Positions 1 to 64,000 of a stretch of DNA of 64,000 nucleotides are shown one piece after another. Origin of the DNA: Armatimonadota bacterium. GTDB lineage: Bacteria; Armatimonadota; Fimbriimonadia; Fimbriimonadales; GBS-DC. The first letter of the stretch is position 1; every line of letters starts with the position of its first letter. The translations under genes were made by a program, and so were the position numbers. The notes beneath the pieces were generated by a model, which was not told the origin of the DNA, did no database searches, and saw only the letters and a list, made by a program, of their open reading frames with translations. The stretch spans positions 347-64,346 of the forward strand of contig JBCNVA010000141.1 in NCBI GenBank assembly GCA_039630445.1, given 5' to 3'.

Positions 1-1795
1 CGAAGCCGTGCGTGATCACAGCGCGATAGGGGGCGGCGTCCTTTGTGCCGATCGCGATCATCAGGCTGGAGTTGAACCAGCCGCGATGTTGGTCGGAGCC
101 TTCAATATAGAGATCGGCAGGCCAGCGCAGTTCAGGGCGCGTCTCCAGCACCAGCCGATGCGTGCTGCCCGAATCGAACCACACATCCAGCACATCGGTC
201 TCCTTGCGGAAGGTGGTATGACCGCACTTAGGGCAGCGCGTGCCATCGGGCAAGAAATAGTCTGCTGGCTGTTCGAACCACACATCGGAGCCTTCGCGCT
301 CCACGATATCGGCTATGCGCTCGATCAGCTCGGGCTGCAGCAGGGGTTCCTCGCAGGCTTCGCAATAGAAGGCGGGAATGCCCACGCCCCACGCCCGCTG
401 CCGACTGAGACACCAGTCGGGGCGATCCTGCACCATCGCCGTGATGCGCTTCTCGCTCTCTGGCGGGATCCAGCGCACACCCCGAATCGCCGCCAGCGAC
501 CGCTGGCGATGCCCATCATGGTCGATGCTCATAAACCACTGCACCGTCGTGCGGAACAGCAGGGGCGAATCGCAGCGCCAGCAGAAGGGATACTTGTGTT
601 CATACAGCGCGTAGTGCAGCAGATGTCCGTTCGCCTTCAGACGCTCGATCACCGCATGGTTGCCCTCAGGGGCAATCGGAAGCCCTGCAAACTCGCCTGC
701 CTCCTCGGTGAACACGCCGCGGGCATCTACAGGGCAAAGGATCGGCAGTCCATACTGCTTGCCTGTGACGAAGTCCTCCTCGCCATGTCCGGGGGCGGTG
801 TGCACCACGCCTGTGCCCTCCTCCGCTTTCACATAGTCCGCCAGCACCACAGGCGACTCGCGCTCAAAGATTGGATGCTTGGCGATGGTGCCCACCAGTT
901 CGCGCCCCTTGACCGTGCGGATGACTTCGTATTCGTGAACGCCTAAAGTCTCCATCACAGGTTCCACCAGCGCGCGCACCAGCACATACCGATGGTCGCC
1001 GACGCGCACGATGGCGTAGTCCAGATCGGGATGAACGGCGAGGGCAAGGTTCGCAGGGATGGTCCACGGCGTAGTCGTCCAGATGAGGATGTAGGCGTTC
1101 GCAGTGCCATCCGATAGCTCAGGCAGGGACGACGCCACCACCGGGAAACGCACATAGATGGAGTCGGACACCTTCATGCCGTACTCCACTTCGGCTTCAG
1201 CAAGCGCGGTCTGGCAGGTAGGGCACCAGAGGGTCGGGCGTAGATCGCGATAGATATACCCGCGTCGCACCAGCTCGCCAAAGATGCGCACCAGCCCTGC
1301 CTCAAAAGCGTAATCCATCGTCAGATAGGGGTGCTCCCAGTCGCCTACCAGCCCCAACCGCTTGAACTGCTCCCGCTGCACATTCACATAGTGCCATGCG
1401 TACGCGCGGCACGCTTGACGCAGCTCCACTTTGGTGGGTGTCTTGCCCTGCTGCATAAACTGCTGGCTCACAGCGTTTTCGATGGGCATCCCGTGATTGT
1501 CCCAGCCAGGCACATACGGTGTGCGGTAGCCGCGCATCGCGTAGGAGCGCACGATGATGTCTTTCAGCACCTTGTTCAGCGCGTGCCCCATATGGATGTC
1601 GCCGTTGGAGTAAGGCGGACCATCGTGCAAGATGAAGTCCCCTTTTGGAGCGGGCTTCGCCAGCAGCTTTTCGTACAGCCCGATCTCGCGCCAGAACGCC
1701 TGCCAGCGCGGCTCCTGCTCGGGCAGGTTCGCACGCATGGGGATAGTCTGTTCCTCTTTAGGCAGGTTCAGCGTCTCCCGATAGTTGTTTGCCAT
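1..1795 (-). CDS. ileS: isoleucyl-tRNA synthetase, N-terminal ~598 codons; 3' part lies beyond window start
   Basis: Absent from ORF track (no stop inside window). Hand translation of minus strand from ATG 1795-1793 gives MANNYRETLNLPKEEQTIP... Class I HIGH signature PPYSNGDIHMGHALNKVLK at 1618-1562. Frame still open at the edge (...IAIGTKDAAPYRAVITHGF, last codon 4-2). Plus-strand ORF 8..946 is its antisense shadow. Confidence 0.9.
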   Translation of the reverse strand, partial: MANNYRETLNLPKEEQTIPMRANLPEQEPRWQAFWREIGLYEKLLAKPAPKGDFILHDGPPYSNGDIHMGHALNKVLKDIIVRSYAMRGYRTPYVPGWDNHGMPIENAVSQQFMQQGKTPTKVELRQACRAYAWHYVNVQREQFKRLGLVGDWEHPYLTMDYAFEAGLVRIFGELVRRGYIYRDLRPTLWCPTCQTALAEAEVEYGMKVSDSIYVRFPVVASSLPELSDGTANAYILIWTTTPWTIPANLALAVHPDLDYAIVRVGDHRYVLVRALVEPVMETLGVHEYEVIRTVKGRELVGTIAKHPIFERESPVVLADYVKAEEGTGVVHTAPGHGEEDFVTGKQYGLPILCPVDARGVFTEEAGEFAGLPIAPEGNHAVIERLKANGHLLHYALYEHKYPFCWRCDSPLLFRTTVQWFMSIDHDGHRQRSLAAIRGVRWIPPESEKRITAMVQDRPDWCLSRQRAWGVGIPAFYCEACEEPLLQPELIERIADIVEREGSDVWFEQPADYFLPDGTRCPKCGHTTFRKETDVLDVWFDSGSTHRLVLETRPELRWPADLYIEGSDQHRGWFNSSLMIAIGTKDAAPYRAVITHGF

Positions 1796-1833
1796 CCGCT
1801 GCCTCCACTTCGTGGAGAAATTGTACCCTAAAA

Positions 1834-1850
1834 ATAACCCAAGTTGGGCA
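1834..1850. repeat. uninterrupted palindrome ATAACCCAAGTTGGGCA (core CCCAA-G-TTGGG), related to the outer arms of the nested-palindrome elements
   Basis: Read directly from the sequence. Its first 13 nt (ATAACCCAAGTTG) equal the left ends of the elements at 19803 and 23189. Its right half (TTGGGCA) equals the right end of the 23189 element. Confidence 0.7.
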
Positions 1851-1898
1851 TCAGAAAGCAGGAGGCTATGCCATCGACGCAGAATCCTTCAGTGGGTG

Positions 1899-3182
1899 AT
1901 GGCGATGGAGCAAGACAATCGGTTGACGCGGCGTGAGTTTCTCAAAGCCTCGGCGGGCGTGACGATTGGCGCTGTTGCCACAGGTTTACCTCTGCACGCT
2001 TTTGTACATGCACAGGGTTCCGACAAGCTGCGTGTCGGGCTGATCGGTTGCGGGGGACGCGGCACAGGCGCGGCGCGTGATGCGGTTTTTGCCGATCCGG
2101 GCGTCGAAATCTACGCGCTGGGTGACCTGTTCCGCGATAAGTTAGACGCCTGCCGCCAGAACCTCCAGCCGCTGGGCGAGGCATACAATGTGAGCGACGA
2201 CCGCTGCTTCGTAGGTTTTGATAACTACAAAGGCGTTATTGAAAGTGGTGTGCATATCGTAATTCTGGCGACACCGCCTGCCTTCCGCCCCGTGCATTTT
2301 CAGGCAGCTATCGAGGCGGGCAAGCATGTGTTTATGGAGAAGCCTGTGGCTGTCTGTCCGGCGGGAGTGCGGGCAGTGCTTGCAGCGGGTGAGCTGGCAA
2401 AACAAAAGGGTTTGGCAGTTGTAGCGGGCACGCAACGGCGCCACGACTTTGCCTATCGTGAGACCATCAAGCGCATTCAGGATGGTGCGATTGGGCGAAT
2501 CGTTGCGGGCTACTGCTACTGGAACCAAGGTGGGCTATGGGCAGTGCCCAAGCAGGAGGGCTGGAGCGACACCGAATGGCAAATCCGCAACTGGCTTTAC
2601 TTCACCTGGCTTTCTGGTGACCATATTGTGGAGCAGCACATCCATAACATCGATGTGATCAACTGGGTGCTGGGCACGCATCCCATCAGGGCGCTGGGCA
2701 TGGGCGGACGGCAAGTACGCACCGATCCCCTCTACGGGCACATCTATGACCACTTCGCCGTCGAGTTCGAGTATCCCGGCGGGGTCAAGGTGCTGAGCAT
2801 GTGCCGCCAGATCGATAACTGCGCGAACTTTGTGGGTGAGCGAATAGTTGGCACGGGTGGCATTGCCGACCCTTCTGGCTGGATTCAGGGCGCTACCAAA
2901 TGGCGCTACGAGGGACCGCGCACCAACCCGTATATGCAAGAGCATGTGCATCTGATCCAGAGCATCCGCAAGGGCGAGCCGCTAAATGAAACGCGCCAGG
3001 TGGCGGAAAGCACACTCGCAGCCATTATGGGGCGCATGTCCGCCTACACGGGCAAAGAGGTCACCTGGGAGCAGGCGCTGAACTCGCAGCTGAACCTGCT
3101 GGAGCGCGTGCAGAAGCTGCAGGAGTTCGGTCCGATGGCGGTCGATCCCGTCGCGATGCCGGGCAAAACACCGCTGGTGTGA
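1899..3182 (+). CDS. Gfo/Idh/MocA-family oxidoreductase with twin-arginine (Tat) signal
   Basis: ORF track 1785..3182 (TTG). Start moved to in-frame ATG 1899 so the N-terminus is MAMEQDNRLTRREFLKASAGVTIGAVATG (RR-x-FLK plus hydrophobic region). Rossmann motif LIGCGGRGTGA follows. Confidence 0.8.
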   Translation: MAMEQDNRLTRREFLKASAGVTIGAVATGLPLHAFVHAQGSDKLRVGLIGCGGRGTGAARDAVFADPGVEIYALGDLFRDKLDACRQNLQPLGEAYNVSDDRCFVGFDNYKGVIESGVHIVILATPPAFRPVHFQAAIEAGKHVFMEKPVAVCPAGVRAVLAAGELAKQKGLAVVAGTQRRHDFAYRETIKRIQDGAIGRIVAGYCYWNQGGLWAVPKQEGWSDTEWQIRNWLYFTWLSGDHIVEQHIHNIDVINWVLGTHPIRALGMGGRQVRTDPLYGHIYDHFAVEFEYPGGVKVLSMCRQIDNCANFVGERIVGTGGIADPSGWIQGATKWRYEGPRTNPYMQEHVHLIQSIRKGEPLNETRQVAESTLAAIMGRMSAYTGKEVTWEQALNSQLNLLERVQKLQEFGPMAVDPVAMPGKTPLV

Positions 3183-3207
3183 GCATGGACGCGCGTACAA
3201 GGCGTCT

Positions 3208-4362
3208 TTAGCGACGCACCACAAGCAGCAGCGATGCCAGCAGCGCCAGCGACGCACCCATCAAAAAGGCGGCGGTCGCCCCGAACGCCTGCCACACCAG
3301 CCCGAACAGTAGGCTCGCAGGCAGCATCCCGACGCCCACCACGAAGTGGAATGCACCAAACGCCTGACCACGCTGTTCAGGTGGCACTAATTCGGCAATC
3401 ATCGCTCGTTCTGTGCCCTCCGTGAGCGCGAAGTAGAGCGCGTACAACCCGAACAGCGCCCAGATGTGCCATGCGGCGCTGGCAAACCCGAACCCCACAT
3501 AGACCAGCGCGTAGATAAGCCAGCCCATCAGCAGTACGCGCGGGCGTCCCCATCGGTCTGAGAGCGCGCCGCCCGGTGTCGCCAGCAAGCTCTTGAGCAA
3601 GTTCAAGCCTGCCCACAGCAACGGCACCAACGCGGCGCTGACGCCCGCCTGCTCCGCCCGCAATAGTAGGAACGCATCGCTGGAGTTGCCCAGCGTGAAA
3701 ATCAGGATGCAGAGCAACAGCCAGCGGAACCTCCCACGGGGCAGCTGCAGGCGCAACGGCTGGACGGTGGAAGCGGGCGTCGGCTCCGATACGCTGCGCA
3801 GCCCATGCGCCAGCGCCACGAGCGAAACCAGCGCGGGCACAACCGCCAGCCAGAACACTAAGCGATAATCGTGCGGGGCAAGCAGCAGAATGCCCGATGC
3901 CAGTAGCGGACCGATTGCCGCGCCCAGATTGTCCATCCCGCGATGGAAGCCGAACGCCAGCCCGCGATGGAGAGGTTGGGTCGCGTGGGCAATCAGCGCG
4001 TCGCGGGGCGCGGTACGCAACCCCTTGCCCAGCCGATCGGCAAAGCGTAGCCCCAATACCTGCCATGGAGCCGTCGCCAGCGCCAACAGTGGGCGCGTCA
4101 GCACCGACAACCCATACCCAAATGCTGTCAATTGCTTATACTTGCCGAACCGATCTGCCAACCAGCCTGAGACGAGCTTCAGCAGGCTGGCGGTCGTCTC
4201 GGCGATCCCCTCGATTAGCCCGATGAAGGCGACTGAAGCACCCAGCTGCGCCAGAAAAAGGGGCAACAGGGGATAAATCATCTCGCTGCTGATGTCGTTC
4301 AGCAGGCTGACCGCCCCCAGCGCCAACACCGCCTTTGGCAAACGCGCTTTTAGCGACACCAT
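3208..4362 (-). CDS. MFS transporter
   Basis: 384-aa ORF, hydrophobic throughout with about 12 segments. MFS-type loop GWLADRFGKYK between early helices. Confidence 0.8.
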   Translation of the reverse strand: MVSLKARLPKAVLALGAVSLLNDISSEMIYPLLPLFLAQLGASVAFIGLIEGIAETTASLLKLVSGWLADRFGKYKQLTAFGYGLSVLTRPLLALATAPWQVLGLRFADRLGKGLRTAPRDALIAHATQPLHRGLAFGFHRGMDNLGAAIGPLLASGILLLAPHDYRLVFWLAVVPALVSLVALAHGLRSVSEPTPASTVQPLRLQLPRGRFRWLLLCILIFTLGNSSDAFLLLRAEQAGVSAALVPLLWAGLNLLKSLLATPGGALSDRWGRPRVLLMGWLIYALVYVGFGFASAAWHIWALFGLYALYFALTEGTERAMIAELVPPEQRGQAFGAFHFVVGVGMLPASLLFGLVWQAFGATAAFLMGASLALLASLLLVVRR

Positions 4363-4365
4363 TCT

Positions 4366-5061
4366 CTAAACTCTGAGACCTAACTGCGCTAGTGCCTCGC
4401 GCACCTTCGGGCGTGGCTCCTTGAAAAGCCAGTCCAGCTCCACCCAGAACCCCTCTATAGCGGTTGAGAACAGTTTGCCTTCATGCTGCTCGTGCGCTTC
4501 ATACTCGTTGCCCACTCGCCGCACGACACGCACCAGTCGCGCCACAGGGTCTATGAGCCACAACTCAGGAACACCAATCACCCGATAGTCGGCTTCTAAA
4601 GCACGCCACTCGGCAAGACGGTTGCCCGCCGAACGAATCTCCAGCACCCAGTCGGGTGCTTCCAGGATGATCGATTCGGTGATGATGTGGGCACGCTCCC
4701 TGCGGATAAAGAGCAAGTCGGGCAAGCGGGAGCGGAATTCGTTAATTTTGACGGCAGAGCGTGAACCCGATACATAGCCCAGTTGATGCGCTTCGACATA
4801 CTCCCCCACAAGGCGTGCCAACCACAGAAAGAGCTGCTCATGCTGCCAGACCGCCGCCATCTCCCGCTCCACCAAAACGCCGTCGATTAGTTCGTACAGA
4901 TCGTCCTCATGAGTCAGGCGCAGGTAATCGTCGATGGTGAGCGGTCTTTCTGCCACCCATGCCTTGCGGGATCTTTGTCGCACTCGTCGCAGCCGCGCCC
5001 GTGATGATGCCTGGATCGCCATCTTTGCCCCGGAGGGAGTATACCCCTTAGCACCTAACAC
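4366..5061 (-). CDS. Uma2-family (DUF820) restriction-endonuclease-like protein
   Basis: Motifs typical of the family: YELIDGVLVE, PDLLFI, PDWVLEI, ELWLIDP. True start may be an internal Met (MAIQ...). Confidence 0.75.
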   Translation of the reverse strand: MLGAKGYTPSGAKMAIQASSRARLRRVRQRSRKAWVAERPLTIDDYLRLTHEDDLYELIDGVLVEREMAAVWQHEQLFLWLARLVGEYVEAHQLGYVSGSRSAVKINEFRSRLPDLLFIRRERAHIITESIILEAPDWVLEIRSAGNRLAEWRALEADYRVIGVPELWLIDPVARLVRVVRRVGNEYEAHEQHEGKLFSTAIEGFWVELDWLFKEPRPKVREALAQLGLRV

Positions 5062-5066
5062 CCCTC

Positions 5067-6638
5067 CTATTGCTGGGCAAGGCGCTCCCGCTCCTGTTGA
5101 ACCAGCACGCGGCGCAGGATTTTGCCCGATGGCGACTTGGGGATCTGTTCCACGAACTCGACGCGCCGAATCTTTTTGAAGGGGGCGACGCGCTGCGCCA
5201 CATAGTCCATCAGCTCCTCTGCGGTGGCAGGCGCTTTGAGCACCACGAATGCCTTAGGCACCTCGCCTGCCTCCTCATCGGGACTGGGGATCACCGCTGC
5301 ATCCGCTACGGCAGGATGGCTCAGCAGGATCGCCTCTAGCTCCGCGGGCGCCACCTGCAGCCCTTTGTATTTGATCAGCTCCTTCACGCGATCAATGATG
5401 TAGAAGTAGCCATCCTCGTCCACATAGCCGATGTCGCCCGTGCGCAGCCAGCCTTCGGGCGTGATGGTCGCGGCGGTCGCGTCGGGATTGTTCAGGTAGC
5501 CGCGCATTACCTGCGGACCGCGGATCCAAACCTCGCCTTCCTTGCGAACGCCCAGCGGCTCGCCCGTGCTCACATCCACAATCATGCACTCAGTGCTGGC
5601 GATTGGCGGACCGACGGAGGCAAGTTTGATGCGCGCAGGATCCTCAGGGTTCACATGCGTCACAGGGCTGGTCTCGGTCAAACCGTAGCCCTGCAGCACA
5701 AGGCAGCCCAACCGCTCAGCGCATGCCCGCGCCACATCCTCCCCTAACGGCGCTGCCCCCGACATAATAATCCGCAGGCTGGAGAGGTCGTATTGATCCA
5801 CTATCGGATGCTTCGCCAGCGCAAGAATAATCGGCGGCACGAGGTTTGCGCGAGTGATTTTGTAATCCTGCAATGTCTTGAGAAAGAGTTCCAGATCGAA
5901 GCGAGGCAGCGTGACGATGGTCATCCCCCTATACAGGCACAGGTTGAGAATGACCAGCATGCCGTAGATGTGATAAAAGGGCAGGATGCCAATCACGCGC
6001 TCATCGGTTTGCAAATTCACGCCCGACCCCAGCACCTGCACCATGTTCGCCACGAGGTTGTAATGCGTGAGCATCACTCCTTTGGGCAAGCCCGTTGTGC
6101 CACTGGAGTAGGGCAGCACAACCAGATCCTCACGCGGATTAATGGGAACTTGAGGAGGCTCAACATCTGCCAGCAATTGCGCAAACGGGGTTGCGCCGTT
6201 GCCCTGCCCGATAGTGAACACCTCCTGCACGCCCGCTTTCTGGGCAGCGGGCAGCGCCTTGTCCAGCAGGGGGTCTACAGTGACGAGGAACTTCGCGCCC
6301 GAATCGCGCAGCTGATAGGCTAACTCGTCGACGGTGTAGAGCGGGTTTGCCGTAGTGACAATTCCCCCCGCAAGCGCCACACCGTGAAAGGCGAGGGCGT
6401 ATTCTGGCAGGTTCGGGCTGTAGATGCCAACCACTTCGCCTTTTTGCAAACCGCGCTTCACCAGATTGCCCGCCACACGCTGCACGCCTTGCCAGAGTTG
6501 CGCATAACTGAGCGTGCGCCCCGTTAGCCCATCAATCAGGGCAGGCTTTTCACCATACGCCTGCGCATGGGCGTAGACGAACGGCACCAATCCTATCTCC
6601 GGTATCTCCACTGACGGATGCGGACTGCGAAAAATCAT
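5067..6638 (-). CDS. AMP-dependent acyl-CoA / 4-coumarate-CoA ligase family protein
   Basis: AMP-binding box LPYSSGTTGLPKGVMLTH, then GYGLTET, then C-terminal PKSPSGKILRR. ORF track start is 6659. I prefer ATG 6638 (MIFRSPHP) because GGAGG lies 8 nt upstream. Confidence 0.85.
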   Translation of the reverse strand: MIFRSPHPSVEIPEIGLVPFVYAHAQAYGEKPALIDGLTGRTLSYAQLWQGVQRVAGNLVKRGLQKGEVVGIYSPNLPEYALAFHGVALAGGIVTTANPLYTVDELAYQLRDSGAKFLVTVDPLLDKALPAAQKAGVQEVFTIGQGNGATPFAQLLADVEPPQVPINPREDLVVLPYSSGTTGLPKGVMLTHYNLVANMVQVLGSGVNLQTDERVIGILPFYHIYGMLVILNLCLYRGMTIVTLPRFDLELFLKTLQDYKITRANLVPPIILALAKHPIVDQYDLSSLRIIMSGAAPLGEDVARACAERLGCLVLQGYGLTETSPVTHVNPEDPARIKLASVGPPIASTECMIVDVSTGEPLGVRKEGEVWIRGPQVMRGYLNNPDATAATITPEGWLRTGDIGYVDEDGYFYIIDRVKELIKYKGLQVAPAELEAILLSHPAVADAAVIPSPDEEAGEVPKAFVVLKAPATAEELMDYVAQRVAPFKKIRRVEFVEQIPKSPSGKILRRVLVQQERERLAQQ

Positions 6639-6702
6639 CCTTTCCACCTCCGCACGCATATTACGGCTCCACGCAGCAGGATTCCTGCTTTATTAGGGGG
6701 AC

Positions 6703-6732
6703 TTGATTTCTTAGCCTGGCTAAGGGTATACT
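6703..6732 (+). promoter_or_regulatory. sigma-70-type promoter TTGATT-18 nt-TATACT with a perfect palindrome (CTTAGCC-T-GGCTAAG, 6710-6724) in the spacer
   Basis: Read directly from the sequence. Lies 23 nt upstream of the ABM gene start (GGAGG 6745-6749, ATG 6755). Confidence 0.5.
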
Positions 6733-6754
6733 CTATAGAGAAATGGAGGCGACG

Positions 6755-7135
6755 ATGACGGTTCAGGAGATGGTTCAAGCGATGGAGGAGCGCGTGGATA
6801 CGCCAACCGCGGCAGGCTTTGTGGCGATTAATTACATCACCTGTAGACCCGACTATCAGCAGCGCTTTGAGGAACTCTTTCGCACACGCGCCCGCGCGAT
6901 TGATCGGATGCCCGGCTTTTTGGGGATGTATGTGCTGCGCCCTCAGCGGGAGGGCGATCCCTATCTGGTGGTGAGCCACTGGGAGAGTGAGGCACATTTT
7001 CGAGCGTGGCTCCGTTCGCCTGAGTTTCTCGAGGGGCACAGGCGCGGTTTTGAGGATATGCGTCAGGCGAAGGAGCGGGGCGAAGAGCCACCCATGCATT
7101 CCGACTTCCGCACCTATGAGGTGATTGCTCGCTAA
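6755..7135 (+). CDS. antibiotic-biosynthesis-monooxygenase (ABM) domain protein, HmoA/IsdG-like
   Basis: ABM-type fold signature: INYITCRPDYQQRFEELF...GFLGMYVLRP...YLVVSHWESEAHFRAW. ORF track start is 6743. ATG 6755 has GGAGG 5 nt upstream. Confidence 0.7.
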   Translation: MTVQEMVQAMEERVDTPTAAGFVAINYITCRPDYQQRFEELFRTRARAIDRMPGFLGMYVLRPQREGDPYLVVSHWESEAHFRAWLRSPEFLEGHRRGFEDMRQAKERGEEPPMHSDFRTYEVIAR

Positions 7136-7200
7136 CGCGAATTACCGCTTCGAGCGTCTCCCGCAAGGCGAGTGGGCAAGCCTCCAGCGAGCCATCCCAC

Positions 7201-7255
7201 CATTCGCCATTTCGCCACTTCGCCATTTCGCCACTTCGCTATTCACCATTTCGCC
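7201..7255. repeat. short tandem array, ~7 units of AYTTCGCC (8 nt, some 7 nt)
   Basis: cattcgcc atttcgcc acttcgcc atttcgcc acttcgct attcacc atttcgcc, in the convergent gap between the ABM gene and the APC permease. Confidence 0.85.
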
Positions 7256-7262
7256 TACAACT

Positions 7263-9185
7263 TCACCGCTCCAAGAAGTAGCGCACAGTCGTGACCACCA
7301 CTTTGGGCTTGCGCATCAGCGCCAAGCGAAGGATCCACGCCGACTGATTATGCAACAAGTGATGCCACCACCGCTTCGGATAGAACTCTGGAATGACCAC
7401 GGTAAGTTGATCCAGTCGCTCGCGCTCGAACAGCTCATCGATGTAATCCTCTATCGGCTCGATCAAGGAGCGATGCTCTGAATCGATGATTCGGAGCGGG
7501 ATGTCGGGCACATACTGCTGCCATTCGCGCTGGAGTTTCTCGGCAGCGGGGGTGACGAGATGCAGCGTGGCTTCCTCCGTTTTGGAGCGGCGCAGCACGC
7601 GGCGATAGATAGTGGGCGGACGCGGATCCACATTGATATGCAGGGCTTCAATCTGGTCAGTGGGGGCAATCTGCCGCGCATAGTCCAGAGCCTGCAGCAC
7701 GCCCCGATGCACGCTCGGCACCAGCACCAACACCCGATGGCGCGGCACACCGCGCGGCGCTTCGTAGCCCTCAGGATGCAGTTGCACCCGCAGATTCATA
7801 TAATGCTCATGCACACGATACATCAGGTAAATCAGGATGCCGATGGCAACCAGCGTGATCCACGCGCCATAGCGGAAGTTCACTATCAGCTGCGTGAGGA
7901 ACACCATGCAGGTCACCAGCGAGCCGAAGCCGCTGATGAGCATGCCGATCTGCCAGCGGGGCGGACGCACGCGCAAGAAGCGTCGCGCCATACCCGCCTG
8001 CGAGAGCGTGAAGGAGATGAACACACCCACCGCATAGAGCGGGATCAGCGCGTGGGTGTCGCCCCGAAAGTAGATGACCAGCAGCGCGGACGACACACCC
8101 AGCAGCAGGATGCCGTTATTGAACACCAGGCGGTCGCCCAGATTGGCTAACTGGCGTGGTGCATAGCGGGCATTCGCCAAGATCGAACTCAGGCGCGGGA
8201 AGTCCATATAGGCGGTGTTGGCTGCCAGCACCAGGATCGCCATCGTCGCCACCTGCACCACATAATAGAACCATTCCAGCGGCGTGCCCTCCAGCACGGT
8301 ACGGGCAAGGCGCGAGGTGAGTGTTTCCACAATCTGCCCGTTCTCCACGCGCGGCACGATATGGAAATGCGCGGCGGTGTAGGTGATGCCCAGCACCAAT
8401 CCCGACAGGATGAATGCCATCAGCAGCAGAGTGGTCGCCGCGTTGCGCGATTCGGGCGCCTTGAACGCCTGCACGCCGTCCGAAATCGCCTCCACGCCTG
8501 TCAGCGCGGAGCAGCCTCGCGCAAATGCCATCGCAATCAGCATAAAGCTCAGCGCGGTCGGCGTTCCAAAGTAAGGAGGGTATGGAGCTGGATCGATATC
8601 GCCTGCAAATCCGCGCCACAGCCCCACAAGGATCAAAATCGCGAAGGTCAGCACGAAGCCATAGGTAGGCGGGGCGAACACGGCACCCGATTCACGCACC
8701 CCGCGCAGGTTGATCAGCGTCATCAACGCGATAAACAGCACATTGAGCAGGATGCGATAGGGCAACAGGGCGGGGATTGCCGAGACGATTGCGTTTACGC
8801 CCGCCGCGATGCTCACCGCTACTGTCAGCACATAGCCGACCAGCAGAGCCGCCGCCGCCAACAGCCCCCAGAACTCGCCCAGATTCTCCCGCGCCACATT
8901 GAACGCGCCGCCGCCTTGCGGGTAAGCATACACCGTCTGACGATAGGAGAACACCACGATAAACAGCAGCGCAACAATTGCCAGCGAGATGGGAAATGCC
9001 AGCGACAAACCTGCTTCCCCCGCCGCCCACAGCACCATCATCATCTCCTCGGTGGCGTAAGCCGACGAGGAGAGTGCATCCGAAGCGAACACTGGCAGCG
9101 CCAGAAGCACAGGAAGCCGTTCGTGCCGTACACGACGAGTCGATAGGGGCGCGCCAACCAGCAACCGCCAGACTCTACCCAGCAT
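7263..9185 (-). CDS. APC-superfamily amino acid/polyamine permease with long cytoplasmic C-terminal extension
   Basis: 640 aa. N-terminal ~460 aa form about 12 hydrophobic helices (SSAYATEEM..., GGAFNVAREN). C-terminal ~170 aa are hydrophilic. Confidence 0.75.
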   Translation of the reverse strand: MLGRVWRLLVGAPLSTRRVRHERLPVLLALPVFASDALSSSAYATEEMMMVLWAAGEAGLSLAFPISLAIVALLFIVVFSYRQTVYAYPQGGGAFNVARENLGEFWGLLAAAALLVGYVLTVAVSIAAGVNAIVSAIPALLPYRILLNVLFIALMTLINLRGVRESGAVFAPPTYGFVLTFAILILVGLWRGFAGDIDPAPYPPYFGTPTALSFMLIAMAFARGCSALTGVEAISDGVQAFKAPESRNAATTLLLMAFILSGLVLGITYTAAHFHIVPRVENGQIVETLTSRLARTVLEGTPLEWFYYVVQVATMAILVLAANTAYMDFPRLSSILANARYAPRQLANLGDRLVFNNGILLLGVSSALLVIYFRGDTHALIPLYAVGVFISFTLSQAGMARRFLRVRPPRWQIGMLISGFGSLVTCMVFLTQLIVNFRYGAWITLVAIGILIYLMYRVHEHYMNLRVQLHPEGYEAPRGVPRHRVLVLVPSVHRGVLQALDYARQIAPTDQIEALHINVDPRPPTIYRRVLRRSKTEEATLHLVTPAAEKLQREWQQYVPDIPLRIIDSEHRSLIEPIEDYIDELFERERLDQLTVVIPEFYPKRWWHHLLHNQSAWILRLALMRKPKVVVTTVRYFLER

Positions 9186-9243
9186 CTATCTGGCAGGAAG
9201 TATACCCTTTATCGATGCAGCTCGCAGGTACAATCCTGGCACG

Positions 9244-10293
9244 ATGAGCGCAAATGGGTACTTCATGCGGCAGGAAATTGGCGAGCAGCCCGATGTGCTA
9301 CGCCGAATCGCTGAGCGCGAATGGCAGGTGATTCGGGAGGCTGCTGAACGGATACAGCAGGCAGGCGTGCATTATGCCCTGCTTGCTGCGCGAGGTACTT
9401 CCGATAATGCCGCCAAATATTTCCAGTACCTGCTGCAGATCGAGAATGGGCTGCCGTGTGGGCTGGCGACACCCTCGGTCGTCACGCTCTATCGAGCGCG
9501 GCTGAATCTGCAGGGCTGCCTGGTGGTGGGCATTTCGCAGTCGGGCGAGGCGCCCGATGTGATTGAGTATGTTGCCCACGCCCGTGAACGAGGTGCGCTG
9601 ACGCTCGCCATCACAAATAACCCCAAATCGCCGCTGGCGCAGGCGAGCCACCTCCACCTGTGGGTGCATGCAGGCGAGGAACGCAGTGTTGCTGCCACCA
9701 AGACCTACACGGGCACACTGGCGGTCATCTACCTGCTTTCGCACGCGCTCAAAGGAACGAGCGATGCCCCTGACAAACTCCACGCTACGGCTGAAATGGT
9801 GGCGCACGCGCTCCACCAAGAGGATGTTATTCAGCAAGTGGTAGACCGCTATCGCTATGTGCGCGAGTGCGTCTCGCTGGCACGCGGCATCAATCAGGCG
9901 ACAGCAGAGGAGACCGCCCTGAAGCTCATCGAGACCTGCTATGTGGTGTGCAAAGCCTACTCAGTCGCCGACTTTATGCATGGTCCCTTTGCGCTCATTG
10001 AGCCGGGCTTCCCATGCTTGCTCTTTGCACCCGATGGGGCGACCTTGCCTACAGTGCTGGAAGCCGCAACTCGCTTGCGCGAAGGCGGCGCAGAGACCAT
10101 CGTCTTTGCACACAATCCAGAGGTGTTGCGCCTCGCCCGCACACCGATTCGATTGCCCATCGATGTGCCCGAGAATGTTTCGCCAATTGTGTATGTTGTG
10201 CTGGGGCAGCTGTTCGCCTATCATCTGGCGCTTGCACGCGACCTGAACCCTGACCAGCCGCGCGGACTGCAAAAGGTCACTCGCACCTATTGA
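9244..10293 (+). CDS. SIS-domain sugar-phosphate isomerase/aminotransferase-like protein (GlmS isomerase-half / AgaS / FrlB type)
   Basis: Two SIS-type modules (LLAARGTSDNAAKY, VVGISQSGEAPDV, SVAATKTYT). No glutaminase domain. Confidence 0.75.
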   Translation: MSANGYFMRQEIGEQPDVLRRIAEREWQVIREAAERIQQAGVHYALLAARGTSDNAAKYFQYLLQIENGLPCGLATPSVVTLYRARLNLQGCLVVGISQSGEAPDVIEYVAHARERGALTLAITNNPKSPLAQASHLHLWVHAGEERSVAATKTYTGTLAVIYLLSHALKGTSDAPDKLHATAEMVAHALHQEDVIQQVVDRYRYVRECVSLARGINQATAEETALKLIETCYVVCKAYSVADFMHGPFALIEPGFPCLLFAPDGATLPTVLEAATRLREGGAETIVFAHNPEVLRLARTPIRLPIDVPENVSPIVYVVLGQLFAYHLALARDLNPDQPRGLQKVTRTY

Positions 10294-10314
10294 GAAGAGG
10301 TATCATCTGGGGTG

Positions 10315-10620
10315 ATGGAACGCATCGATCTGCAAGGGTTCAAAGCGAGTTTACAACAGGAAGTGCCACCTGAGCTGCCCGTTCCGCTGCTTGCGCTCTG
10401 GTACGAGGCGAAAGGCGACTGGGATCGGGCGCACCAGCTGGTGCAGAACGACCCGACGCGCGAAAGCGCGTGGGTACACGCCTATCTGCATCGCAAGGAG
10501 GGCGACCTGGGCAACGCCCGCTACTGGTACAGCCGTGCCAACCGTCCACCTGCCGACGGCTCCTTCGAAGCGGAGTGGGAACAGATTGCCCAAACCCTGC
10601 TCCAGCAGATGGAACGGTAG
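10315..10620 (+). CDS. conserved hypothetical protein (~100 aa)
   Basis: ORF track 10312 (GTG); adjacent ATG at 10315. Sequence LALWYEAKGDWDRAHQLVQNDPTRESAWVHAYLHRKEGDLGNARYWY resembles a widely conserved small family whose name I cannot give. Confidence 0.6.
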   Translation: MERIDLQGFKASLQQEVPPELPVPLLALWYEAKGDWDRAHQLVQNDPTRESAWVHAYLHRKEGDLGNARYWYSRANRPPADGSFEAEWEQIAQTLLQQMER

Positions 10621-10627
10621 CCAAGCA

Positions 10628-10636
10628 TGGTATAAT
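10628..10636 (+). promoter_or_regulatory. extended -10 element TGGTATAAT, 10 nt upstream of ATG 10647
   Basis: No SD between the -10 and the ATG, which implies a leaderless or very short-leader mRNA. Confidence 0.5.
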
Positions 10637-10646
10637 CGGCACAGTA

Positions 10647-11480
10647 ATGGAACCTGTGCGCATCGAGACCTTCGAGGACTTTTTGCGGGTGCTACGGGAG
10701 CATCCCGAGTGGTTGGATGAGCTACGGCGGCTCATTTTGACTGAGGAGCTGCTGCGCCTCCCTTTGCGCTTTGAAGCGCTCCAAGCCCGCATCGAAGCGC
10801 TCGAGGCACGCTTCGAAGCCTTCCAGCAAGAGATGTACGCTTTTCGGGATGAAATGTACGCCTTTCGGGATGAAATGTACGCTTTTCGGGAGGAGATGTA
10901 CGCTTTTCGGGATGAAATGTACGCTTTTCGGGATGAAATGCACGCCTTTCGGGATGAAATGTACGCTTTTCGGGAGGAGATCACCACTGAAGTGCGTGCC
11001 CTTCGCAAAGATGTGGATCGCCTGGATTCCCAGATGCAAAGCGTGCTAAATGATTTAGCGCGGCTAAAGGGCAGCGATCGGGAGCATTTCTATCGCTTCC
11101 GTGCACCTTCACTGTTCGGACGCTTCATGAGAAATGTTCAGCTGACCGATATGAACCAGTTATATGACCGCCTGTACACGCTCTATCCGATAGGCAGTCG
11201 CGAGATAGAGGAGATTGCCGCAGCAGACCTGATTGTGGAGGGAGTCGGGCGCCAATCGGGCGTTTCGAAGGTTGTGGTGCTGGAGGCGTCCTGGAAAGTG
11301 GATCGAAACGATGTGGAGCGGGCAAGACGCCGAGCGGACATTCTGCGTGCAGCGGGCTATAATGCCGTGCCTGCGGTGGGCGGTGCCGAAATCATGGACG
11401 ACGCGCTGCAGTTAGCCATCGAGCAGGATGTGCTGGTGATGGTGGACGGCATGCTCCATAACGCGGAAGTGGCTTCCTGA
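10647..11480 (+). CDS. coiled-coil protein with 7 tandem EMYAFRD heptads and C-terminal nuclease-like (VDRNDVERA) domain
   Basis: ORF track starts at 10470. I use ATG 10647 (MEPVRIETFEDFLRVLREHPEW), which sits 10 nt after an extended -10 TGGTATAAT. The C-terminal block DLIVEG...VVLEASWKVDRNDVERARRRADILRAAGYNAVPAV matches a family of hypothetical proteins I recall from Thermus- and Chloroflexi-type genomes. Confidence 0.7.
   Translation: MEPVRIETFEDFLRVLREHPEWLDELRRLILTEELLRLPLRFEALQARIEALEARFEAFQQEMYAFRDEMYAFRDEMYAFREEMYAFRDEMYAFRDEMHAFRDEMYAFREEITTEVRALRKDVDRLDSQMQSVLNDLARLKGSDREHFYRFRAPSLFGRFMRNVQLTDMNQLYDRLYTLYPIGSREIEEIAAADLIVEGVGRQSGVSKVVVLEASWKVDRNDVERARRRADILRAAGYNAVPAVGGAEIMDDALQLAIEQDVLVMVDGMLHNAEVAS
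10830..10976 (+). repeat. 7 x 21-bp near-perfect in-frame tandem repeat (GARATGYACGCYTTTCGGGAK) encoding EMYAFRD heptads
   Basis: Units hand-aligned at 10830, 10851, 10872, 10893, 10914, 10935 and 10956. Only 1-3 substitutions per unit. Confidence 0.95.
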
Positions 11481-11519
11481 TTGGAAAGGATTTGCAAAGG
11501 AGAAAGCAGCATAACCTCC

Positions 11520-12197
11520 TCAACGGCGTGCCGCTACAAGGCTCCTCCGATACAGTGGATGGCTCAGGTGATCAATCGCCACACCACCACGCGAACGCGC
11601 ACTGTGAATAAAGTAGCCGTCGCCAATATAGATGCCTGTGTGATCGATGTGTTTGCCCCTAATCGAGAAGTAGAGGCGATCGCCCGGTTGCAAATCCTCG
11701 ATGCGGGTGATGGGAATGCCCTTCAGTGCCTGCTCGCGGGCGCGGCGAGGTAAGCGCACCCCCAGCTGCTCATACACCAGCTTCACAAAACCCGAGCAGT
11801 CGATGCCCGTGCGTGGGTCGTTGCCACCCCAGCGGTAGCGCACGCCCAAGTATTGCATCGCAAGGCGTGTCACATAGTTCGGGTCTACCCCGCGTGGCAG
11901 GGTGTAGATGACTTCGTAGGGCGTGATTTGCACCGCGCTGCGTGGCAGCCAGCCGAGTGCGCCGTTCTGCATCAGCACGCCGCACCAGTTGCCCCGCTGT
12001 TGCTGCATCATCAGGTAGTAGCGAGCGGGCACATGCCAGTAAACGGGTGCGCGTGGGTTGGGGCGCTGATAGATGGGCGTTGGGCGCACCACCTTGATCA
12101 GCCGTCCCAACCGATACTGCACATAGTCCCCGCTTTGCCTCGGCGAGGGCTTGCCTCGCGCCGTGGGGGTGCTCAGTATGTGTCGCCTCTGTCCCAT
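11520..12197 (-). CDS. NlpC/P60 (C40) cell-wall peptidase with SH3-like N-terminal region
   Basis: Catalytic region GIDCSGFVKLVYEQLG...HTGIYIGDGYFIHS (Cys...His). Confidence 0.85.
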   Translation of the reverse strand: MGQRRHILSTPTARGKPSPRQSGDYVQYRLGRLIKVVRPTPIYQRPNPRAPVYWHVPARYYLMMQQQRGNWCGVLMQNGALGWLPRSAVQITPYEVIYTLPRGVDPNYVTRLAMQYLGVRYRWGGNDPRTGIDCSGFVKLVYEQLGVRLPRRAREQALKGIPITRIEDLQPGDRLYFSIRGKHIDHTGIYIGDGYFIHSARSRGGVAIDHLSHPLYRRSLVAARR

Positions 12198-12215
12198 CGA
12201 TAGTGTAGCTCCTAT

Positions 12216-12839
12216 TTATGCGCTTTGGGCGACGGCAGCCTCCGACTGCGGTGTCCGAACCCGATGCCGCTCCGCAATCAGGATACAGCGCAGCGTCTCC
12301 AGTGCACGGTTCAGGTCATCGTTCACGATGCAATAGTCGTACCGCGGGATGTATTCCATCTCCTTGCGCGCGTTTTGCAGTCGGAGCTGAATAGCGGCTT
12401 CGTCATCGCGTCCGCGCTTGCGCAGGCGTGCCTCCAGCTCCTCCAGCGAGGGCGGCGCCACAAAAATCAGCACCGCCTCTGGGAACCGCTGCTTGACCTG
12501 CATTCCGCCCTGCACATCGATACGCAGCACCACATCATAGCCGCGCTCGCGCCACTCCTCCATCTCGCGCAGGGGCGTGCCGTACCAGTGCCCGTGCACA
12601 TGCGCGTACTCCAGAAACGCGCCTTCCTGAGCCAGCTGCTGGAACTCCTGCTCACTGACGAAGTAGTAGTCCAGCCCGTGTCGCTCACCTGGCGTGCGGG
12701 GGCGCGTGGTATAGGTCACCAGCCGTCGCAGGGTCGGGGCGACCAGCTGCCACCGCTCGATCAGCGTGTCCTTGCCGACCCCTGCAGGCCCCGATAGCAC
12801 AATCAACAAGCCGCGCTCACGATTTGCCAACGCCTTCAC
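12216..12839 (-). CDS. gmk: guanylate kinase
   Basis: P-loop LSGPAGVGKDT, then TYTTRPRTPGERHGLDYYFVSEQEF. Start overlaps the upstream permease gene by 23 nt. Confidence 0.93.
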   Translation of the reverse strand: MKALANRERGLLIVLSGPAGVGKDTLIERWQLVAPTLRRLVTYTTRPRTPGERHGLDYYFVSEQEFQQLAQEGAFLEYAHVHGHWYGTPLREMEEWRERGYDVVLRIDVQGGMQVKQRFPEAVLIFVAPPSLEELEARLRKRGRDDEAAIQLRLQNARKEMEYIPRYDYCIVNDDLNRALETLRCILIAERHRVRTPQSEAAVAQSA

Positions 12840-13704
12840 CTCCAGCGGAATAGAGTTTGGCTCGCAGCCCCGTCGCCAGGAGCGTCAACATAAATAAAAC
12901 CCCGCTTGCAGTCGCCATCGAACCTGCAATCGAGACATCCAGCAGACGCGCAATGGTATAACCCAGCAACACCGCCAGCCAGCCGAAGGCAACGCTCATG
13001 AGAATCATCATCGGTAATCGGCGCGCAATCAGCAGGGCTGTCGCAGGTGGAACTACTAAAAATGCCAGCACCAAGATCGCGCCCACCACCTCGAAGCTGG
13101 CGACCACCACTAGGGCTACCACCGCCATGAGCAGATAATACACCCCGCGCATAGGAATTCCTGCTGTCTGCGCATAAATTGGATCAAAAGTGCTGGCAAG
13201 TAGCTCCTTATACAGCCCAACGGTCAACAGCAAGGCAACGATTAACACGCCGCTCAGCGTCCAGATGGCACGGGGACCCAGCACCATATCGCCTACTATC
13301 CAGAGGTCCCACGGCACATAGGCGATTTCACCATACAGCACGCAATCAAGGTCTAAATCGACCTGCCCACTGTAGCGCGAGATGAGCAGCACCCCCAGCG
13401 CAAAGAGCGCAGTGAAAGTCACGCCCATCGCGGCGTCGGGATGAACGAATCGCCGTTGGCTGAGCCACTGAATGATGGCAGTGCTGAGCAGACCGACTGC
13501 ACCTGCGCCTAACAGCATCGGCACTGGGGCGCGGCTGCCCGTCAGCCAGAACGCCAGCACGATACCTGGCAAAACGGCGTGGCTAATCGCGTCGCCCAGC
13601 AGCGCCATCCGCCGTAGAATCAGCCAGCAGCCCACCAGCGCACTGCTGGTCGCCACCAACCCGCCTGCTAACAGCACCCACAGCGTACTCTGCCAGTCGA
13701 TCAT
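12817..13704 (-). CDS. metal (Zn/Mn/Fe) ABC transporter permease, ZnuB/MntD/TroD type
   Basis: 295 aa, all hydrophobic. ABC-3 family pattern (LGDAISHAVLPGIVLAF). Confidence 0.85.
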   Translation of the reverse strand: MIDWQSTLWVLLAGGLVATSSALVGCWLILRRMALLGDAISHAVLPGIVLAFWLTGSRAPVPMLLGAGAVGLLSTAIIQWLSQRRFVHPDAAMGVTFTALFALGVLLISRYSGQVDLDLDCVLYGEIAYVPWDLWIVGDMVLGPRAIWTLSGVLIVALLLTVGLYKELLASTFDPIYAQTAGIPMRGVYYLLMAVVALVVVASFEVVGAILVLAFLVVPPATALLIARRLPMMILMSVAFGWLAVLLGYTIARLLDVSIAGSMATASGVLFMLTLLATGLRAKLYSAGGEGVGKS

Positions 13705-14435
13705 TTCACGGTTTCTGGGTCAACACCCAGTTCACGCAGTCGCTGGGCGAGGCGTTCTGCGCGTTGATGTTCCGCTTCAGCCTGCGTAGGCACCAGCTCG
13801 CCCTCAGCAGTGTAAAGGCGCAACCAGGGATAGTGGCGTCCACGATACTCGCCTTCCCAGATACCCAGCCACGCACCCAGCTGGGAACTCCAGAGCCAGC
13901 CGCGCTCGTTCGGCTCTATCGGCGCATAACGCCCCTCACGCAGCCGAAAGCCTTTCAGCTCGCGCGTGTCCACATCGTACCAGAAGTATTCGGCAGTTCT
14001 GAAGACCCGCTCGTAGAGTTCCTTGTTGCGCGTTTTGTCCTTTTTAGCGGTTGTGGGCGAGAGCAGCTCGATAATCACATCGGGATAGCGTCCCTCCTCA
14101 TCCCAGACCGCCCAGTATTTGCGCGGCTTAGTCCCGTCCACCTCTTTGACCACAAAAAAGTCGGGACCTTTGTAGAGCGGACGCCCTTTCCAGACGCTTT
14201 CGGCTTGCCGAAGGCTGTAGTAGATGAACATGTTGCCACCACAGAAAAAGTCGCGGCGCCCCTGCCAGAGCTGACGCACCAGTTCGTCCAGCAGGCTAAT
14301 CTGCACGACATGCCAATCGCTTTCCAACGGCTCCCCATCTCCTTCCAGCAGCGGAATCTCTGGTGGTTTGGGCACAGGTGCAGGGGGTTGACGCTTGCGC
14401 TTGGCAGATTTTGTCAGGGTTTTTGCCATCGCCAC
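13701..14435 (-). CDS. Uma2-family (DUF820) endonuclease-like protein embedded in the metal ABC operon
   Basis: Family motifs: PLESDWH, GGNMFIYY, PDFFVVKEV, PDVIIELLSPTT, EYFWYD. GTG start at 14435 lies 22 nt inside the upstream permease ORF. Its stop overlaps the downstream permease start as ATGA (13701-13704). Confidence 0.8.
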   Translation of the reverse strand: MAMAKTLTKSAKRKRQPPAPVPKPPEIPLLEGDGEPLESDWHVVQISLLDELVRQLWQGRRDFFCGGNMFIYYSLRQAESVWKGRPLYKGPDFFVVKEVDGTKPRKYWAVWDEEGRYPDVIIELLSPTTAKKDKTRNKELYERVFRTAEYFWYDVDTRELKGFRLREGRYAPIEPNERGWLWSSQLGAWLGIWEGEYRGRHYPWLRLYTAEGELVPTQAEAEHQRAERLAQRLRELGVDPETVK

Positions 14436-15256
14436 TCACCTTGCACAGTATACCTGAATAGAAACGCCATCAAAAAGAGCGCGCTGGCAATCAGCACCAT
14501 CACGGGACCTGTGGGCAGGCGTCCATAGACCGCGCTCATCAGCACACCGCCTGCTGCCGAAAGCATCCCGAATAGCGCTGCCAGCCCCACCATCCTGCTC
14601 AGTCGCTGAGTGCAGAGGCGCGCTGCTGCCGCGGGTGTAATCATCAACGCCACCATCAGCAACGCGCCCGCGCTCTGCAAGCCCAGCACTACCATCAGCG
14701 CGATCAGCCCCATCAGCAGCGCATCCAGCCCACGCACGGGCAGCCCCAGCACCTGCGCGTAATTCCTGTCGAAACAGAGAAGGGTAAACTCCTTGAACAG
14801 CACACTAACCACGCCCAAAATCAGCAGGCAAGCAAGTGTCAGGTAGCCCACTTCGTGAGACAGCAGCGCGGCGGCTTGACCAAACAGGAAGCGATCCAAC
14901 CCGCTCTGATGCCCGTCGCCCCAGCGCTGAATGCCCGTCAGCAGCACGATCCCGACCCCGAAAAAGACCGAGAGGGTCAGTGCAAGTGCCGTGTCCTCCT
15001 TGAGGCGCGTGCGATGCGTGATGACTGAGACCGCCCCGATGCCCAGCATCCCACTGAGGAACGCCCCAGCAAGCAGCCAGCCCAACTGCTTGCCACCGAT
15101 CAGATAGGCGAGGCAGATGCCAGGCAGCGTGGCATGTGCCAGCGTGTCGCTCAGCAACGCCTTGCGACGCAACAGCGCGAACACACCCAGCACCCCGCTC
15201 GTCCCACCCAGCAGCGTCAGCCCCGTTAGCACCGCGAGCGTGTTGATGTCTATCAT
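14414..15256 (-). CDS. metal ABC transporter permease, ZnuB/MntC/TroC type
   Basis: 280 aa, hydrophobic. Motif LSDTLAHATLPGICLAY is paralogous to the 12817..13704 product. Confidence 0.85.
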   Translation of the reverse strand: MIDINTLAVLTGLTLLGGTSGVLGVFALLRRKALLSDTLAHATLPGICLAYLIGGKQLGWLLAGAFLSGMLGIGAVSVITHRTRLKEDTALALTLSVFFGVGIVLLTGIQRWGDGHQSGLDRFLFGQAAALLSHEVGYLTLACLLILGVVSVLFKEFTLLCFDRNYAQVLGLPVRGLDALLMGLIALMVVLGLQSAGALLMVALMITPAAAARLCTQRLSRMVGLAALFGMLSAAGGVLMSAVYGRLPTGPVMVLIASALFLMAFLFRYTVQGEWRWQKP

Positions 15257-15259
15257 GCC

Positions 15260-15988
15260 TCAATCCAAATCCTGCAGAAAGACCAGCTTGCCACCATAGG
15301 TATGCTGCAAGTTCTCACGGGTCATTACGGCGTCCACCTTGCCCACCGCAATCAGATGCTCGTTCAGCAGCGCCACTTCATCGAAGCAGTCGCGCACCGT
15401 CTGCAGGTCATGGTGCACCATCAGCACGATGCGTCCGTTGTCACGCAGGTGGTGCAGTTGCTCCATAATCACCCTTTCGGTGGCGGCGTCCACGCCAGCC
15501 AGCGGTTCGTCCAGCAGGTAGACGGGCGCGTCTTGTGCTAAGGCACGTGCCAGAAAGACCCGCTGCTGCTGACCCCCTGAAAGCTCGCCAATTTGCCGTC
15601 GCCATAACGCCTCCAGTCCGACCTGTCGGAGGCATTCCATCGCCCATTCGCGCTCCGCTTTGCCAGGACGACGCCCCAAAGGCAGGCGAGCATAAGTGCC
15701 CATCAGCACCACATCCAGCACATTCACTGGAAAGTCCCACTCCACGCTACCGCGCTGGGGCAAATAGGCGATCTCGCCGTGCGGCTTATCCAGCGGACGC
15801 CCATTCAGCCAGACCTCGCCCGCAACGCGGGGCACCAGCCTCAGAATCGCTTTGAGCAGCGTGCTTTTGCCCGCGCCGTTGGGACCCACAACCCCCATCA
15901 AAACGCCCTCCCGCACCGTCAGCGCAATATTGTGAATCGCGGGCTTGCCATTATAGACCACGGTCAGGTTGCGTATCTCCAAGGGCAT
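15260..15988 (-). CDS. metal ABC transporter ATP-binding protein (ZnuC/MntA/TroB type)
   Basis: Walker A GPNGAGKST, signature LSGGQQQR, Walker B VYLLDEP. Confidence 0.9.
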   Translation of the reverse strand: MPLEIRNLTVVYNGKPAIHNIALTVREGVLMGVVGPNGAGKSTLLKAILRLVPRVAGEVWLNGRPLDKPHGEIAYLPQRGSVEWDFPVNVLDVVLMGTYARLPLGRRPGKAEREWAMECLRQVGLEALWRRQIGELSGGQQQRVFLARALAQDAPVYLLDEPLAGVDAATERVIMEQLHHLRDNGRIVLMVHHDLQTVRDCFDEVALLNEHLIAVGKVDAVMTRENLQHTYGGKLVFLQDLD

Positions 15989-15994
15989 CGCTTC

Positions 15995-16912
15995 TCACCT
16001 CAAAGCGTTCACGATGGTGCGCACATTGTGGCGGATCATGCCGACATAGGTCGCTGCGTCGCTGTTGGGCGGTCCGAGCGCGTCGGAATAGAGCGTGCCG
16101 CCCAGTCGCACGAGATGCCCCCGCTGGCGACAGCGTGCAATTACGGCTTGCAAGGCACGGGGCGAGAGGCTCGTCTCCGCAAAAATCGCCTTAATCCGCC
16201 GCTGCACGATGAACTCCGCTAACACCCACAGGTCGCGCAACCCATATTCCGAGAGGGTGCTGATGCCTTGCAGGCTGCGCACCTCCAGCCCATAGGCGCG
16301 CCCAAAATAGCCAAAAGCGTCGTGCGAGGTGATTAGCACGCGCTGCGAAGGGGCTATCTGCGCTATTTGCGCCTGGCACCATTCGTGGAGCGACTGGAGT
16401 TCCTCCTGATAAGCGAGGCTACGCGCGCGAAAGCGCGCCTCATGCTGGGGGAACCGCTCGCAGAGGGCGTCGGTTGCCCGCTGCAGCGCGTAAATCCATA
16501 AAGAAACATCGTGCCACACATGGGGATCGGGTTTGCCTTCCGCTTCAGGTGGGTAGCGCAGTCGCTCAGGGGGAATCGCGCTGGCGACGGCGACAGTGGA
16601 GCGCACTCGTGCCAGCCGCCCCAAAATCAACCCCATCTTGCCCTCCAGATGCAGCCCATTATAAAGCACCAGCGTCGCTTTCGCCAGGCGTTGCAGGTCG
16701 CCCTCAGTGGGCTTGTAAAGGTGCGGGTCGGTACCAGGACCCATCAGCGCATAGACAGCGATCTCTGGCTCGCCCACGCGCCGCGCCAGGTCCGCCACCA
16801 TGCCAGTGGTGCAGACCACAAGCGGCTTGCCCGACAGCCGTCGTGCTGTGCAGCCTGCAAGGCTCGCCAACCCTACCGTCAGCGCCGTCGCTCCCCACCG
16901 AAATTTAGGCAC
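15995..16912 (-). CDS. metal ABC transporter substrate-binding protein (ZnuA/MntC/TroA type)
   Basis: Signal/lipobox-like N-terminus (LASLAGC). Cluster-9 SBP motifs DPHLY, DPHVWHD, SHDAFGYF. GTG start. Confidence 0.88.
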   Translation of the reverse strand: MPKFRWGATALTVGLASLAGCTARRLSGKPLVVCTTGMVADLARRVGEPEIAVYALMGPGTDPHLYKPTEGDLQRLAKATLVLYNGLHLEGKMGLILGRLARVRSTVAVASAIPPERLRYPPEAEGKPDPHVWHDVSLWIYALQRATDALCERFPQHEARFRARSLAYQEELQSLHEWCQAQIAQIAPSQRVLITSHDAFGYFGRAYGLEVRSLQGISTLSEYGLRDLWVLAEFIVQRRIKAIFAETSLSPRALQAVIARCRQRGHLVRLGGTLYSDALGPPNSDAATYVGMIRHNVRTIVNALR

Positions 16913-16922
16913 GCTTAAAATT
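16901..16922. promoter_or_regulatory. imperfect palindrome AAATTTAGGCACGCTTAAAATT over the start and -10 of the metal ABC operon; candidate metalloregulator operator
   Basis: 16 of 22 positions self-complementary by hand. Overlaps GTG 16912 and the minus-strand CATAAT (16920-16925). Confidence 0.3.
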
Positions 16923-16960
16923 ATGGCACGCCCTTCCCAGTGAATGCAACCTTCTGGGGG

Positions 16961-16966
16961 TATACT
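16961..16966 (+). promoter_or_regulatory. -10 hexamer TATACT, 7 nt upstream of the rph ATG (leaderless start)
   Basis: gggggTATACTtgcttaaATG. No SD. Confidence 0.5.
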
Positions 16967-16973
16967 TGCTTAA

Positions 16974-17702
16974 ATGAAACGCATCGATGGACGGGCGGCG
17001 GATGAGCTGCGCCCTTTGAAAATCGAGTACGGCTTCCATCCTTACGCAGAGGGATCGTGCCTAATCACGATGGGCAACACGCGCGTGCTAATCACCGCAA
17101 CTGTCGAGGACAAAGTGCCCCCCTTCCTGAAGGGCACAGGCAGCGGTTGGATTACGGCAGAGTACGGCATGCTGCCCCGCGCGGGTAAGCAGCGCAGTCA
17201 GCGTGATGTGGCGCGCGGCACACCCAGCGGACGCACGATGGAGATTCAGCGGCTGATCGGACGCTCCATCCGCTCAGTAGTCGACCTTTCGCAGCTGGGT
17301 GAGCGCACGATTACCCTCGATTGCGATGTGCTTCAGGCGGACGGCGGCACGCGCACCGCCTGCGTCACAGGGGGGTTCGTCGCCTTCGTGCAGGCCTGCC
17401 GCTGGATGATTGATGAGGGCTATCTGCAGCGGTTCCCCTTCCAGGAGCATGTGGCAGCGATTAGCGTCGGCGTCGTTCGTAACGAGGAGCTGCTTGACTT
17501 GTGCTATGAGGAGGATGTGCAGGCGGCGGTCGATATGAATGTGGTAATGACCAATCGGGGGCGGTATGTAGAGATACAGGGGACGGCTGAGGGGATGCCC
17601 TTCTCGCGCGAGCGACTGCTGCGCCTGCTCGATTTAGCTCAGCGCGGGCTGGAACAGGTGTTTGCGATCCAGGCGCAGGCGGTGGAGGCGATTATGCGAT
17701 GA
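16974..17702 (+). CDS. rph: ribonuclease PH
   Basis: MKRIDGRAADELRPLKIE...GSCLITMGNTRVL...LQADGGTRTA. Canonical RNase PH. Confidence 0.95.
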   Translation: MKRIDGRAADELRPLKIEYGFHPYAEGSCLITMGNTRVLITATVEDKVPPFLKGTGSGWITAEYGMLPRAGKQRSQRDVARGTPSGRTMEIQRLIGRSIRSVVDLSQLGERTITLDCDVLQADGGTRTACVTGGFVAFVQACRWMIDEGYLQRFPFQEHVAAISVGVVRNEELLDLCYEEDVQAAVDMNVVMTNRGRYVEIQGTAEGMPFSRERLLRLLDLAQRGLEQVFAIQAQAVEAIMR

Positions 17703-18484
17703 AGGGTGCGCAGCGTATCGTGTCGCTTGCGCCATCCATTACCGAGATCCTGTTCGCGTTGGGGCTGGGCAAGCGCGTGGTGGGTGTCACTGAACTGTGC
17801 AACTATCCGCCTGAGGCGCGCGCCAAGCCCAAAGTGGGCGATGCCAACATTAGCCCCGAGCGTGTGGTCGCCCTCAAACCCGATCTGGTCGTGGCGCACG
17901 AACTGCTCAACGGGCGGGTGATCCCCGTGCTGCGCCGTCTGGGGCTGCGCGTGCTGAGCGCAAATCCGAACACCTTCGAAAAGCTGTTCGCGTTCATTCA
18001 GCAAATCGGTGAGGCAGCGGGTGTGCCTGAGCGGGCTACGCAGCTGGTGCGTCAGATGAAGGCGCGCATGCAGCGTGTGGCGCAGCGTGTCGCACGGGTA
18101 CGCACACGCCCGCGTGTGCTGTTTGCCATCAGCGTCGAGCCACTCTGGGCGTCGGGGAGGGGCACCTTCGCGGATGACCTGATTCGGCGTGCAGGAGGCG
18201 TTAATGCGCTCGGCTCGCAAGTGCAGGGCTTTCGTGCAATTAGCCTGGAAACCGCGCTTGCCTGCCGCCCTGAAGTGATCCTGCTGGCAGGTCCCCGCCG
18301 TGACGCGATTTTGAACGACCCGCGCTGGCGCAACACGCCTGCCGTGCAGCGCGGGCGTGTGTATGAAGTGAACCCTGACATCTACCTGCGCGAATCGCCT
18401 CGCCTGATCGATGCGCTGGAGCAACTGGCATCGTTACTGATGGGGCAATATGCCCCTTCCCATGCGGTTCGGAATAGTAATTAA
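17699..18484 (+). CDS. periplasmic-binding-protein type 8 (BtuF/FecB-like, cobalamin or Fe-siderophore) component
   Basis: RIVSLAPSITEILFALGLGKRVVGVT and LKPDLVV are typical of Peripla_BP_2 proteins. Start overlaps the rph stop (ATGA). No obvious signal peptide. Confidence 0.7.
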   Translation: MKGAQRIVSLAPSITEILFALGLGKRVVGVTELCNYPPEARAKPKVGDANISPERVVALKPDLVVAHELLNGRVIPVLRRLGLRVLSANPNTFEKLFAFIQQIGEAAGVPERATQLVRQMKARMQRVAQRVARVRTRPRVLFAISVEPLWASGRGTFADDLIRRAGGVNALGSQVQGFRAISLETALACRPEVILLAGPRRDAILNDPRWRNTPAVQRGRVYEVNPDIYLRESPRLIDALEQLASLLMGQYAPSHAVRNSN

Positions 18485-18540
18485 TGCAGTGCCGCACGCA
18501 GCCTTGACAGTGCTTCCGCAATTGGTGGGGCTGTATCTAA

Positions 18541-18707
18541 TACCGATTGGGTTTTCAAATGACGCATCGTCCTGTACGGCTAAAGCCGTTGCTATGCAAA
18601 CGAAGCCGACCTCCGTCGGTTGAATAGCCCGCGCAGGCGGGCTTTGTCTGCACAGGAACGGCTTCAGCCGTACCGGAATATTGCGCTACTTGAAACCCTG
18701 ATTGGTA
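18541..18707 (+). repeat. 167-nt unit bounded by an 18-nt inverted repeat and enclosing four GC-rich stem-loops (MITE-like element or structured ncRNA)
   Basis: Arms TACCGATTGGGTTTTCAA and TTGAAACCCTGATTGGTA: 14 Watson-Crick pairs, 3 G-T pairs, 1 mismatch. Hairpins at 18576-18589, 18604-18621, 18626-18643 and 18655-18674. Confidence 0.7.
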
Positions 18708-18716
18708 TAAACGGCA

Positions 18717-18731
18717 AAACGCAATTCGTTT
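18717..18731 (-). terminator. stem-loop AAACG-aattg-CGTTT followed by a U-rich tract, downstream of the lacI-family gene
   Basis: Minus strand reads AAACGAATTGCGTTTTGCCGTTTAT. The stem is short. Confidence 0.35.
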
Positions 18732-18749
18732 GGGTACGGTCATAATGGG

Positions 18750-19760
18750 CTAAGCCGACTCGCGTGGGACGAGGCGTGCGGGCACGATCAAGCGGCGTGG
18801 CTGCACCGGACGCCCCTCAATCAAGTCGATCAGGCGTTGCGTGGCGGCGCGTGCTAGTGCAGGAATATCGATCGCCACCGAAGTTAAGCTCGGTTCCACG
18901 AAGGCACCCAGCAGCGTGTCGTTGAAGCCGACCAGCGCGACATCGTCAGGGACGCGCAGCCCGCGTCGCTGCGCCTCGCGCATCGCACCAATCGCCAGCA
19001 CATCGTCCAGCGCCAGCACCGCGTCGGGCGGCTGGCTCAGGCAAAGCAGTTCACTCATCGCACGCGCCCCACCTTGCTCACTGAACGCGCCAAAGGTTAC
19101 CAAGCGAGTGTCGTAAGGGATGCCGTGCGCCTCGAGGGCTTCGCGATAGCCCTGCAAGCGGTCGCGCGTCACGGTCAGTCCTGCTGGCCCGCCGATATAG
19201 GCGATGCGTCGGCGCCCCCGCTGAATGAGGTACTCCGTCGCCATCCGCGCTGCACCCACATTATCGTTGTCCACCGTGTAGATGGCGTCCTCTGGCTCGT
19301 AGCGTCCGATCAGCACAAAGGGGAAGCCCTCCGCGCTCAGACGCGCGATGCGTTCATCGCGCGTCTCCGATTCGACCAGAATCAACCCATCCACGCGGCG
19401 TGTGCGTAGCAACTCCTCGTAAATGGCGCGTTGCCCACGCACGGTGCGCGCTGCATCCACACAGAGGTGATAGCCCTGCTTGCCCGCCTGATCGATGATG
19501 GAGGCAATCAAGGCGCTGAAAAAGGGATCCTGCGCCAGCGCTGCGGGCGACCGATGCACCACCAGTCCCAGCAGGCGCGTGCGTTGCGCCCGCAGCGATT
19601 GCGCCCGCGCATCGGGCACATAGCCCAGCGCCTCCACCACCGTCAGCACGCGCTGGCGCAACTCCTTATTGACCTGCGGGTCGTTGTTCAGCACGCGCGA
19701 GACCGTCGCCTGTGAGACCCGTGCCAGCCGCGCAATCTCCCGCTGCCTGATTTCTGCCAT
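18750..19760 (-). CDS. LacI-family transcriptional regulator
   Basis: N-terminal HTH IREIARLARVSQATVSRVLNN, followed by a sugar-binding PBP fold. Confidence 0.92.
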   Translation of the reverse strand: MAEIRQREIARLARVSQATVSRVLNNDPQVNKELRQRVLTVVEALGYVPDARAQSLRAQRTRLLGLVVHRSPAALAQDPFFSALIASIIDQAGKQGYHLCVDAARTVRGQRAIYEELLRTRRVDGLILVESETRDERIARLSAEGFPFVLIGRYEPEDAIYTVDNDNVGAARMATEYLIQRGRRRIAYIGGPAGLTVTRDRLQGYREALEAHGIPYDTRLVTFGAFSEQGGARAMSELLCLSQPPDAVLALDDVLAIGAMREAQRRGLRVPDDVALVGFNDTLLGAFVEPSLTSVAIDIPALARAATQRLIDLIEGRPVQPRRLIVPARLVPRESA

Positions 19761-19776
19761 CGGTCATTCCACCCTT

Positions 19777-19793
19777 TGGAAATACGAGTTCCA
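19777..19793. promoter_or_regulatory. inverted repeat TGGAA-N7-TTCCA, 17 nt upstream of the lacI-family gene start; candidate autoregulatory operator
   Basis: TGGAAATACGAGTTCCA read directly. The central CG is as in many LacI-type boxes, but the overall match is loose. Confidence 0.25.
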
Positions 19794-19802
19794 ACTCTTA
19801 TT

Positions 19803-19943
19803 ATAACCCAAGTTGCTACTTATCTGGGATTCCTCGCCTTCGGCTCGGAATGACAGGTTCGTTTTCACAAGGTTAGTGTTGTCATTCCGAGCGAAGCGAG
19901 GAATCTCACCTGCTCAAAAACAACAGGTAGCAACTCAGGTTAT
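19803..19943. repeat. nested-palindrome repeat element, copy 1 (141 bp)
   Basis: Outer arms ATAACCCAAGTTGCTAC and GTAGCAACTCAGGTTAT. Inner arms GATTCCTCGCCTTCGGCTCGGAATGACA and TGTCATTCCGAGCGAAGCGAGGAATC. Confidence 0.85.
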
Positions 19944-19985
19944 TATAGCCCATGAGGTTGCGCAAACACAAGTGCTGGGCGCCAT

Positions 19986-20011
19986 GTGTAAGAGGGAGAC
20001 ACCTCTTACAC
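19986..20011 (-). terminator. stem-loop GTGTAAGAGG-gagaca-CCTCTTACAC overlapping the stop codon of the Tat-Gfo/Idh/MocA gene
   Basis: 10-bp perfect stem. No U-tract on the minus strand. Confidence 0.4.
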
Positions 20012-21325
20012 CTTATCGGGCACTTCGAAGCCCTTTGCGTAGTGATTGCGGCGCAGCATTGCGTTCGCTTCACGGTCGTTGATAAACTGCTTACGCACAG
20101 GATCGAAGCGCAGTGAGCGTCCCAACCGATAGGAGATGTTCGCCAGATGCACCAGCTGCGCTGAGATGACTCCTTCCTCCACTTCGCAATTCAGATCCTC
20201 ACGCCGCCGGCTACGCACCGCCTGAATGAAGTTGCGGTAGTGGTCTGGCTCGCCCGTGCCCCGAAGCGGTGGAAGGTTCAGATGGGTAGCGGGTGTCAGC
20301 TCATCCTGCGGCGAGCGGCGCGCCTTGTAGCCATCACCTGACGACATGTAGCCCAGCGAGCCATACACCAGATTGCCCACCTTCGCGCCCTGCTCGTCGT
20401 TGGTAAACAGCCCGCGCACTTCGAACACCAGCAGCGAGCCGTCCTCAAACTCGAAGGTAGCTATCTGGGTGTTGGGTGTCTCGCCCTGATCCTTGTAGCC
20501 ATATCGACCGCCGACCGAGTGCACCTTGACAGGATAGCGCTTGTTCAGGAACCAGCGGGCGATGTCCAGCTGATGCACGCCCTGGTTGCCGATGTCGCCG
20601 TTGCCATAGAGCCAGAACCAGTGCCAGTTGTAATGCACATAGTTGGGGTTGAATCGGCGTCGTGCGGCAGGTCCCTGCCAGAGGTCCCAGTGCAGCCACG
20701 GAGGCGGATCGCTGTCGGGCTGGAAGCCAATCGGACCGCGCGGCTTGTAGCACAGCCCGCGCGCCATGTAGATTTGCCCAATCTCGCCTGCCCAGACGCG
20801 CTGCACTGCATTCCGCGTAGTGGGGTCGGAGCGGGTCTGATGCCCTACCTGCACGATGCGGTTGTACTTCCGCGCTGCCTCGATCATCTTTTCACCTTCG
20901 TGGAAGCTCCAACAGGCAGGTTTCTCCACATAGACATCCTTGCCTGCCTGACACGCCCAGATGGTGAGCAGCGCGTGCCAGTGGTTGGGCGTGGCAGTGG
21001 ACACTACATCCACCTCCTTGTCCTCCAGCAGCTGGCGCACATCGGTGTAGAGTTTGGGGCGCTTGCCCTGTTTCTGTTCTACCATCGCCGCGCCCTGCGG
21101 GAGCAACCGCTCATCCACATCGCAGAGGGCAACAATCTGCACGCCCTCCATCTCCAGAAAGCGGCGGATATGGGTCTTGCCCTGCCCGTTGAAGCCGACA
21201 ACGGCGACGCCAATCGTGTCGTTGGGGCTGTAGCTCCAGCTGCGTAGGAAGGTTAGCCCTGCCGCTGCGCCCAGCACCATCTTGCCCGACTGGATCAGAA
21301 AGGTGCGCCGATCGATCCGTTCCAT
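20006..21325 (-). CDS. Gfo/Idh/MocA-family oxidoreductase with Tat signal
   Basis: ORF track start is 21367 (GTG). ATG 21325 (MERIDRRTFLIQSGKMVLGAAAG) has GGAGG 7 nt upstream and gives an RR-x-FL Tat motif. Rossmann motif VAVVGFNGQGKTH. Confidence 0.8.
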   Translation of the reverse strand: MERIDRRTFLIQSGKMVLGAAAGLTFLRSWSYSPNDTIGVAVVGFNGQGKTHIRRFLEMEGVQIVALCDVDERLLPQGAAMVEQKQGKRPKLYTDVRQLLEDKEVDVVSTATPNHWHALLTIWACQAGKDVYVEKPACWSFHEGEKMIEAARKYNRIVQVGHQTRSDPTTRNAVQRVWAGEIGQIYMARGLCYKPRGPIGFQPDSDPPPWLHWDLWQGPAARRRFNPNYVHYNWHWFWLYGNGDIGNQGVHQLDIARWFLNKRYPVKVHSVGGRYGYKDQGETPNTQIATFEFEDGSLLVFEVRGLFTNDEQGAKVGNLVYGSLGYMSSGDGYKARRSPQDELTPATHLNLPPLRGTGEPDHYRNFIQAVRSRRREDLNCEVEEGVISAQLVHLANISYRLGRSLRFDPVRKQFINDREANAMLRRNHYAKGFEVPDKV

Positions 21326-21380
21326 AGGCTCGCCTCCGACATGGAGAGGTTTCAGCATAGGCGGCACAACTCCTGCGTGC

Positions 21381-22322
21381 TTAGGGCGGTGGCTCTAATC
21401 GCTGAATTTTCACAAGGGGCAGTAGTTGCAGCACTTGCTCGCGACGGGCGATTTCGGCGCCGCTGGTGGTGGCGGTGGCAGCGCCCGCTGCCGTGCCCCA
21501 GCGCAACGCCTCCTCCAGCGAGCCGCCTTGCGCCAGAATGTGCAGGATGCCCGCCACCATCGAGTCGCCGCTGCCGATGGTGCTGCGTACCTGTACCTGA
21601 GGTGGGATGGCACGGAACACGCCCTCGCTGGAGACGGCATCGGCGCCCCGCGCTCCGCGCGAGATAATCACATGGCGGATGCCACGCGCATGCAGCTCGC
21701 AGGCAGCGTCAAGGCAGTCGGTGTCACCGCGGAGCGCACGCCCCAGCAGGCGTTCTGCCTCCTGCTCGTTGGGTTTGATCAAATCGGGCTTGGCGCGTAG
21801 TCCCACCAGCATTGGCGGACCGTCGCTATCGAGGGCGCAGGGCACACCTGCCTGACGCGCCCGCTCAATCAGGATCGCATACGCCTCGCGTGGTGCGCCC
21901 GGTGGCAAGCTACCCCCCATCGCCAGCCACGATGCCTGCGGCAGGTACGCCTCCACTTTTGCCAGCAACGCTTCCCAGTCTTGTGGGCTGATTTCGGGAC
22001 CTGGCTCGTTCAGCATCGTGGGCGGTTGTCCCGTCGTTTCCTCGATGCACAGGTTGCGCCGAGTGGGTTTATCGAGCCAAACGAAGTCGTGGGGTACACC
22101 TTCGGCGTCCAGCACGGCGCATACGAACTGCCCCGTTTTGCCCCCCACGAACCCCAGCGCCATCACAGGGCTGCCCAGCGCGTGCGCCACCCGCGCCAGA
22201 TTGATGCCCTTGCCGCCCGCATCCACCTCCACCCGCAACACGCGATTCGTGTCATGCGGGCGCAACGCCTCTACAAAAATCGTCTCATCCACCGACGGGT
22301 TCAGCGTCACTGTGAGAATCAT
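21381..22322 (-). CDS. PfkB-family sugar-phosphate kinase (1-phosphofructokinase / tagatose-6-P kinase type)
   Basis: MILTVTLNPSVDETIFV...AGGKGINLARV...GSGDSMVAG. ORF track start is 22391; the family normally begins at MI.TVTLNP, so I use ATG 22322. Confidence 0.82.
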   Translation of the reverse strand: MILTVTLNPSVDETIFVEALRPHDTNRVLRVEVDAGGKGINLARVAHALGSPVMALGFVGGKTGQFVCAVLDAEGVPHDFVWLDKPTRRNLCIEETTGQPPTMLNEPGPEISPQDWEALLAKVEAYLPQASWLAMGGSLPPGAPREAYAILIERARQAGVPCALDSDGPPMLVGLRAKPDLIKPNEQEAERLLGRALRGDTDCLDAACELHARGIRHVIISRGARGADAVSSEGVFRAIPPQVQVRSTIGSGDSMVAGILHILAQGGSLEEALRWGTAAGAATATTSGAEIARREQVLQLLPLVKIQRLEPPP

Positions 22323-22507
22323 CGTTTCAACCCCACTATTCTTTGGGTACACCATAATCCTTGATGTGCCAATAAGGGGGTGAGGTGACAATCAGCGCGA
22401 CGCTCGCGTCGGGCGTCTCCGCCATGTTGCGACTATCCGCGATATAGATTTTCCCGTAAGGCATGCTGTTGCTGCCCGATGCCATCGTCTGGAGTATACC
22501 TCGCGGG

Positions 22508-22513
22508 TATAAT
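22508..22513 (+). promoter_or_regulatory. -10 hexamer TATAAT (GGGTATAAT) for the DJ-1/PfpI gene
   Basis: ~50-nt leader with hairpin CTGAGG-gaacg-CCTCAG and SD GAGGAGG before ATG 22565. Confidence 0.45.
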
Positions 22514-22564
22514 CCTTATTGCCTGAGGGAACGCCTCAGAGCCTGTTGACGAGGAGGTCGAACG

Positions 22565-23146
22565 ATGGCAACACGCAAGATACTGATGATTGTGGGCGAC
22601 TTCGTAGAGGATTACGAAGTGATGGTGCCCTTCCAGACGCTTCAAGCGGTTGGCTGTGAGGTTCATGCGGTCTGCCCCGGTAAACGCGCGGGTCAAAAAG
22701 TCCGCACAGCGATACACGACTTTGAAGGCGACCAGACCTACTCTGAGAAGCCCGGTCATAACTTCACGCTGAACTACTCGTTCGACGAAGTACGCCTCGA
22801 CGATTACGACGCGCTGGTCATTCCTGGTGGGCGTGCGCCCGAATACATTCGTCGCGAGCCGAAGGTGCTGGAGATGGTGCGCCACTTCTTTGAGCATAAC
22901 AAGCCAGTAGCCGCTATCTGTCATGGGCTGCAGGTGCTAAGCGCGGCGGGCGTGCTGCAGGGGCGTACTGTCACCGCCTACCCTGCCGTTGGGCCCGAGG
23001 TCACACTGGCAGGCGCACGCTATGAGGAAGTGCCGGTCGACAAGGCGGTAGTAGATGGCAAGTTGGTGACCGCACCTGCCTGGCCGGCGCATCCCGACTG
23101 GCTGGCGAAGTTCCTGCAAGTGTTAGGCGTGCGCATCGAAATGTAG
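22565..23146 (+). CDS. DJ-1/PfpI-family protein (PfpI-type intracellular protease/glyoxalase)
   Basis: [12 protein letters not shown]...[12 protein letters not shown] carries the nucleophile-elbow Cys-His. Confidence 0.88.
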
Positions 23147-23152
23147 ACCTGA

Positions 23153-23176
23153 CCCCCCGCTCGAAAGGGCGGGGGG
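23153..23176 (+). terminator. stem-loop CCCCCCGC-tcgaaagg-GCGGGGGG downstream of the DJ-1/PfpI gene
   Basis: 8-bp perfect GC stem, 7 nt after the stop. The T-tract is weak (ctatgcatt). Confidence 0.5.
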
Positions 23177-23188
23177 CTATGCATTAAG

Positions 23189-23382
23189 ATAACCCAAGTT
23201 GCTACCTATCGCCTTTGAGCGGGCGAGATTCCTCGCCTTCGGCTCGGAATGACAAGCTCCTTGCCGCGTAAAAAGCCTTGTCATTCCGAGCGAAGCCCTG
23301 TCATCCCGAACAGAGCCTTGTCATTCCGAGCGAAGCGAGGAATCTCACCTGCCTAAAGGCAACAGGTAGCAACTTGGGCAAT
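23189..23382. repeat. nested-palindrome repeat element, copy 2 (194 bp) with triplicated right inner arm
   Basis: Outer arms ATAACCCAAGTTGCTAC and GTAGCAACTTGGGCAAT. The right side holds CTTGTCATTCCGAGCGAAGC, CCTGTCATCCCGAACAGAGC and CTTGTCATTCCGAGCGAAGC in tandem. Confidence 0.85.
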
Positions 23383-23545
23383 ATTTGAAATCCCGATGGG
23401 TATAAGAAGCGATTTGCTCGAACAGTGCACGATATGGGGGCGTGCAAAGGGCAGAGGTACATCTGGTGAGCCGCGTGGAGTATATGCGGGACTGGGCACG
23501 GGTGGGGGTTCCTGTGCCTGGCAAGGTTCGAATCGTCCAACCTTC

Positions 23546-23620
23546 TGGTGAGCCGGGTGGGATTCGAACCCACGACCAACGGCTTAAAAGGCCGCTGCTC
23601 TGCCCCTGAGCTACCGGCTC
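23546..23620 (-). tRNA. tRNA-Lys (anticodon UUU), CCA encoded
   Basis: Hand-folded cloverleaf on the minus strand: GAGCCGG-TA-GCTC-AGGGGCA-GAGC-A-GCGGC-CTTTTAA-GCCGT-TGGTC-GTGGG-TTCGAAT-CCCAC-CCGGCTC-A-CCA. Confidence 0.95.
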
Positions 23621-23673
23621 GCCATGTGAATTATACCCGCTGACGGGGTACAATCTTGCAAGGAGGAGACGCG

Positions 23674-24915
23674 ATGCCGTCGGAAATCATCCATCTGGAA
23701 GGCCATGTCATCGATTCGCTTACCCTTTCCAAGGTGCTGGACATCCTTTCGGCATACGAGGGCGTGCGCTACGAAATCCGCCACGCCAAAATCGGACACA
23801 CGCGCGAAGAGACCAGCCGCTTCGAGATCCTGGTGCAAGCGGACACCGAAGAGCGGTTAGAAAAAGTGCTGGAAGAGGTGCATCAGCACGGCGCGAACTT
23901 CGCCCATGCGGATGCGCATCTGGAACCTGCCCCCAAAGACGGCGTTTTCCCCGAAGATTTCTACTCCACCACGAATCTGGAGACTTTCGTGCGCGTGCAT
24001 CACCGCTGGATCCCTGTGGAGAACATCGAGATGGACTGCGGGATCCGCGTGTGGCAAGAGGGGCATCGGTGGCGGGCGGCGACTGTGCCGATGGCACGGG
24101 TCAAAAAGGGCGATCTGATTGTGGTGGGTCATGAGGGCATTCGTGTCACCCCACCTGAGCGGCGCGATCCGACCTCCGTGTTCGCTTTTATGGGCAGCGA
24201 TGTGTCCTCCGAGAAGCCCAAGGAGCGCGCGGTGCGCGGCGTCGCCGAGGAGGTGCGCAAAGCGAAACAGCGCGGCGAGAAGGTACTGTTCGTCGGCGGA
24301 CCCGCCATCATCCACACGGGTGCAGGACCCTATCTGGAGCAACTGATCCGCAACGGCTGGATCGATGTGCTGTTTGCAGGCAACGCGCTCGCCGCGCACG
24401 ATATTGAAGCCGCCTTCTACGGCACTTCGCTCGGCGTCGCGCTGGAGCTGGGCGCACCTGTGCGCCACGGACACCAGAACCATATCCGCGCCATCAACCG
24501 CATCCGGATGGTAGGGGGTATCCGCGCCGCCGTTGAACAGGGCATCTTGAAAAAGGGTGTGATGTACGAATGCATCAAGCACAATGTGCCGTTCGTATTG
24601 GCGGGCAGCATTCGCGATGATGGTCCCCTGCCCGAAGTGATTACCGATGTGCTGGAGGCGCAGGACGCGATGCGGGCACACATCCCTGGCGTGGGCGTTG
24701 CCATTATGGTCGCCACCACGCTTCATTCCGTCGCGACGGGGAATCTGCTGCCTGCCAGCGTGCGCGTGTTCTGCGTGGATAACGATGCCGACACGGTCAT
24801 CAAACTCACCGATCGGGGCACGCACCAGACCTTCCCCATCGTGACCGACTGCCACTTCTTTATGAAGGAACTCGCGCTCCATCTGATTGAGCCGTTTGTG
24901 CCAGCGAAGCTATAG
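23674..24915 (+). CDS. TIGR00300-like protein (LOR/SDH conserved-region family; ornithine cyclodeaminase/arginine dihydrolase-related)
   Basis: N-terminus IIHLEGHVIDSLTLSKVLDIL and the GGPAIIHTG block match my recollection of this family. ATG 23674 is preceded by AGGAGG (23661-23666). ORF track TTG 23656 rejected. Confidence 0.65.
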   Translation: MPSEIIHLEGHVIDSLTLSKVLDILSAYEGVRYEIRHAKIGHTREETSRFEILVQADTEERLEKVLEEVHQHGANFAHADAHLEPAPKDGVFPEDFYSTTNLETFVRVHHRWIPVENIEMDCGIRVWQEGHRWRAATVPMARVKKGDLIVVGHEGIRVTPPERRDPTSVFAFMGSDVSSEKPKERAVRGVAEEVRKAKQRGEKVLFVGGPAIIHTGAGPYLEQLIRNGWIDVLFAGNALAAHDIEAAFYGTSLGVALELGAPVRHGHQNHIRAINRIRMVGGIRAAVEQGILKKGVMYECIKHNVPFVLAGSIRDDGPLPEVITDVLEAQDAMRAHIPGVGVAIMVATTLHSVATGNLLPASVRVFCVDNDADTVIKLTDRGTHQTFPIVTDCHFFMKELALHLIEPFVPAKL

Positions 24916-25815
24916 CGGAAGCTGTTCCACTTCCTCGCGGGTGGGCAGGGAGGGCTGTGCACCCCAGCGGGTGACAGCGATCGCAGCGACACGCTGACCG
25001 AACTGAACCGCTTCATGGATGGAACGCCCCTCGGTAAGGGCGACGGTGAACCCTGCGACGAAGGCGTCGCCAGCTGCCGTTGTGTCCACCGCCTGCACGG
25101 GCAGCGCGGGCTGACGATGAATAGTGCCCTCCGCGTTGTAAATCGCGCCGCGTGCACCCAGCGTGATCACCCCCTGCGCACAGCCCCTTTCGAGCAGCAT
25201 ACGCAGCACAGCCTCCTCGTCCACCTCACCCCCAACGCCGATCAGCTGACGCGCCTCCGTCTCGTTCGGGATCAGCACCGTGACCATCTGCATCAAGTCA
25301 GGAGCGAGCAGACAGGCGGGCGCAGGGTTGAGAATGAAAGGCACACCGTGTCGCCGTGCCAGCTGGGCAGCAGTTGCCACAGTGTCCATCGGGATCTCCG
25401 ACTGGGCTATCACAGCGTCCGCCTGAGCAATCGCAGGTTCGGCGCGTTCCACATGCTCAGGGCGCAGGTGCATGTTCGCGCCGGGCGCAACCACAATCGC
25501 GTTCTCCCCATAAGGTGAAACAGCAATCAGTGCCACGCCCGATGGATGTTCTGCCGTGCGCACCACATAGCGGGTATCGATCCCTTCCTGCGTGAGGTTC
25601 TCCACCGCAGCCTCGCCGAACGAATCGGTGCCGATGCAGCCGATGAAGCAGACCTGTGCGCCCAGCCGCGCTGCTGCCACCGCCTGATTCGCCCCTTTGC
25701 CACCCGGAATGACGCGCACGGCATCACCCAGCACCGTCTCGCCCGGTGCCGGAATCGCAGGCACCTGCACCACCAGATCGGTGTTCGAACTGCCAACCAC
25801 GACCAGCCTGCTCAT
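24910..25815 (-). CDS. rbsK: ribokinase
   Basis: VVVGSSNTDLVV...GGKGANQAVAAARLG...DTTAAGDAF. PfkB ribokinase signatures. Confidence 0.9.
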   Translation of the reverse strand: MSRLVVVGSSNTDLVVQVPAIPAPGETVLGDAVRVIPGGKGANQAVAAARLGAQVCFIGCIGTDSFGEAAVENLTQEGIDTRYVVRTAEHPSGVALIAVSPYGENAIVVAPGANMHLRPEHVERAEPAIAQADAVIAQSEIPMDTVATAAQLARRHGVPFILNPAPACLLAPDLMQMVTVLIPNETEARQLIGVGGEVDEEAVLRMLLERGCAQGVITLGARGAIYNAEGTIHRQPALPVQAVDTTAAGDAFVAGFTVALTEGRSIHEAVQFGQRVAAIAVTRWGAQPSLPTREEVEQLPL

Positions 25816-26016
25816 CGCCCTACCTGGTGGGAAAGTATAGCATGTTAGCGGCTTCTGTTAGCTGATTTGCTCATCCCCTCGGCAGCAGTGGAAAAAATCG
25901 GCACAGGCGTACGAGTTTTCAAGAGCTATTCGGCAAATCGGGACTAAAGTCCCAACTGCCCATCTGCGTGCAGGGATTATCATTAAGGAGAGAGAGAATC
26001 GAAAGGAGGTGCGACG

Positions 26017-26703
26017 ATGCATACCGAACATGGTTGGCGGCAGTGGCTTTTGCAAAAAGCGGTCTGGCTCTGCAGTTGCGAGGCGGAGGCAGAAGATCTT
26101 GTACAGGACTGTCTCCATGCTTTCTATCGCTGTTTCTGCTTCTATCCTTGGCAACGCCCGCTGGAACCTGACGAACTCCGTCACGCCCGTGCTTGGTGCA
26201 AACGCAAACTTCAGGCGCTGGCAATAGACCGAGCCAAACAGCCCCACCGCCAGCGCGAATTGCAGCTGCTGGATACCGAGATTGGGGAGTATCTGGCAGT
26301 AAGCAACCCAGAGGATGGCCTGATTTTACAGATTGCGCTTGAGCAGTTCATCGCCCACTTACCTGTCTACCTGCAGAAGGTTGCCGAGTTGTACAATCGG
26401 GGGTATGATTATAGAGAAATCGCACGAAGGCTGGAATTATCGGAGGGCAGTGTGCGGCAATACATGAGGCGGATCAATAAGTTGGGGCAGGCATTTTTCG
26501 GGCTCGATGTTCACAAATCGGCGGTTTCGGTCGTTAATAGAGATGGAAGCCCCAAAGAGGGTTTCCCAGAACAATTGGAGGAGGAGCCAAGCGATGAGAA
26601 GACGCAAGGTATTGCTGATGAGCGCGGTTGCGCTGACGATAGCGAACTTGGTGGCACTACCGAACACCCTTGCCGTCCTCGCCGAACTCAGCGGGGGGGG
26701 TAA
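26017..26703 (+). CDS. sigma-70 family (ECF-like) RNA polymerase sigma factor
   Basis: Region-2-like AEDLVQDCLHAFYR...RAWCKRKLQALAIDRAKQ. Region-4 HTH YDYREIARRLELSEGSVRQYMRRI. AAGGAGG lies upstream of ATG 26017. The 3' ~110 nt overlap the next gene in another frame, so the functional C-terminus is uncertain. Confidence 0.7.
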   Translation: MHTEHGWRQWLLQKAVWLCSCEAEAEDLVQDCLHAFYRCFCFYPWQRPLEPDELRHARAWCKRKLQALAIDRAKQPHRQRELQLLDTEIGEYLAVSNPEDGLILQIALEQFIAHLPVYLQKVAELYNRGYDYREIARRLELSEGSVRQYMRRINKLGQAFFGLDVHKSAVSVVNRDGSPKEGFPEQLEEEPSDEKTQGIADERGCADDSELGGTTEHPCRPRRTQRGG

Positions 26704-27208
26704 AGTGTCAGCAAGTCTTGTCCCTGGCAAAGGATGCGGTTGTTCCGGAGGGTCTACCATTTTGGACGAGTCCAAGTTGAAGCAACAGCTACGGCAGAAC
26801 CACTTGGTGATGGCTCAGATATTCCCGATGGGTGATAACACACCGGGGCCTTTGCCTCCAGTAATTGGAGTGCCTCTACCCCCAGGTGGAGGTGGCCCAG
26901 CAAGGACTGGCTGCGAAGATTGCGGTCGTCCTGCAGGTACAGTGCCTGCCAATCAATTCTGTATGAATCCACCGAATGCCGATTGTAATGGATGGATACC
27001 TTGGGATAACGACTACATTTACCAGTGGTATGTTATAGTGTACCACTGTCCCAATGGTTCCTTCTATGTATGCCATGGACCGTTTCGCACAGAGGAGTGC
27101 TGCCGAACGAGAAATACCCGTATCCAACCTTGCGAGCCGCCTCCTACAGATCCCTTTGATCCTACACAACCACTTCTCCCGTGTCGGTCAAGAATTCCAA
27201 GTCCATAG
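26594..27208 (+). CDS. exported Gly/Pro/Cys-rich protein, function unknown (204 aa, 12 Cys)
   Basis: ORF track 26507..27208. I start at ATG 26594 (MRRRKVLLMSAVALTIANLVALP: basic residues then a hydrophobic helix), preceded by GGAGGAGG (26577-26584). Cys motifs GCGC, CEDC, CC. Followed by a 9-bp hairpin. Confidence 0.6.
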   Translation: MRRRKVLLMSAVALTIANLVALPNTLAVLAELSGGGKVSASLVPGKGCGCSGGSTILDESKLKQQLRQNHLVMAQIFPMGDNTPGPLPPVIGVPLPPGGGGPARTGCEDCGRPAGTVPANQFCMNPPNADCNGWIPWDNDYIYQWYVIVYHCPNGSFYVCHGPFRTEECCRTRNTRIQPCEPPPTDPFDPTQPLLPCRSRIPSP

Positions 27209-27231
27209 GTTCTTAACTGCCGTTCTCGTTT

Positions 27232-27257
27232 GGGGGTGAAGTATCGAATTCACCCCC
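27232..27257 (+). terminator. stem-loop GGGGGTGAA-gtatcgaa-TTCACCCCC downstream of the Cys-rich gene
   Basis: 9-bp perfect stem, 24 nt after the stop. No T-tract. Confidence 0.4.
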
Positions 27258-27295
27258 AGCGAGACCAAATACAGAGTGACGAGAGGTGATCAGCG

Positions 27296-27940
27296 TTGCA
27301 GATGAAGAGCATGGTGGCAAACTACGCTGTTTATAAGGGACGCTGTATCGGTTTCACTCTGCTGGAGCTACTGGTAGTGGTGCTGATTATAATGCTATTG
27401 GTAGCTCTAATACTACCAGTGCTGACCACCGCACGCAAGCACTCCTATCAAGCAATATGTATTTCTAACATGCGTCAAATCCACACTGCTTGGATGCTCT
27501 ATATTGGGGACTATGGAGGTTCAGTCACTGACACGACATGCTGGCCAAAATGGCAATCGTTGATCCCTTATATAAAAGATAACCGCGTGCTGATATGCCA
27601 TAGTGACCCCGTTCACGGTTGGTGGAGGCTTCTTGGGGAAGAACCTGACAGCAGCTATGCATTTCTTGAGCCTCCCATGGCAGCGGATGTTCTGCGGTTG
27701 GATCCTAATCCTGGAATTGTAGGATGCTTCCTTCATGGGCAGTGTCGGATGAGACATACGCCGCTTTGTAAAGGACTGGTACTCAGAATACGCGCGGATG
27801 GCTCTCTTGGGCGTGGGCGTTTCCTTCTTCTCTGCTTCCCAAACGGACACGGCTGGACATCCTGGTACTTCTTTACCGATGCGCCCTGTCCACCACGGTA
27901 CCGATTAGGAGGCATACCTTGTGACCCGCCTTCATGGTGA
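27296..27940 (+). CDS. prepilin-type N-terminal cleavage/methylation domain protein (DUF1559-like pseudopilin), Cys-rich C-terminal half
   Basis: G|FTLLELLVVVLI prepilin motif. SNMRQIHTAWMLYIGDYGG resembles the DUF1559 head. 9 Cys after the cleavage site. TTG 27296 has GAGGTGA 6-7 nt upstream; alternative ATG at 27302. Confidence 0.75.
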   Translation: MQMKSMVANYAVYKGRCIGFTLLELLVVVLIIMLLVALILPVLTTARKHSYQAICISNMRQIHTAWMLYIGDYGGSVTDTTCWPKWQSLIPYIKDNRVLICHSDPVHGWWRLLGEEPDSSYAFLEPPMAADVLRLDPNPGIVGCFLHGQCRMRHTPLCKGLVLRIRADGSLGRGRFLLLCFPNGHGWTSWYFFTDAPCPPRYRLGGIPCDPPSW

Positions 27941-27983
27941 GAAGGCAACAATAAACACAAACTGAAGGAGACCGAGACCGACG

Positions 27984-28418
27984 ATGCGACGGAGCATAGA
28001 AGGCTGGCTTATTCTCTTGATCACCGCTCCGCTGTTGATGTGGGGCGTAATCAAGATTAGCGTGTGGCTGCTTTCAGTAATTTTAGGCACGCCAATGGCG
28101 TTTGGGAAGCCCATCCCTTCGCTGGCAGAGATAGTTCTGTTTTGGCTGTTTGCAGCACCTGTGGCCGCAGGAGCCTACCATTATGTAACGCAGTCGGACA
28201 GACGAAAGCAATTAGGAGCGTCCGTTGCGATGATTGGACCGCCAGCGTTGCTGTTTGCAATTCAGCTTATCGACAGGTCAGCCCAGAGCATTTCTGCACG
28301 CGCATGGTTGATGGATACGGGGTTGCTCGTAGCCTTGTTGGTGGGGTTAGCCGCTTATGTGTGGCTCACACTCCATTTAGCCCGCCTGCTCGCCTCTTGG
28401 CAGTCAATGCACGGCTGA
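27984..28418 (+). CDS. hypothetical 4-TM membrane protein
   Basis: 144 aa with four hydrophobic stretches. AAGGAG upstream. No family recognised. Confidence 0.5.
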   Translation: MRRSIEGWLILLITAPLLMWGVIKISVWLLSVILGTPMAFGKPIPSLAEIVLFWLFAAPVAAGAYHYVTQSDRRKQLGASVAMIGPPALLFAIQLIDRSAQSISARAWLMDTGLLVALLVGLAAYVWLTLHLARLLASWQSMHG

Positions 28419-28544
28419 CTTCCTTTATCTGATACGAATGAAGATTGCAAGTATTAAAGTATAGATTATCTGACCAGGCTACCCCAAGCAAGGGATATCC
28501 ACAAGGTGGCAAGATGGGTTATACTATATCCCAAGGAGGGAGCG

Positions 28545-30575
28545 ATGAAACGCAAGATCACCATCGAGGATCTGTTCCGCATTCGGTTGCTGGGCAACCC
28601 CCAGATTGCGCCTGACGGCAGTCGGGTGGTGTTCGTGTATAAGTGGATCGACGCGGAAAAGAACAAATACTTCTCCAACTTGTGGATGGTGCCGTTTGAA
28701 GGGGGCGAGGCACGCCCGTTCACCTATGGCGAATGGAGCGATTCGTCACCACGCTGGTCGCCTGACGGCAAGCAGATCGCTTTTATAAGCAACCGCCAGA
28801 AGCCTAAAAGCCAGATTTATGTGATCCCCGCGGATGGCGGCGAAGCACGCCCCATCACCCATCTGGAGGAGGGCAGCATCGGCGAGTTCGCCTGGTCGCC
28901 CGACGGCACGCGCATCGCCTTCACCTATCGCGAGACCGCACCCGAATGGCGTGAGGAGGCGGTCAAACAGCGCAAGGAGAAGGGGCTATCGAACCCACCC
29001 CGCGTAATCACCCGTGCCTACTGGCGACTAGACGGCGATGGCGCGTTCGTAGACCAGCGCTATCATCTTCATGTAGTGGATGTACGCACAGGCGAAACGC
29101 GCCAGCTCACCACCGATCCAGCTTATGAGGAATACAGCCCCACCTGGTCGCCCAACGGGAATTACATCGCGTTCCTGTCGAACCGTCGCCCTGACCCCGA
29201 TAATGACCCTGATCGGATCGACATCTGGGTGGTTCCTGCGGAGGGTGGCGCGATTCGGCGCGTGGAGACGCCCGAAGGACCCAAGTATCTCCTGCGCTGG
29301 TCGCCTGATGGACGCTATTTAGCCTATCTGGGGCATCCGTATCCTGATGATCCTTATCCTCGCTGCGATCATCTTTGGCGCGTGTCACCCGAAGGGGGCG
29401 ACGCGGTGAATCTCACCCCGCATCTGGATAATGTGATTGGTGTCGCCACACTGACCGATGTGCGTGAGTTTGGTGGTGGTGGCGTGCTCTACTGGAGCGC
29501 AGATGGGCAGTTCCTCTACTTCTTGGTCAGCGAGCGGGGCGGCGTCTATCCCTATCGGGTGCGCGTCGACGGCAGCCACTTCGAGCGGCTGCTGGAAGGC
29601 GACTTCGAGATCGCCGATTTCACGCTGGCGCAGGGCGAGCATCGGTGTGCGCTGCTTTATGGCACGCCAACGATGCCCCACGAAATCTACGCGGGCACTT
29701 TGCAGGGCAATACGCTGAGCATTAGCCCGCTCACTGCGCTCAATCAGCCCCTGCTGGACGAGGTAGAGATCGCGACCCCTGAAGAGTTCGAGGTGGAGGC
29801 GGACGACGGCGTCAAAATCCACGGCTGGCTGCTGAAACCGCCCGATTTCGACCCCGCGCGTCGCTACCCTGCTATCCTGATGATTCATGGCGGTCCGCAT
29901 GCGCAGTACGGGCGTGTCTTCTTCCACGAATTCCAGCTGACGGCGGCACAGGGCTATGTGGTGGCTTACACCAATCCGCGCGGCAGCTGGGGCTATGGCG
30001 AGGCGTTCGCCCGCGCCATCAAAGGCGACTGGGGCAACCGCGACTTTCGCGACCTGATGCATGTGGCGGACTATCTGGCAAGCTTACCCTTCGTAGATGC
30101 CGAACGAATGGGCGTGGCAGGCGGCAGCTACGGCGGCTATATGACCAACTGGATTGTGGGGCACACTGACCGCTTCAAAGCCGCCATCACCGACCGCAGT
30201 GTGGTCAATCTGGTGAGCATGGCGGGCACCTCCGACTTCCCGATGCTGCCCAATCGCTACTGGCAGGGCAACTTCTGGGATGAGCCGCAAAAACTCTGGG
30301 AGCAGTCGCCCTTGGCGTATGCGGCGCGTATCCGTACGCCGCTGCTGATTGTGCACAGCGAGGGCGACCTGCGCTGCCCGATCAGCGAAGCCGATCAGCT
30401 GTTCGCTGCGCTCAAACGGCTGGGACGCGAAGTGGTCTATGTGCGCTACCCGCTCGAAAGCAGCCACGGGCTATCGCGCAGCGGACCGCCCGACCTACGC
30501 GCCGATCGCCTGAAACGCTACCTGGAGTGGTGGGCAAAGTATCTACAGCCGTCCGCCCAAAGCAGGGAAGGCTAA
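28545..30575 (+). CDS. S9-family serine peptidase (acylaminoacyl-peptidase / prolyl oligopeptidase type) with beta-propeller N-domain
   Basis: WSPDG repeats (TolB-like propeller). Catalytic GGSYGGYM, and later D...H. ATG 28545 preceded by AAGGAGGGAG. ORF track GTG 28506 rejected. Confidence 0.9.
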   Translation: MKRKITIEDLFRIRLLGNPQIAPDGSRVVFVYKWIDAEKNKYFSNLWMVPFEGGEARPFTYGEWSDSSPRWSPDGKQIAFISNRQKPKSQIYVIPADGGEARPITHLEEGSIGEFAWSPDGTRIAFTYRETAPEWREEAVKQRKEKGLSNPPRVITRAYWRLDGDGAFVDQRYHLHVVDVRTGETRQLTTDPAYEEYSPTWSPNGNYIAFLSNRRPDPDNDPDRIDIWVVPAEGGAIRRVETPEGPKYLLRWSPDGRYLAYLGHPYPDDPYPRCDHLWRVSPEGGDAVNLTPHLDNVIGVATLTDVREFGGGGVLYWSADGQFLYFLVSERGGVYPYRVRVDGSHFERLLEGDFEIADFTLAQGEHRCALLYGTPTMPHEIYAGTLQGNTLSISPLTALNQPLLDEVEIATPEEFEVEADDGVKIHGWLLKPPDFDPARRYPAILMIHGGPHAQYGRVFFHEFQLTAAQGYVVAYTNPRGSWGYGEAFARAIKGDWGNRDFRDLMHVADYLASLPFVDAERMGVAGGSYGGYMTNWIVGHTDRFKAAITDRSVVNLVSMAGTSDFPMLPNRYWQGNFWDEPQKLWEQSPLAYAARIRTPLLIVHSEGDLRCPISEADQLFAALKRLGREVVYVRYPLESSHGLSRSGPPDLRADRLKRYLEWWAKYLQPSAQSREG

Positions 30576-30600
30576 CTCCTTCGGCGAATCAGCAGGTGCT

Positions 30601-32079
30601 ATGCCGACCCTGCTGGCGGTAGACCTCGGGGCTGAGAGCGGGCGTGCCGTGCTGGGACGCCTGCAGGGGCAGACGCTCCATGTGCAGGAGGTACATCGCT
30701 TCCCCAACAAGCCGGTGCGCGTGCGTGGCACCCTCTATTGGAACATTCTTGCGCTCTATGAGGAGGTGCTAACTGCCCTCCAACGCGCCGCCCAAGCTGC
30801 CGAGGAGCCTATCGAATCAGTCGGCATCGACACCTGGGGCGTCGATTTCGCGCTGCTGGATCGCCACGGGCAACTGCTGGGCAACCCCGTGCATTATCGG
30901 GACTCGCGTACCGAAGGCATGATGGACGCCGTGTTCCAGCGCATCCCGAAGGAGGTGATCTATCAGCGCACGGGTATCCAGTTCATGCCGATCAACACGC
31001 TCTACCAGCTCTATGCGCTGGTGGTGCGTCAAGACCCTCAGCTGGAACAGGCGCGTACTTTCCTGACCATGCCCGATCTGCTGCACTACTGGCTGACGGG
31101 CGAGGCGGTGTGCGAGTTCACGAACGCGACCACCACACAGTGCTACGACCCACGCGCCGACGGCTGGGCTATCGATCTGCTGGCGCAGTTGGGCATTCCG
31201 ACGCATCTTTTTCCAGAGGTGCGGACACCGGGCACGATTCTGGGGGATTTAGCGGGGGAGGTGGCGCAGGCAACCGGGCTGTCAGGCGTGAAGGTGGTGC
31301 TGCCCGCAGCGCACGACACTGGTTCTGCAGTTGCCGCAGTGCCCTTCGCAGATCCCCACGCCGCCTATATTAGCTCGGGCACATGGTCGCTGGTCGGCGT
31401 GGAGACCCGCGAGCCAGTCATCACTGGGGTGGGACTGCAATATAACCTCACGAATGAAGGGGGTGTCGGTAAACGGTTCCGATTGCTCAAAAATGTGATG
31501 GGGCTATGGCTGCTACAGGAGTGCCGCCGCACATGGGCGAGCCAGGGCAACGAATGGAGCTATGAGGCGTTGGTTGCGATGGCGGAGGAGGCACCCCGCT
31601 TCCGCTCGCTGATCGATCCCGACGATGGGCGCTTCCTACCACCGGGCGATATGCCCGCACGGATTCAGGCGTTCTGCCAAGAGACTGATCAGCCTGTGCC
31701 GCAGTCGCCGGGCGAGATTGTCCGCTGCATTTTGGAAAGCCTCGCGCTGCGCTACCGTCAGGTGATCGAGCGGTTGGAGCAGGTGACGGGCTGGCACATC
31801 CCTGTCGTGCATATCGTGGGCGGCGGGGTGCGCAACCGATGGCTCTGCCAGGCAACCGCAGACGCTACGGGACGCTCCGTGCTGGCAGGTCCCATCGAGG
31901 CAACCGCGATAGGCAACCTGCTGGTGCAGGCGATGGGACTGGGCTACCTGAGCGGGCTGGACGAGGTGCGAATGCTGGTGCAAAGCGCCTGCTCGCCAAC
32001 CCTGTATGAACCCCAAGACACCGATGCCTGGCAGGAGGCGTATGAGAAGTTTACACAATCCCTAAGCCCCAGTTCCTAA
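30601..32079 (+). CDS. rhaB: rhamnulokinase (FGGY family)
   Basis: LAVDLGAESGRAVLG...HRFPN.PVRVRGTLYWNIL...DTWGVDFALLD. Typical RhaB N-terminus. Confidence 0.85.
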   Translation: MPTLLAVDLGAESGRAVLGRLQGQTLHVQEVHRFPNKPVRVRGTLYWNILALYEEVLTALQRAAQAAEEPIESVGIDTWGVDFALLDRHGQLLGNPVHYRDSRTEGMMDAVFQRIPKEVIYQRTGIQFMPINTLYQLYALVVRQDPQLEQARTFLTMPDLLHYWLTGEAVCEFTNATTTQCYDPRADGWAIDLLAQLGIPTHLFPEVRTPGTILGDLAGEVAQATGLSGVKVVLPAAHDTGSAVAAVPFADPHAAYISSGTWSLVGVETREPVITGVGLQYNLTNEGGVGKRFRLLKNVMGLWLLQECRRTWASQGNEWSYEALVAMAEEAPRFRSLIDPDDGRFLPPGDMPARIQAFCQETDQPVPQSPGEIVRCILESLALRYRQVIERLEQVTGWHIPVVHIVGGGVRNRWLCQATADATGRSVLAGPIEATAIGNLLVQAMGLGYLSGLDEVRMLVQSACSPTLYEPQDTDAWQEAYEKFTQSLSPSS

Positions 32080-32104
32080 GCCCTAAATAAGGTATCCTCA
32101 GGAT

Positions 32105-32959
32105 GTGGACGAGAAGCGATTTCGCCTCACGGAGGCGGAGCGGGGAGCCATTATCCAGCGGCTTACGGAAGCATTGCAGGCGGAACCCTCGGTGTGGGGC
32201 GCGTGGCTGCACGGCTCATTTTTGGAAGGGCGTCCGTTTCATGATATCGATATCGCCATCTATGTGTCGCCCGATTCGCCCGCGGCGAGCGCGCCACTCC
32301 CGCTGGTGCTGGATTTGGGCGATCGTCTGGAGCGCGTAGTGCGATTGCCTGTGGATGTGCGGGTGCTGAATCGCGCACCGTTGAGTTTTCAGTTTCATGC
32401 GACAGCAGGGCGTCCCTTACTGCTACGCAACCCCGAAGCGTGCCATCGCTTCGTAGAGCAGGTGCGCCGCGTGTACGGGGACTTTGAGCCGATGATCCGC
32501 CAGCATCTGCGGGATGTGTTAGCGATGAATCCTGTGGATCCAGATGTGATTCGGACAAAAGCGGCAGCGATCCGGCGCAACATCGCGCGGGTTCGTGCAC
32601 TGGTAAACCTGCCTGATGAACAGTTCTGGGCAGATGAGCGCAACATCGAGGTGATCAAGCTCTGGCTAATCCAGCTGGTGCAGGATGCTGCTGATTTGTG
32701 CAACCATCTTGCCGCACGCCTGCTGAACGAAGCGCCAAGCAGCTATCCTGAGTGCTTTGAGCTGCTGGGCAAGGCACAGATTCTCGACAAACCTCTCACG
32801 GACAATCTGCGCCAAATGGCGCGATTCCGCAATCTGCTTGTGCATCGCTACTGGGATGTGGACGATCATCAGGTTTTGCAGATCGCTCGCACGCATCTTG
32901 TGGATTTAGAACAGTTTCTGCAGGCAATCGGGAAGGTGACGGGCATAGTTGTTGAGTAA
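32105..32959 (+). CDS. fused minimal nucleotidyltransferase (MntA-like) + HEPN/DUF86 (HepT-like) protein
   Basis: N-terminal half: HGSFLEGRPFHDIDIAIYV (G-S...D-x-D). C-terminal half: RFRNLLVHRYWDVD (R-x4-H-x-Y). GTG 32105 lies 6 nt after TATCCT. Confidence 0.8.
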   Translation: MDEKRFRLTEAERGAIIQRLTEALQAEPSVWGAWLHGSFLEGRPFHDIDIAIYVSPDSPAASAPLPLVLDLGDRLERVVRLPVDVRVLNRAPLSFQFHATAGRPLLLRNPEACHRFVEQVRRVYGDFEPMIRQHLRDVLAMNPVDPDVIRTKAAAIRRNIARVRALVNLPDEQFWADERNIEVIKLWLIQLVQDAADLCNHLAARLLNEAPSSYPECFELLGKAQILDKPLTDNLRQMARFRNLLVHRYWDVDDHQVLQIARTHLVDLEQFLQAIGKVTGIVVE

Positions 32960-32973
32960 TCGGTAGGGATGCG

Positions 32974-35085
32974 ATGCTGTCGAAGGCGTTTCAGGCGCGG
33001 ATCGAGCGTGCGCTTGCGGACGAGGTGTTGCGCGCCGCGTTGCGCACGGGCGTGAGCAACTTTGAGCCGGCGCGTCGCGCCGCCTGGGCGGCGCTGCCCG
33101 ATGCCCCTCGCGTGCGTGCGCGTGCAGCAGCGATTCGTGCCCAGACCCTGAAACAGCTCCCGCGCTACTTGGAGCAGTTCACCCAACAGGTGGAGCGGCG
33201 AGGTGGCAGGCTCTTTTTCGCCCGCACAGCAGCCGATGCCTGCCGCTACATCGTGCAGCTGGCGAAGGCACGGGGCGTGTCGCTTGTCGCCAAAAGCAAG
33301 TCGATGGTCAGCGAGGAGATTGGCTTGAATGAAGCCCTCCAGCACGCGGGCATCCGCGTGGTGGAGACCGATCTGGGCGAATTTATCGTCCAGCTGGCAG
33401 GCGAACGCCCCTCGCACATCATCACCCCCGCGATTCACAAACGCCGCCACGAGATCGCGGCTATCCTGCACGAGCATCTGGGGATGCCCCTGACTGACGA
33501 CATTCAGGCAATGACGGCGGCAGCACGCGCCGCGCTGCGCGAGGTGTTCCTAAGCGCTCAGATGGGCATCACGGGCGTCAACTTCGGGATCGCCGAAACG
33601 GGCACGCTGATGATTTTCTCCAACGAGGGCAACGCCCGCATGGTCAGCACGCTGCCGCCGATCCATGTAGCCCTGATGGGGCTGGAACGCCTCGTGCCCA
33701 CCTGGGAAGATGCCGAGATCCTGATGCGGGTGTTACCCCGCAGTGCGACGGGGCAAGCCGTCACCGCCTATGTCTCGATGCTGACCGTGAATCACTGGGA
33801 CACGAGCGACGATGCGCCGGGTGAACTCCATGTGGTGATTGTGGATAACGGGCGGTCGCGCTGGCTGGGCACGCCGATGGAGGACGCCCTCCGTTGCATC
33901 CGCTGCGGCGCCTGCTTAAATGTGTGTCCCGTGTATCAGGCAATTGGCGGACACGCCTACGATTCGGTCTACCCTGGTCCGATTGGCGCGATCGTGACGC
34001 CGATGCTCACCGATTCGCACCGTGCCGAATTAGCCCATGCCAGCACGCTCTGCGGCGCCTGCACAGAGGTCTGTCCAGTAGGAATCCCGCTGCACGATTT
34101 GCTGGTGCGCTGGCGTGCGATGGCGTTCAAACAGTGCCTGCCTTGGTGGGAACGGCTGGGGCTGAAACTCTACGGATGGATCGCGCGGCATCCGAGCCTC
34201 TGGGCACGCGCCGTCCGATGGGGCACTCGCTGGGTAGCCCGTCAAGCCCATAACGGCTGGATCCCTAATGCTAAAGGACCCCTCAAGGGCTGGACGGCTG
34301 TGCGCGACCTCATCGCGCCGCAACAGGGCAACTGGCGTGTGAACCCGCCCGCACCGACGCATTCCCAAGCCGTTATCCCGCGCTCCAACCTCACGGTGCG
34401 GGAACGAAAGGTGGAGGGCAAGTCTCCTGTCAAGCCCAACTACCCCCCCTTGGAATCGCACCCCTCCGACAACGAGTCGCCAGAACCTGCGTGGACGCTG
34501 AGTCCCGAAGCCGACCTGCTGCTCGCGTTGGAGAAGGCGTGGCAGGCATTAGGCGTGATCGGCGCTGTGTGTCAGAGCGAGCAGGAAGCCGTGGAGCGCG
34601 TCTGCCAAATTATCGCCTCGGAAGGGGTGCGCACCGTGCTGGTAGAGCCACAGGTACTGAAGAACTGGCAGACGCTGGCAGACCAGCTGAGGCGCATGGG
34701 GCTGACCCTTTTGACAGGCACGCTGCCACGCGAGCCAGCCGAGCGGGCAGCCACAGCGCGGCAGTGGGCGACCGCCGAAGTAGGCATCACCGAAGCGATC
34801 GCCGCGTGGGCGGATACGGGCACGCTGGTGATGGGCGTTGGCGCAGGACGATTGCGCACCGCCTCGCTGCTGCCCCCCGTACACCTTGCGCTTTTGCGCC
34901 AGCGAAACCTTTACCCCTGCGCCGCCGCATGGGTCAAAGCCCAGCGTGAACGAGGCGAACTTCAAAAAGGGCTAACGGCTATCGCGATCACTGGTCCCAG
35001 CCGCACTGCCGACATCGAGAAGGTGCTGACCATCGGCGTGCACGGACCAGGTAGGGTCTATGGTGTGCTAATCAGGGAGCCTTAG
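32974..35085 (+). CDS. lutB: lactate utilization protein LutB (4Fe-4S) fused to a LutC-like LUD domain
   Basis: CIRCGACLNVCPVY and CGACTEVCPV ferredoxin motifs within a LutB-length region. The last ~200 aa (GITEAIAAWADTGTLVM...LPPVHLALL...GPSRTADIE) are LutC/LUD-like. Confidence 0.82.
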   Translation: MLSKAFQARIERALADEVLRAALRTGVSNFEPARRAAWAALPDAPRVRARAAAIRAQTLKQLPRYLEQFTQQVERRGGRLFFARTAADACRYIVQLAKARGVSLVAKSKSMVSEEIGLNEALQHAGIRVVETDLGEFIVQLAGERPSHIITPAIHKRRHEIAAILHEHLGMPLTDDIQAMTAAARAALREVFLSAQMGITGVNFGIAETGTLMIFSNEGNARMVSTLPPIHVALMGLERLVPTWEDAEILMRVLPRSATGQAVTAYVSMLTVNHWDTSDDAPGELHVVIVDNGRSRWLGTPMEDALRCIRCGACLNVCPVYQAIGGHAYDSVYPGPIGAIVTPMLTDSHRAELAHASTLCGACTEVCPVGIPLHDLLVRWRAMAFKQCLPWWERLGLKLYGWIARHPSLWARAVRWGTRWVARQAHNGWIPNAKGPLKGWTAVRDLIAPQQGNWRVNPPAPTHSQAVIPRSNLTVRERKVEGKSPVKPNYPPLESHPSDNESPEPAWTLSPEADLLLALEKAWQALGVIGAVCQSEQEAVERVCQIIASEGVRTVLVEPQVLKNWQTLADQLRRMGLTLLTGTLPREPAERAATARQWATAEVGITEAIAAWADTGTLVMGVGAGRLRTASLLPPVHLALLRQRNLYPCAAAWVKAQRERGELQKGLTAIAITGPSRTADIEKVLTIGVHGPGRVYGVLIREP

Positions 35086-35841
35086 ATGACGGTGCAACTG
35101 TTTGCCACTTGTCTGGTAGAGAGCTGGCGCCCAAGTTGTGCGATCGCTGCGGAGCAGCTGCTTCAGCATGTGGGCGTGCGCGTGCATCGCCTGCTGCGCG
35201 TCGGATGCTGCGGGCAGGTTGCCTTCAACGCAGGCGATTGGGACACCGCTCGCAAAATGGCGATCGCCTGGCTGCACGCGGCAGACCCCGCGATGCCTGT
35301 CGTGATGCCTTCTGGCTCATGCGCCGCGACGGTGCGACATAATTACGCCCTGCTACTGAGCCGATCTCGCTATGAAACCCGCTGGCACACCATTGCCAAT
35401 CAGACCTTTGAGCTGAGCCAGTTTCTGGTAGAGGAACTCCAGGCGGAATTGCACGGGTTTCGCTCAGAGAATGAAGTGGTGACTTATCACCCTTCCTGCC
35501 ACCTGCTGCGAATGCTGCAAGTTCAAGATGCCCCTGTGCAACTGATTCGGCAGGTGCAGGGGGTGCAATATGTGCCGCTGCCCGAAGCGGAGGTGTGTTG
35601 TGGCTTTGGCGGGCTGTTTGCTGTGCATCTGCCCCAGCTATCGGGCGCACTGCTTATGCGCAAACTGGAAGCGATTGAGCAGACGGGTGCATCAACTGTG
35701 CTGGGCTGCGACTGGAGCTGCCTGATGCACCTCGCGGGCGGCTTGCACCGCACTGGCATGCCTGTTCGTGCCATGCACCTCGCCGAATGGCTGATAGAAA
35801 AGCGCATAGCGAATTGTGAACAGCGTGCTGAAAAACAGTGA
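35086..35841 (+). CDS. lutA: lactate utilization protein LutA ((Fe-S)-binding, CCG-domain protein)
   Basis: VQLFATCLVE...PSGSCAATV...HPSCH...CCGFGG. Two CCG domains. Confidence 0.85.
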   Translation: MTVQLFATCLVESWRPSCAIAAEQLLQHVGVRVHRLLRVGCCGQVAFNAGDWDTARKMAIAWLHAADPAMPVVMPSGSCAATVRHNYALLLSRSRYETRWHTIANQTFELSQFLVEELQAELHGFRSENEVVTYHPSCHLLRMLQVQDAPVQLIRQVQGVQYVPLPEAEVCCGFGGLFAVHLPQLSGALLMRKLEAIEQTGASTVLGCDWSCLMHLAGGLHRTGMPVRAMHLAEWLIEKRIANCEQRAEKQ

Positions 35842-36214
35842 CGGGGGCAAACTGCGGGGAATCGATCCCTATTCGCGAATAAATTAGGGTGGAATCGCCC
35901 AGAAATTCGCCGATATGCCCACGAATTAAGCAGGAATCGCGGTGAAGAGGAGGTACTCTTTCTCTCGAAAAGATGGATTGCGAGAAGTGTTTGGAGTGAG
36001 CGAAAGGAAGGGGCATAGAGGCTCCTTAGATGGTGTACTCCTGTTGAATTATGCCGGGTCATTGTACCGAAGTCGGCGCGGTGTAGGGTGCATCGCTCCG
36101 CCCAAGTGGGAGTGCTGGCGTCGCCTCATTGCATCGGCAACCGCTGAATCACTCCCCAACCTGATGAGTCAGGTGCAGAGGACACCGACCTAATAGCTTG
36201 TCTGCATAACAGGG

Positions 36215-37927
36215 ATGACCATGAAAACGAGAAGGAGATTGGTGGCGGTATTAGTGAGCAGTGTGTGGGTTTATCAGGGATTGGCACAAGCGTTGCGCAC
36301 GCCTGACGGTACGCTCTGGGCTGGAACAACCTTTACTTTGCGCGCGATGGCGACCGGCTCTACGGGACAGCTGATGGCGCTTTCCAACATGGCACAGGTG
36401 CGGGTGGGGCAGATTGTCCGCTGGCAGTGGGAGTATGAGTTGCCCCCCTACCTAACCGTTACCTCGGGTGAGGGCTGGTTCACGCTGCTGGTGCAAAACA
36501 AGGGTAATGGTATCGACGCTCTGCAACTGGGGATCGCAACCAGCGAGGGTTTGGGAACCAGTCCGTGGCAAATTAGCCTCTTTGAACAGCTGGAGCCGAA
36601 TCAGCTCTTTGGAGATGCGAGACCCGTTAGCGAATCCACCACCCCCTTTATGCCAATGGAGCATCGTCGTTTGTTCATTCGGGTACGCCCACCATCTGAC
36701 AGAAACACCGATGGCGTCTTTCTCACGCTCAACATGCGTTCAGTAGTTGGTGCACGAACATTACCCTTCGCTGAGTTCGTCGCAGGCGCAGAAACGCTTA
36801 TCTATCCCCACACCACAGCCAGCACTTGGACAGGCTACTCGCTGGCAGCACCGCCTCAATTGCTGAATGGACGGCTCTACTGGATTGCTGCTATGGATTC
36901 GCGTGTATACTTCTTTTCCACCACACGCCCGCTCAATGCCGACAATACTTTCTACAACAACATCCAGTACGAAGCGGCCTTGCGCGGAATCGTCCCTAGC
37001 GGACAAGGCGCAGTGATCGGTAATCGCTGGTATCTGATGAATAGGCAGGGATTCATCGCTTACTTCGATTGGACCCAGGCGACTGGTGGGGTAAATGTCT
37101 CCGTGCAGTGGCTTTCGATGGGTGGTCTGGTTGCCAATCCCAATTTGCCGATGGTTAGCGATGGTACTCGTCTCTATTTCGCGTTGACCAACCAACAACT
37201 GGGGATATACCATCCCACCACTAACGGGTTCAGCACGCTGCAAGTGGCTAACCCCACCCCTATTCGGATAGTGCAGCGGCTGCCGCAGGGGCTTGTCTTG
37301 GTGGGGCGCGATGGCGGGCGGTTTGACCTGATTGGGTCTGGCAATCTGGTAGAAAGCACAATGATGCTAGGTAGCGCAGATTCGATTATAGGAGCAAGCG
37401 TGGACGAGCAGCGCAACACGCTGCTGGTTGCCTGCGGCGCACGGCTCGGTTGCTACCACCTGCTGCAGCGCCAGTGGCTCTGGAGCGTAGCGGTTGATGC
37501 GCCGATAGTTGCCCCTCCTGTCTACGACTCGACTACCGACTCGGTCTACATCTTCACCCGCGATGGCTGGCTCCATGCCTTTGACGCTGCAATTGGTGTT
37601 CCATCTCTGTTCTATCCGCACCAGCTCATCCCTGATGCGCCTGTCATCAAAGCCGCTATGCAAGTTTTGAGCCGAGCTGACCGCAAAGTGCCCTATATCT
37701 ACTTAGCAGCGCAGCTGGACACAGGGGATGTGCTTACGACCCGTGTGCTGCAAGTGACTGCCGTGAACCCGTTCAATCGATTCTACAGCACCTCCGTTAT
37801 GCAAGGCGCTGTGTTAGGTGAAAGCCTGCTGTTTACGGGCACAAGCAACCGCGATTTATTGCTCGTCTGGTGCTGGAGTGGAGGCGACACGAATCGGGGA
37901 CGGTTCTATGGCTTCCGTCTGAGATAG
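36215..37927 (+). CDS. secreted protein, N-terminal beta-sandwich-like region plus PQQ/BamB-like beta-propeller region, function unknown
   Basis: Signal peptide MTMKTRRRLVAVLVSSVWVYQGLAQA. C-terminal repeats such as VYIFTRDGWLHAFDA and LYWIAAMDSRVYFF suggest propeller blades. Confidence 0.6.
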   Translation: MTMKTRRRLVAVLVSSVWVYQGLAQALRTPDGTLWAGTTFTLRAMATGSTGQLMALSNMAQVRVGQIVRWQWEYELPPYLTVTSGEGWFTLLVQNKGNGIDALQLGIATSEGLGTSPWQISLFEQLEPNQLFGDARPVSESTTPFMPMEHRRLFIRVRPPSDRNTDGVFLTLNMRSVVGARTLPFAEFVAGAETLIYPHTTASTWTGYSLAAPPQLLNGRLYWIAAMDSRVYFFSTTRPLNADNTFYNNIQYEAALRGIVPSGQGAVIGNRWYLMNRQGFIAYFDWTQATGGVNVSVQWLSMGGLVANPNLPMVSDGTRLYFALTNQQLGIYHPTTNGFSTLQVANPTPIRIVQRLPQGLVLVGRDGGRFDLIGSGNLVESTMMLGSADSIIGASVDEQRNTLLVACGARLGCYHLLQRQWLWSVAVDAPIVAPPVYDSTTDSVYIFTRDGWLHAFDAAIGVPSLFYPHQLIPDAPVIKAAMQVLSRADRKVPYIYLAAQLDTGDVLTTRVLQVTAVNPFNRFYSTSVMQGAVLGESLLFTGTSNRDLLLVWCWSGGDTNRGRFYGFRLR

Positions 37928-37943
37928 GTACAATACACTTAGC

Positions 37944-38873
37944 ATGTGGGCGATTGAGACGCGCGGACTGCGCAAAGTCTTTCGCTCTCTTCTGGGGGGC
38001 AAACCGATCGTCGCAGTCGACCATTTAGACCTGCAAGTGCCCATCGGATGCGTGTTCGGCTTTTTGGGACCAAATGGCGCAGGCAAGACCACCACTATCC
38101 AGATGCTGATTGGCAATGTGCGCCCGACGGCGGGACAGGCGTGGGTGCTGGGCTACCCAGCCGGCTCCATTCATGCTAAAAAGCGACTGGGCTTCCTGCC
38201 CGAAAAGTTTCAATTCCATGACTTCCTCACGGCAGAGGAGCTTCTGCGCCTACACGGACGCTTAGCCCGCATGGAGCGTAGCCTGTTGAATCGTCGCATC
38301 GATGAGGTGCTGGAGCTGGTGGGGCTGACCGAGCGGCGCAAGAGCAAGATCCGCGAGTTCTCGAAGGGTATGCAACAGCGCATCGGGCTGGCACAGGCGA
38401 TTCTGCACGACCCCGACCTGGTGATTCTGGACGAGCCAACCTCGGCGTTGGATCCGCTGGGGCGACGGCGCGTGCGCGAGGTCATCCAGTACCTCAAGCA
38501 GCGAGGCAAGACGGTGTTTCTCAACTCCCACCTGCTCTCGGAGGTGGAACTAAGCTGTGACTATGTGGCGATCCTAAACAAGGGGCGCGTGGTCAAACAG
38601 GGCGTGCTGGAGGAGCTGCTGGTCAATCGCTCGGTGGTCACTATTGAGCTGCGCCAAGTGACGCCTGCTGTGCTGGAGGCGCTCAGGCGAGTTGCCCAAA
38701 AGGTGCAGCCTGTCGACGAGCGGCGTGTCGTAGCCGAAGTGGCGCAGGAGACACAAGTGCCTGAGCTGGCGCGCGCCGTTGTGACGGCGGGTGGTGAACT
38801 GACGAGCTTCCAGGCGCAGCGGGAAAGCCTCGAGGATCTCTTCATCCAAACAATCGAGGGGGAGGGGAAGTAG
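37944..38873 (+). CDS. ABC transporter ATP-binding protein (ABC-2 / DrrA-like)
   Basis: Walker A GPNGAGKTT, signature FSKGMQQR, Walker B LVILDEP. Confidence 0.9.
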   Translation: MWAIETRGLRKVFRSLLGGKPIVAVDHLDLQVPIGCVFGFLGPNGAGKTTTIQMLIGNVRPTAGQAWVLGYPAGSIHAKKRLGFLPEKFQFHDFLTAEELLRLHGRLARMERSLLNRRIDEVLELVGLTERRKSKIREFSKGMQQRIGLAQAILHDPDLVILDEPTSALDPLGRRRVREVIQYLKQRGKTVFLNSHLLSEVELSCDYVAILNKGRVVKQGVLEELLVNRSVVTIELRQVTPAVLEALRRVAQKVQPVDERRVVAEVAQETQVPELARAVVTAGGELTSFQAQRESLEDLFIQTIEGEGK

Positions 38874-38875
38874 AG

Positions 38876-39715
38876 ATGCTGGTTATCATCACCTTGACGC
38901 TGCATGAAGCTTTGCGCCGACGCGCTTTTCTTGGCACTATCATCATCCTCTTGGCGCTTTACGGACTGAGCTTTTTGCCCAAGGCGTTCCATCAAGCGCT
39001 GGGCGGCAGTCCGCAAAGCTTCGAAATGGGCGTGAATCTTATGATCCTGTTTGGAGTGGACATCATCAAGTTTTTCTCGTCGGTGTTGGCGATTTTGCTG
39101 TGTGCAAGCGCGATTACCAGCGAGATTGAGCGTGGCTACTTGGCGGCGATTTTGCCGCGTCCACTGCACCGTTTTGAACTGTTTCTGGGCAAGTGGCTGG
39201 GCGTGATGCTCTTTTGCGGGGCGAATGCGCTGCTCTGGACGGCATTACTATGGGTTTCGGTAGCGTTGCAGACCCGCCCGCGGGCTGAGATGTGGCACGC
39301 CCTGCCTTATGTATTGCTCTATCCTCTGCTATATGGCACGCTGGCACTGGCGCTCTCCAGTTTCAGCAGTGCCCCCATCGCCTCGATGTTCACGGTGGCA
39401 GCAGGCGCATTCGCCTACTTTGCAGACCATTTCCTGCGCCCGATCGCTGCCTTTTTCGATGTGGAACTGCTACAGAAAATCGTGTACCTCTCGGAATGGG
39501 TGGTGCCGATGGCGGTGCTGAAACGGCTGGTCCAGGCACGATTGGATGTTCTGGTTCCACCTGGAATGAACGATCCCCCACCCTTTGGCACGCCCGAACT
39601 ACTGCGTTTTCTCAACCCTCCTGTGCAATCGTTTGATCTGGCGTATGTTGCGCTTTACATCTTGCTGGCGTTGGTGGTGGGCTTGGTCATCTTTCAGTAT
39701 CGTGATGTGCAGTAG
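38876..39715 (+). CDS. ABC-2 family transporter permease (NosY-like)
   Basis: 279 aa with about 6 hydrophobic helices. SAITSEIERGYLAAILPRP is typical of ABC-2 permeases. Confidence 0.75.
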   Translation: MLVIITLTLHEALRRRAFLGTIIILLALYGLSFLPKAFHQALGGSPQSFEMGVNLMILFGVDIIKFFSSVLAILLCASAITSEIERGYLAAILPRPLHRFELFLGKWLGVMLFCGANALLWTALLWVSVALQTRPRAEMWHALPYVLLYPLLYGTLALALSSFSSAPIASMFTVAAGAFAYFADHFLRPIAAFFDVELLQKIVYLSEWVVPMAVLKRLVQARLDVLVPPGMNDPPPFGTPELLRFLNPPVQSFDLAYVALYILLALVVGLVIFQYRDVQ

Positions 39716-39734
39716 GGGCACTCAGGGCGTGAGG

Positions 39735-39740
39735 TATACT
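39735..39740 (+). promoter_or_regulatory. -10 hexamer TATACT, 7 nt upstream of the site-2 protease ATG (leaderless start)
   Basis: gaggTATACTtggcacgATG. No SD. Confidence 0.5.
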
Positions 39741-39747
39741 TGGCACG

Positions 39748-40404
39748 ATGGATTGGGTTGAGCAAGCGGTAAGCTTTGTCCTGTGGCTGATGGCGGTGCT
39801 GGTGAGCCTCACCGTGCATGAGTTCGCCCATGCGAAGTATGCGCGCTGGGCGGGCGATCCGACACCAGAGGTGCAGGGGCGCGTGACGCTTAATCCGCTG
39901 GCTCACCTGGATCCGATGGGCACGCTGATGATTTTGATTGCGGCGTTTTCGGGGTACGGCTTCGGCTGGGGTAAGCCGGTGGAGATCAATCCGGGTTTCT
40001 TTCGCCATCCGCGCCGCGACTGGGTGATGTGCGCCTTCTGGGGACCACTTTCGAACATTTTGCTGGCGCTCATGTTTGCCGGGCTTGTGCGCCTGATGGT
40101 TGCGGCTCAGTGGGGATTGGGCACCGTCTTTTTTGAGTTTGCGTGGATTATGGTGCTGGCGAATCTGGGGCTGGCGCTTTTTAATCTGCTGCCCATTCAT
40201 CCGCTGGATGGCTCCAAGGTGCTCTCGGGCTTTCTGCGCGATGTGTTCGACCGCCGCTACTGGTCGTGGCAGATAACCTATGGTCCAATCCTGTTTCTGG
40301 TGCTGGTGCTGTTTGTGCCTGTGCTGACGCAAGGGGCGGTGTATCCTATCTGGATAGTGCTGGGACCCATCTACAACTTCGCTGCGCAACTGCTTCTGGG
40401 GTAA
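39748..40404 (+). CDS. site-2 protease family (M50) membrane metalloprotease
   Basis: HEFAHA zinc motif in TM1, and NLLPIHPLDG further on. Confidence 0.85.
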   Translation: MDWVEQAVSFVLWLMAVLVSLTVHEFAHAKYARWAGDPTPEVQGRVTLNPLAHLDPMGTLMILIAAFSGYGFGWGKPVEINPGFFRHPRRDWVMCAFWGPLSNILLALMFAGLVRLMVAAQWGLGTVFFEFAWIMVLANLGLALFNLLPIHPLDGSKVLSGFLRDVFDRRYWSWQITYGPILFLVLVLFVPVLTQGAVYPIWIVLGPIYNFAAQLLLG

Positions 40405-40419
40405 AATAGAAAGAGACAG

Positions 40420-40512
40420 GGAGCGGTGCCCGAGTGGCTGAAGGGACACGACTGGAAATCGTGTAGCCTCCCAAAAGGGGGCTCGTGGGTTCGAATCCCA
40501 CCCGCTCCGCCA
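40420..40512 (+). tRNA. tRNA-Ser (anticodon GGA), long variable arm, CCA encoded
   Basis: Hand fold: GGAGCGG-TG-CCC..GGG-A-CACGA-CTGGAAA-TCGTG-(variable arm AGCCTCCCAAAAGGGGGCTC)-GTGGG-TTCGAAT-CCCAC-CCGCTCC-G-CCA. Confidence 0.95.
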
Positions 40513-40552
40513 TTTTGTTTATGGGGAATCTGGCAGGAGGTCGGGGAGAGCG

Positions 40553-41977
40553 GTGAGCCGATGGTTCTGGCGCGTGTTGCTTACTATCGGCGGGTTGCTC
40601 GGCTCCTATGTGGGTATGAGCTGCCTGCTGTTTGTGTTGAGCGTGCATCGCGCCAGCCTCTCGCAGCAGAGTGACCACGGGCATCCTTTTCCCTTACCAG
40701 AGCCGTCTGATCGCCTGCTGATTGTCGCGCCGCATCCCGATGATGAAGTGCTGGGCTGTGGTGGGCTGATTGCTGAAGCGGTTCGGCGGGGCGCGCAGGT
40801 GCGCGTGGTCTTTTTGACCAACGGCGATGCCTATCCTGCAGCAGCGACCTTGCTGTGCCGAAGTACGCCGACGGCACGCGACTTTATCAAGCTGGGCACG
40901 CTTCGGATGCAGGAGGCGCGGCGGGCAGGAGAGCTGCTGGGACTTCCCGCCCATGACCTCATCTTTCTGGGCTATCCCGATCGCCAGCTCTGGCGGATGG
41001 CGACCAACGGCGACAAACCCCTGCTTGCATCCACAACTCGCTGTGCGCGTGTGCCCTATGCTGAGGCATTCCGTCCTCACGCGCCCTACCGCGCCTCTGC
41101 GCTCGTGGAGGACCTGCGCTGCATTCTTAGCGATTTTCAGCCCACGCAGATTTTCGTGACGCACCCGCTGGACGATCATCCTGATCACATGGTCGCCTCA
41201 CTCTATGTGCGTGAGGCGATCGCGCAGGCAAAGGAGCGGGGCGAGCTGCTGGTTAATCCCCAAATCGTTTACTACCTCGTCCACAGGGGCGATTGGCCGC
41301 TCCCGCAAGGCTACTATCCTAACCAGCCCCTTGTGCCACCGCGAGGGCTAACGCATGAGCCGTGGCTTCACCTACCCCTGCAAGAGGAGATAGGCGCAAT
41401 AAAGCGTCAAGCGCTTCATGCCCACGAATCACAATTTGCAATCATGTCGCGCTTCCTAAGCAGTTTTTTGCGCACCAACGAGCTGTTCCTGAGGGATCAA
41501 ACGCAGCCCGCGTATACTTTCCAAAACCCTGTGGATGATAGCCCGCTGTTGCGCCTGCGTCCAGGGGCAGACCTGCGCCAGATGGAGGTGGAGCCTGCTC
41601 GTCTCGGCTTACGCCTTCGGCTCGAAACACGCGACCCTTTGACCGCGCCCCTGCGCCTGCACATCACTTTGATCCTGATATCACGCACAGGAGAATGGCA
41701 GACACGCACATGGCTTTATGTGCCAGGGCGCGCGCGGGCATTTGATGGGCTGGTGGAAGTGCAGGGGCAGCAACTCCAGTTCTGGCTGCCCGTGCCTGAG
41801 CTGCGGCGCGCCCGACGCGCCTATCTGCTGGTGCAGTCACGCCTGTATCAAGTGGAGCTGGATCGAAGTGGGCTGTTGCCTATTCCGCTCGCGCCTTCGA
41901 GCGAGCATGCAATCGGGGGATCGGATGCCCCATCGCGTGGAGCAGACCGGCAATCTGCTCCATCAGGTAGTCGGTGA
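40553..41977 (+). CDS. PIG-L/LmbE-family deacetylase with N-terminal membrane anchor and ~200-aa uncharacterised C-terminal domain
   Basis: LLIVAPHPDDEVLGCGGLIA...VVFLTNGD. GTG start. The last 98 nt overlap the convergent plsC-like gene. Confidence 0.75.
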   Translation: MSRWFWRVLLTIGGLLGSYVGMSCLLFVLSVHRASLSQQSDHGHPFPLPEPSDRLLIVAPHPDDEVLGCGGLIAEAVRRGAQVRVVFLTNGDAYPAAATLLCRSTPTARDFIKLGTLRMQEARRAGELLGLPAHDLIFLGYPDRQLWRMATNGDKPLLASTTRCARVPYAEAFRPHAPYRASALVEDLRCILSDFQPTQIFVTHPLDDHPDHMVASLYVREAIAQAKERGELLVNPQIVYYLVHRGDWPLPQGYYPNQPLVPPRGLTHEPWLHLPLQEEIGAIKRQALHAHESQFAIMSRFLSSFLRTNELFLRDQTQPAYTFQNPVDDSPLLRLRPGADLRQMEVEPARLGLRLRLETRDPLTAPLRLHITLILISRTGEWQTRTWLYVPGRARAFDGLVEVQGQQLQFWLPVPELRRARRAYLLVQSRLYQVELDRSGLLPIPLAPSSEHAIGGSDAPSRGADRQSAPSGSR

Positions 41978-42557
41978 AGGCGTCACGTGCCTCGCGATCG
42001 GTGCGTCCACCAAACAGCTCCGAATAGGTAATCGGCTTGCCGAAAGCGACTTTGACCTTGGCGAGGCGTGGCCACTTGGCGCCGCGGGGCATCGCCCGCT
42101 CGGTGCCGATGATGGCGGTGGGTAGCACGGGTGCTCCCGATTGACGCGCCAACAGCGTCGCGCCCGGCGTGGGCGGGAGCAGGTAGTCGCCCGTGCCACG
42201 CGTGCCCTCGATAAAGATCAGCACGGCGCGTCCTTCCTGGAGATAGCGCAACGCCGTGCGGATTGCACCCACATCTGCTATGCCTCGCTCCACAGGGAAG
42301 CCCCCCAGCCGGCGAATGAGCGCGCGCAATACGGGAATGCGAAACAGCTCCGCTTTGGCGACATAGCGCAACTCACGAGGGCACGCACACCCGATCAACG
42401 GCGGGTCCAGCGCGCTCAGATGATTGGAAGCCACCACCAGCGCGCCCTCCAGTGGCACATGCTGTTCGCCATACACCTCCAGACGAAACAGCAGCCGTGC
42501 CAACCCGCGCACCAGCACCCACCCGGCACGATAGAGCCAGTCGTCCGAGCGAACCAT
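41880..42557 (-). CDS. plsC: 1-acyl-sn-glycerol-3-phosphate acyltransferase family protein
   Basis: H-x4-D motif ASNHLSALD, and FIEGTRG. Confidence 0.82.
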   Translation of the reverse strand: MVRSDDWLYRAGWVLVRGLARLLFRLEVYGEQHVPLEGALVVASNHLSALDPPLIGCACPRELRYVAKAELFRIPVLRALIRRLGGFPVERGIADVGAIRTALRYLQEGRAVLIFIEGTRGTGDYLLPPTPGATLLARQSGAPVLPTAIIGTERAMPRGAKWPRLAKVKVAFGKPITYSELFGGRTDREARDAFTDYLMEQIAGLLHAMGHPIPRLHARSKARAE

Positions 42558-42560
42558 CGC

Positions 42561-42995
42561 CTACTCCTCGATGCGGAACTGGGAGCGCACCGTGACGGGC
42601 ACGCGCAAGGTAGCGGACGCCGAGCAGTACTTCTCATCCGAGAGGCGCACCGCGCGCTCCACCGCCGCAGGATCGAGGTTCTTGCCCTTCAGAATGTGTT
42701 CGATCACGACCTCTGTGAAGTGGCGGGGGTGTTCTGCACGGCGTTCTGCGTGGATGCGCACGCGATAGTCAGTCAGCTCCTGCTTCATCTTGCGCAGAAT
42801 CGCCACCACATCGAACGCGGTGCAGGCAGCGACCGCCAGCAGCAGATGCTCCATCGGGCGTGCTGCCACATCGTTGCCCCCCGCCTCAGGCGCCGCATCG
42901 AACAGAATCGTGTGCCCCGAAGTGGCAACTCCTTCAAATAGCATATTGCCCTTCCAAACCAGCTCGCCATCCATAGGTAAGGAGAGGATACCCAA
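42561..42995 (-). CDS. OsmC-family peroxiredoxin-like protein
   Basis: The two conserved Cys regions LLLAVAACTAFD and EKYCSASATL. Confidence 0.82.
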   Translation of the reverse strand: MGILSLPMDGELVWKGNMLFEGVATSGHTILFDAAPEAGGNDVAARPMEHLLLAVAACTAFDVVAILRKMKQELTDYRVRIHAERRAEHPRHFTEVVIEHILKGKNLDPAAVERAVRLSDEKYCSASATLRVPVTVRSQFRIEE

Positions 42996-43000
42996 TCAGG

Positions 43001-43321
43001 TTATTTGCCATTCGTTGTTCGTTCGCGCTCTTCCAACTCGGCGCGGCGCACGGCGAGGTAGAGGTTGATGCCTCGATTGGCAATCATACCGCCCACAATT
43101 GCCATTAGCACCAGCAGCAGGATGCCACGCAGGGCAGCCCAGATGCCCGTGGCAATCGCGCCCAAATTGGGGTTGTTGCCCCCCGCGCCCTGAAAGAGTC
43201 GTTGGGGAGGCGTCTGAAACATCCGATAAGCAAGCCAGAAGGCGATCAGCATCAGCCCGATGCCCGTCAGGAACACCGCCACCGATAGCAGCCGCCCGAG
43301 CCAGTCGCGATAGGGTTTCAT
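43001..43321 (-). CDS. small 3-helix membrane protein, unknown function
   Basis: 106 aa, hydrophobic segments. Start overlaps the stop of the HEAT gene (ATGA at 43318-43321). Confidence 0.55.
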   Translation of the reverse strand: MKPYRDWLGRLLSVAVFLTGIGLMLIAFWLAYRMFQTPPQRLFQGAGGNNPNLGAIATGIWAALRGILLLVLMAIVGGMIANRGINLYLAVRRAELEERERTTNGK

Positions 43322-44763
43322 GGCGAGAGTTGCATCAGCGCTTCGTGCGCGAGCTGGCGCAGGGCGTGGTCTGGCGCGTTCAGGGCTTGCTCAAAAAGGG
43401 GCTTGGCGGCATGGGTGCGACGCGCCTTGAGAGCGATCAGGGCGTATCGGCGCGTGGCAGGTTCCTGGGCCGCGCGTAGCAAAGCGGGTTCTGCCTCTGG
43501 AATCTGGCTCAGGGCAAGCGCTGCGAAGTAGGCAGCGGTGGGCAGCTCTGGGCTGTCTAATTGGCTGAATCGGCGCAGGGCATCCAGCAGGGCGGGCAGG
43601 GCAGGTTTGCCGATGCGGCTGAGGCTACGCACCGCACTCATCGCCACGCCGCCATCCGCAGCACGCAGCGCATCGATCAGGGCGGGCACGGCTTCAGGAC
43701 GCCCCACAACGCCCAGCGCATCAGCGGCAGCGCGCTGCACCCGCGCGTCAGGGTCACTCAGGGCGCGACGCAGTAGCTCCACCGAACGCGCCTCCGAGAT
43801 GCCGCTCAGCGCCGTCACAGCGCGCAGACGCACACTAACCCGAGAATCGCTCAATGCCTGCGCCAGCGCATCGAGGGCGCGCCCACCTGCTTTTTGCAAC
43901 CCTTGCGCCGCCGCATCCGCCACCTGCGAATCGAGGTCGCCCAGCGCATCGGTTAGCGCGCGAATTGCGCTCGGCGTGCCAATCTGACCCAGCCCCAGGG
44001 CGACTTGTGCGCGCGCATCAGGATCCTCCGACGGCGAACGCAACGCCTCTATCAGGATCGACTCGGTGCGTGGGTCAGCGATACTACCAAGCGCGACCAG
44101 CACGATGCGCCGCTTTTCGGTAGGCAGGTTCAGATAGGGCAGCAGGGCATCGGTGGCGCGGCGGTCGCCGATGCGTCCCAGCGCGGTGATGGCATCCAGC
44201 TTCAGCCCCTCATCGGTTGCCCGATTGAGGATGTCAAGCAGTCCGGGCACACTGACGCTGCCGAACTGAACCAGCACCTCGGCGGCGGCAGAGCGGGCGT
44301 CAGCATTCTCAAACGCTTTGAGCGCGACGGGCAAGCAGCGTATGCCCAACTGTACCATCACCTTCACGGTGCCGTTTTTCACATTTGCATCGGGATTTTT
44401 CAGCCCTTCGGCAAGCGCATCTAAGTTCTCACCTCCAATTTTGAGCAGTACCTGCAGGAAGCGGTCGCGCACACGCGGTTCTGGGTCGCGCAGCATAGCA
44501 AGTGCCACTTTCACGCCGACGGCGTTATTGAGGCTCTCTGCTCCAAGTGCCACACGCAGGCGTCGAGGCGGACGACGCGACTGAATAAGGTCAAAAAAAT
44601 CTTCCCGTTCCGAAAGCAGAGTGAGGGCGCGTTTTTGCTTTTCCAAGTCGCGTCCCGTCGCCTCCTCGATTAGGCGGTTGGTGACAATATTGTTCCAGAT
44701 GGCGCTGCCGATGATGAAGGCGACGACAGCCCCGAACAAGATGCGAGCGATCCACTGGCTCAT
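43318..44763 (-). CDS. membrane-anchored HEAT-repeat (PBS-lyase HEAT-like) protein
   Basis: N-terminal TM (ILFGAVVAFIIGSAIW), then more than 10 repeats of the type D.D..VR..AA.ALG.IG...A...L...L. Confidence 0.75.
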   Translation of the reverse strand: MSQWIARILFGAVVAFIIGSAIWNNIVTNRLIEEATGRDLEKQKRALTLLSEREDFFDLIQSRRPPRRLRVALGAESLNNAVGVKVALAMLRDPEPRVRDRFLQVLLKIGGENLDALAEGLKNPDANVKNGTVKVMVQLGIRCLPVALKAFENADARSAAAEVLVQFGSVSVPGLLDILNRATDEGLKLDAITALGRIGDRRATDALLPYLNLPTEKRRIVLVALGSIADPRTESILIEALRSPSEDPDARAQVALGLGQIGTPSAIRALTDALGDLDSQVADAAAQGLQKAGGRALDALAQALSDSRVSVRLRAVTALSGISEARSVELLRRALSDPDARVQRAAADALGVVGRPEAVPALIDALRAADGGVAMSAVRSLSRIGKPALPALLDALRRFSQLDSPELPTAAYFAALALSQIPEAEPALLRAAQEPATRRYALIALKARRTHAAKPLFEQALNAPDHALRQLAHEALMQLSP

Positions 44764-45845
44764 CGGATGGTAGGATTCGTAGGCGGCGGTAAGTTTCCTG
44801 TTGGTGAGCTACCTGTAGGCAGCGGCACAGCAGGGTTCCACCAGACACTGGCAGCGCTGAATATCGCTTCGATCTGCGCCTCGGTCAGCGTGTGCACATC
44901 GGGGGGTAGCATCACGCGCCCGATTTCGGCTGAGAAGAGCAGGGTGTCCGCCCCGCCTGTGCTGGGCGTGAGAACCGTGATGATGAGGCTCTGCAGACTG
45001 GGTGCCTGCTCCAGCGCGACGGAGGCGACAAGCAGGGCTTCTTGCATCACGCGCGTCCGAGTGAGCGCGCCCGCCTGGATGCGTGTGCGCACCGTCCAAC
45101 GGTTGGTTAACGGATCGAACAGACACCAGACAGGCAAGCCATTCAGTCGCTGGCTAATCGCACGCGCCAGCTGCTCCTCGGTCTCACTCATACCGCTGAA
45201 GGGTGGCGCGGCATTTAGGGCATCCTTATCTGGCTCAGCGGGCGGCTGGGTGGGAGGCGGGATGGCTGGCGAGTTTGTGTTGCGCCCTGTGGCGTTGTCG
45301 GAGGGCTTTGCGAGAGTGGTCTGCTCGGTGGCTGCGAGTGTGAGGCGCTGTCCCGCCACAAAGGCAGATGCAACGACAATCAGCACCAATAGACTCCCCA
45401 ACACATAGACCCAGACGCGCGTCGAGGGCGCGCTCGCGGGCGGAGCAGGTGGTGTTGCCGTCGGCGCTTGCTGTGCCGTCTGCATCGCGCGCAGATTGTC
45501 CAACTTCGCTCGATAGACAGAATTGTTCGGCGCGAGATCGACCAGTAGCTCGTACCACTGGATGGCATCAGGCAGCTTGCCCTGATCGGCGTAGATGTCG
45601 CCCAGCAGGGCATGGGCGGTTTCGTTGCTGGGGTAGCGCCTCAGGATACCGAGGCAGACCTCGACAGCCTCCTCGTAACGCCCCTGCATCCGCAACAAGT
45701 TCGCCCGCGCGATTTCGGGATAGACCTCGCGGTCAGAACCCTCGGCATAGAGGGGATCCGTCGTGTCCTCGCGCAGGCGCGCCCCACACTCCATGCAGAA
45801 CGCGCTGGTGTCAGGTATTTCCGCAAAGCACTTGGAGCAGACCAT
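44760..45845 (-). CDS. zinc-ribbon + TPR + single-TM protein with extracytoplasmic C-terminal domain
   Basis: MVCSKCFAEIPDTSAFCMECGARL (C-x2-C...C-x2-C), TPR-like region, TM VWVYVLGSLLVLIVVASAFVA. ORF track TTG 45875. I prefer ATG 45845, which lies 10 nt after a minus-strand TATAAT. Confidence 0.7.
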   Translation of the reverse strand: MVCSKCFAEIPDTSAFCMECGARLREDTTDPLYAEGSDREVYPEIARANLLRMQGRYEEAVEVCLGILRRYPSNETAHALLGDIYADQGKLPDAIQWYELLVDLAPNNSVYRAKLDNLRAMQTAQQAPTATPPAPPASAPSTRVWVYVLGSLLVLIVVASAFVAGQRLTLAATEQTTLAKPSDNATGRNTNSPAIPPPTQPPAEPDKDALNAAPPFSGMSETEEQLARAISQRLNGLPVWCLFDPLTNRWTVRTRIQAGALTRTRVMQEALLVASVALEQAPSLQSLIITVLTPSTGGADTLLFSAEIGRVMLPPDVHTLTEAQIEAIFSAASVWWNPAVPLPTGSSPTGNLPPPTNPTIR

Positions 45846-45855
45846 CGCAGTTTTA

Positions 45856-45861
45856 ATTATA
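45856..45861 (-). promoter_or_regulatory. -10 hexamer TATAAT (minus strand), 10 nt upstream of ATG 45845
   Basis: Minus strand reads caggcTATAATtaaaactgcgATGgtc. Confidence 0.45.
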
Positions 45862-46027
45862 GCCTGTTGCTGCAAGTGCTGTTCCGCTGATGAGGCGCAG
45901 TTGCGTCAGTTGGTGGAGGCGTTTCTTGCCCAGCGTGCGCCGTGCGTTGCCAAGCGTCCGACGCCGGCATGGTAGGGCGGAGCGCAGGCACTGCGGGAGC
46001 GCTATACTTCGGTAGAACTTCAGCGGG

Positions 46028-49153
<3,126 letters not shown>

Positions 49154-49402
49154 CTAACCAACCTCAGTATCCAGAGGGGCAAAGCTAATGTTTTCCAATG
49201 CCTTAGCTGCAAACAGCAGGCAGGCGCGGATATCATCAGGCGTCAAACCCTCGTACTCCTGAAGGATCTCCTCTATGGTCATCCCACTTGCCAGCAGGTG
49301 CAGAATGTAGGCAACGCTAAGGCGCGTGCCACAAATGACAGGTTGCCCCGCCAATACGCGCGGGTCACTGGTGATGCGCTCTATTAGTGCCTTGCGTTCC
49401 AT
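49154..49402 (-). CDS. DUF433-family putative antitoxin
   Basis: ITSDPRVLAGQPVICGTRLSVAYILHLLASGMTIEEILQEY. Abuts the DUF5615 gene with no gap. Confidence 0.75.
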   Translation of the reverse strand: MERKALIERITSDPRVLAGQPVICGTRLSVAYILHLLASGMTIEEILQEYEGLTPDDIRACLLFAAKALENISFAPLDTEVG

Positions 49403-49492
49403 ATGGGTTCACTCGCGAAGGGATTATACCCAAAGACATGCATTTCCTGTTGCCACACCAATCCTCAGCACCCAAGTCCAGCAGGCAACACT

Positions 49493-49732
49493 TCATTTAG
49501 GTTCCTCACCCACTTGTACACCTTGTGCCAGCGCGTGGCGCAACGCTTGCCACTCCTCGTCAGGCATGTCTGCCAAGATGCCCGCAAAGAGCAGGATGTC
49601 TAACTTCTGTTCATCTGGTCGTGTAGGGATTAGCACGATAACCTCCTGATCTATCGGCTCAGGCACAGGTTCCAGCAAGCGCACAATCGTGCCTTCAGCA
49701 CGCCCTTTGATGGCTCGCATCGGTATACCCAC
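49493..49732 (-). CDS. small hypothetical protein (antitoxin-like N-terminal beta-strand region)
   Basis: 79 aa. IKGRAEGTIVRLLEPVPEPIDQEVIVLI resembles small antitoxin-type (DUF104-like) proteins; this is weak. GTG start 8 nt after a minus-strand TATACT. Confidence 0.45.
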   Translation of the reverse strand: MGIPMRAIKGRAEGTIVRLLEPVPEPIDQEVIVLIPTRPDEQKLDILLFAGILADMPDEEWQALRHALAQGVQVGEEPK

Positions 49733-49800
49733 CTACAGGAAGTATACCTCCGCCTGAAGGACACCTGGTTCCTAACCTCCATCCAATACCAATATGGCTT

Positions 49801-51354
49801 CTACTCTTGCTTCACAACCTGTGGGGTGCTGGGTGTCACTTGCTGCACCCACTGCGCCGCGGCTGGCTCCAGTGGCTGTGTGAAGCTAATGGGGCGCAAT
49901 CCGATCCAGAAAATCAGCACAATCAGTGGCAGCACCAGCGCCAGCTCTGCAGGCGTCAGGTCACGCACCGGGCGCCGTCGCTCGGGAACAGGACCGTAAA
50001 ACACGCGCTGGAACATCCAGAGCATATAGACCACTGACAGAATCGTGCCTGTAGCGCCCAGCACTACCCAGAGCGTGGCGACCTGTCCAAGATGCGCCGC
50101 CTGATACGCCCCCAATAAACACAGAAATTCACCGATGAAGCCATTTGTGCCCGGCAGAGCAACCGATGCCAGCATCACTATCAGAAACAAGGCGGCAAAG
50201 CGTGGCATCTGTGCCTTCAGCCCGCCCAGTTTGTCGATCTCCAGCGTGCGCGTGCGCCAGGAGAGCATGCCTAACAGCAGGAACATCGCGCCCATCGTCA
50301 CGCCATGATTGAGCTGCTGAAGCACGCTACCCGTGAACCCCGTCCGATTGAGCGCAAACAGCCCCATCATGATAAATCCTGCGTGGCTGACTACGGCATA
50401 GAGAGCGACCTGCTTCATATCGAACTGCATGGTGGCGGCGATTGCAGCGTAAACCACCGCGATCGCCGCCAACGCCATGCCCAGCGGGGCGAACGCCTGC
50501 GCCGCTTCGGGGAACAGGGGCAACGCGAAGCGCAAAAAGGCATACGCGCCTGTCTTCAGAAAGATGACCACCACAGGAATGGGTGCCTCCCCCATCGCCA
50601 CGGGCCACCATGTGTGGAACGGCACGAGGGGTAATTTCACCGCGAACGCCAGCGCGAAGCCTAAAAAGAGCCACTTCTGCGCATCCAGCGGGATGCCGCC
50701 CTGCGCCACAAACGCCTGCAGGCGCATCAGCTCGAAGGTCATCTCGCCCGTCGCCCGATAATGGGCGAATGCCAACCAGAGTGCCGCCAGCAACATAAAC
50801 AGCGAGCCAAAAAAGGTGTACAGAAAGAACTTCAGCGCGGCATAGCTGCGGCGCTCACCACCCCAAAGCGCGATCAGAAAGTAGGTCGGCACCAAGGTCA
50901 GCTCAAAAAAGACATAAAACAGGATCAGATCCAGCGCCATAAAGACGCCCAGCAGTGCCGTTTCCAGCAGGAGCAAGTGAAACAGGAACTCGCGCGTGCG
51001 TTCTGGGGCGCCAATCCCGCCTGAGGCAGCGGGGGCGAGGCTCACATACGCGACCGCCAGCACGCCCAGCAGCGCGGTCAGCGCAATCAGCCACAGGCTT
51101 ACCCCATCGATGCCCAGCAGGTAGGCGACACCGTAATCGGGTAGCCAGGGTACGCGCTCCACGAACTGATAGCCTGTTGCACGGGGTTCAAAGTTCACAA
51201 TCAGCACGCCCGTCAAGCCCAGCGTGACCAGCGCAGCCACCATCGCCACTGCGCACGCCAGCACGCGCTGACCCCGCGGCACAAGCAGCACCAGTACCGC
51301 CCCTATCAGCGGCATCCAGAGCGTCCAGCTCAGTATCTTGGTTGCCCAGTCCAT
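49801..51354 (-). CDS. NuoM/NdhD-type proton-translocating membrane subunit (complex I subunit 4 family), isolated from any nuo operon
   Basis: 517 aa with about 14 TM. LGIDGVSLWLIALTALL and the central WLP.AM-type region are typical of PF00361 proteins. Confidence 0.8.
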   Translation of the reverse strand: MDWATKILSWTLWMPLIGAVLVLLVPRGQRVLACAVAMVAALVTLGLTGVLIVNFEPRATGYQFVERVPWLPDYGVAYLLGIDGVSLWLIALTALLGVLAVAYVSLAPAASGGIGAPERTREFLFHLLLLETALLGVFMALDLILFYVFFELTLVPTYFLIALWGGERRSYAALKFFLYTFFGSLFMLLAALWLAFAHYRATGEMTFELMRLQAFVAQGGIPLDAQKWLFLGFALAFAVKLPLVPFHTWWPVAMGEAPIPVVVIFLKTGAYAFLRFALPLFPEAAQAFAPLGMALAAIAVVYAAIAATMQFDMKQVALYAVVSHAGFIMMGLFALNRTGFTGSVLQQLNHGVTMGAMFLLLGMLSWRTRTLEIDKLGGLKAQMPRFAALFLIVMLASVALPGTNGFIGEFLCLLGAYQAAHLGQVATLWVVLGATGTILSVVYMLWMFQRVFYGPVPERRRPVRDLTPAELALVLPLIVLIFWIGLRPISFTQPLEPAAAQWVQQVTPSTPQVVKQE

Positions 51355-51419
51355 CGCCAGCCAATTCTACCTGCCCTGTGGATGCTCAAGCGTGCGGGTG
51401 CGTTCGCTACCCTGCAGGA

Positions 51420-52310
51420 TCAATCCGCGCCCGTACCTTCCTCCGCGAACATTCTGCCCTCAAACACTTCCACAGCGGGTCCCGTCATCAGCAGCTGGTT
51501 ATCCTCGCGCCATTCGATGAGCAGCTCCCCACCAGGCATGCGGATGGTGGCACGCCGTTCGAGCAAGCCCAACAGATGCCCAACGACCAGCGTGGCGCAT
51601 GCACCCGTGCCGCAGGCGAGCGTTGCGCCCGCGCCCCGCTCCCAAGTGCGCACGATGGCGTAATCGGGGCGCACCACTTGCGCTACCTGCACATTCGTTC
51701 GCTCTGGGAAGAGGGGGTGGTGTTCAATAGCGGGTCCAAGTGTTTCCAGGGGGAACTTTGTCACATCCTCCACGAACAGCACGGCATGGGGCGTGCCGGT
51801 GTTGACTGCGCTAAGCCGTAGCGTGTGCCCCACCACCTGCACAGGCTCCTGCAGCATCGGCTGATGGGGCGGCTCGCTCCGCACAGGCACTTCACTACGT
51901 GCAAGGCGCGGTGCGCCCATCTCGACGGTCAGCAGGCGTCCCGTCTCGTCAGCACGATGCACGCCCCGCACGCCTGCACCCGTTTCGATAGGGAGGCTCT
52001 TGGCGTGAGGTTCGTAGCGCATCAGCAGGTAGCGGGCGAAGCAGCGGATGCCGTTGCCGCACATCTCCGCCTCGCTGCCGTCGGGGTTGAAAATCCGCAT
52101 GCGGTAAGGCGCATGTTGCCCGCGCTCAACAACGAGCAGCCCATCCGCGCCGATACCGAATCGGCGGTCGCACAGGCGCACCGCCCATCGACCCCAATCG
52201 ATAGGAGTCCCCTCCTGCCCCATCCACCAGCCGTGTGCGGAGTCGAGCGCGTCGATCAGCACAAAGTCGTTGCCATTCCCCTGCAGCTTGCAGAAAGTGC
52301 GCACCCTCAC
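51420..52310 (-). CDS. dapF: diaminopimelate epimerase
   Basis: [13 protein letters not shown]...MCGNGIRC...ACGTGA (two catalytic Cys). GTG start overlaps the hfq stop. Confidence 0.93.
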
Positions 52311-52570
52311 TCCTCAAACTCGCCCGGCTCCTGCTGGGCGCGGCCAGGACCGTAGCCCGCCACCGGTCGCGACGGCACAATCGTCGTGATGGCGTGCTTA
52401 TAGACCAGCTGAACGGGCTTGCCGGGGCTTTCCAGCAGGACGGTGAACGCATCAAAACCGCGTACAACCCCTCGCAGCTGGATGCCTCCGCTGAGGTAGA
52501 CGGTGACGCCGATACCTTCCTTGCGCACCTGATTCAAAAACATATCCTGCAAGTTAATCGCCTTCGCCAT
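52307..52570 (-). CDS. hfq: RNA chaperone Hfq
   Basis: [42 protein letters not shown]...[13 protein letters not shown] (Sm1/Sm2). ATG 52570 preceded by GGGAGGG. ORF track start 52594. Confidence 0.93.
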
Positions 52571-53576
52571 CGCATAACCCTCCCTGCTCTGCAATCATTC
52601 GCACAATCATCTGGGCGGTCGCCTCCACGCCGACACTGGCGTCGAGCCAGTGAACGCCCGGTTCCCGACGGAACCAGGTCATCTGACGCTTTGCGAAGCG
52701 GCGCGTGTCGCGTTTCCACTGCCGAACCGCCTCATCCAGCCCCATTTCACCCATCAGATGGGCGATCAGGTGGCGATAGCCCAGCCCTTTGAGGGCAGGC
52801 AGGTCTTTATTGTACCCTTTCGAAAGCAGATTCTGCACCTCGTGTAGGAATCCTTGCGCCATCATCTGGTCGACCCGCGCATCGATGCGGCGGTAAAGCA
52901 GCGGGCGCGGCATAGTCAGCCCGAACTTGAGCGCAGGTAGCTCCGACTCGGCACGCGCTTGCCACGCGCTGATGGGTTGACCTGTCATTTCGTACACCTC
53001 CAGCGCACGGATGATGCGGACCGCATCGTTCGGATGGATGCGTGCCGCCGCTTGAGGGTCAACCTTCTGTAGCCGCTCGTAGAGGGTATGCAAGCCCTGT
53101 TGCTGTGCTTGCTGTTGCAGCTGTCGACGCAACTCTGGATCGCGGGGTGGTGGCGCGAGGCTGAAGCCGTGCAGCAAGACCCGCAGATACAGCCCTGTGC
53201 CGCCCACTATTAGCACACGCTTGCCACGCGCCTGAATGTCGCGAATCGCCTCAAGTGCCAGCTCGCGGAACTTCGCGGCTGTAAAGGGTTCATCGGGATC
53301 TGCCACATCAATCAGATGGAAACGGACACGGGCACGCTCGGCAGGGGTTGGTTTGGCGGTGCCGATGTCCATCCCGCGATAGACCGCCGCTGAATCGGCG
53401 GAGATAATCTCGGCATCGATGCACTCCGCCACCTGCAGCCCCACCTCCGTCTTGCCCACCGCCGTCGGACCCAGAATCACATAGAGCAGCTCAGAGACCT
53501 GTTGCCTCCCTGGTGTCCGCAGCAGCGGTTCCGTGCGTGCCTCTACCGTTGCCACCTGCCCTAAGTCTACCCTCAA
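52554..53576 (-). CDS. miaA: tRNA dimethylallyltransferase
   Basis: [11 protein letters not shown]-loop, then [19 protein letters not shown] start as in the ORF track. The N-terminus is ~25 aa longer than usual, so the true start may lie downstream. Confidence 0.9.
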
Positions 53577-53600
53577 GGAGTCCGGGCAAGCCTGAAAGGT

Positions 53601-54710
53601 TTATTCGCGATTCAGCGCGTTGAGGAGGAACGCCACCTGCTGTTCCGCGTAGCGGCGGGCGTAGTCGAGGTCAGAAGCGGCGATTTTAGGTGGCTCGTGG
53701 TCGGTGAGGGTGGGGATCCGATCATGCCAGCGGAATTGGGGAGGTGTCTCATCAGGCAGCTCAACGCCAGCCAAAGTCGCAACAGCCAGCGTCCACATGC
53801 GCGGCACGGTGGTCAGGTTATAGCCACCGCCACCTAAGGCAACAGTGGGCAGACCAAGCGAGCGCGCCCATTCCACCGCTCGCAGCCAGCCCTGCGCGGT
53901 CAGGTTCAGATGACCCAGCGGGTCTAAGTAGTGCGGATCGGCGCCCATCTGCAACACCAGCGCGTCGGGTTGGAATCGTTCAAACGCGCGAGGCACTACC
54001 TGCTGGAACGCCCACCACCAGATCTCATCATCTGTTTCAGGCGCAAGCGGAATGTTGATCGATGTGCCCCACGCCTCGCCTTCACCCAGCTCATTCGCAA
54101 AGCCTGTGCCCGGAAAGAGCCACCTGCCCCCCTCGTGAATGGAAACTGTCAGCACCGTCGGATCGCGATAGAAAATCCACTGCACGCCATCGCCATGATG
54201 CAGATCTATATCCAGATAGGCGACACGCTCGAACCGCTCACGCAGGATAACGATTGCGATGGCGGGGTCGTTGAAAACACAGAAGCCGCTGGCGCGATCG
54301 GGCAGGGCGTGGTGAAGCCCGCCTCCCATGCTGAAGGCGAGCAGTTCCCCATCACGCACGGCATAAGCGGCTTCCACTGTGGCGCTCACATAAGCAAGTG
54401 CGGCTTCCCACATCCCAATAAAGGGTGGGTTGTCGCCAAAGGGTGAGAAGCCCCAACGATGCATGTCCATCACAGGTTCGCCCGTGCTGATGATTTTCAC
54501 CATCTCCACATAGCGGGGCGTATGGACTCGCAGGATCTCCGCTGTTACCTGCTCCTCCGAAAGGGAAGGCGCTTTCAGCTGCAGCGCGGACTCGAACAGC
54601 CCATACGCCTCCATTAGCTCCATCATCAGGCGCAGGCGCATGGGCTTCAGCGGGTGCGACTCCGAAAATTGGTACTGTTCCAGCTGGTTGGTATACAGAA
54701 AAGGCGCCAT
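53601..54710 (-). CDS. histone-deacetylase-family protein (AcuC / acetoin utilization-type deacetylase)
   Basis: GGGLHHA, FCVFND, DIDLHHGDGVQ. Confidence 0.88.
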   Translation of the reverse strand: MAPFLYTNQLEQYQFSESHPLKPMRLRLMMELMEAYGLFESALQLKAPSLSEEQVTAEILRVHTPRYVEMVKIISTGEPVMDMHRWGFSPFGDNPPFIGMWEAALAYVSATVEAAYAVRDGELLAFSMGGGLHHALPDRASGFCVFNDPAIAIVILRERFERVAYLDIDLHHGDGVQWIFYRDPTVLTVSIHEGGRWLFPGTGFANELGEGEAWGTSINIPLAPETDDEIWWWAFQQVVPRAFERFQPDALVLQMGADPHYLDPLGHLNLTAQGWLRAVEWARSLGLPTVALGGGGYNLTTVPRMWTLAVATLAGVELPDETPPQFRWHDRIPTLTDHEPPKIAASDLDYARRYAEQQVAFLLNALNRE

Positions 54711-54740
54711 CGCAGTTCCCCCACTTTGGCTGCATGATAC

Positions 54741-56636
54741 TTACGGCACTTCTACGCTGAGACCTCTCTCCTTCGCGGGGCGGACTAAGGTGTGCCCAGT
54801 GGCTTCGGGGACGACGACACGCCTCACGCGGAAGGGTGTGGAGAAACTGAACTGCGCCGTCTCGGTTTGCAGCTGCACAATCTCCAGCTGGCTCTCCCCA
54901 CGCTCGCCCTTCAACTGGAGGGGGATGCGCAGGCGGTAGGGCCGCGTCGTGCCCGATTGGCGCAGCTGGAGGGTAAGGTGCCACCGATTGCCCTGCGCAC
55001 GCTGCTGAAGGGGCTGAATCGTCAAGGTGGGCACTTCGGCGCTGTCAATCCACTGGCGGAAGAACCAGCGGTAGTCGCTGCCTGTGACCTCGTTCACTGC
55101 TTCCAGAAAGTGGTTCCATTCGGAGGCTTGCCCAGCGCGTTTGCGGGCGAACAGGCGCATCGCCTCCAGCATCTTGTCGCGCCCGATCTCATATTCCAGC
55201 ATGCGCAGCACATAGGCACCGCGCAGGTAGCCCGCCAATGCCATCACCGTATCGCGCGGCACATTCGCCTTGCCAATCGGCACGGTGCGCCCCATCCGAA
55301 TCGAGGCGGCGCCCATCGCCAGCGTCTGATCAGCATCATTCTGAAGCAGCACCGAATCGCTGTACTGGGTCATAGACTCATTCCAGATAGAGTTCAGGTA
55401 GGTGTTGGGCACAATCCCACCCCACCATGTGTGCGCCAGCTCGTGGGTGCACGCCCACAGGCTGATTGCAGGGTCTAAAAAGGTGAACGAGTATGCCTCC
55501 AGCCCCGAAAAGCCGAAGTCAGGTGTCTCCACCACATAGTAATGGGAATAGGGGAATGGGGTGAGGTGCTCCTCAAAGAAGTCCATGCCCTGCGCCACCT
55601 TGCGGGCAATCTGTTCGGCACGCTGCTTCTCCACGCGCAGCTGGTAGATCCGAATCAAGCGGTTGCTGCGTTTCGAGCGCGTTTCGGCACCAATCTGGAA
55701 GGGACCTGCCACCACCGAAAAGAAGCACACGGGCAGGTCATTCTGCCAAGTGGCGCGGTAGGCGCTCTCGGTGCGCTCTTCATGCTGCAGTTCGCCCTGC
55801 CCGATGGCGATCCAGTCAGGCGGCACATGCATCGTGACGCGATGGCGGGCGGGAAGCCTCCCGATGTGCGGATACCAGTAGGAGCAAAGCAGCGCGTACT
55901 TCTCGCTAATCCGATCGTTGGGCAGGAACCAAACCACGCCTTCATACTCGATTTCGATCTGCATCTGGTCGGGCAGGGGATTGTCGGCTTGCAGCCAGAG
56001 CAATCCGCCCGCGCGTCCCATCCAGGCGCCCTGCGCGGGAGGCTGGGGACGATTATTACCCTCAAAAACAAGAAGGGGAATTGACTCGCCGTTCAGCTTC
56101 GCGCTTTTGAGCTTATAGGGCGCGTTCAGGCGCATCAGCAGGGCGCGGTCATCGGGCGCGATTCGGCGCACCACAAAGGCGTTGCGGAACCGTGCGGAAC
56201 GCGCCTTCGGCTCAAACCAGATTTCAACGGCGTGCCTTTCGATACGGAAGGGCGTTTCCACCCCTTCGGGCACTTCCGCGCCCAGTCGCCAGCCGTTCGG
56301 TGTGGACACGATCGGATGCACCCGGTCGCACAGCTCCTCCACCAGCTGGAATTTATGAAAGATCAGCCACCATTCGCCCGGTTTGCTGTAGCCTTTGGGG
56401 GCAGGAAAGATGTCGACAGACCAGTTGGGCAGACGGTCATGCTCGCGCAGCCAGATGTGCCAGTGGATAGTGTCAGGCTTTTCACCCAGTTCGCGCAGGG
56501 CGCGCGTATCGCCAGCCGCCACAATCCGCCGCACCTGCTGGAGAAAGTCGGTAGGATCGCTGGTGGGCGCGTACAGCGTGGAGGGCACAAGCAGCCAGCC
56601 CAGCAGCCAAAGGATTGCTATCCGAGTGGTTCCCAT
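54741..56636 (-). CDS. M1-family zinc metallopeptidase (aminopeptidase N-like), exported
   Basis: HELAHTWWG plus the downstream WNESMTQY glutamate. N-terminal signal-like ILWLLGWLLV. Confidence 0.85.
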   Translation of the reverse strand: MGTTRIAILWLLGWLLVPSTLYAPTSDPTDFLQQVRRIVAAGDTRALRELGEKPDTIHWHIWLREHDRLPNWSVDIFPAPKGYSKPGEWWLIFHKFQLVEELCDRVHPIVSTPNGWRLGAEVPEGVETPFRIERHAVEIWFEPKARSARFRNAFVVRRIAPDDRALLMRLNAPYKLKSAKLNGESIPLLVFEGNNRPQPPAQGAWMGRAGGLLWLQADNPLPDQMQIEIEYEGVVWFLPNDRISEKYALLCSYWYPHIGRLPARHRVTMHVPPDWIAIGQGELQHEERTESAYRATWQNDLPVCFFSVVAGPFQIGAETRSKRSNRLIRIYQLRVEKQRAEQIARKVAQGMDFFEEHLTPFPYSHYYVVETPDFGFSGLEAYSFTFLDPAISLWACTHELAHTWWGGIVPNTYLNSIWNESMTQYSDSVLLQNDADQTLAMGAASIRMGRTVPIGKANVPRDTVMALAGYLRGAYVLRMLEYEIGRDKMLEAMRLFARKRAGQASEWNHFLEAVNEVTGSDYRWFFRQWIDSAEVPTLTIQPLQQRAQGNRWHLTLQLRQSGTTRPYRLRIPLQLKGERGESQLEIVQLQTETAQFSFSTPFRVRRVVVPEATGHTLVRPAKERGLSVEVP

Positions 56637-56643
56637 CGGGGCG

Positions 56644-56649
56644 ATTATA
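56644..56649 (-). promoter_or_regulatory. -10 hexamer TATAAT (minus strand), 7 nt upstream of the M1 peptidase ATG (leaderless start)
   Basis: Minus strand reads gaggTATAATcgccccgATG. Confidence 0.5.
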
Positions 56650-56662
56650 CCTCTTTACGCAT

Positions 56663-57943
56663 TTACGCGCCGATGTCGGTGCGGTAGTGCATGCCTTCGA
56701 AGTGAATCTGGCTGAGGGCGCGATAGGCGTTCTGGCGCGCGGTTTCTAAGGTATCGCCCAACCCTACCACATTCAGCACGCGCCCCCCACTGGTGAGAAT
56801 CTGTCCGTTCTGGCGGCGCGTGCCCGCATGAAAAATCAGTACATCAGGGAGTTGTATCGCGCGCTCCAGTCCCTCAATGGGCAGACCTGTGCGATAGTCG
56901 CCAGGATAGCCCCCGGAGGCAAGTACCACGCACACCGCTGCCCGCGACTCAAACTCCACTTTTAGCTCGCCCAGTCGGCTTTCCACAGTTGCCTGCGCAA
57001 TCGCCACCAGATCGGTTTTCAGCAAGGGGAGAAGCACCTGGGCTTCTGGGTCGCCAAAGCGGCAGTTGAACTCCAACACGAATGGCTGTTCCTCACCCTC
57101 CGCCCCTGGGCTGGCAACCATCAAGCCAGCATAGAGGATGCCCCGATAGGGCATCCCCCGCGCCGCCAGTGCCCGAACAACTGGCTGGACAACCCGATGC
57201 AGCGATTGCTCAATTAGCGGGGGTGTAGCGTCGGGCACGGGAGTAAAACAGCCCATGCCGCCCGTGTTGGGACCGCGGTCGCCGTCGAAGGCGCGTTTAT
57301 AATCACGCACAGGGGGCATCGAATGGATGGTCTGCCCATCGGTGAAGCAGAGCAGCGAGAGTTCGCGTCCGTAGAGGCGGTCTTCGATCACGACGCGCCG
57401 TCCCGCTTCGCCCAGCCCTCGCTGCTCCATCAGAAACTCCACGGCATCCAGCGCGTCCTGCAGCGTGTCGCACACGAACGCCCCTTTGCCCAGCGCCTCT
57501 CCATCCGCCTTGACCACGCACTTTTGCACGGGGAACCGTTCCTGTAGGTAGCGCTTGGCTTCGGCAGGGTCATCGAACACGCGGAATGGTGCAGTAGGCA
57601 CGCCGATTTCTGCCATCAACTGTTTGGCAAATGCTTTGCTACCCTCCAGCTGGGCGGCAGCGCGGGAGGGACCGAAGCAGGGGATACCAACTTGTTGCAG
57701 CGCATCCGCCAGCCCCGCAATCAGCGGTGATTCGGGTCCCACGACCACCAGATCGATATGCTGCTGGCGGGCGAACTGCACCAGCGCAGGGATGTCCTTT
57801 GGGGAGATGGGGACGCATTCTGCCAGCGTAGCGATCCCCGCGTTGCCCGGTGCAGCGAACAGTTGCTCGCAAGCCTCGCTCTGGGCGAGTTTCCATGCGA
57901 GCGCGTGTTCGCGTCCGCCCCCACCGACCAGCAAGATGCGCAT
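56663..57943 (-). CDS. purD: phosphoribosylamine-glycine ligase
   Basis: MRILLVGGGGREHALAWKL... Canonical PurD. The start codon abuts the rpsI stop. Confidence 0.95.
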   Translation of the reverse strand: MRILLVGGGGREHALAWKLAQSEACEQLFAAPGNAGIATLAECVPISPKDIPALVQFARQQHIDLVVVGPESPLIAGLADALQQVGIPCFGPSRAAAQLEGSKAFAKQLMAEIGVPTAPFRVFDDPAEAKRYLQERFPVQKCVVKADGEALGKGAFVCDTLQDALDAVEFLMEQRGLGEAGRRVVIEDRLYGRELSLLCFTDGQTIHSMPPVRDYKRAFDGDRGPNTGGMGCFTPVPDATPPLIEQSLHRVVQPVVRALAARGMPYRGILYAGLMVASPGAEGEEQPFVLEFNCRFGDPEAQVLLPLLKTDLVAIAQATVESRLGELKVEFESRAAVCVVLASGGYPGDYRTGLPIEGLERAIQLPDVLIFHAGTRRQNGQILTSGGRVLNVVGLGDTLETARQNAYRALSQIHFEGMHYRTDIGA

Positions 57944-58342
57944 TTACCGCTTGACATACTGGAAGCCGCGGCGGGCGCCGTGGCGTCCGTACTTCTTGCG
58001 CTCTTTTTCGCGGGCGTCGCGGGTTAGCAGTCCGTTCTGCTTGAGGACGGGGCGAAACTCTGGGTTCACCTGCAGCAGGGCACGCGTGATACCCAACCGA
58101 ACTGCACCTGCTTGACCAGACAACCCCCCGCCGCGCACGGTCGCCATCACATCGTACTGCCCATCCAGCCCCAGCAGGCGCAGCGGCTGCTGCACCATCC
58201 GCTGCAGGGTCAGGCGACGCAGGTATTCCAGCGCATCGCGCCCGTTGATGGTGATCTTGCCCGTGCCGGGCATCAGCCACACCCGCGCCGAGGCAGTCTT
58301 GCGACGCCCCGTTCCGTAGTAACGCACTTGCTCCGTTGCCAT
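57944..58342 (-). CDS. rpsI: 30S ribosomal protein S9
   Basis: ...[14 protein letters not shown]...C-terminal [17 protein letters not shown]. Confidence 0.96.
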
Positions 58343-58372
58343 CTGTTCACCTCCTTATGGCAAAAGCAGGGT

Positions 58373-58828
58373 TCATTCCGAGTGGTGCTCGGCTCTTCCG
58401 ATTTCATACGGCTGCGGTTGCTGGGCGGCATGGGGGTGGTCAGCGCCCCGATAGATGCGCAGCCGTTTCAGCATCCGATCGCGCAGCTTGTTCTTGGGCA
58501 GCATGCCACTGATGACACGCTCCAGCAGCTTCTCTGGGCTTTTTTGCATAAGCTGCTCGCGCGTGTAGGCACGCAATCCGCCCGGATACATCGTGTGGTG
58601 ATAAAGCACTTCCTGCCACTTTTTGCCCGTAAAGACCACCTTTTCCGCGTTCACGATAATCACATGGTCGCCCATATCCATGTGGGGAGTATAAGCGGGC
58701 TTATGCTTGCCCTGCAGCAGGCGCGCGACCTGTGCAGCGAGCCGTCCCGCAGGCACGCCCGTTGCATCCACAACCCACCATGTGCGTGTGATTTCCTCTG
58801 GTTTCGCCGTATAAGTGCGCGGTCTCAT
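58373..58828 (-). CDS. rplM: 50S ribosomal protein L13
   Basis: RTWWVVDATG...LLQGKHKPAYTPH.D.GD.VIIVNAEK. Confidence 0.96.
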   Translation of the reverse strand: MRPRTYTAKPEEITRTWWVVDATGVPAGRLAAQVARLLQGKHKPAYTPHMDMGDHVIIVNAEKVVFTGKKWQEVLYHHTMYPGGLRAYTREQLMQKSPEKLLERVISGMLPKNKLRDRMLKRLRIYRGADHPHAAQQPQPYEIGRAEHHSE

Positions 58829-58852
58829 CGTTTCTCCTCCTTGCGAGTCGGA

Positions 58853-59584
58853 CTAATATTTTACCCGAATGAGGCACAGCCCCTGTGGAGGCGCCATGGC
58901 GGTCAGCCGTTGAGCGGGGTTGTGCAGAAATTCTTGCAGCGCGTCGGGGGACAGGCGTCCCCGCCCAACTAACAGCAAATGCCCGACAATCAGGCGGACC
59001 ATGCCGCGTAGGAAACTGCTGCCCTCCAGTTCGATGTGAACGGTGTCGCGTGTGCGACGGATGGCGGTGCGATAAAGGGTACGCACGGTGTCCTGCTCTT
59101 CCGGGGTCTTGATGCTGAAGGTGCGGAAGTCGTGCATGCCTTCCAGCAGCTGGAGCGCGTGTGCCATACGCTCTGTATCGAGGGGATATGGGTAGTGGTA
59201 GGCATAGCGGATGTGCCAGACGGAGGGGTGCGGGCGTGTGTAGAGCGTGTAGCGATAGAGTCGGCTGCGTGCGGAGTGGCGGGCATGGAAGTCGGGTGAG
59301 ACTTCTGCCCCACGTCGCACCTTCAGGTCGGGCGGCAGCCGCTTGTTGAGGGCAACCACCAGCTTCTCCACTGGGATAGGGCGGCTGGTGAAAAAGTTGA
59401 CCACCTGACCGCGTGCATGCACGCCTGCATCGGTTCGACTGGCACCTGTCACCTGGATGGGTTCCTTCAGCAGCGATTGCAGCGTGGCTTCCAGCACGCC
59501 TTGTACGGTGCGTGCCTCTTTTTGTCGGGCAAATCCGCGGAAGTCCGTGCCGTCATACTCGATTAGCAGTCGCAGGTTGCGCAT
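58853..59584 (-). CDS. truA: tRNA pseudouridine(38-40) synthase
   Basis: MRNLRLLIEYDGTDFRGFARQ...GASRTDAGVHA. Confidence 0.93.
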   Translation of the reverse strand: MRNLRLLIEYDGTDFRGFARQKEARTVQGVLEATLQSLLKEPIQVTGASRTDAGVHARGQVVNFFTSRPIPVEKLVVALNKRLPPDLKVRRGAEVSPDFHARHSARSRLYRYTLYTRPHPSVWHIRYAYHYPYPLDTERMAHALQLLEGMHDFRTFSIKTPEEQDTVRTLYRTAIRRTRDTVHIELEGSSFLRGMVRLIVGHLLLVGRGRLSPDALQEFLHNPAQRLTAMAPPQGLCLIRVKY

Positions 59585-59938
59585 CTATTCGACCAGTTCC
59601 AGCACGGCGGTTTCTGCCGAATCGCCGCGTCGAACGCCGATGCGCACGATGCGGGTATAGCCTCCGTTGCGATCGCGATAGCGAGGTCCGATATTGTCAA
59701 ATAGATGCTTGACGAGGCTTTCATCGTTGAGGAATCGGCGTGCCTGCCGACGCGCGTGTAGGCTATCTTGCTTGGCGAGGGTAATCATTTTTTCTGCCAG
59801 GCGGCGTGCCTCTTTGGCGCGCGGCACCGTGGTCACGATCCGCTCGTGGATGAGCAGGGATCGCACCAGGTTTCGAAGCATAGCGCGTCGGTGGTCGCTG
59901 GCTCGTCCTAATTTGCGATAGCCCGCTCCATGGTTCAT
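59585..59938 (-). CDS. rplQ: 50S ribosomal protein L17
   Basis: [32 protein letters not shown]. Confidence 0.96.
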
Positions 59939-60918
59939 CGCGATTTTCGCCTCCTTCCTTCACTTCGTAGCTGCAGCCCGAGCGCACTCAATTTGGCTTC
60001 CACTTCCTTGAGGGCACTATCCCCGAAGTTCCGAAGCTGCATGAGCTGCTCGCGTGGATGCATCAACAGCTTATGCAAGGTGTTGATGCCTCCGGAGCGC
60101 AAGGCGTTGATGACACGCCCTGACAGCCCCAGCTCCTCCAGCGGGCGGTCGGGAATACCCGCCAGATAGGGTGGGGGAGGCATGGATGCAACGATTTCGG
60201 AGGGTAGCTCCTGTTCGCTGAGGGCGGTTAGCAGGTCGAACTGGTCGCGCAAGATGGTGGCTGCGCGTTGCACCGCTTCGGCAGGATGCATCGCCCCGTT
60301 CGTCCACACCTCCAGAATGAGGCGGTCATAGTCGGTGCGCTCGCCCACCAGTGTCTGCTCCACCAGAAAGTTCACCTTCCGCACGGGGTTGAACATCGCG
60401 TTCATGCGGATCAAGCCAATGTGTCCGCGTTCGCGCTCCCGTTTGACGACGGGCACAAAGCCGCGCCCCAGCTCCACGATAATCTCCGCATTAATGGACG
60501 CGCTCACATCGCTGAGCGTCGCCAGATAGAGTTCAGGGTTCACTATCTCGATGTCGGCGGGGCACTGAATATCTGCGGCATGGACACGCCCCGGACCCTG
60601 CACATTCAAGCGGAGGGTATAAGGACCAGGATGCAGACTGTTCACCCGAATCGCAACATTTTTCAGGTTAAGCAGGAACTGCAACACATCCTCCTTCATG
60701 CCAGGGATGGTGTCGAACTCGTGGAGCACGCCTTCGATGCGCACGCCCGTGATGGCGGCGCCTTCAATAGAGGAAAGGAGCACGCGCCGCAGTGCATTCC
60801 CGAGCGTGATGCCGTAGCCGCGTTCCAGCGGTTCGATCTCGAACTTTCCGTACGATTCGTCCGCCCGAATAATGCGCACCTGCGGCTTAACCATCTCCTT
60901 GGGTATTTCCCTGACCAT
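59935..60918 (-). CDS. rpoA: DNA-directed RNA polymerase subunit alpha
   Basis: [31 protein letters not shown]-terminal domain LELSVR-type ([11 protein letters not shown]). Confidence 0.96.
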
Positions 60919-60940
60919 TTTCCGCTTGCCTCCTCAACCT

Positions 60941-60980
60941 ATCTCACCATTTCACCATTTCGCCACTTCGCCATTTCGCC
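60941..60980. repeat. short tandem array, 5 units of AYYTCRCC (8 nt) in the rpsD-rpoA spacer
   Basis: atctcacc atttcacc atttcgcc acttcgcc atttcgcc. Same unit as 7201-7255. Confidence 0.85.
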
Positions 60981-60986
60981 AATCAA

Positions 60987-61619
60987 TCAGCGACTGTAGA
61001 ACTCGATAATCTTTTGCAGGTCGACATTGGTATCGACCTGTTCGCGTTCGGGTGGTTGCACGACAACGCCTTGCATGGTGTTTGGGTCATAGCGCAGCCA
61101 TGCGGGCGGATTATGCTCGGCAGCGCGGGCAAGGGCTTCCTTGCCTAATACGGTGTTGCGCTTCGATTCATGGATAGCGATCACATCGCCTGGGCGCACT
61201 TGATAGGAGGGGATATTGACTCGCCGCCCGTTGACGGTGATGAAGCGGTGACTGACCATCTGGCGCGCCTGCCCCCGCGAGACGGCGAACCCGAGCCGAT
61301 AGACCACATTATCGAGGCGCATCTCCAGCTGGCGCAATAACACTTCGCCCGTGACACCGCGCGCCTGCTGTGCCTCTTCCACATAGCGATGGAACTGGGC
61401 TTCACGCAGTTGGTAGATTTGGCGTAATTTCTGCTTTTCGCGCAGCTGCTCGCCGTACTCGCTCAGTTTGCGGTCACGGCTGCGCGGCCCATGCTGACCG
61501 GGCGGGAAGTTGCGCCGCTCCAGGGCGCATTTTTTGGTGTAGCAACGATCGCCCTTTAGAAAGAGCTTGACGCCTGCTCGACGGCACAGCTTGCATTTTG
61601 CTTCCCAGATAACCGACAT
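60987..61619 (-). CDS. rpsD: 30S ribosomal protein S4
   Basis: [18 protein letters not shown]...S4 domain [20 protein letters not shown]. Confidence 0.96.
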
Positions 61620-61644
61620 CGTTTGTCTCCTCCATTATTGGCAC

Positions 61645-62046
61645 TCAGACGCGGCGCCGCTTTGGAGGGCGGCAGCCATTATGGGGGATGGGCGTGACAT
61701 CCTTGATAGAGAGGATCTCCAGCCCTGCGGCTTGCAGGGAGCGGATGGCGGTTTCGCGCCCTGGTCCAGGGCCTTTGACCATCACATCCACCTTGCGCAC
61801 ACCGTGTTCCATCGCGGCGCGAGCAGCGCGTTCGGCTGCCAGCTGCGCGGCGAAGGGTGTGCCCTTCTTGGTGCCGCTGAAGCCCACTGTACCACCGCTC
61901 GCCCACGAGATGGTGTTCCCTTGCATATCTGTAATGGTGACGATGGTGTTGTTGAAGGTCGCCTGGATGTGGGCGACGGCGTGCACGATGTTCTTGCGCT
62001 CCCGTTTCTGTGCCGCTCCTGCGCGTGCTTTGCGTGCCATAGCCAT
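61645..62046 (-). CDS. rpsK: 30S ribosomal protein S11
   Basis: [20 protein letters not shown]...W.S.G...F.G.KK.TPFAAQ. Confidence 0.96.
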
Positions 62047-62065
62047 TTACCCTCGCTTTGATTTT

Positions 62066-62449
62066 TTACTTCTTCGCCTTGCGTCGTCGACCGGTGCTCA
62101 CGGTCTTCCTTGGTCCTTTGCGCGTGCGCGCGTTGGTGCGGGTGCGCTGACCCCGCACGGGTAGCCCGCGTCGGTGACGCAGCCCCCGATAGCAGCCGAT
62201 TTCGATCAGGCGCCGGATGTTCATCTGCTGCTGACGCCGCAGGTCGCCCTCGATGGTGTAGTTGCGCTCAATCTCGTCGCGCAGTTTGGCGACCTCCTCC
62301 TCGGTCAGCTCGCGCACGCGCTTGTTCGGGTCGACGCCCGTCTTCTGCAGGATTTTGCGGGCGGTCGATAGCCCGATGCCATAAATAACAGGCAGCGCGT
62401 ACTCGATTTTCCGGTCGCGTGGCAGGTCCACGCCTGCGATTCGTGCCAT
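62066..62449 (-). CDS. rpsM: 30S ribosomal protein S13
   Basis: [26 protein letters not shown]... Confidence 0.96.
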
Positions 62450-62458
62450 CGTTACCTC

Positions 62459-62572
62459 CTATCCTTGTCGCTGTTTATGTTTGGGGTTCTGGCAGATGAC
62501 GCGCACAACCCCATGGCGCCGGATGATCTTGCATTTGGCGCACATCCGCTTGACCGATGCTCGCACCTTCAT
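62459..62572 (-). CDS. rpmJ: 50S ribosomal protein L36
   Basis: Too short for the ORF track. Hand translation of the minus strand: [37 protein letters not shown], in the expected infA-rpmJ-rpsM position. Confidence 0.93.
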
Positions 62573-62655
62573 CGCTGTTCACCTCACATAAGCGTAGCGA
62601 GCCAGAAGCTCGCCACACGCGAGGGGATATTATACCCCATTTCGAACCGATCCCC

Positions 62656-62880
62656 CTACTTGTATCGGTAGACGATGCGCCCGCGAGTGAGGTCATAGGG
62701 CGAGAGGGCGACCTTCACGCGATCGCCGGGCAGAATGCGAATGAAGTTGATGCGCATCTTGCCCGATAGGTGTGCCAGCACTTGGTGCCCGCCCTCGATC
62801 TCCACGCGAAACATCGTGTTGGGCAGGCACTCGACGACCGTGCCCTCGACCTCGATCTCTTTGCCTTCGGTCTTCGCCAT
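62656..62880 (-). CDS. infA: translation initiation factor IF-1
   Basis: [18 protein letters not shown]...[24 protein letters not shown]. Confidence 0.96.
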
Positions 62881-62904
62881 TGCATCACCTCCTCATTAAG
62901 TATT

Positions 62905-63663
62905 TTACTCTACCGTCAAAATCTCGGCACCGTTTTCGGTGATAACGACGGTATGCTCATAGTGGGAAGCAGGTTGGCGATCGGCAGTGATAATCGCCCA
63001 GCCGTCGTCGGCAACCTCCACATCAGGCTTGCCCATCACAATCATCGGCTCGATAGCAAGCACCATGCCGGGCAGCAACTGGAGTCCTTCGCCCGGCTCG
63101 CCTTCGTTAGGCACTTCGGGCGGCTCATGCACATAGCGCCCGACACCGTGTCCCGCCAGCCCATGTGCAGGGTGAAACCCGAACGATTCGACATAACGCT
63201 GAATGGCGGCGCCGATGTCGCCGATGGTATTGCCCGCGCGGGCGACCTTGAGCGCCTCGTAGAACGCTTCTTCCGTCACCCGCACCAGGCGCTTGCGCTG
63301 GTAATCGACGCGCCCGACGGCGACGGTCAGCGCCGCATCAGCGCAGTAGCCCTCGTAGAACACGCCCATATCGAGGCTCACGATATCGCCCTCACGCAGC
63401 ACGCGGTTATCGGGCAGCCCATGCACAATCGCTTCATTGATGGAGACACAGAGGGCTGCGGGATAGAGCCGATAGCCCTTGAAGGCGGGGAAGCCCCCCA
63501 TCTCCAGCACCAGCCGTTCCGCCAAGGCGTTCAGCTCCGCGCTCGTGGTGCGGTTCGGTTCAATCGCCTCGGCACACGCTTTCAGCACCCGCGCCAAGAT
63601 GCGTCCCGCTTTGCGAATGCGGGCAATCTCCTCTGGAGTCTTTATCAGGATGGAACCTCTCAT
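62905..63663 (-). CDS. map: type I methionine aminopeptidase
   Basis: IKTPEEIARIRKAGRI...VHG.P......GDIV..D.G....GY..D...T. Start overlaps the adk stop. Confidence 0.94.
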   Translation of the reverse strand: MRGSILIKTPEEIARIRKAGRILARVLKACAEAIEPNRTTSAELNALAERLVLEMGGFPAFKGYRLYPAALCVSINEAIVHGLPDNRVLREGDIVSLDMGVFYEGYCADAALTVAVGRVDYQRKRLVRVTEEAFYEALKVARAGNTIGDIGAAIQRYVESFGFHPAHGLAGHGVGRYVHEPPEVPNEGEPGEGLQLLPGMVLAIEPMIVMGKPDVEVADDGWAIITADRQPASHYEHTVVITENGAEILTVE

Positions 63664-64000
63664 AGTGAAGGCGAATGGCGAGTAGCAAGTAGCGAGTGGA
63701 GATTGGTGGAAAGAACCTTCTGCACGCGCTGATAAACGGTGTCGGGGTCGCCAGAGGCGTCGATGCGATGCAACAGGCTCTGTTGCTCATAGTAGGCGAT
63801 GAGGGGTTCGGTCTGCTCGCGATAGACGGCGAGGCGGCGACGGATGGTATCGGGCTGGTCATCGTCGCGGATGATGAGCCTTGTGCCGCATCGCTCGCAG
63901 AGGTCGCCTGCCCGGCTGGGATTCGCCACGATGTGGTAAATCGCGCCGCACTGCGGGCAGATGCGCCGTCCGCTCAGCCGCTGCACAATCTGCTCATCCT
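63660..64000 (-). CDS. adk: adenylate kinase, C-terminal ~113 codons (5' part beyond window end)
   Basis: Frame stays open upstream of the track's GTG to the window end (..DEQIVQRLSGRRICPQCGAIYH: Zn-lid C-x2-C...C-x2-C). Carries an unusual 17-aa tail encoded by a short-repeat array. Confidence 0.88.
   Translation of the reverse strand, partial: DEQIVQRLSGRRICPQCGAIYHIVANPSRAGDLCERCGTRLIIRDDDQPDTIRRRLAVYREQTEPLIAYYEQQSLLHRIDASGDPDTVYQRVQKVLSTNLHSLLATRHSPSL
63670..63711. repeat. short tandem array, ~6 units of 7 nt (GGCGART-like), opposite orientation to the 60941 array
   Basis: ggcgaat ggcgagt agcaagt agcgagt ggagatt ggtggaa. Overlaps the adk 3' end, just upstream of the map start. Confidence 0.75.

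Follow-up and report, generated by a model that had tools for sequence, protein, structure and literature searches.

The opa genes of Neisseria carry CTCTT repeats in the region encoding the leader peptide, and their multiple paralogues each switch independently. In Neisseria pilC1 and pilC2 a homopolymeric G tract (~G9–G13) lies towards the 5′ end of the coding sequence, reportedly placed within the signal-peptide region by Jonsson and colleagues in 1991, and slippage by one G turns an exported, pilus-associated non-pilin protein ON or OFF. In N. meningitidis, pilC1, which encodes a type IV pilus tip adhesin, passes from ON to OFF through G10 to G9 slippage (PMC5231331). Tip proteins other than pilins attach to a cognate minor pilin by a C-terminal strand (PMC13533445). 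Among the Armatimonadota, F. ginsengisoli encodes 30 rpoE-type sigma factors, 79 PulG-like pseudopilins and PilBCDQMT (PMC4072686).

Here we analyse an islet of four genes in a 64-kb window (the whole stretch of DNA under study) that encode an ECF-type sigma factor, a predicted exported 12-Cys protein (ORF2), a Cys-rich type-IV-pilin-like protein (ORF3) and a small four-TM protein (ORF4). With somewhat better than even confidence, we read the islet as a single-unit, switched-ON copy of a lineage-specific cassette for a phase-variable, diversifying extracellular protein; the cassette is undescribed and fast-swapping, and its probable poly-G on/off switching would be like that of the surface proteins of pathogens. 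As in pilC1 and pilC2, a G tract lies near the 5′ coding end of a predicted exported protein. However, ORF2 has no sequence or size relation to PilC (~18 kDa mature versus ~110 kDa), its body is a 12-Cys hypervariable domain, the tract also ends an overlapping sigma ORF so that three states arise, and the hosts are free-living Armatimonadota, many of them MAGs from hot springs, rather than host-adapted pathogens. As in opa, the repeat sits in the signal-peptide coding region, where it would uncouple a conserved leader from a variable mature protein, and multiple paralogous copies occur per genome, for example in an array (L022) with four tracts; the Opa repeat, in contrast, is a pentanucleotide and the Opa proteins are outer-membrane beta-barrels whose genes are not known to be linked to sigma, pilin or TM genes.

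Polymorphic toxins (CDI CdiA-CT/CdiI, Rhs) share with the cassette a conserved N-terminal and a variable C-terminal region, a co-varying small neighbour protein, replacement between close relatives at a conserved junction, and arrays with extra partial units. The cassette differs from them in having no recognisable toxin or immunity domain, in adding a third co-varying partner (the pilin-like protein) and a dedicated ECF sigma factor, and in its small, putatively Sec-exported proteins, unlike the giant T5SS, T6SS or Rhs proteins. The co-variation of ORF2 and ORF3 recalls the beta-strand addition of PilC/PilY1 and PilK at the tips of type IV filaments, a tested mechanism in which a secreted non-pilin is held by one cognate minor pilin (PMC13533445), but this parallel is pure analogy, the cassette proteins having no homology to PilY1 or PilK. 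In conotoxins, a signal of high conservation is followed by a pro-like segment of moderate conservation and by a mature region that is hypervariable on a fixed cysteine framework. ORF2 has the same gene organisation, and although conotoxins are eukaryotic venom peptides and the parallel is organisational only, by analogy it suggests an extracellular binder under diversifying selection.

Layout and composition of the islet

All four co-directional ORFs described in a first-pass annotation are present where it had placed them, with a PfkB kinase gene (−) on one side and an S9 peptidase gene (+) on the other. Its hand counts of 27/60 G+C (27421–27480) and 40/60 (30001–30060) are exact on recount, and the shift in composition is substantial: GC is 0.524 in the islet versus 0.606±0.017 in other 2.57-kb windows (z −4.9; minimum 0.557), GC3 is 0.49–0.60 in the islet genes versus 0.71–0.76 in neighbouring genes, and the tetranucleotide L1 distance is 0.372 versus 0.186±0.021 (maximum 0.243). 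The borders are indeed unmarked by an integrase, an adjacent tRNA or bordering repeats, the nearest tRNA (tRNA-Lys, 23546–23620) being two genes off. The module, which that annotation could not tie to a described system, has no counterpart in Pfam, NCBIfam, PADLOC, PDB or the searched literature. The annotation made no mention of the poly-G tract or the frame states that go with it, of the 12-Cys framework beneath a hypervariable sequence, of the co-varying sets or of the unselected sigma tail.

A lineage-restricted module with exchangeable parts

Our comparison set comprised ~20 related loci (L002, L003, L007/8, L011–L022) from Fimbriimonadales/Armatimonadota MAGs and metagenomes; among the source populations, SRR28200751 has a contig of 100% identity. 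The four genes do form one module: the sigma, Cys-rich and pilin-like genes keep one order over ~20 loci, and in most a small multi-TM gene, belonging to one of several unrelated sequence families, lies beside the pilin gene. The conserved module comprises an ECF-type sigma gene, an overlapping gene for a predicted exported protein that combines a strongly conserved signal peptide, a GCGC motif and a hypervariable 12-Cys body, and at least one pair of a small 3–4-TM gene and a Cys-rich type-IV-pilin-like gene, and all four genes are conserved as protein across loci (44–73% identity). The module includes no gene for the machinery of type IV pili or of type II secretion. The module occurs in varied genomic contexts, in every case with GC below that of its flanks, and every named genome that carries it is a Fimbriimonadales or Armatimonadota MAG. 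The horizontal acquisition from outside that had been suggested is not established; because the family is lineage-restricted, GC is low in every copy and cassettes have been replaced between L012 and L016, we favour a lineage-specific multi-copy cassette exchanged within the lineage over import. A search for an empty site found none.

In L012 and L016, which come from 95%-identical genomes, identity ends exactly at the poly-G tract and resumes past the module, the flanks enclosing cassettes of 2.9 kb and 1.6 kb that are unrelated to each other. Clusters of ORF2 bodies, TM proteins and pilins co-vary as sets, which could reflect linkage alone, and the small TM proteins fall into at least eight sequence families that have no detectable mutual similarity and co-vary with body type. 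Some copies are degenerate, with a truncated body in L003, a 62-aa remnant in L019 and an interrupted tract with a 3-Cys remnant in L020, and ORF2 is missed or split by gene callers.

The sigma factor and its upstream region

The ORF at 26017–26703 (+) encodes a 228-aa ECF-type sigma factor, as first read. It matches Sigma70_r4_2 (1.2e-7, 31.6 bits; cutoff 25.7) and, weakly, Sigma70_r2, and scores 40.0 bits (2.9e-10) against TIGR02937 (sigma70-ECF), below the cutoff of 42.9; within the sigma family, Sigma70_r4_2 is matched by 11/11 members and Sigma70_r2 by 5/11. The Sigma2 and sigma4 domains span residues ~8–80 and ~107–155, AAGGAGG is located ahead of the gene at 26003–26009, and the conserved tail FFGLDVHKSAVSVVNRDG stops near residue 177. 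By codon-position entropy, the final ~36 codons, which make up the 110-nt overlap with ORF2, are under no protein-level selection, and the ORF beyond residue ~177 is unselected read-through overlapping ORF2.

A palindrome, GGGACTAAAGTCCC, lies at 25940–25953 (+) within a ~24-nt block conserved upstream of the sigma gene. It recurs identically upstream of the L007 sigma gene (60% identical), within GCAAAT[C/A]GGGACTAAAGTCCC and in surroundings that are otherwise unalignable, and is a candidate operator. Between it and the gene is a candidate ECF-type autoregulatory promoter at 25970–26000 (+), consisting of GCAGGGATT, 16 nt and AGAATC. The pattern GCAGGRATY-N12-16-MGAATC is also matched upstream of the L012 and L016 sigma genes, with close variants in L011b, L019 and L015 at −41 to −53 relative to the ATG; the candidate is present in only 6/13 sigma upstream regions, and five of those without it have a sigma-70-like extended −10. 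The first-pass annotation had suggested looking for a shared ECF-type promoter upstream of all four genes; the candidate upstream of the sigma gene is the sole such site in the module. The module has its own sigma factor, as proposed, with a candidate family-specific promoter upstream, and the sigma factor is probably autoregulated from this site.

ORF2 encodes a predicted exported 12-Cys protein

ORF2 (26594–27208, +; 204 aa) starts within the sigma ORF in another frame, with an overlap of exactly 110 nt, and has its own Shine-Dalgarno sequence, GGAGGAGGAG (26577–26586), 7 nt ahead of the ATG. The 12 Cys counted earlier, including GCGC, CEDC and CC, are all there; the five basic N-terminal residues are actually four (RRRK). 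The predicted signal peptide, MRRRKVLLMSAVALTIANLVALPNTLAVLA (26594–26683, +), has an apparent n/h/c organisation and a VLA|E site, with cleavage predicted before ELSGGG. Its coding segment is the most conserved nucleotide stretch over all modules, entropy at codon positions 1/2/3 in the signal-peptide frame is 0.73/0.37/0.91, and codon-position entropy places selection in the overlap on this frame and not on that of sigma. Next come an N-module that is conserved (SLVPGKGCGCSGGS..L.ES.LKQQL) and a body whose sequence is hypervariable while 10 Cys form a conserved framework.

We take ORF2 to be a real gene, since a homologue (P0001; 69–73% identical) retains all Cys residues and the 12-Cys framework persists even where body types cannot otherwise be aligned. 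Full-length members nearly all carry 12 Cys; C48, C50, C152, C160, C169, C170, C180 and C197 vary little or not at all, and many members end in a short Pro-terminated motif. ORF2 has no match in Pfam, NCBIfam, PADLOC or PDB, and its predicted structure, with a pLDDT of only 36.8, points to no particular activity. Sec export and disulfide bonding of ORF2 are predicted from its sequence, and the earlier expectation of disulfide-rich surface or secreted products agrees with a module whose products would be disulfide-rich, exported and pilin-like.

A poly-G tract at the signal-peptide junction

A run of eight G residues at 26693–26700 (+), at the junction of the signal peptide and the mature part, is a candidate slipped-strand phase-variation switch. 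It is the sole G/C homopolymer of at least 8 in the 64-kb window, and ~200 kb of related module loci contain no such runs besides the junction tracts. A tract of 5–16 G is found at the same junction, on the coding strand, in 20/20 cases examined. The signal peptide is in frame with the body in seven of these 20, near one third, and a full-length 12–14-Cys body is intact in 8/11 out-of-frame loci. All three frame states are found, sigma–body fusions occurring in L021, P0010 and P0023, and in the window copy the signal peptide is in frame with the body (ON). As read from assemblies, in which homopolymers are error-prone but G8–9 errors are rare in Illumina consensus, the tract is G8 in L012 versus G11 in L016, with flanks 95% identical; G12 in L013, G11 in L014 and interrupted in L020 (87–92% identity); G15 versus G10 inside a 96%-identical 236-bp repeat in L011; and G16, G14, G13 and G12 in the L022 array. 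The range of tract lengths, the proportion in frame and the intact bodies of most out-of-frame copies are together characteristic of a contingency locus that is phase-variable. The eight-G run probably switches export of the Cys-rich protein on and off and would do so at the DNA level within a population; transcriptional or ribosomal slippage could add to, or replace, DNA slippage.

The pilin-like and transmembrane proteins

ORF3 (27302–27940, +) encodes a Cys-rich type-IV-pilin-like protein with a class III signal (...RCIG|FTLLE) and a long alpha-1 helix, the ATG at 27302 being likelier than the ORF start at 27296. Its prepilin leader (G|FTLLE) is supported by an N_methyl match (1.1e-4, 22.1 bits; cutoff 21.2), and the nine Cys ascribed to its globular part are counted in the mature part. 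The N-terminus is GspG-like in profile searches, and matches of the family profile to the alpha-1 helices of GspG, PilA, PilE and geopilin reach 1e-10. The globular domain is family-specific, and the AF2 model (pLDDT 67.6) has a helix at 22–72 and a beta-sheet with a poorly ordered C-terminal edge. ORF3 resembles the DUF1559 / H-X9-DG prepilin-type families of Planctomycetota, Verrucomicrobiota and Armatimonadota in its class III signal and CISNMRQI...Y..DYGG head, and its C-terminal W-Y-F-F-T-D motif aligns with the N-x-x-F-x-DGS region of a relative, P0009. The DUF1559-like head proposed earlier holds for relatives, which match, one above cutoff, but the window protein falls below the DUF1559 threshold. 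ORF3 also departs from these families in its smaller size (~195 aa in the mature form), its richness in Cys and its constant pairing with a small TM protein in a sigma-led cassette.

ORF4 (27984–28418, +) encodes a small protein with four computed hydrophobic helices, in agreement with the four TM helices first assigned to it. It is 56% identical in L002 and conserved in L003 and L005 too, and profile searches found no known family. ORF4 would be the cognate partner of the window's ORF2/ORF3 type, and ORF2, the pilin and the TM protein may be in contact.

Proposed mechanism and alternative explanations

In the mechanism that we propose, the ECF-type sigma factor would transcribe the operon, probably via its own promoter. 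ORF2, starting in the unselected sigma tail, would be exported by its unusually conserved Sec-type signal peptide and fold extracytoplasmically on a 12-Cys (~six-disulfide) framework with hypervariable loops. The G8 tract would be hypermutable through slipped-strand mispairing, and gain or loss of one G would put signal peptide and body in different frames (export OFF) and also change the sigma C-terminus, one of the three frames fusing sigma to the body. The segment past the tract (ORF2 body, multi-TM and pilin-like genes) would be a cognate set that is block-swapped, with the signal-peptide segment as its left anchor. The most likely role would be to display a diversifying extracellular protein stochastically, switching it on and off. 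This protein would act together with a pilin-like adaptor of its own, on a type IV filament or after release from one, and with an inner-membrane partner of its own. Selection would be frequency-dependent, through escape from phages or predators, adhesion, kin discrimination or antagonism. In function, the cassette may provide a diversifying protein that can be switched and is displayed on the surface or on a pilus, or it may be a toxin–immunity set. In the latter case, that of a polymorphic, bacteriocin-like cassette, ORF2 would act as a secreted toxin rich in disulfides, its N-terminus (for export, or 'pre-toxin') conserved and its toxic C-terminus variable. The multi-TM protein would be its cognate immunity protein and the pilin-like protein an aid to secretion or delivery, with phase variation and the ECF sigma limiting costly expression; toxin OFF with the immunity gene ON would be plausible. 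We hold this to be possible though doubtful; it is a more specific version of the preferred explanation and not strictly exclusive of it. It draws on the conserved N-terminus, hypervariable C-terminus and conserved Cys scaffold, the co-variation of the dissimilar TM families with body type, the wholesale replacement between L012 and L016, extra TM and pilin units without a body in the L007 and L022 arrays, like orphan immunity genes, an orphan signal-peptide segment (L022 13315–13476), and ELSGG, which we take to be similar to the end of a double-glycine leader. Against it, no similarity to toxin, bacteriocin or immunity families was found in Pfam, NCBIfam, PADLOC or PDB, no module has a C39-peptidase ABC exporter or modification enzyme, and the pilin-like gene, unneeded by a simple toxin–immunity pair, co-varies as tightly as the TM gene.

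Programmed recoding, by ribosomal frameshift or RNA-polymerase slippage, would instead give fixed product ratios from one DNA sequence with no heritable switch. Long homopolymers promote transcriptional slippage, and prfB-type +1 sites have a comparable adjacent stop, with a G-rich Shine-Dalgarno-like sequence as a known stimulator; here the tract is conserved in all loci, the majority of copies are out of frame with intact bodies, and a stop stands right behind the tract in the out-of-frame reading of L003 and L007 (G9-TAA). Recoding is nevertheless unlikely: the needed shift varies in sign and size among loci with all three frame states found, tract lengths differ even between 96%-identical repeats of one genome, ~one third of copies are simply in frame, the L002 tract has no adjacent stop, and there is no conserved slippery heptamer or downstream stimulatory structure. 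An ECF sigma gene followed by that of a membrane protein is the textbook sigma/anti-sigma arrangement, and ORF2, directly downstream of and overlapping the sigma gene and with one N-terminal hydrophobic helix and an extracytoplasmic domain, could be a single-pass anti-sigma with a Cys-rich extracytoplasmic sensor, the pilin and TM genes being the regulon. We judge this very improbable, since merely 4–5 residues precede the helix, leaving ORF2 no cytoplasmic anti-sigma domain, and zf-HC2, RskA and FecR gave no matches; moreover, sigma is 95% identical in L012 and L016 yet their ORF2 N-modules and bodies are unrelated, four signal-peptide/poly-G segments stand behind one sigma in L022, and sigma-less units exist (L002 3′ end, L019 1381–2041). 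That the islet is decaying AT-rich, lineage-specific junk or pseudogenes, with frame differences due to homopolymer assembly errors, is scarcely credible: the degenerate copies in L003, L019 and L020 and the failures of gene callers at ORF2 speak for it, but conservation of all four genes as protein, the strict Cys framework, the purifying-selection signature on the signal peptide, and a tract present in ~20 independent assemblies from different studies and absent elsewhere all argue against it.

Start sites past the tract and an intergenic hairpin

Immediately past the tract, TAA-A-GTG (26701–26707, +) comprises the sigma stop, 1 nt and a body-frame GTG. A body-frame GTG, ATG or TTG lies 4–5 nt past the tract in 10/20 tracts, and six more have an ATGA overlap 14 nt past it. 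Termination–reinitiation or an internal start, with the G tract as Shine-Dalgarno sequence, is a speculative reading of this arrangement; given such starts in half of the loci, 'OFF' may still yield a cytoplasmic body without a signal peptide. Between ORF2 and ORF3, the perfect 9-bp hairpin seen earlier at 27232–27257 is real and is the core of a strong hairpin extending to ~27224–27264 (+), with a dG of −35.5 kcal/mol (z −3.6) for the region and no T-run behind. The hairpin, a possible attenuator or mRNA-stabilising element, is not conserved in L002, which has 8 nt between the two genes.

The locus and its relatives

All four forward-strand ORFs proposed by the first-pass annotation are present, namely a sigma-factor gene (26017-26703), ORF2 (26594-27208), ORF3 (27296-27940) and ORF4 (27984-28418), and the genes that flank them encode a PfkB kinase and an S9 peptidase, as had been read from the DNA. 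ORF2 overlaps the sigma ORF by exactly 110 nt in a different frame, is preceded by GGAGGAGGAG and encodes 12 cysteines, including GCGC, CEDC and CC; of its earlier description only the number of N-terminal basic residues, which is four and not five, needs amending. The hairpin noted at 27232-27257 is borne out and reaches about 27224-27264, the ORF3 product has the ...G-FTLLE sequence and nine cysteines in its mature part, and ORF4 encodes four hydrophobic helices.

The deviant composition suspected from hand counts is evident when computed: the islet has a GC content of 0.524 versus 0.606 ± 0.017 (z -4.9), a GC3 of 0.49-0.60 versus 0.71-0.76 and a tetranucleotide distance of 0.372 versus 0.186 ± 0.021 (maximum 0.243). 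Its borders are, as previously observed, without integrase, adjacent tRNA or bordering repeats, and an Rfam search of window 25500-28800 returned no RNA family. The proposal that the module was acquired horizontally from outside the lineage is not borne out, with the deviant composition present and no mobility markers found. An empty site was found in none of the related loci compared. Viral contigs were also searched for relatives of the module and, because none was found there, a phage origin was rejected.

The four genes had been proposed to form one unit, and the same layout indeed recurs in related loci. An ORF2 search over 5.8 billion clusters yielded a single relative, P0001, with 69% identity, whose 2-kb contig (L002) keeps the gene order ORF2 (73% identity), ORF3 (44%) and ORF4 (56%), no cysteine being lost. 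Through relatives of ORF3 we reached L003, an NCBI metagenome contig on which sigma and ORF2 to ORF4 precede pyrH-frr-uppS. Patterns from the ORF2 body of the window (type A) gave nothing when scanned against genome contigs and metagenome contigs; there, relatives were reached only by a DNA pattern of the signal-peptide segment and by signal-peptide alignment. The DNA pattern gave five matches, of which two (L009 and L010) were rejected as chance; the pattern led to L007 and L008, whose module has an FG-GAP protein gene on one side and aroA on the other. The signal-peptide/N-terminal alignment search added 11 loci, all from Fimbriimonadales or Armatimonadota MAGs, and an 8-kb array in KatS3mg019 (L022) was found separately. 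With HMMs of the window proteins, one layout proved common to every locus: the sigma gene lies directly upstream and overlaps the signal peptide of a Cys-rich ORF, after which come one or two gene pairs, each encoding a 3-4-TM protein and a Cys-rich pilin-like protein, with either of the two first. The GC content of the module is always below that of its flanks, down to 0.33 versus ~0.60-0.66. A literature search on Armatimonadota phase variation or homopolymeric tracts, phase-variable ECF sigma factors, and DUF1559 together with sigma found no description of the module.

Window 25815-28563 is matched at 100% identity by L001, a publicly deposited contig from SRR28200751. In the annotation of L001 ORF2 is uncalled, a 61-aa ORF is called inside ORF2 in another frame (L001 1240-1425, corresponding to window 27054-27239), and ORF3 and ORF4 are shortened to 187 aa and 107 aa, calls that are probably mis-annotations due to the overlap.

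A strongly conserved signal peptide ahead of a hypervariable 12-Cys body

An exhaustive profile search with ORF2 gave 19 relatives, and across the relatives and loci compared the family has three layers, a signal peptide, an N-module and a body. The signal peptide, MRRRKVLLMSALALTIANLVALPNTLAALA followed by ELSGGG, is unusually conserved, with A-N, P-x-T-L and E invariant, and the N-module (SLVPGKGCGCSGGS.PL.ESQLKQQL) is conserved as well. The body sequence is hypervariable and falls into at least six BLAST clusters, yet nearly all full-length members have exactly 12 cysteines, and C152, C160, C169, C170, C180 and C197 can be aligned across all body types. ORF2 matched no family in Pfam, NCBIfam, PADLOC or, with the family profile as query, the PDB, and its AF2 model from a six-sequence alignment is unusable (pLDDT 36.8).

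In the sigma/ORF2 overlap, entropies at codon positions 1, 2 and 3 of the signal-peptide frame are 0.73, 0.37 and 0.91, a coding pattern, and this pattern is reversed in the sigma frame; the amino-acid entropies of the two frames are 0.82 and 1.50, respectively. Selection therefore acts on the signal-peptide frame, and the last ~36 codons of sigma are read-through. Upstream of 26594, the differences between the window and L003 give conservative substitutions when read in the sigma frame and radical ones when read in that of ORF2, and because the pattern of selection flips there we set the ORF2 start at 26594; the longest ORF, starting at 26507, was ruled out on the same substitutions.

Several further features of ORF2 were observed. 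Compared with generic Sec signal peptides, its own (26594-26686, alignment A5) is conserved to a far higher degree, and an 'LPNTL' stretch within it recalls a sortase motif in mirror-image position. Between the tandem modules of L011 the signal-peptide segment is 96% identical and the remaining parts are unrelated. At the other end of the protein, about 12 of 22 members (alignment A6) terminate in proline, often as ...PSFP, ...PSAP, ...PSP or ...CP, which may be a conserved C-terminal tag. The ORF2 body in L013 contains ten consecutive glycine codons at ~10300-10330 (PPGGGGGGGGGGQPP), of mixed GGN composition with no homopolymer.

A poly-G tract sets the frame between signal peptide and body

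At the junction of signal peptide and mature protein lies a tract of eight G (26693-26700), absent from the first-pass annotation, which is the sole G/C run of at least eight in the 64-kb window. All G/C runs of this length in ~200 kb of related module loci are homologous tracts, always with G on the coding strand, and across loci the tract ranges from 5 to 16 G. It differs in length between close relatives: L012 has G8 and L016 G11 with flanks 95% identical, L013 has G12, L014 G11 and L020 an interrupted tract at 87-92% identity, and within L011 a 236-bp repeat of 96% identity carries G15 in one copy and G10 in the other. The four tracts of the L022 array are G16, G14, G13 and G12.

The signal peptide is in frame with the body (the ON state) at 7 of 20 tracts, about one third, the window copy included, and a full-length body with 12-14 cysteines is kept in 8 of 11 out-of-frame loci. 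All three frame states are seen, the third being an in-frame fusion of sigma and body in L021, P0010 and P0023; sigma is also fused in frame to a 12-Cys body in L014, where the body is truncated by the contig end. Together the tract polymorphism and frame statistics are, as read from sequence, what one would expect if the tract were hypermutable and formed a contingency locus: the repeat is unusual for its genome and its length varies among relatives, shifting the frame and leaving the body intact. From the same comparisons we infer switching within a population.

The sigma frame is open from sigma4 to the tract in every locus, with no stop (alignment A9), and in the window sigma ends at a TAA directly after it (G8-TAA-A-GTG, 26701-26707 past the G run). 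A TAA or TAG directly after the tract in another frame is likewise seen elsewhere, a body-frame GTG, ATG or TTG lies 4-5 nt past the tract in 10 of the 20 tracts, and six further tracts are followed, 14 nt on, by an ATGA stop/start overlap. Features of this kind were noted in the window, L002, L003, L007, L012, L015-L018 and L022. The tract could double as a Shine-Dalgarno sequence or a termination-reinitiation site for a body without signal peptide and, because a stop and a body-frame start follow it, OFF alleles may still yield such a body.

Replacement of whole cassettes

L012 and L016 are 94.6-95.1% identical on either side of the module; the identity stops exactly at the tract and returns past the module, the interval being occupied by unrelated cassettes, one of 2.9 kb and one of 1.6 kb. 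In most pairs of modules, nucleotide similarity is limited to a ~110-130-bp signal-peptide segment that ends at the tract. The clusters of ORF2 bodies, TM proteins and pilins co-vary as triads; where the body is of type A, for example, both the 4-TM protein and the pilin are of the window type. Arrays (L007, L011 and L022) mix triads and include some TM-plus-pilin units without a body, and in L022 one sigma gene is followed by four signal-peptide/tract segments.

Some contigs carry additional units. In L002 an A14 run 3' of the 4-TM gene is followed by a second ORF2 upstream/Shine-Dalgarno/ATG segment (1997-2065), and in L019 the same translation-initiation segment, ~56 nt long, precedes each of two different Cys-rich genes (1381-1437 and 3665-3720), an arrangement that, from these segments, indicates tandem units without sigma. 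That L002 is a 2-kb circle, its ends sharing 14 nt, was considered and rejected; a tandem second unit fits better, given that L019 has the segment twice and L022 four times. Variant units stand beside canonical ones in L011 (7898-9886) and L019 (1349-3051), where the gene for a different Cys-rich exported protein, with 11-13 cysteines and a signal peptide of another kind, precedes that for an exported protein of ~340 aa; the variant unit of L011 has its own sigma.

The sigma factor, pilin-like and membrane proteins

Profile searches of all four window proteins against Pfam, NCBIfam and PADLOC, the check proposed earlier, gave matches only for sigma and for N_methyl. The 26017-26703 product matches Sigma70_r4_2 at 31.6 bits (cutoff 25.7), as do all 11 sigma family members examined, and matches Sigma70_r2 weakly, at 17.3 bits (cutoff 24), a profile matched by 5 of 11 relatives (best 3.2e-7). 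Its TIGR02937 score of 40.0 is under the cutoff of 42.9. Its length and its AEDLVQD...AWC..KL..LA.D motifs are consistent with an ECF (group IV) sigma-70 factor, and by these profile and motif matches it is probably of the ECF type. All 11 sigmas examined share a post-sigma4 tail motif, FFG.D....VN.SG.

Upstream of 6 of 13 sigma genes, the window's included, GCAGG(A/G)(A/G)(T/C)(C/T) is found at a distance of 41-53 nt from the ATG and is followed 13-16 nt later by a CGAAT/CGTAT-like element; we regard the pair as a candidate family-specific ECF promoter, which in the window would read GCAGGGATT-N16-AGAATC. Five other sigma genes of the 13 are preceded by a sigma-70-like extended -10, and a palindrome, GGGACTAAAGTCCC, is common to the window and L007.

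For ORF3, the ATG at 27302 is a likelier start than 27296. The protein carries a class III signal of the type IV pilin-like kind (...KGRCIG-FTLLELLVVV; N_methyl 22.1, cutoff 21.2), and a profile of its family finds the alpha-1 helix of GspG, PilA, PilE and geopilin (best 1.2e-10). The AF2 model has a long helix and a sheet (pLDDT 67.6), and no structural match was found for the globular domain. For the DUF1559-like head attributed to ORF3, the window protein itself has no Pfam match: relatives match DUF1559 (PF07596, SBP_bac_10) at 14-23 bits over only the first ~40 profile positions, and one alone exceeds the cutoff (L007 4278-4970; 25.3, cutoff 23.3). By these matches ORF3 is related to the DUF1559 head and is not classed as a member. 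ORF4 and the other TM proteins matched no known family. The module contains no prepilin peptidase or filament assembly genes; PilD and pilus assembly genes are reported for F. ginsengisoli, and the tally for Fimbriimonas is 30 rpoE-type sigmas and 79 PulG-like genes, besides pilus machinery (PMC4072686).

A model for the module and its alternatives

The reading we favour is of a switchable, diversifying exported protein that acts with a pilin-like adaptor and a membrane partner. Sigma would drive transcription of the operon, ORF2 would be Sec-exported and disulfide-folded, slippage of the G tract would toggle ORF2 export and change the sigma C-terminus at the same time, and the segment 3' of the tract would be a cognate set open to exchange. 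Among tested systems, pilC1 of N. meningitidis, which encodes a pilus-tip adhesin and switches by slippage from G10 to G9, comes closest (PMC5231331). For the holding of a non-pilin protein by one cognate minor pilin, C-terminal beta-strand addition is a tested way (PMC13533445).

Slippage at the tract may also occur at the RNA level. A programmed frameshift of fixed direction, or simple decay, is not what would give three frame states, 7 of 20 tracts in frame and intact out-of-frame bodies. A toxin-immunity set is the main rival for function and, with its conserved N-terminus, variable C-terminus and adjoining small protein that co-varies, has the expected architecture; no toxin or immunity family was matched in any search made (Pfam, NCBIfam, PADLOC and PDB), and we judge it rather improbable. 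That ORF2 is an anti-sigma factor, as its position next to a sigma gene could be taken to mean, is unlikely: no module gene matches an anti-sigma domain (ASD) family, ORF2 has no cytoplasmic domain of this kind, L012 and L016 have a sigma in common and unrelated ORF2 products, and L022 has four ORF2 starts for its single sigma. Nor does ORF2 fit a RiPP or double-glycine-leader bacteriocin precursor: the leader is of the Sec type with n, h and c regions despite ELSGG(G), and the body is 130-170 aa long; no C39 peptidase-ABC exporter or modification enzymes occur in any module.

The favoured exported-protein reading can be extended, tentatively and as a possibility that we hold to be short of probable, to a hitherto unrecognised class of Armatimonadota systems for combinatorial surface variation or antagonism, in which poly-G-gated triads stand under one ECF sigma. 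In each arrayed triad a 12-Cys effector would be joined by a membrane partner and an adaptor pilin, and the effector's own tract would be a three-state switch: the effector is exported; or it is not exported, with a possible cytoplasmic form from a start codon using the G tract as Shine-Dalgarno sequence; or it is fused to sigma and would feed back on transcription. New triads would be installed via recombination at the invariant signal-peptide segment. If true, this would be the first contingency-locus system described in the phylum and in free-living bacteria, many of these coming from hot springs, and would offer a functional handle on the very large pilin-like expansions of Armatimonadota and the PVC phyla.

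Homopolymeric-tract contingency loci are a textbook trait of pathogens adapted to a host, among them Neisseria, Haemophilus, Campylobacter and Helicobacter. The putative locus of this kind described here recurs in conserved form and in multiple copies in Armatimonadota that are free-living, many of the MAGs coming from hot springs, and its tract would gate a hypervariable, probably disulfide-rich exported protein tied to an ECF sigma and pilin-like genes, which suggests that strong frequency-dependent selection (by phage, predators or kin competition) shapes these little-studied bacteria likewise. To our knowledge, no earlier description exists of a regulator whose C-terminus is coupled, in three frames, to the export signal of its target. 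Two protein families emerge as new, the 12-Cys exported protein and the membrane proteins that partner it, and some of the 30 ECF sigmas and 79 pseudopilin-like genes reported for Fimbriimonas gain a specific genomic context for the first time. The analysis also exposes a systematic annotation failure: ORF2 is uncalled on the identical public contig and split, truncated or sigma-fused in other records, owing to the overlap and the tract.

Other features of the window

AT skew is +0.26 to +0.31 at 3001-4000, 8001-9000 and 50001-51000 and -0.26 at 39001-41000. The positive skews coincide with minus-strand genes for polytopic membrane proteins (MFS, amino-acid permease and NuoM-like), and the negative skew lies partly over the plus-strand ABC-2 permease gene (38876-39715); we attribute these local skews to T-rich hydrophobic coding. 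A 570-aa ORF with no Pfam match (36215-37927) lies directly 5' of the ABC-2 type transporter pair, made up of an ATPase (37944-38873) and this permease, and the region is a second, milder low-GC stretch (0.556-0.563).
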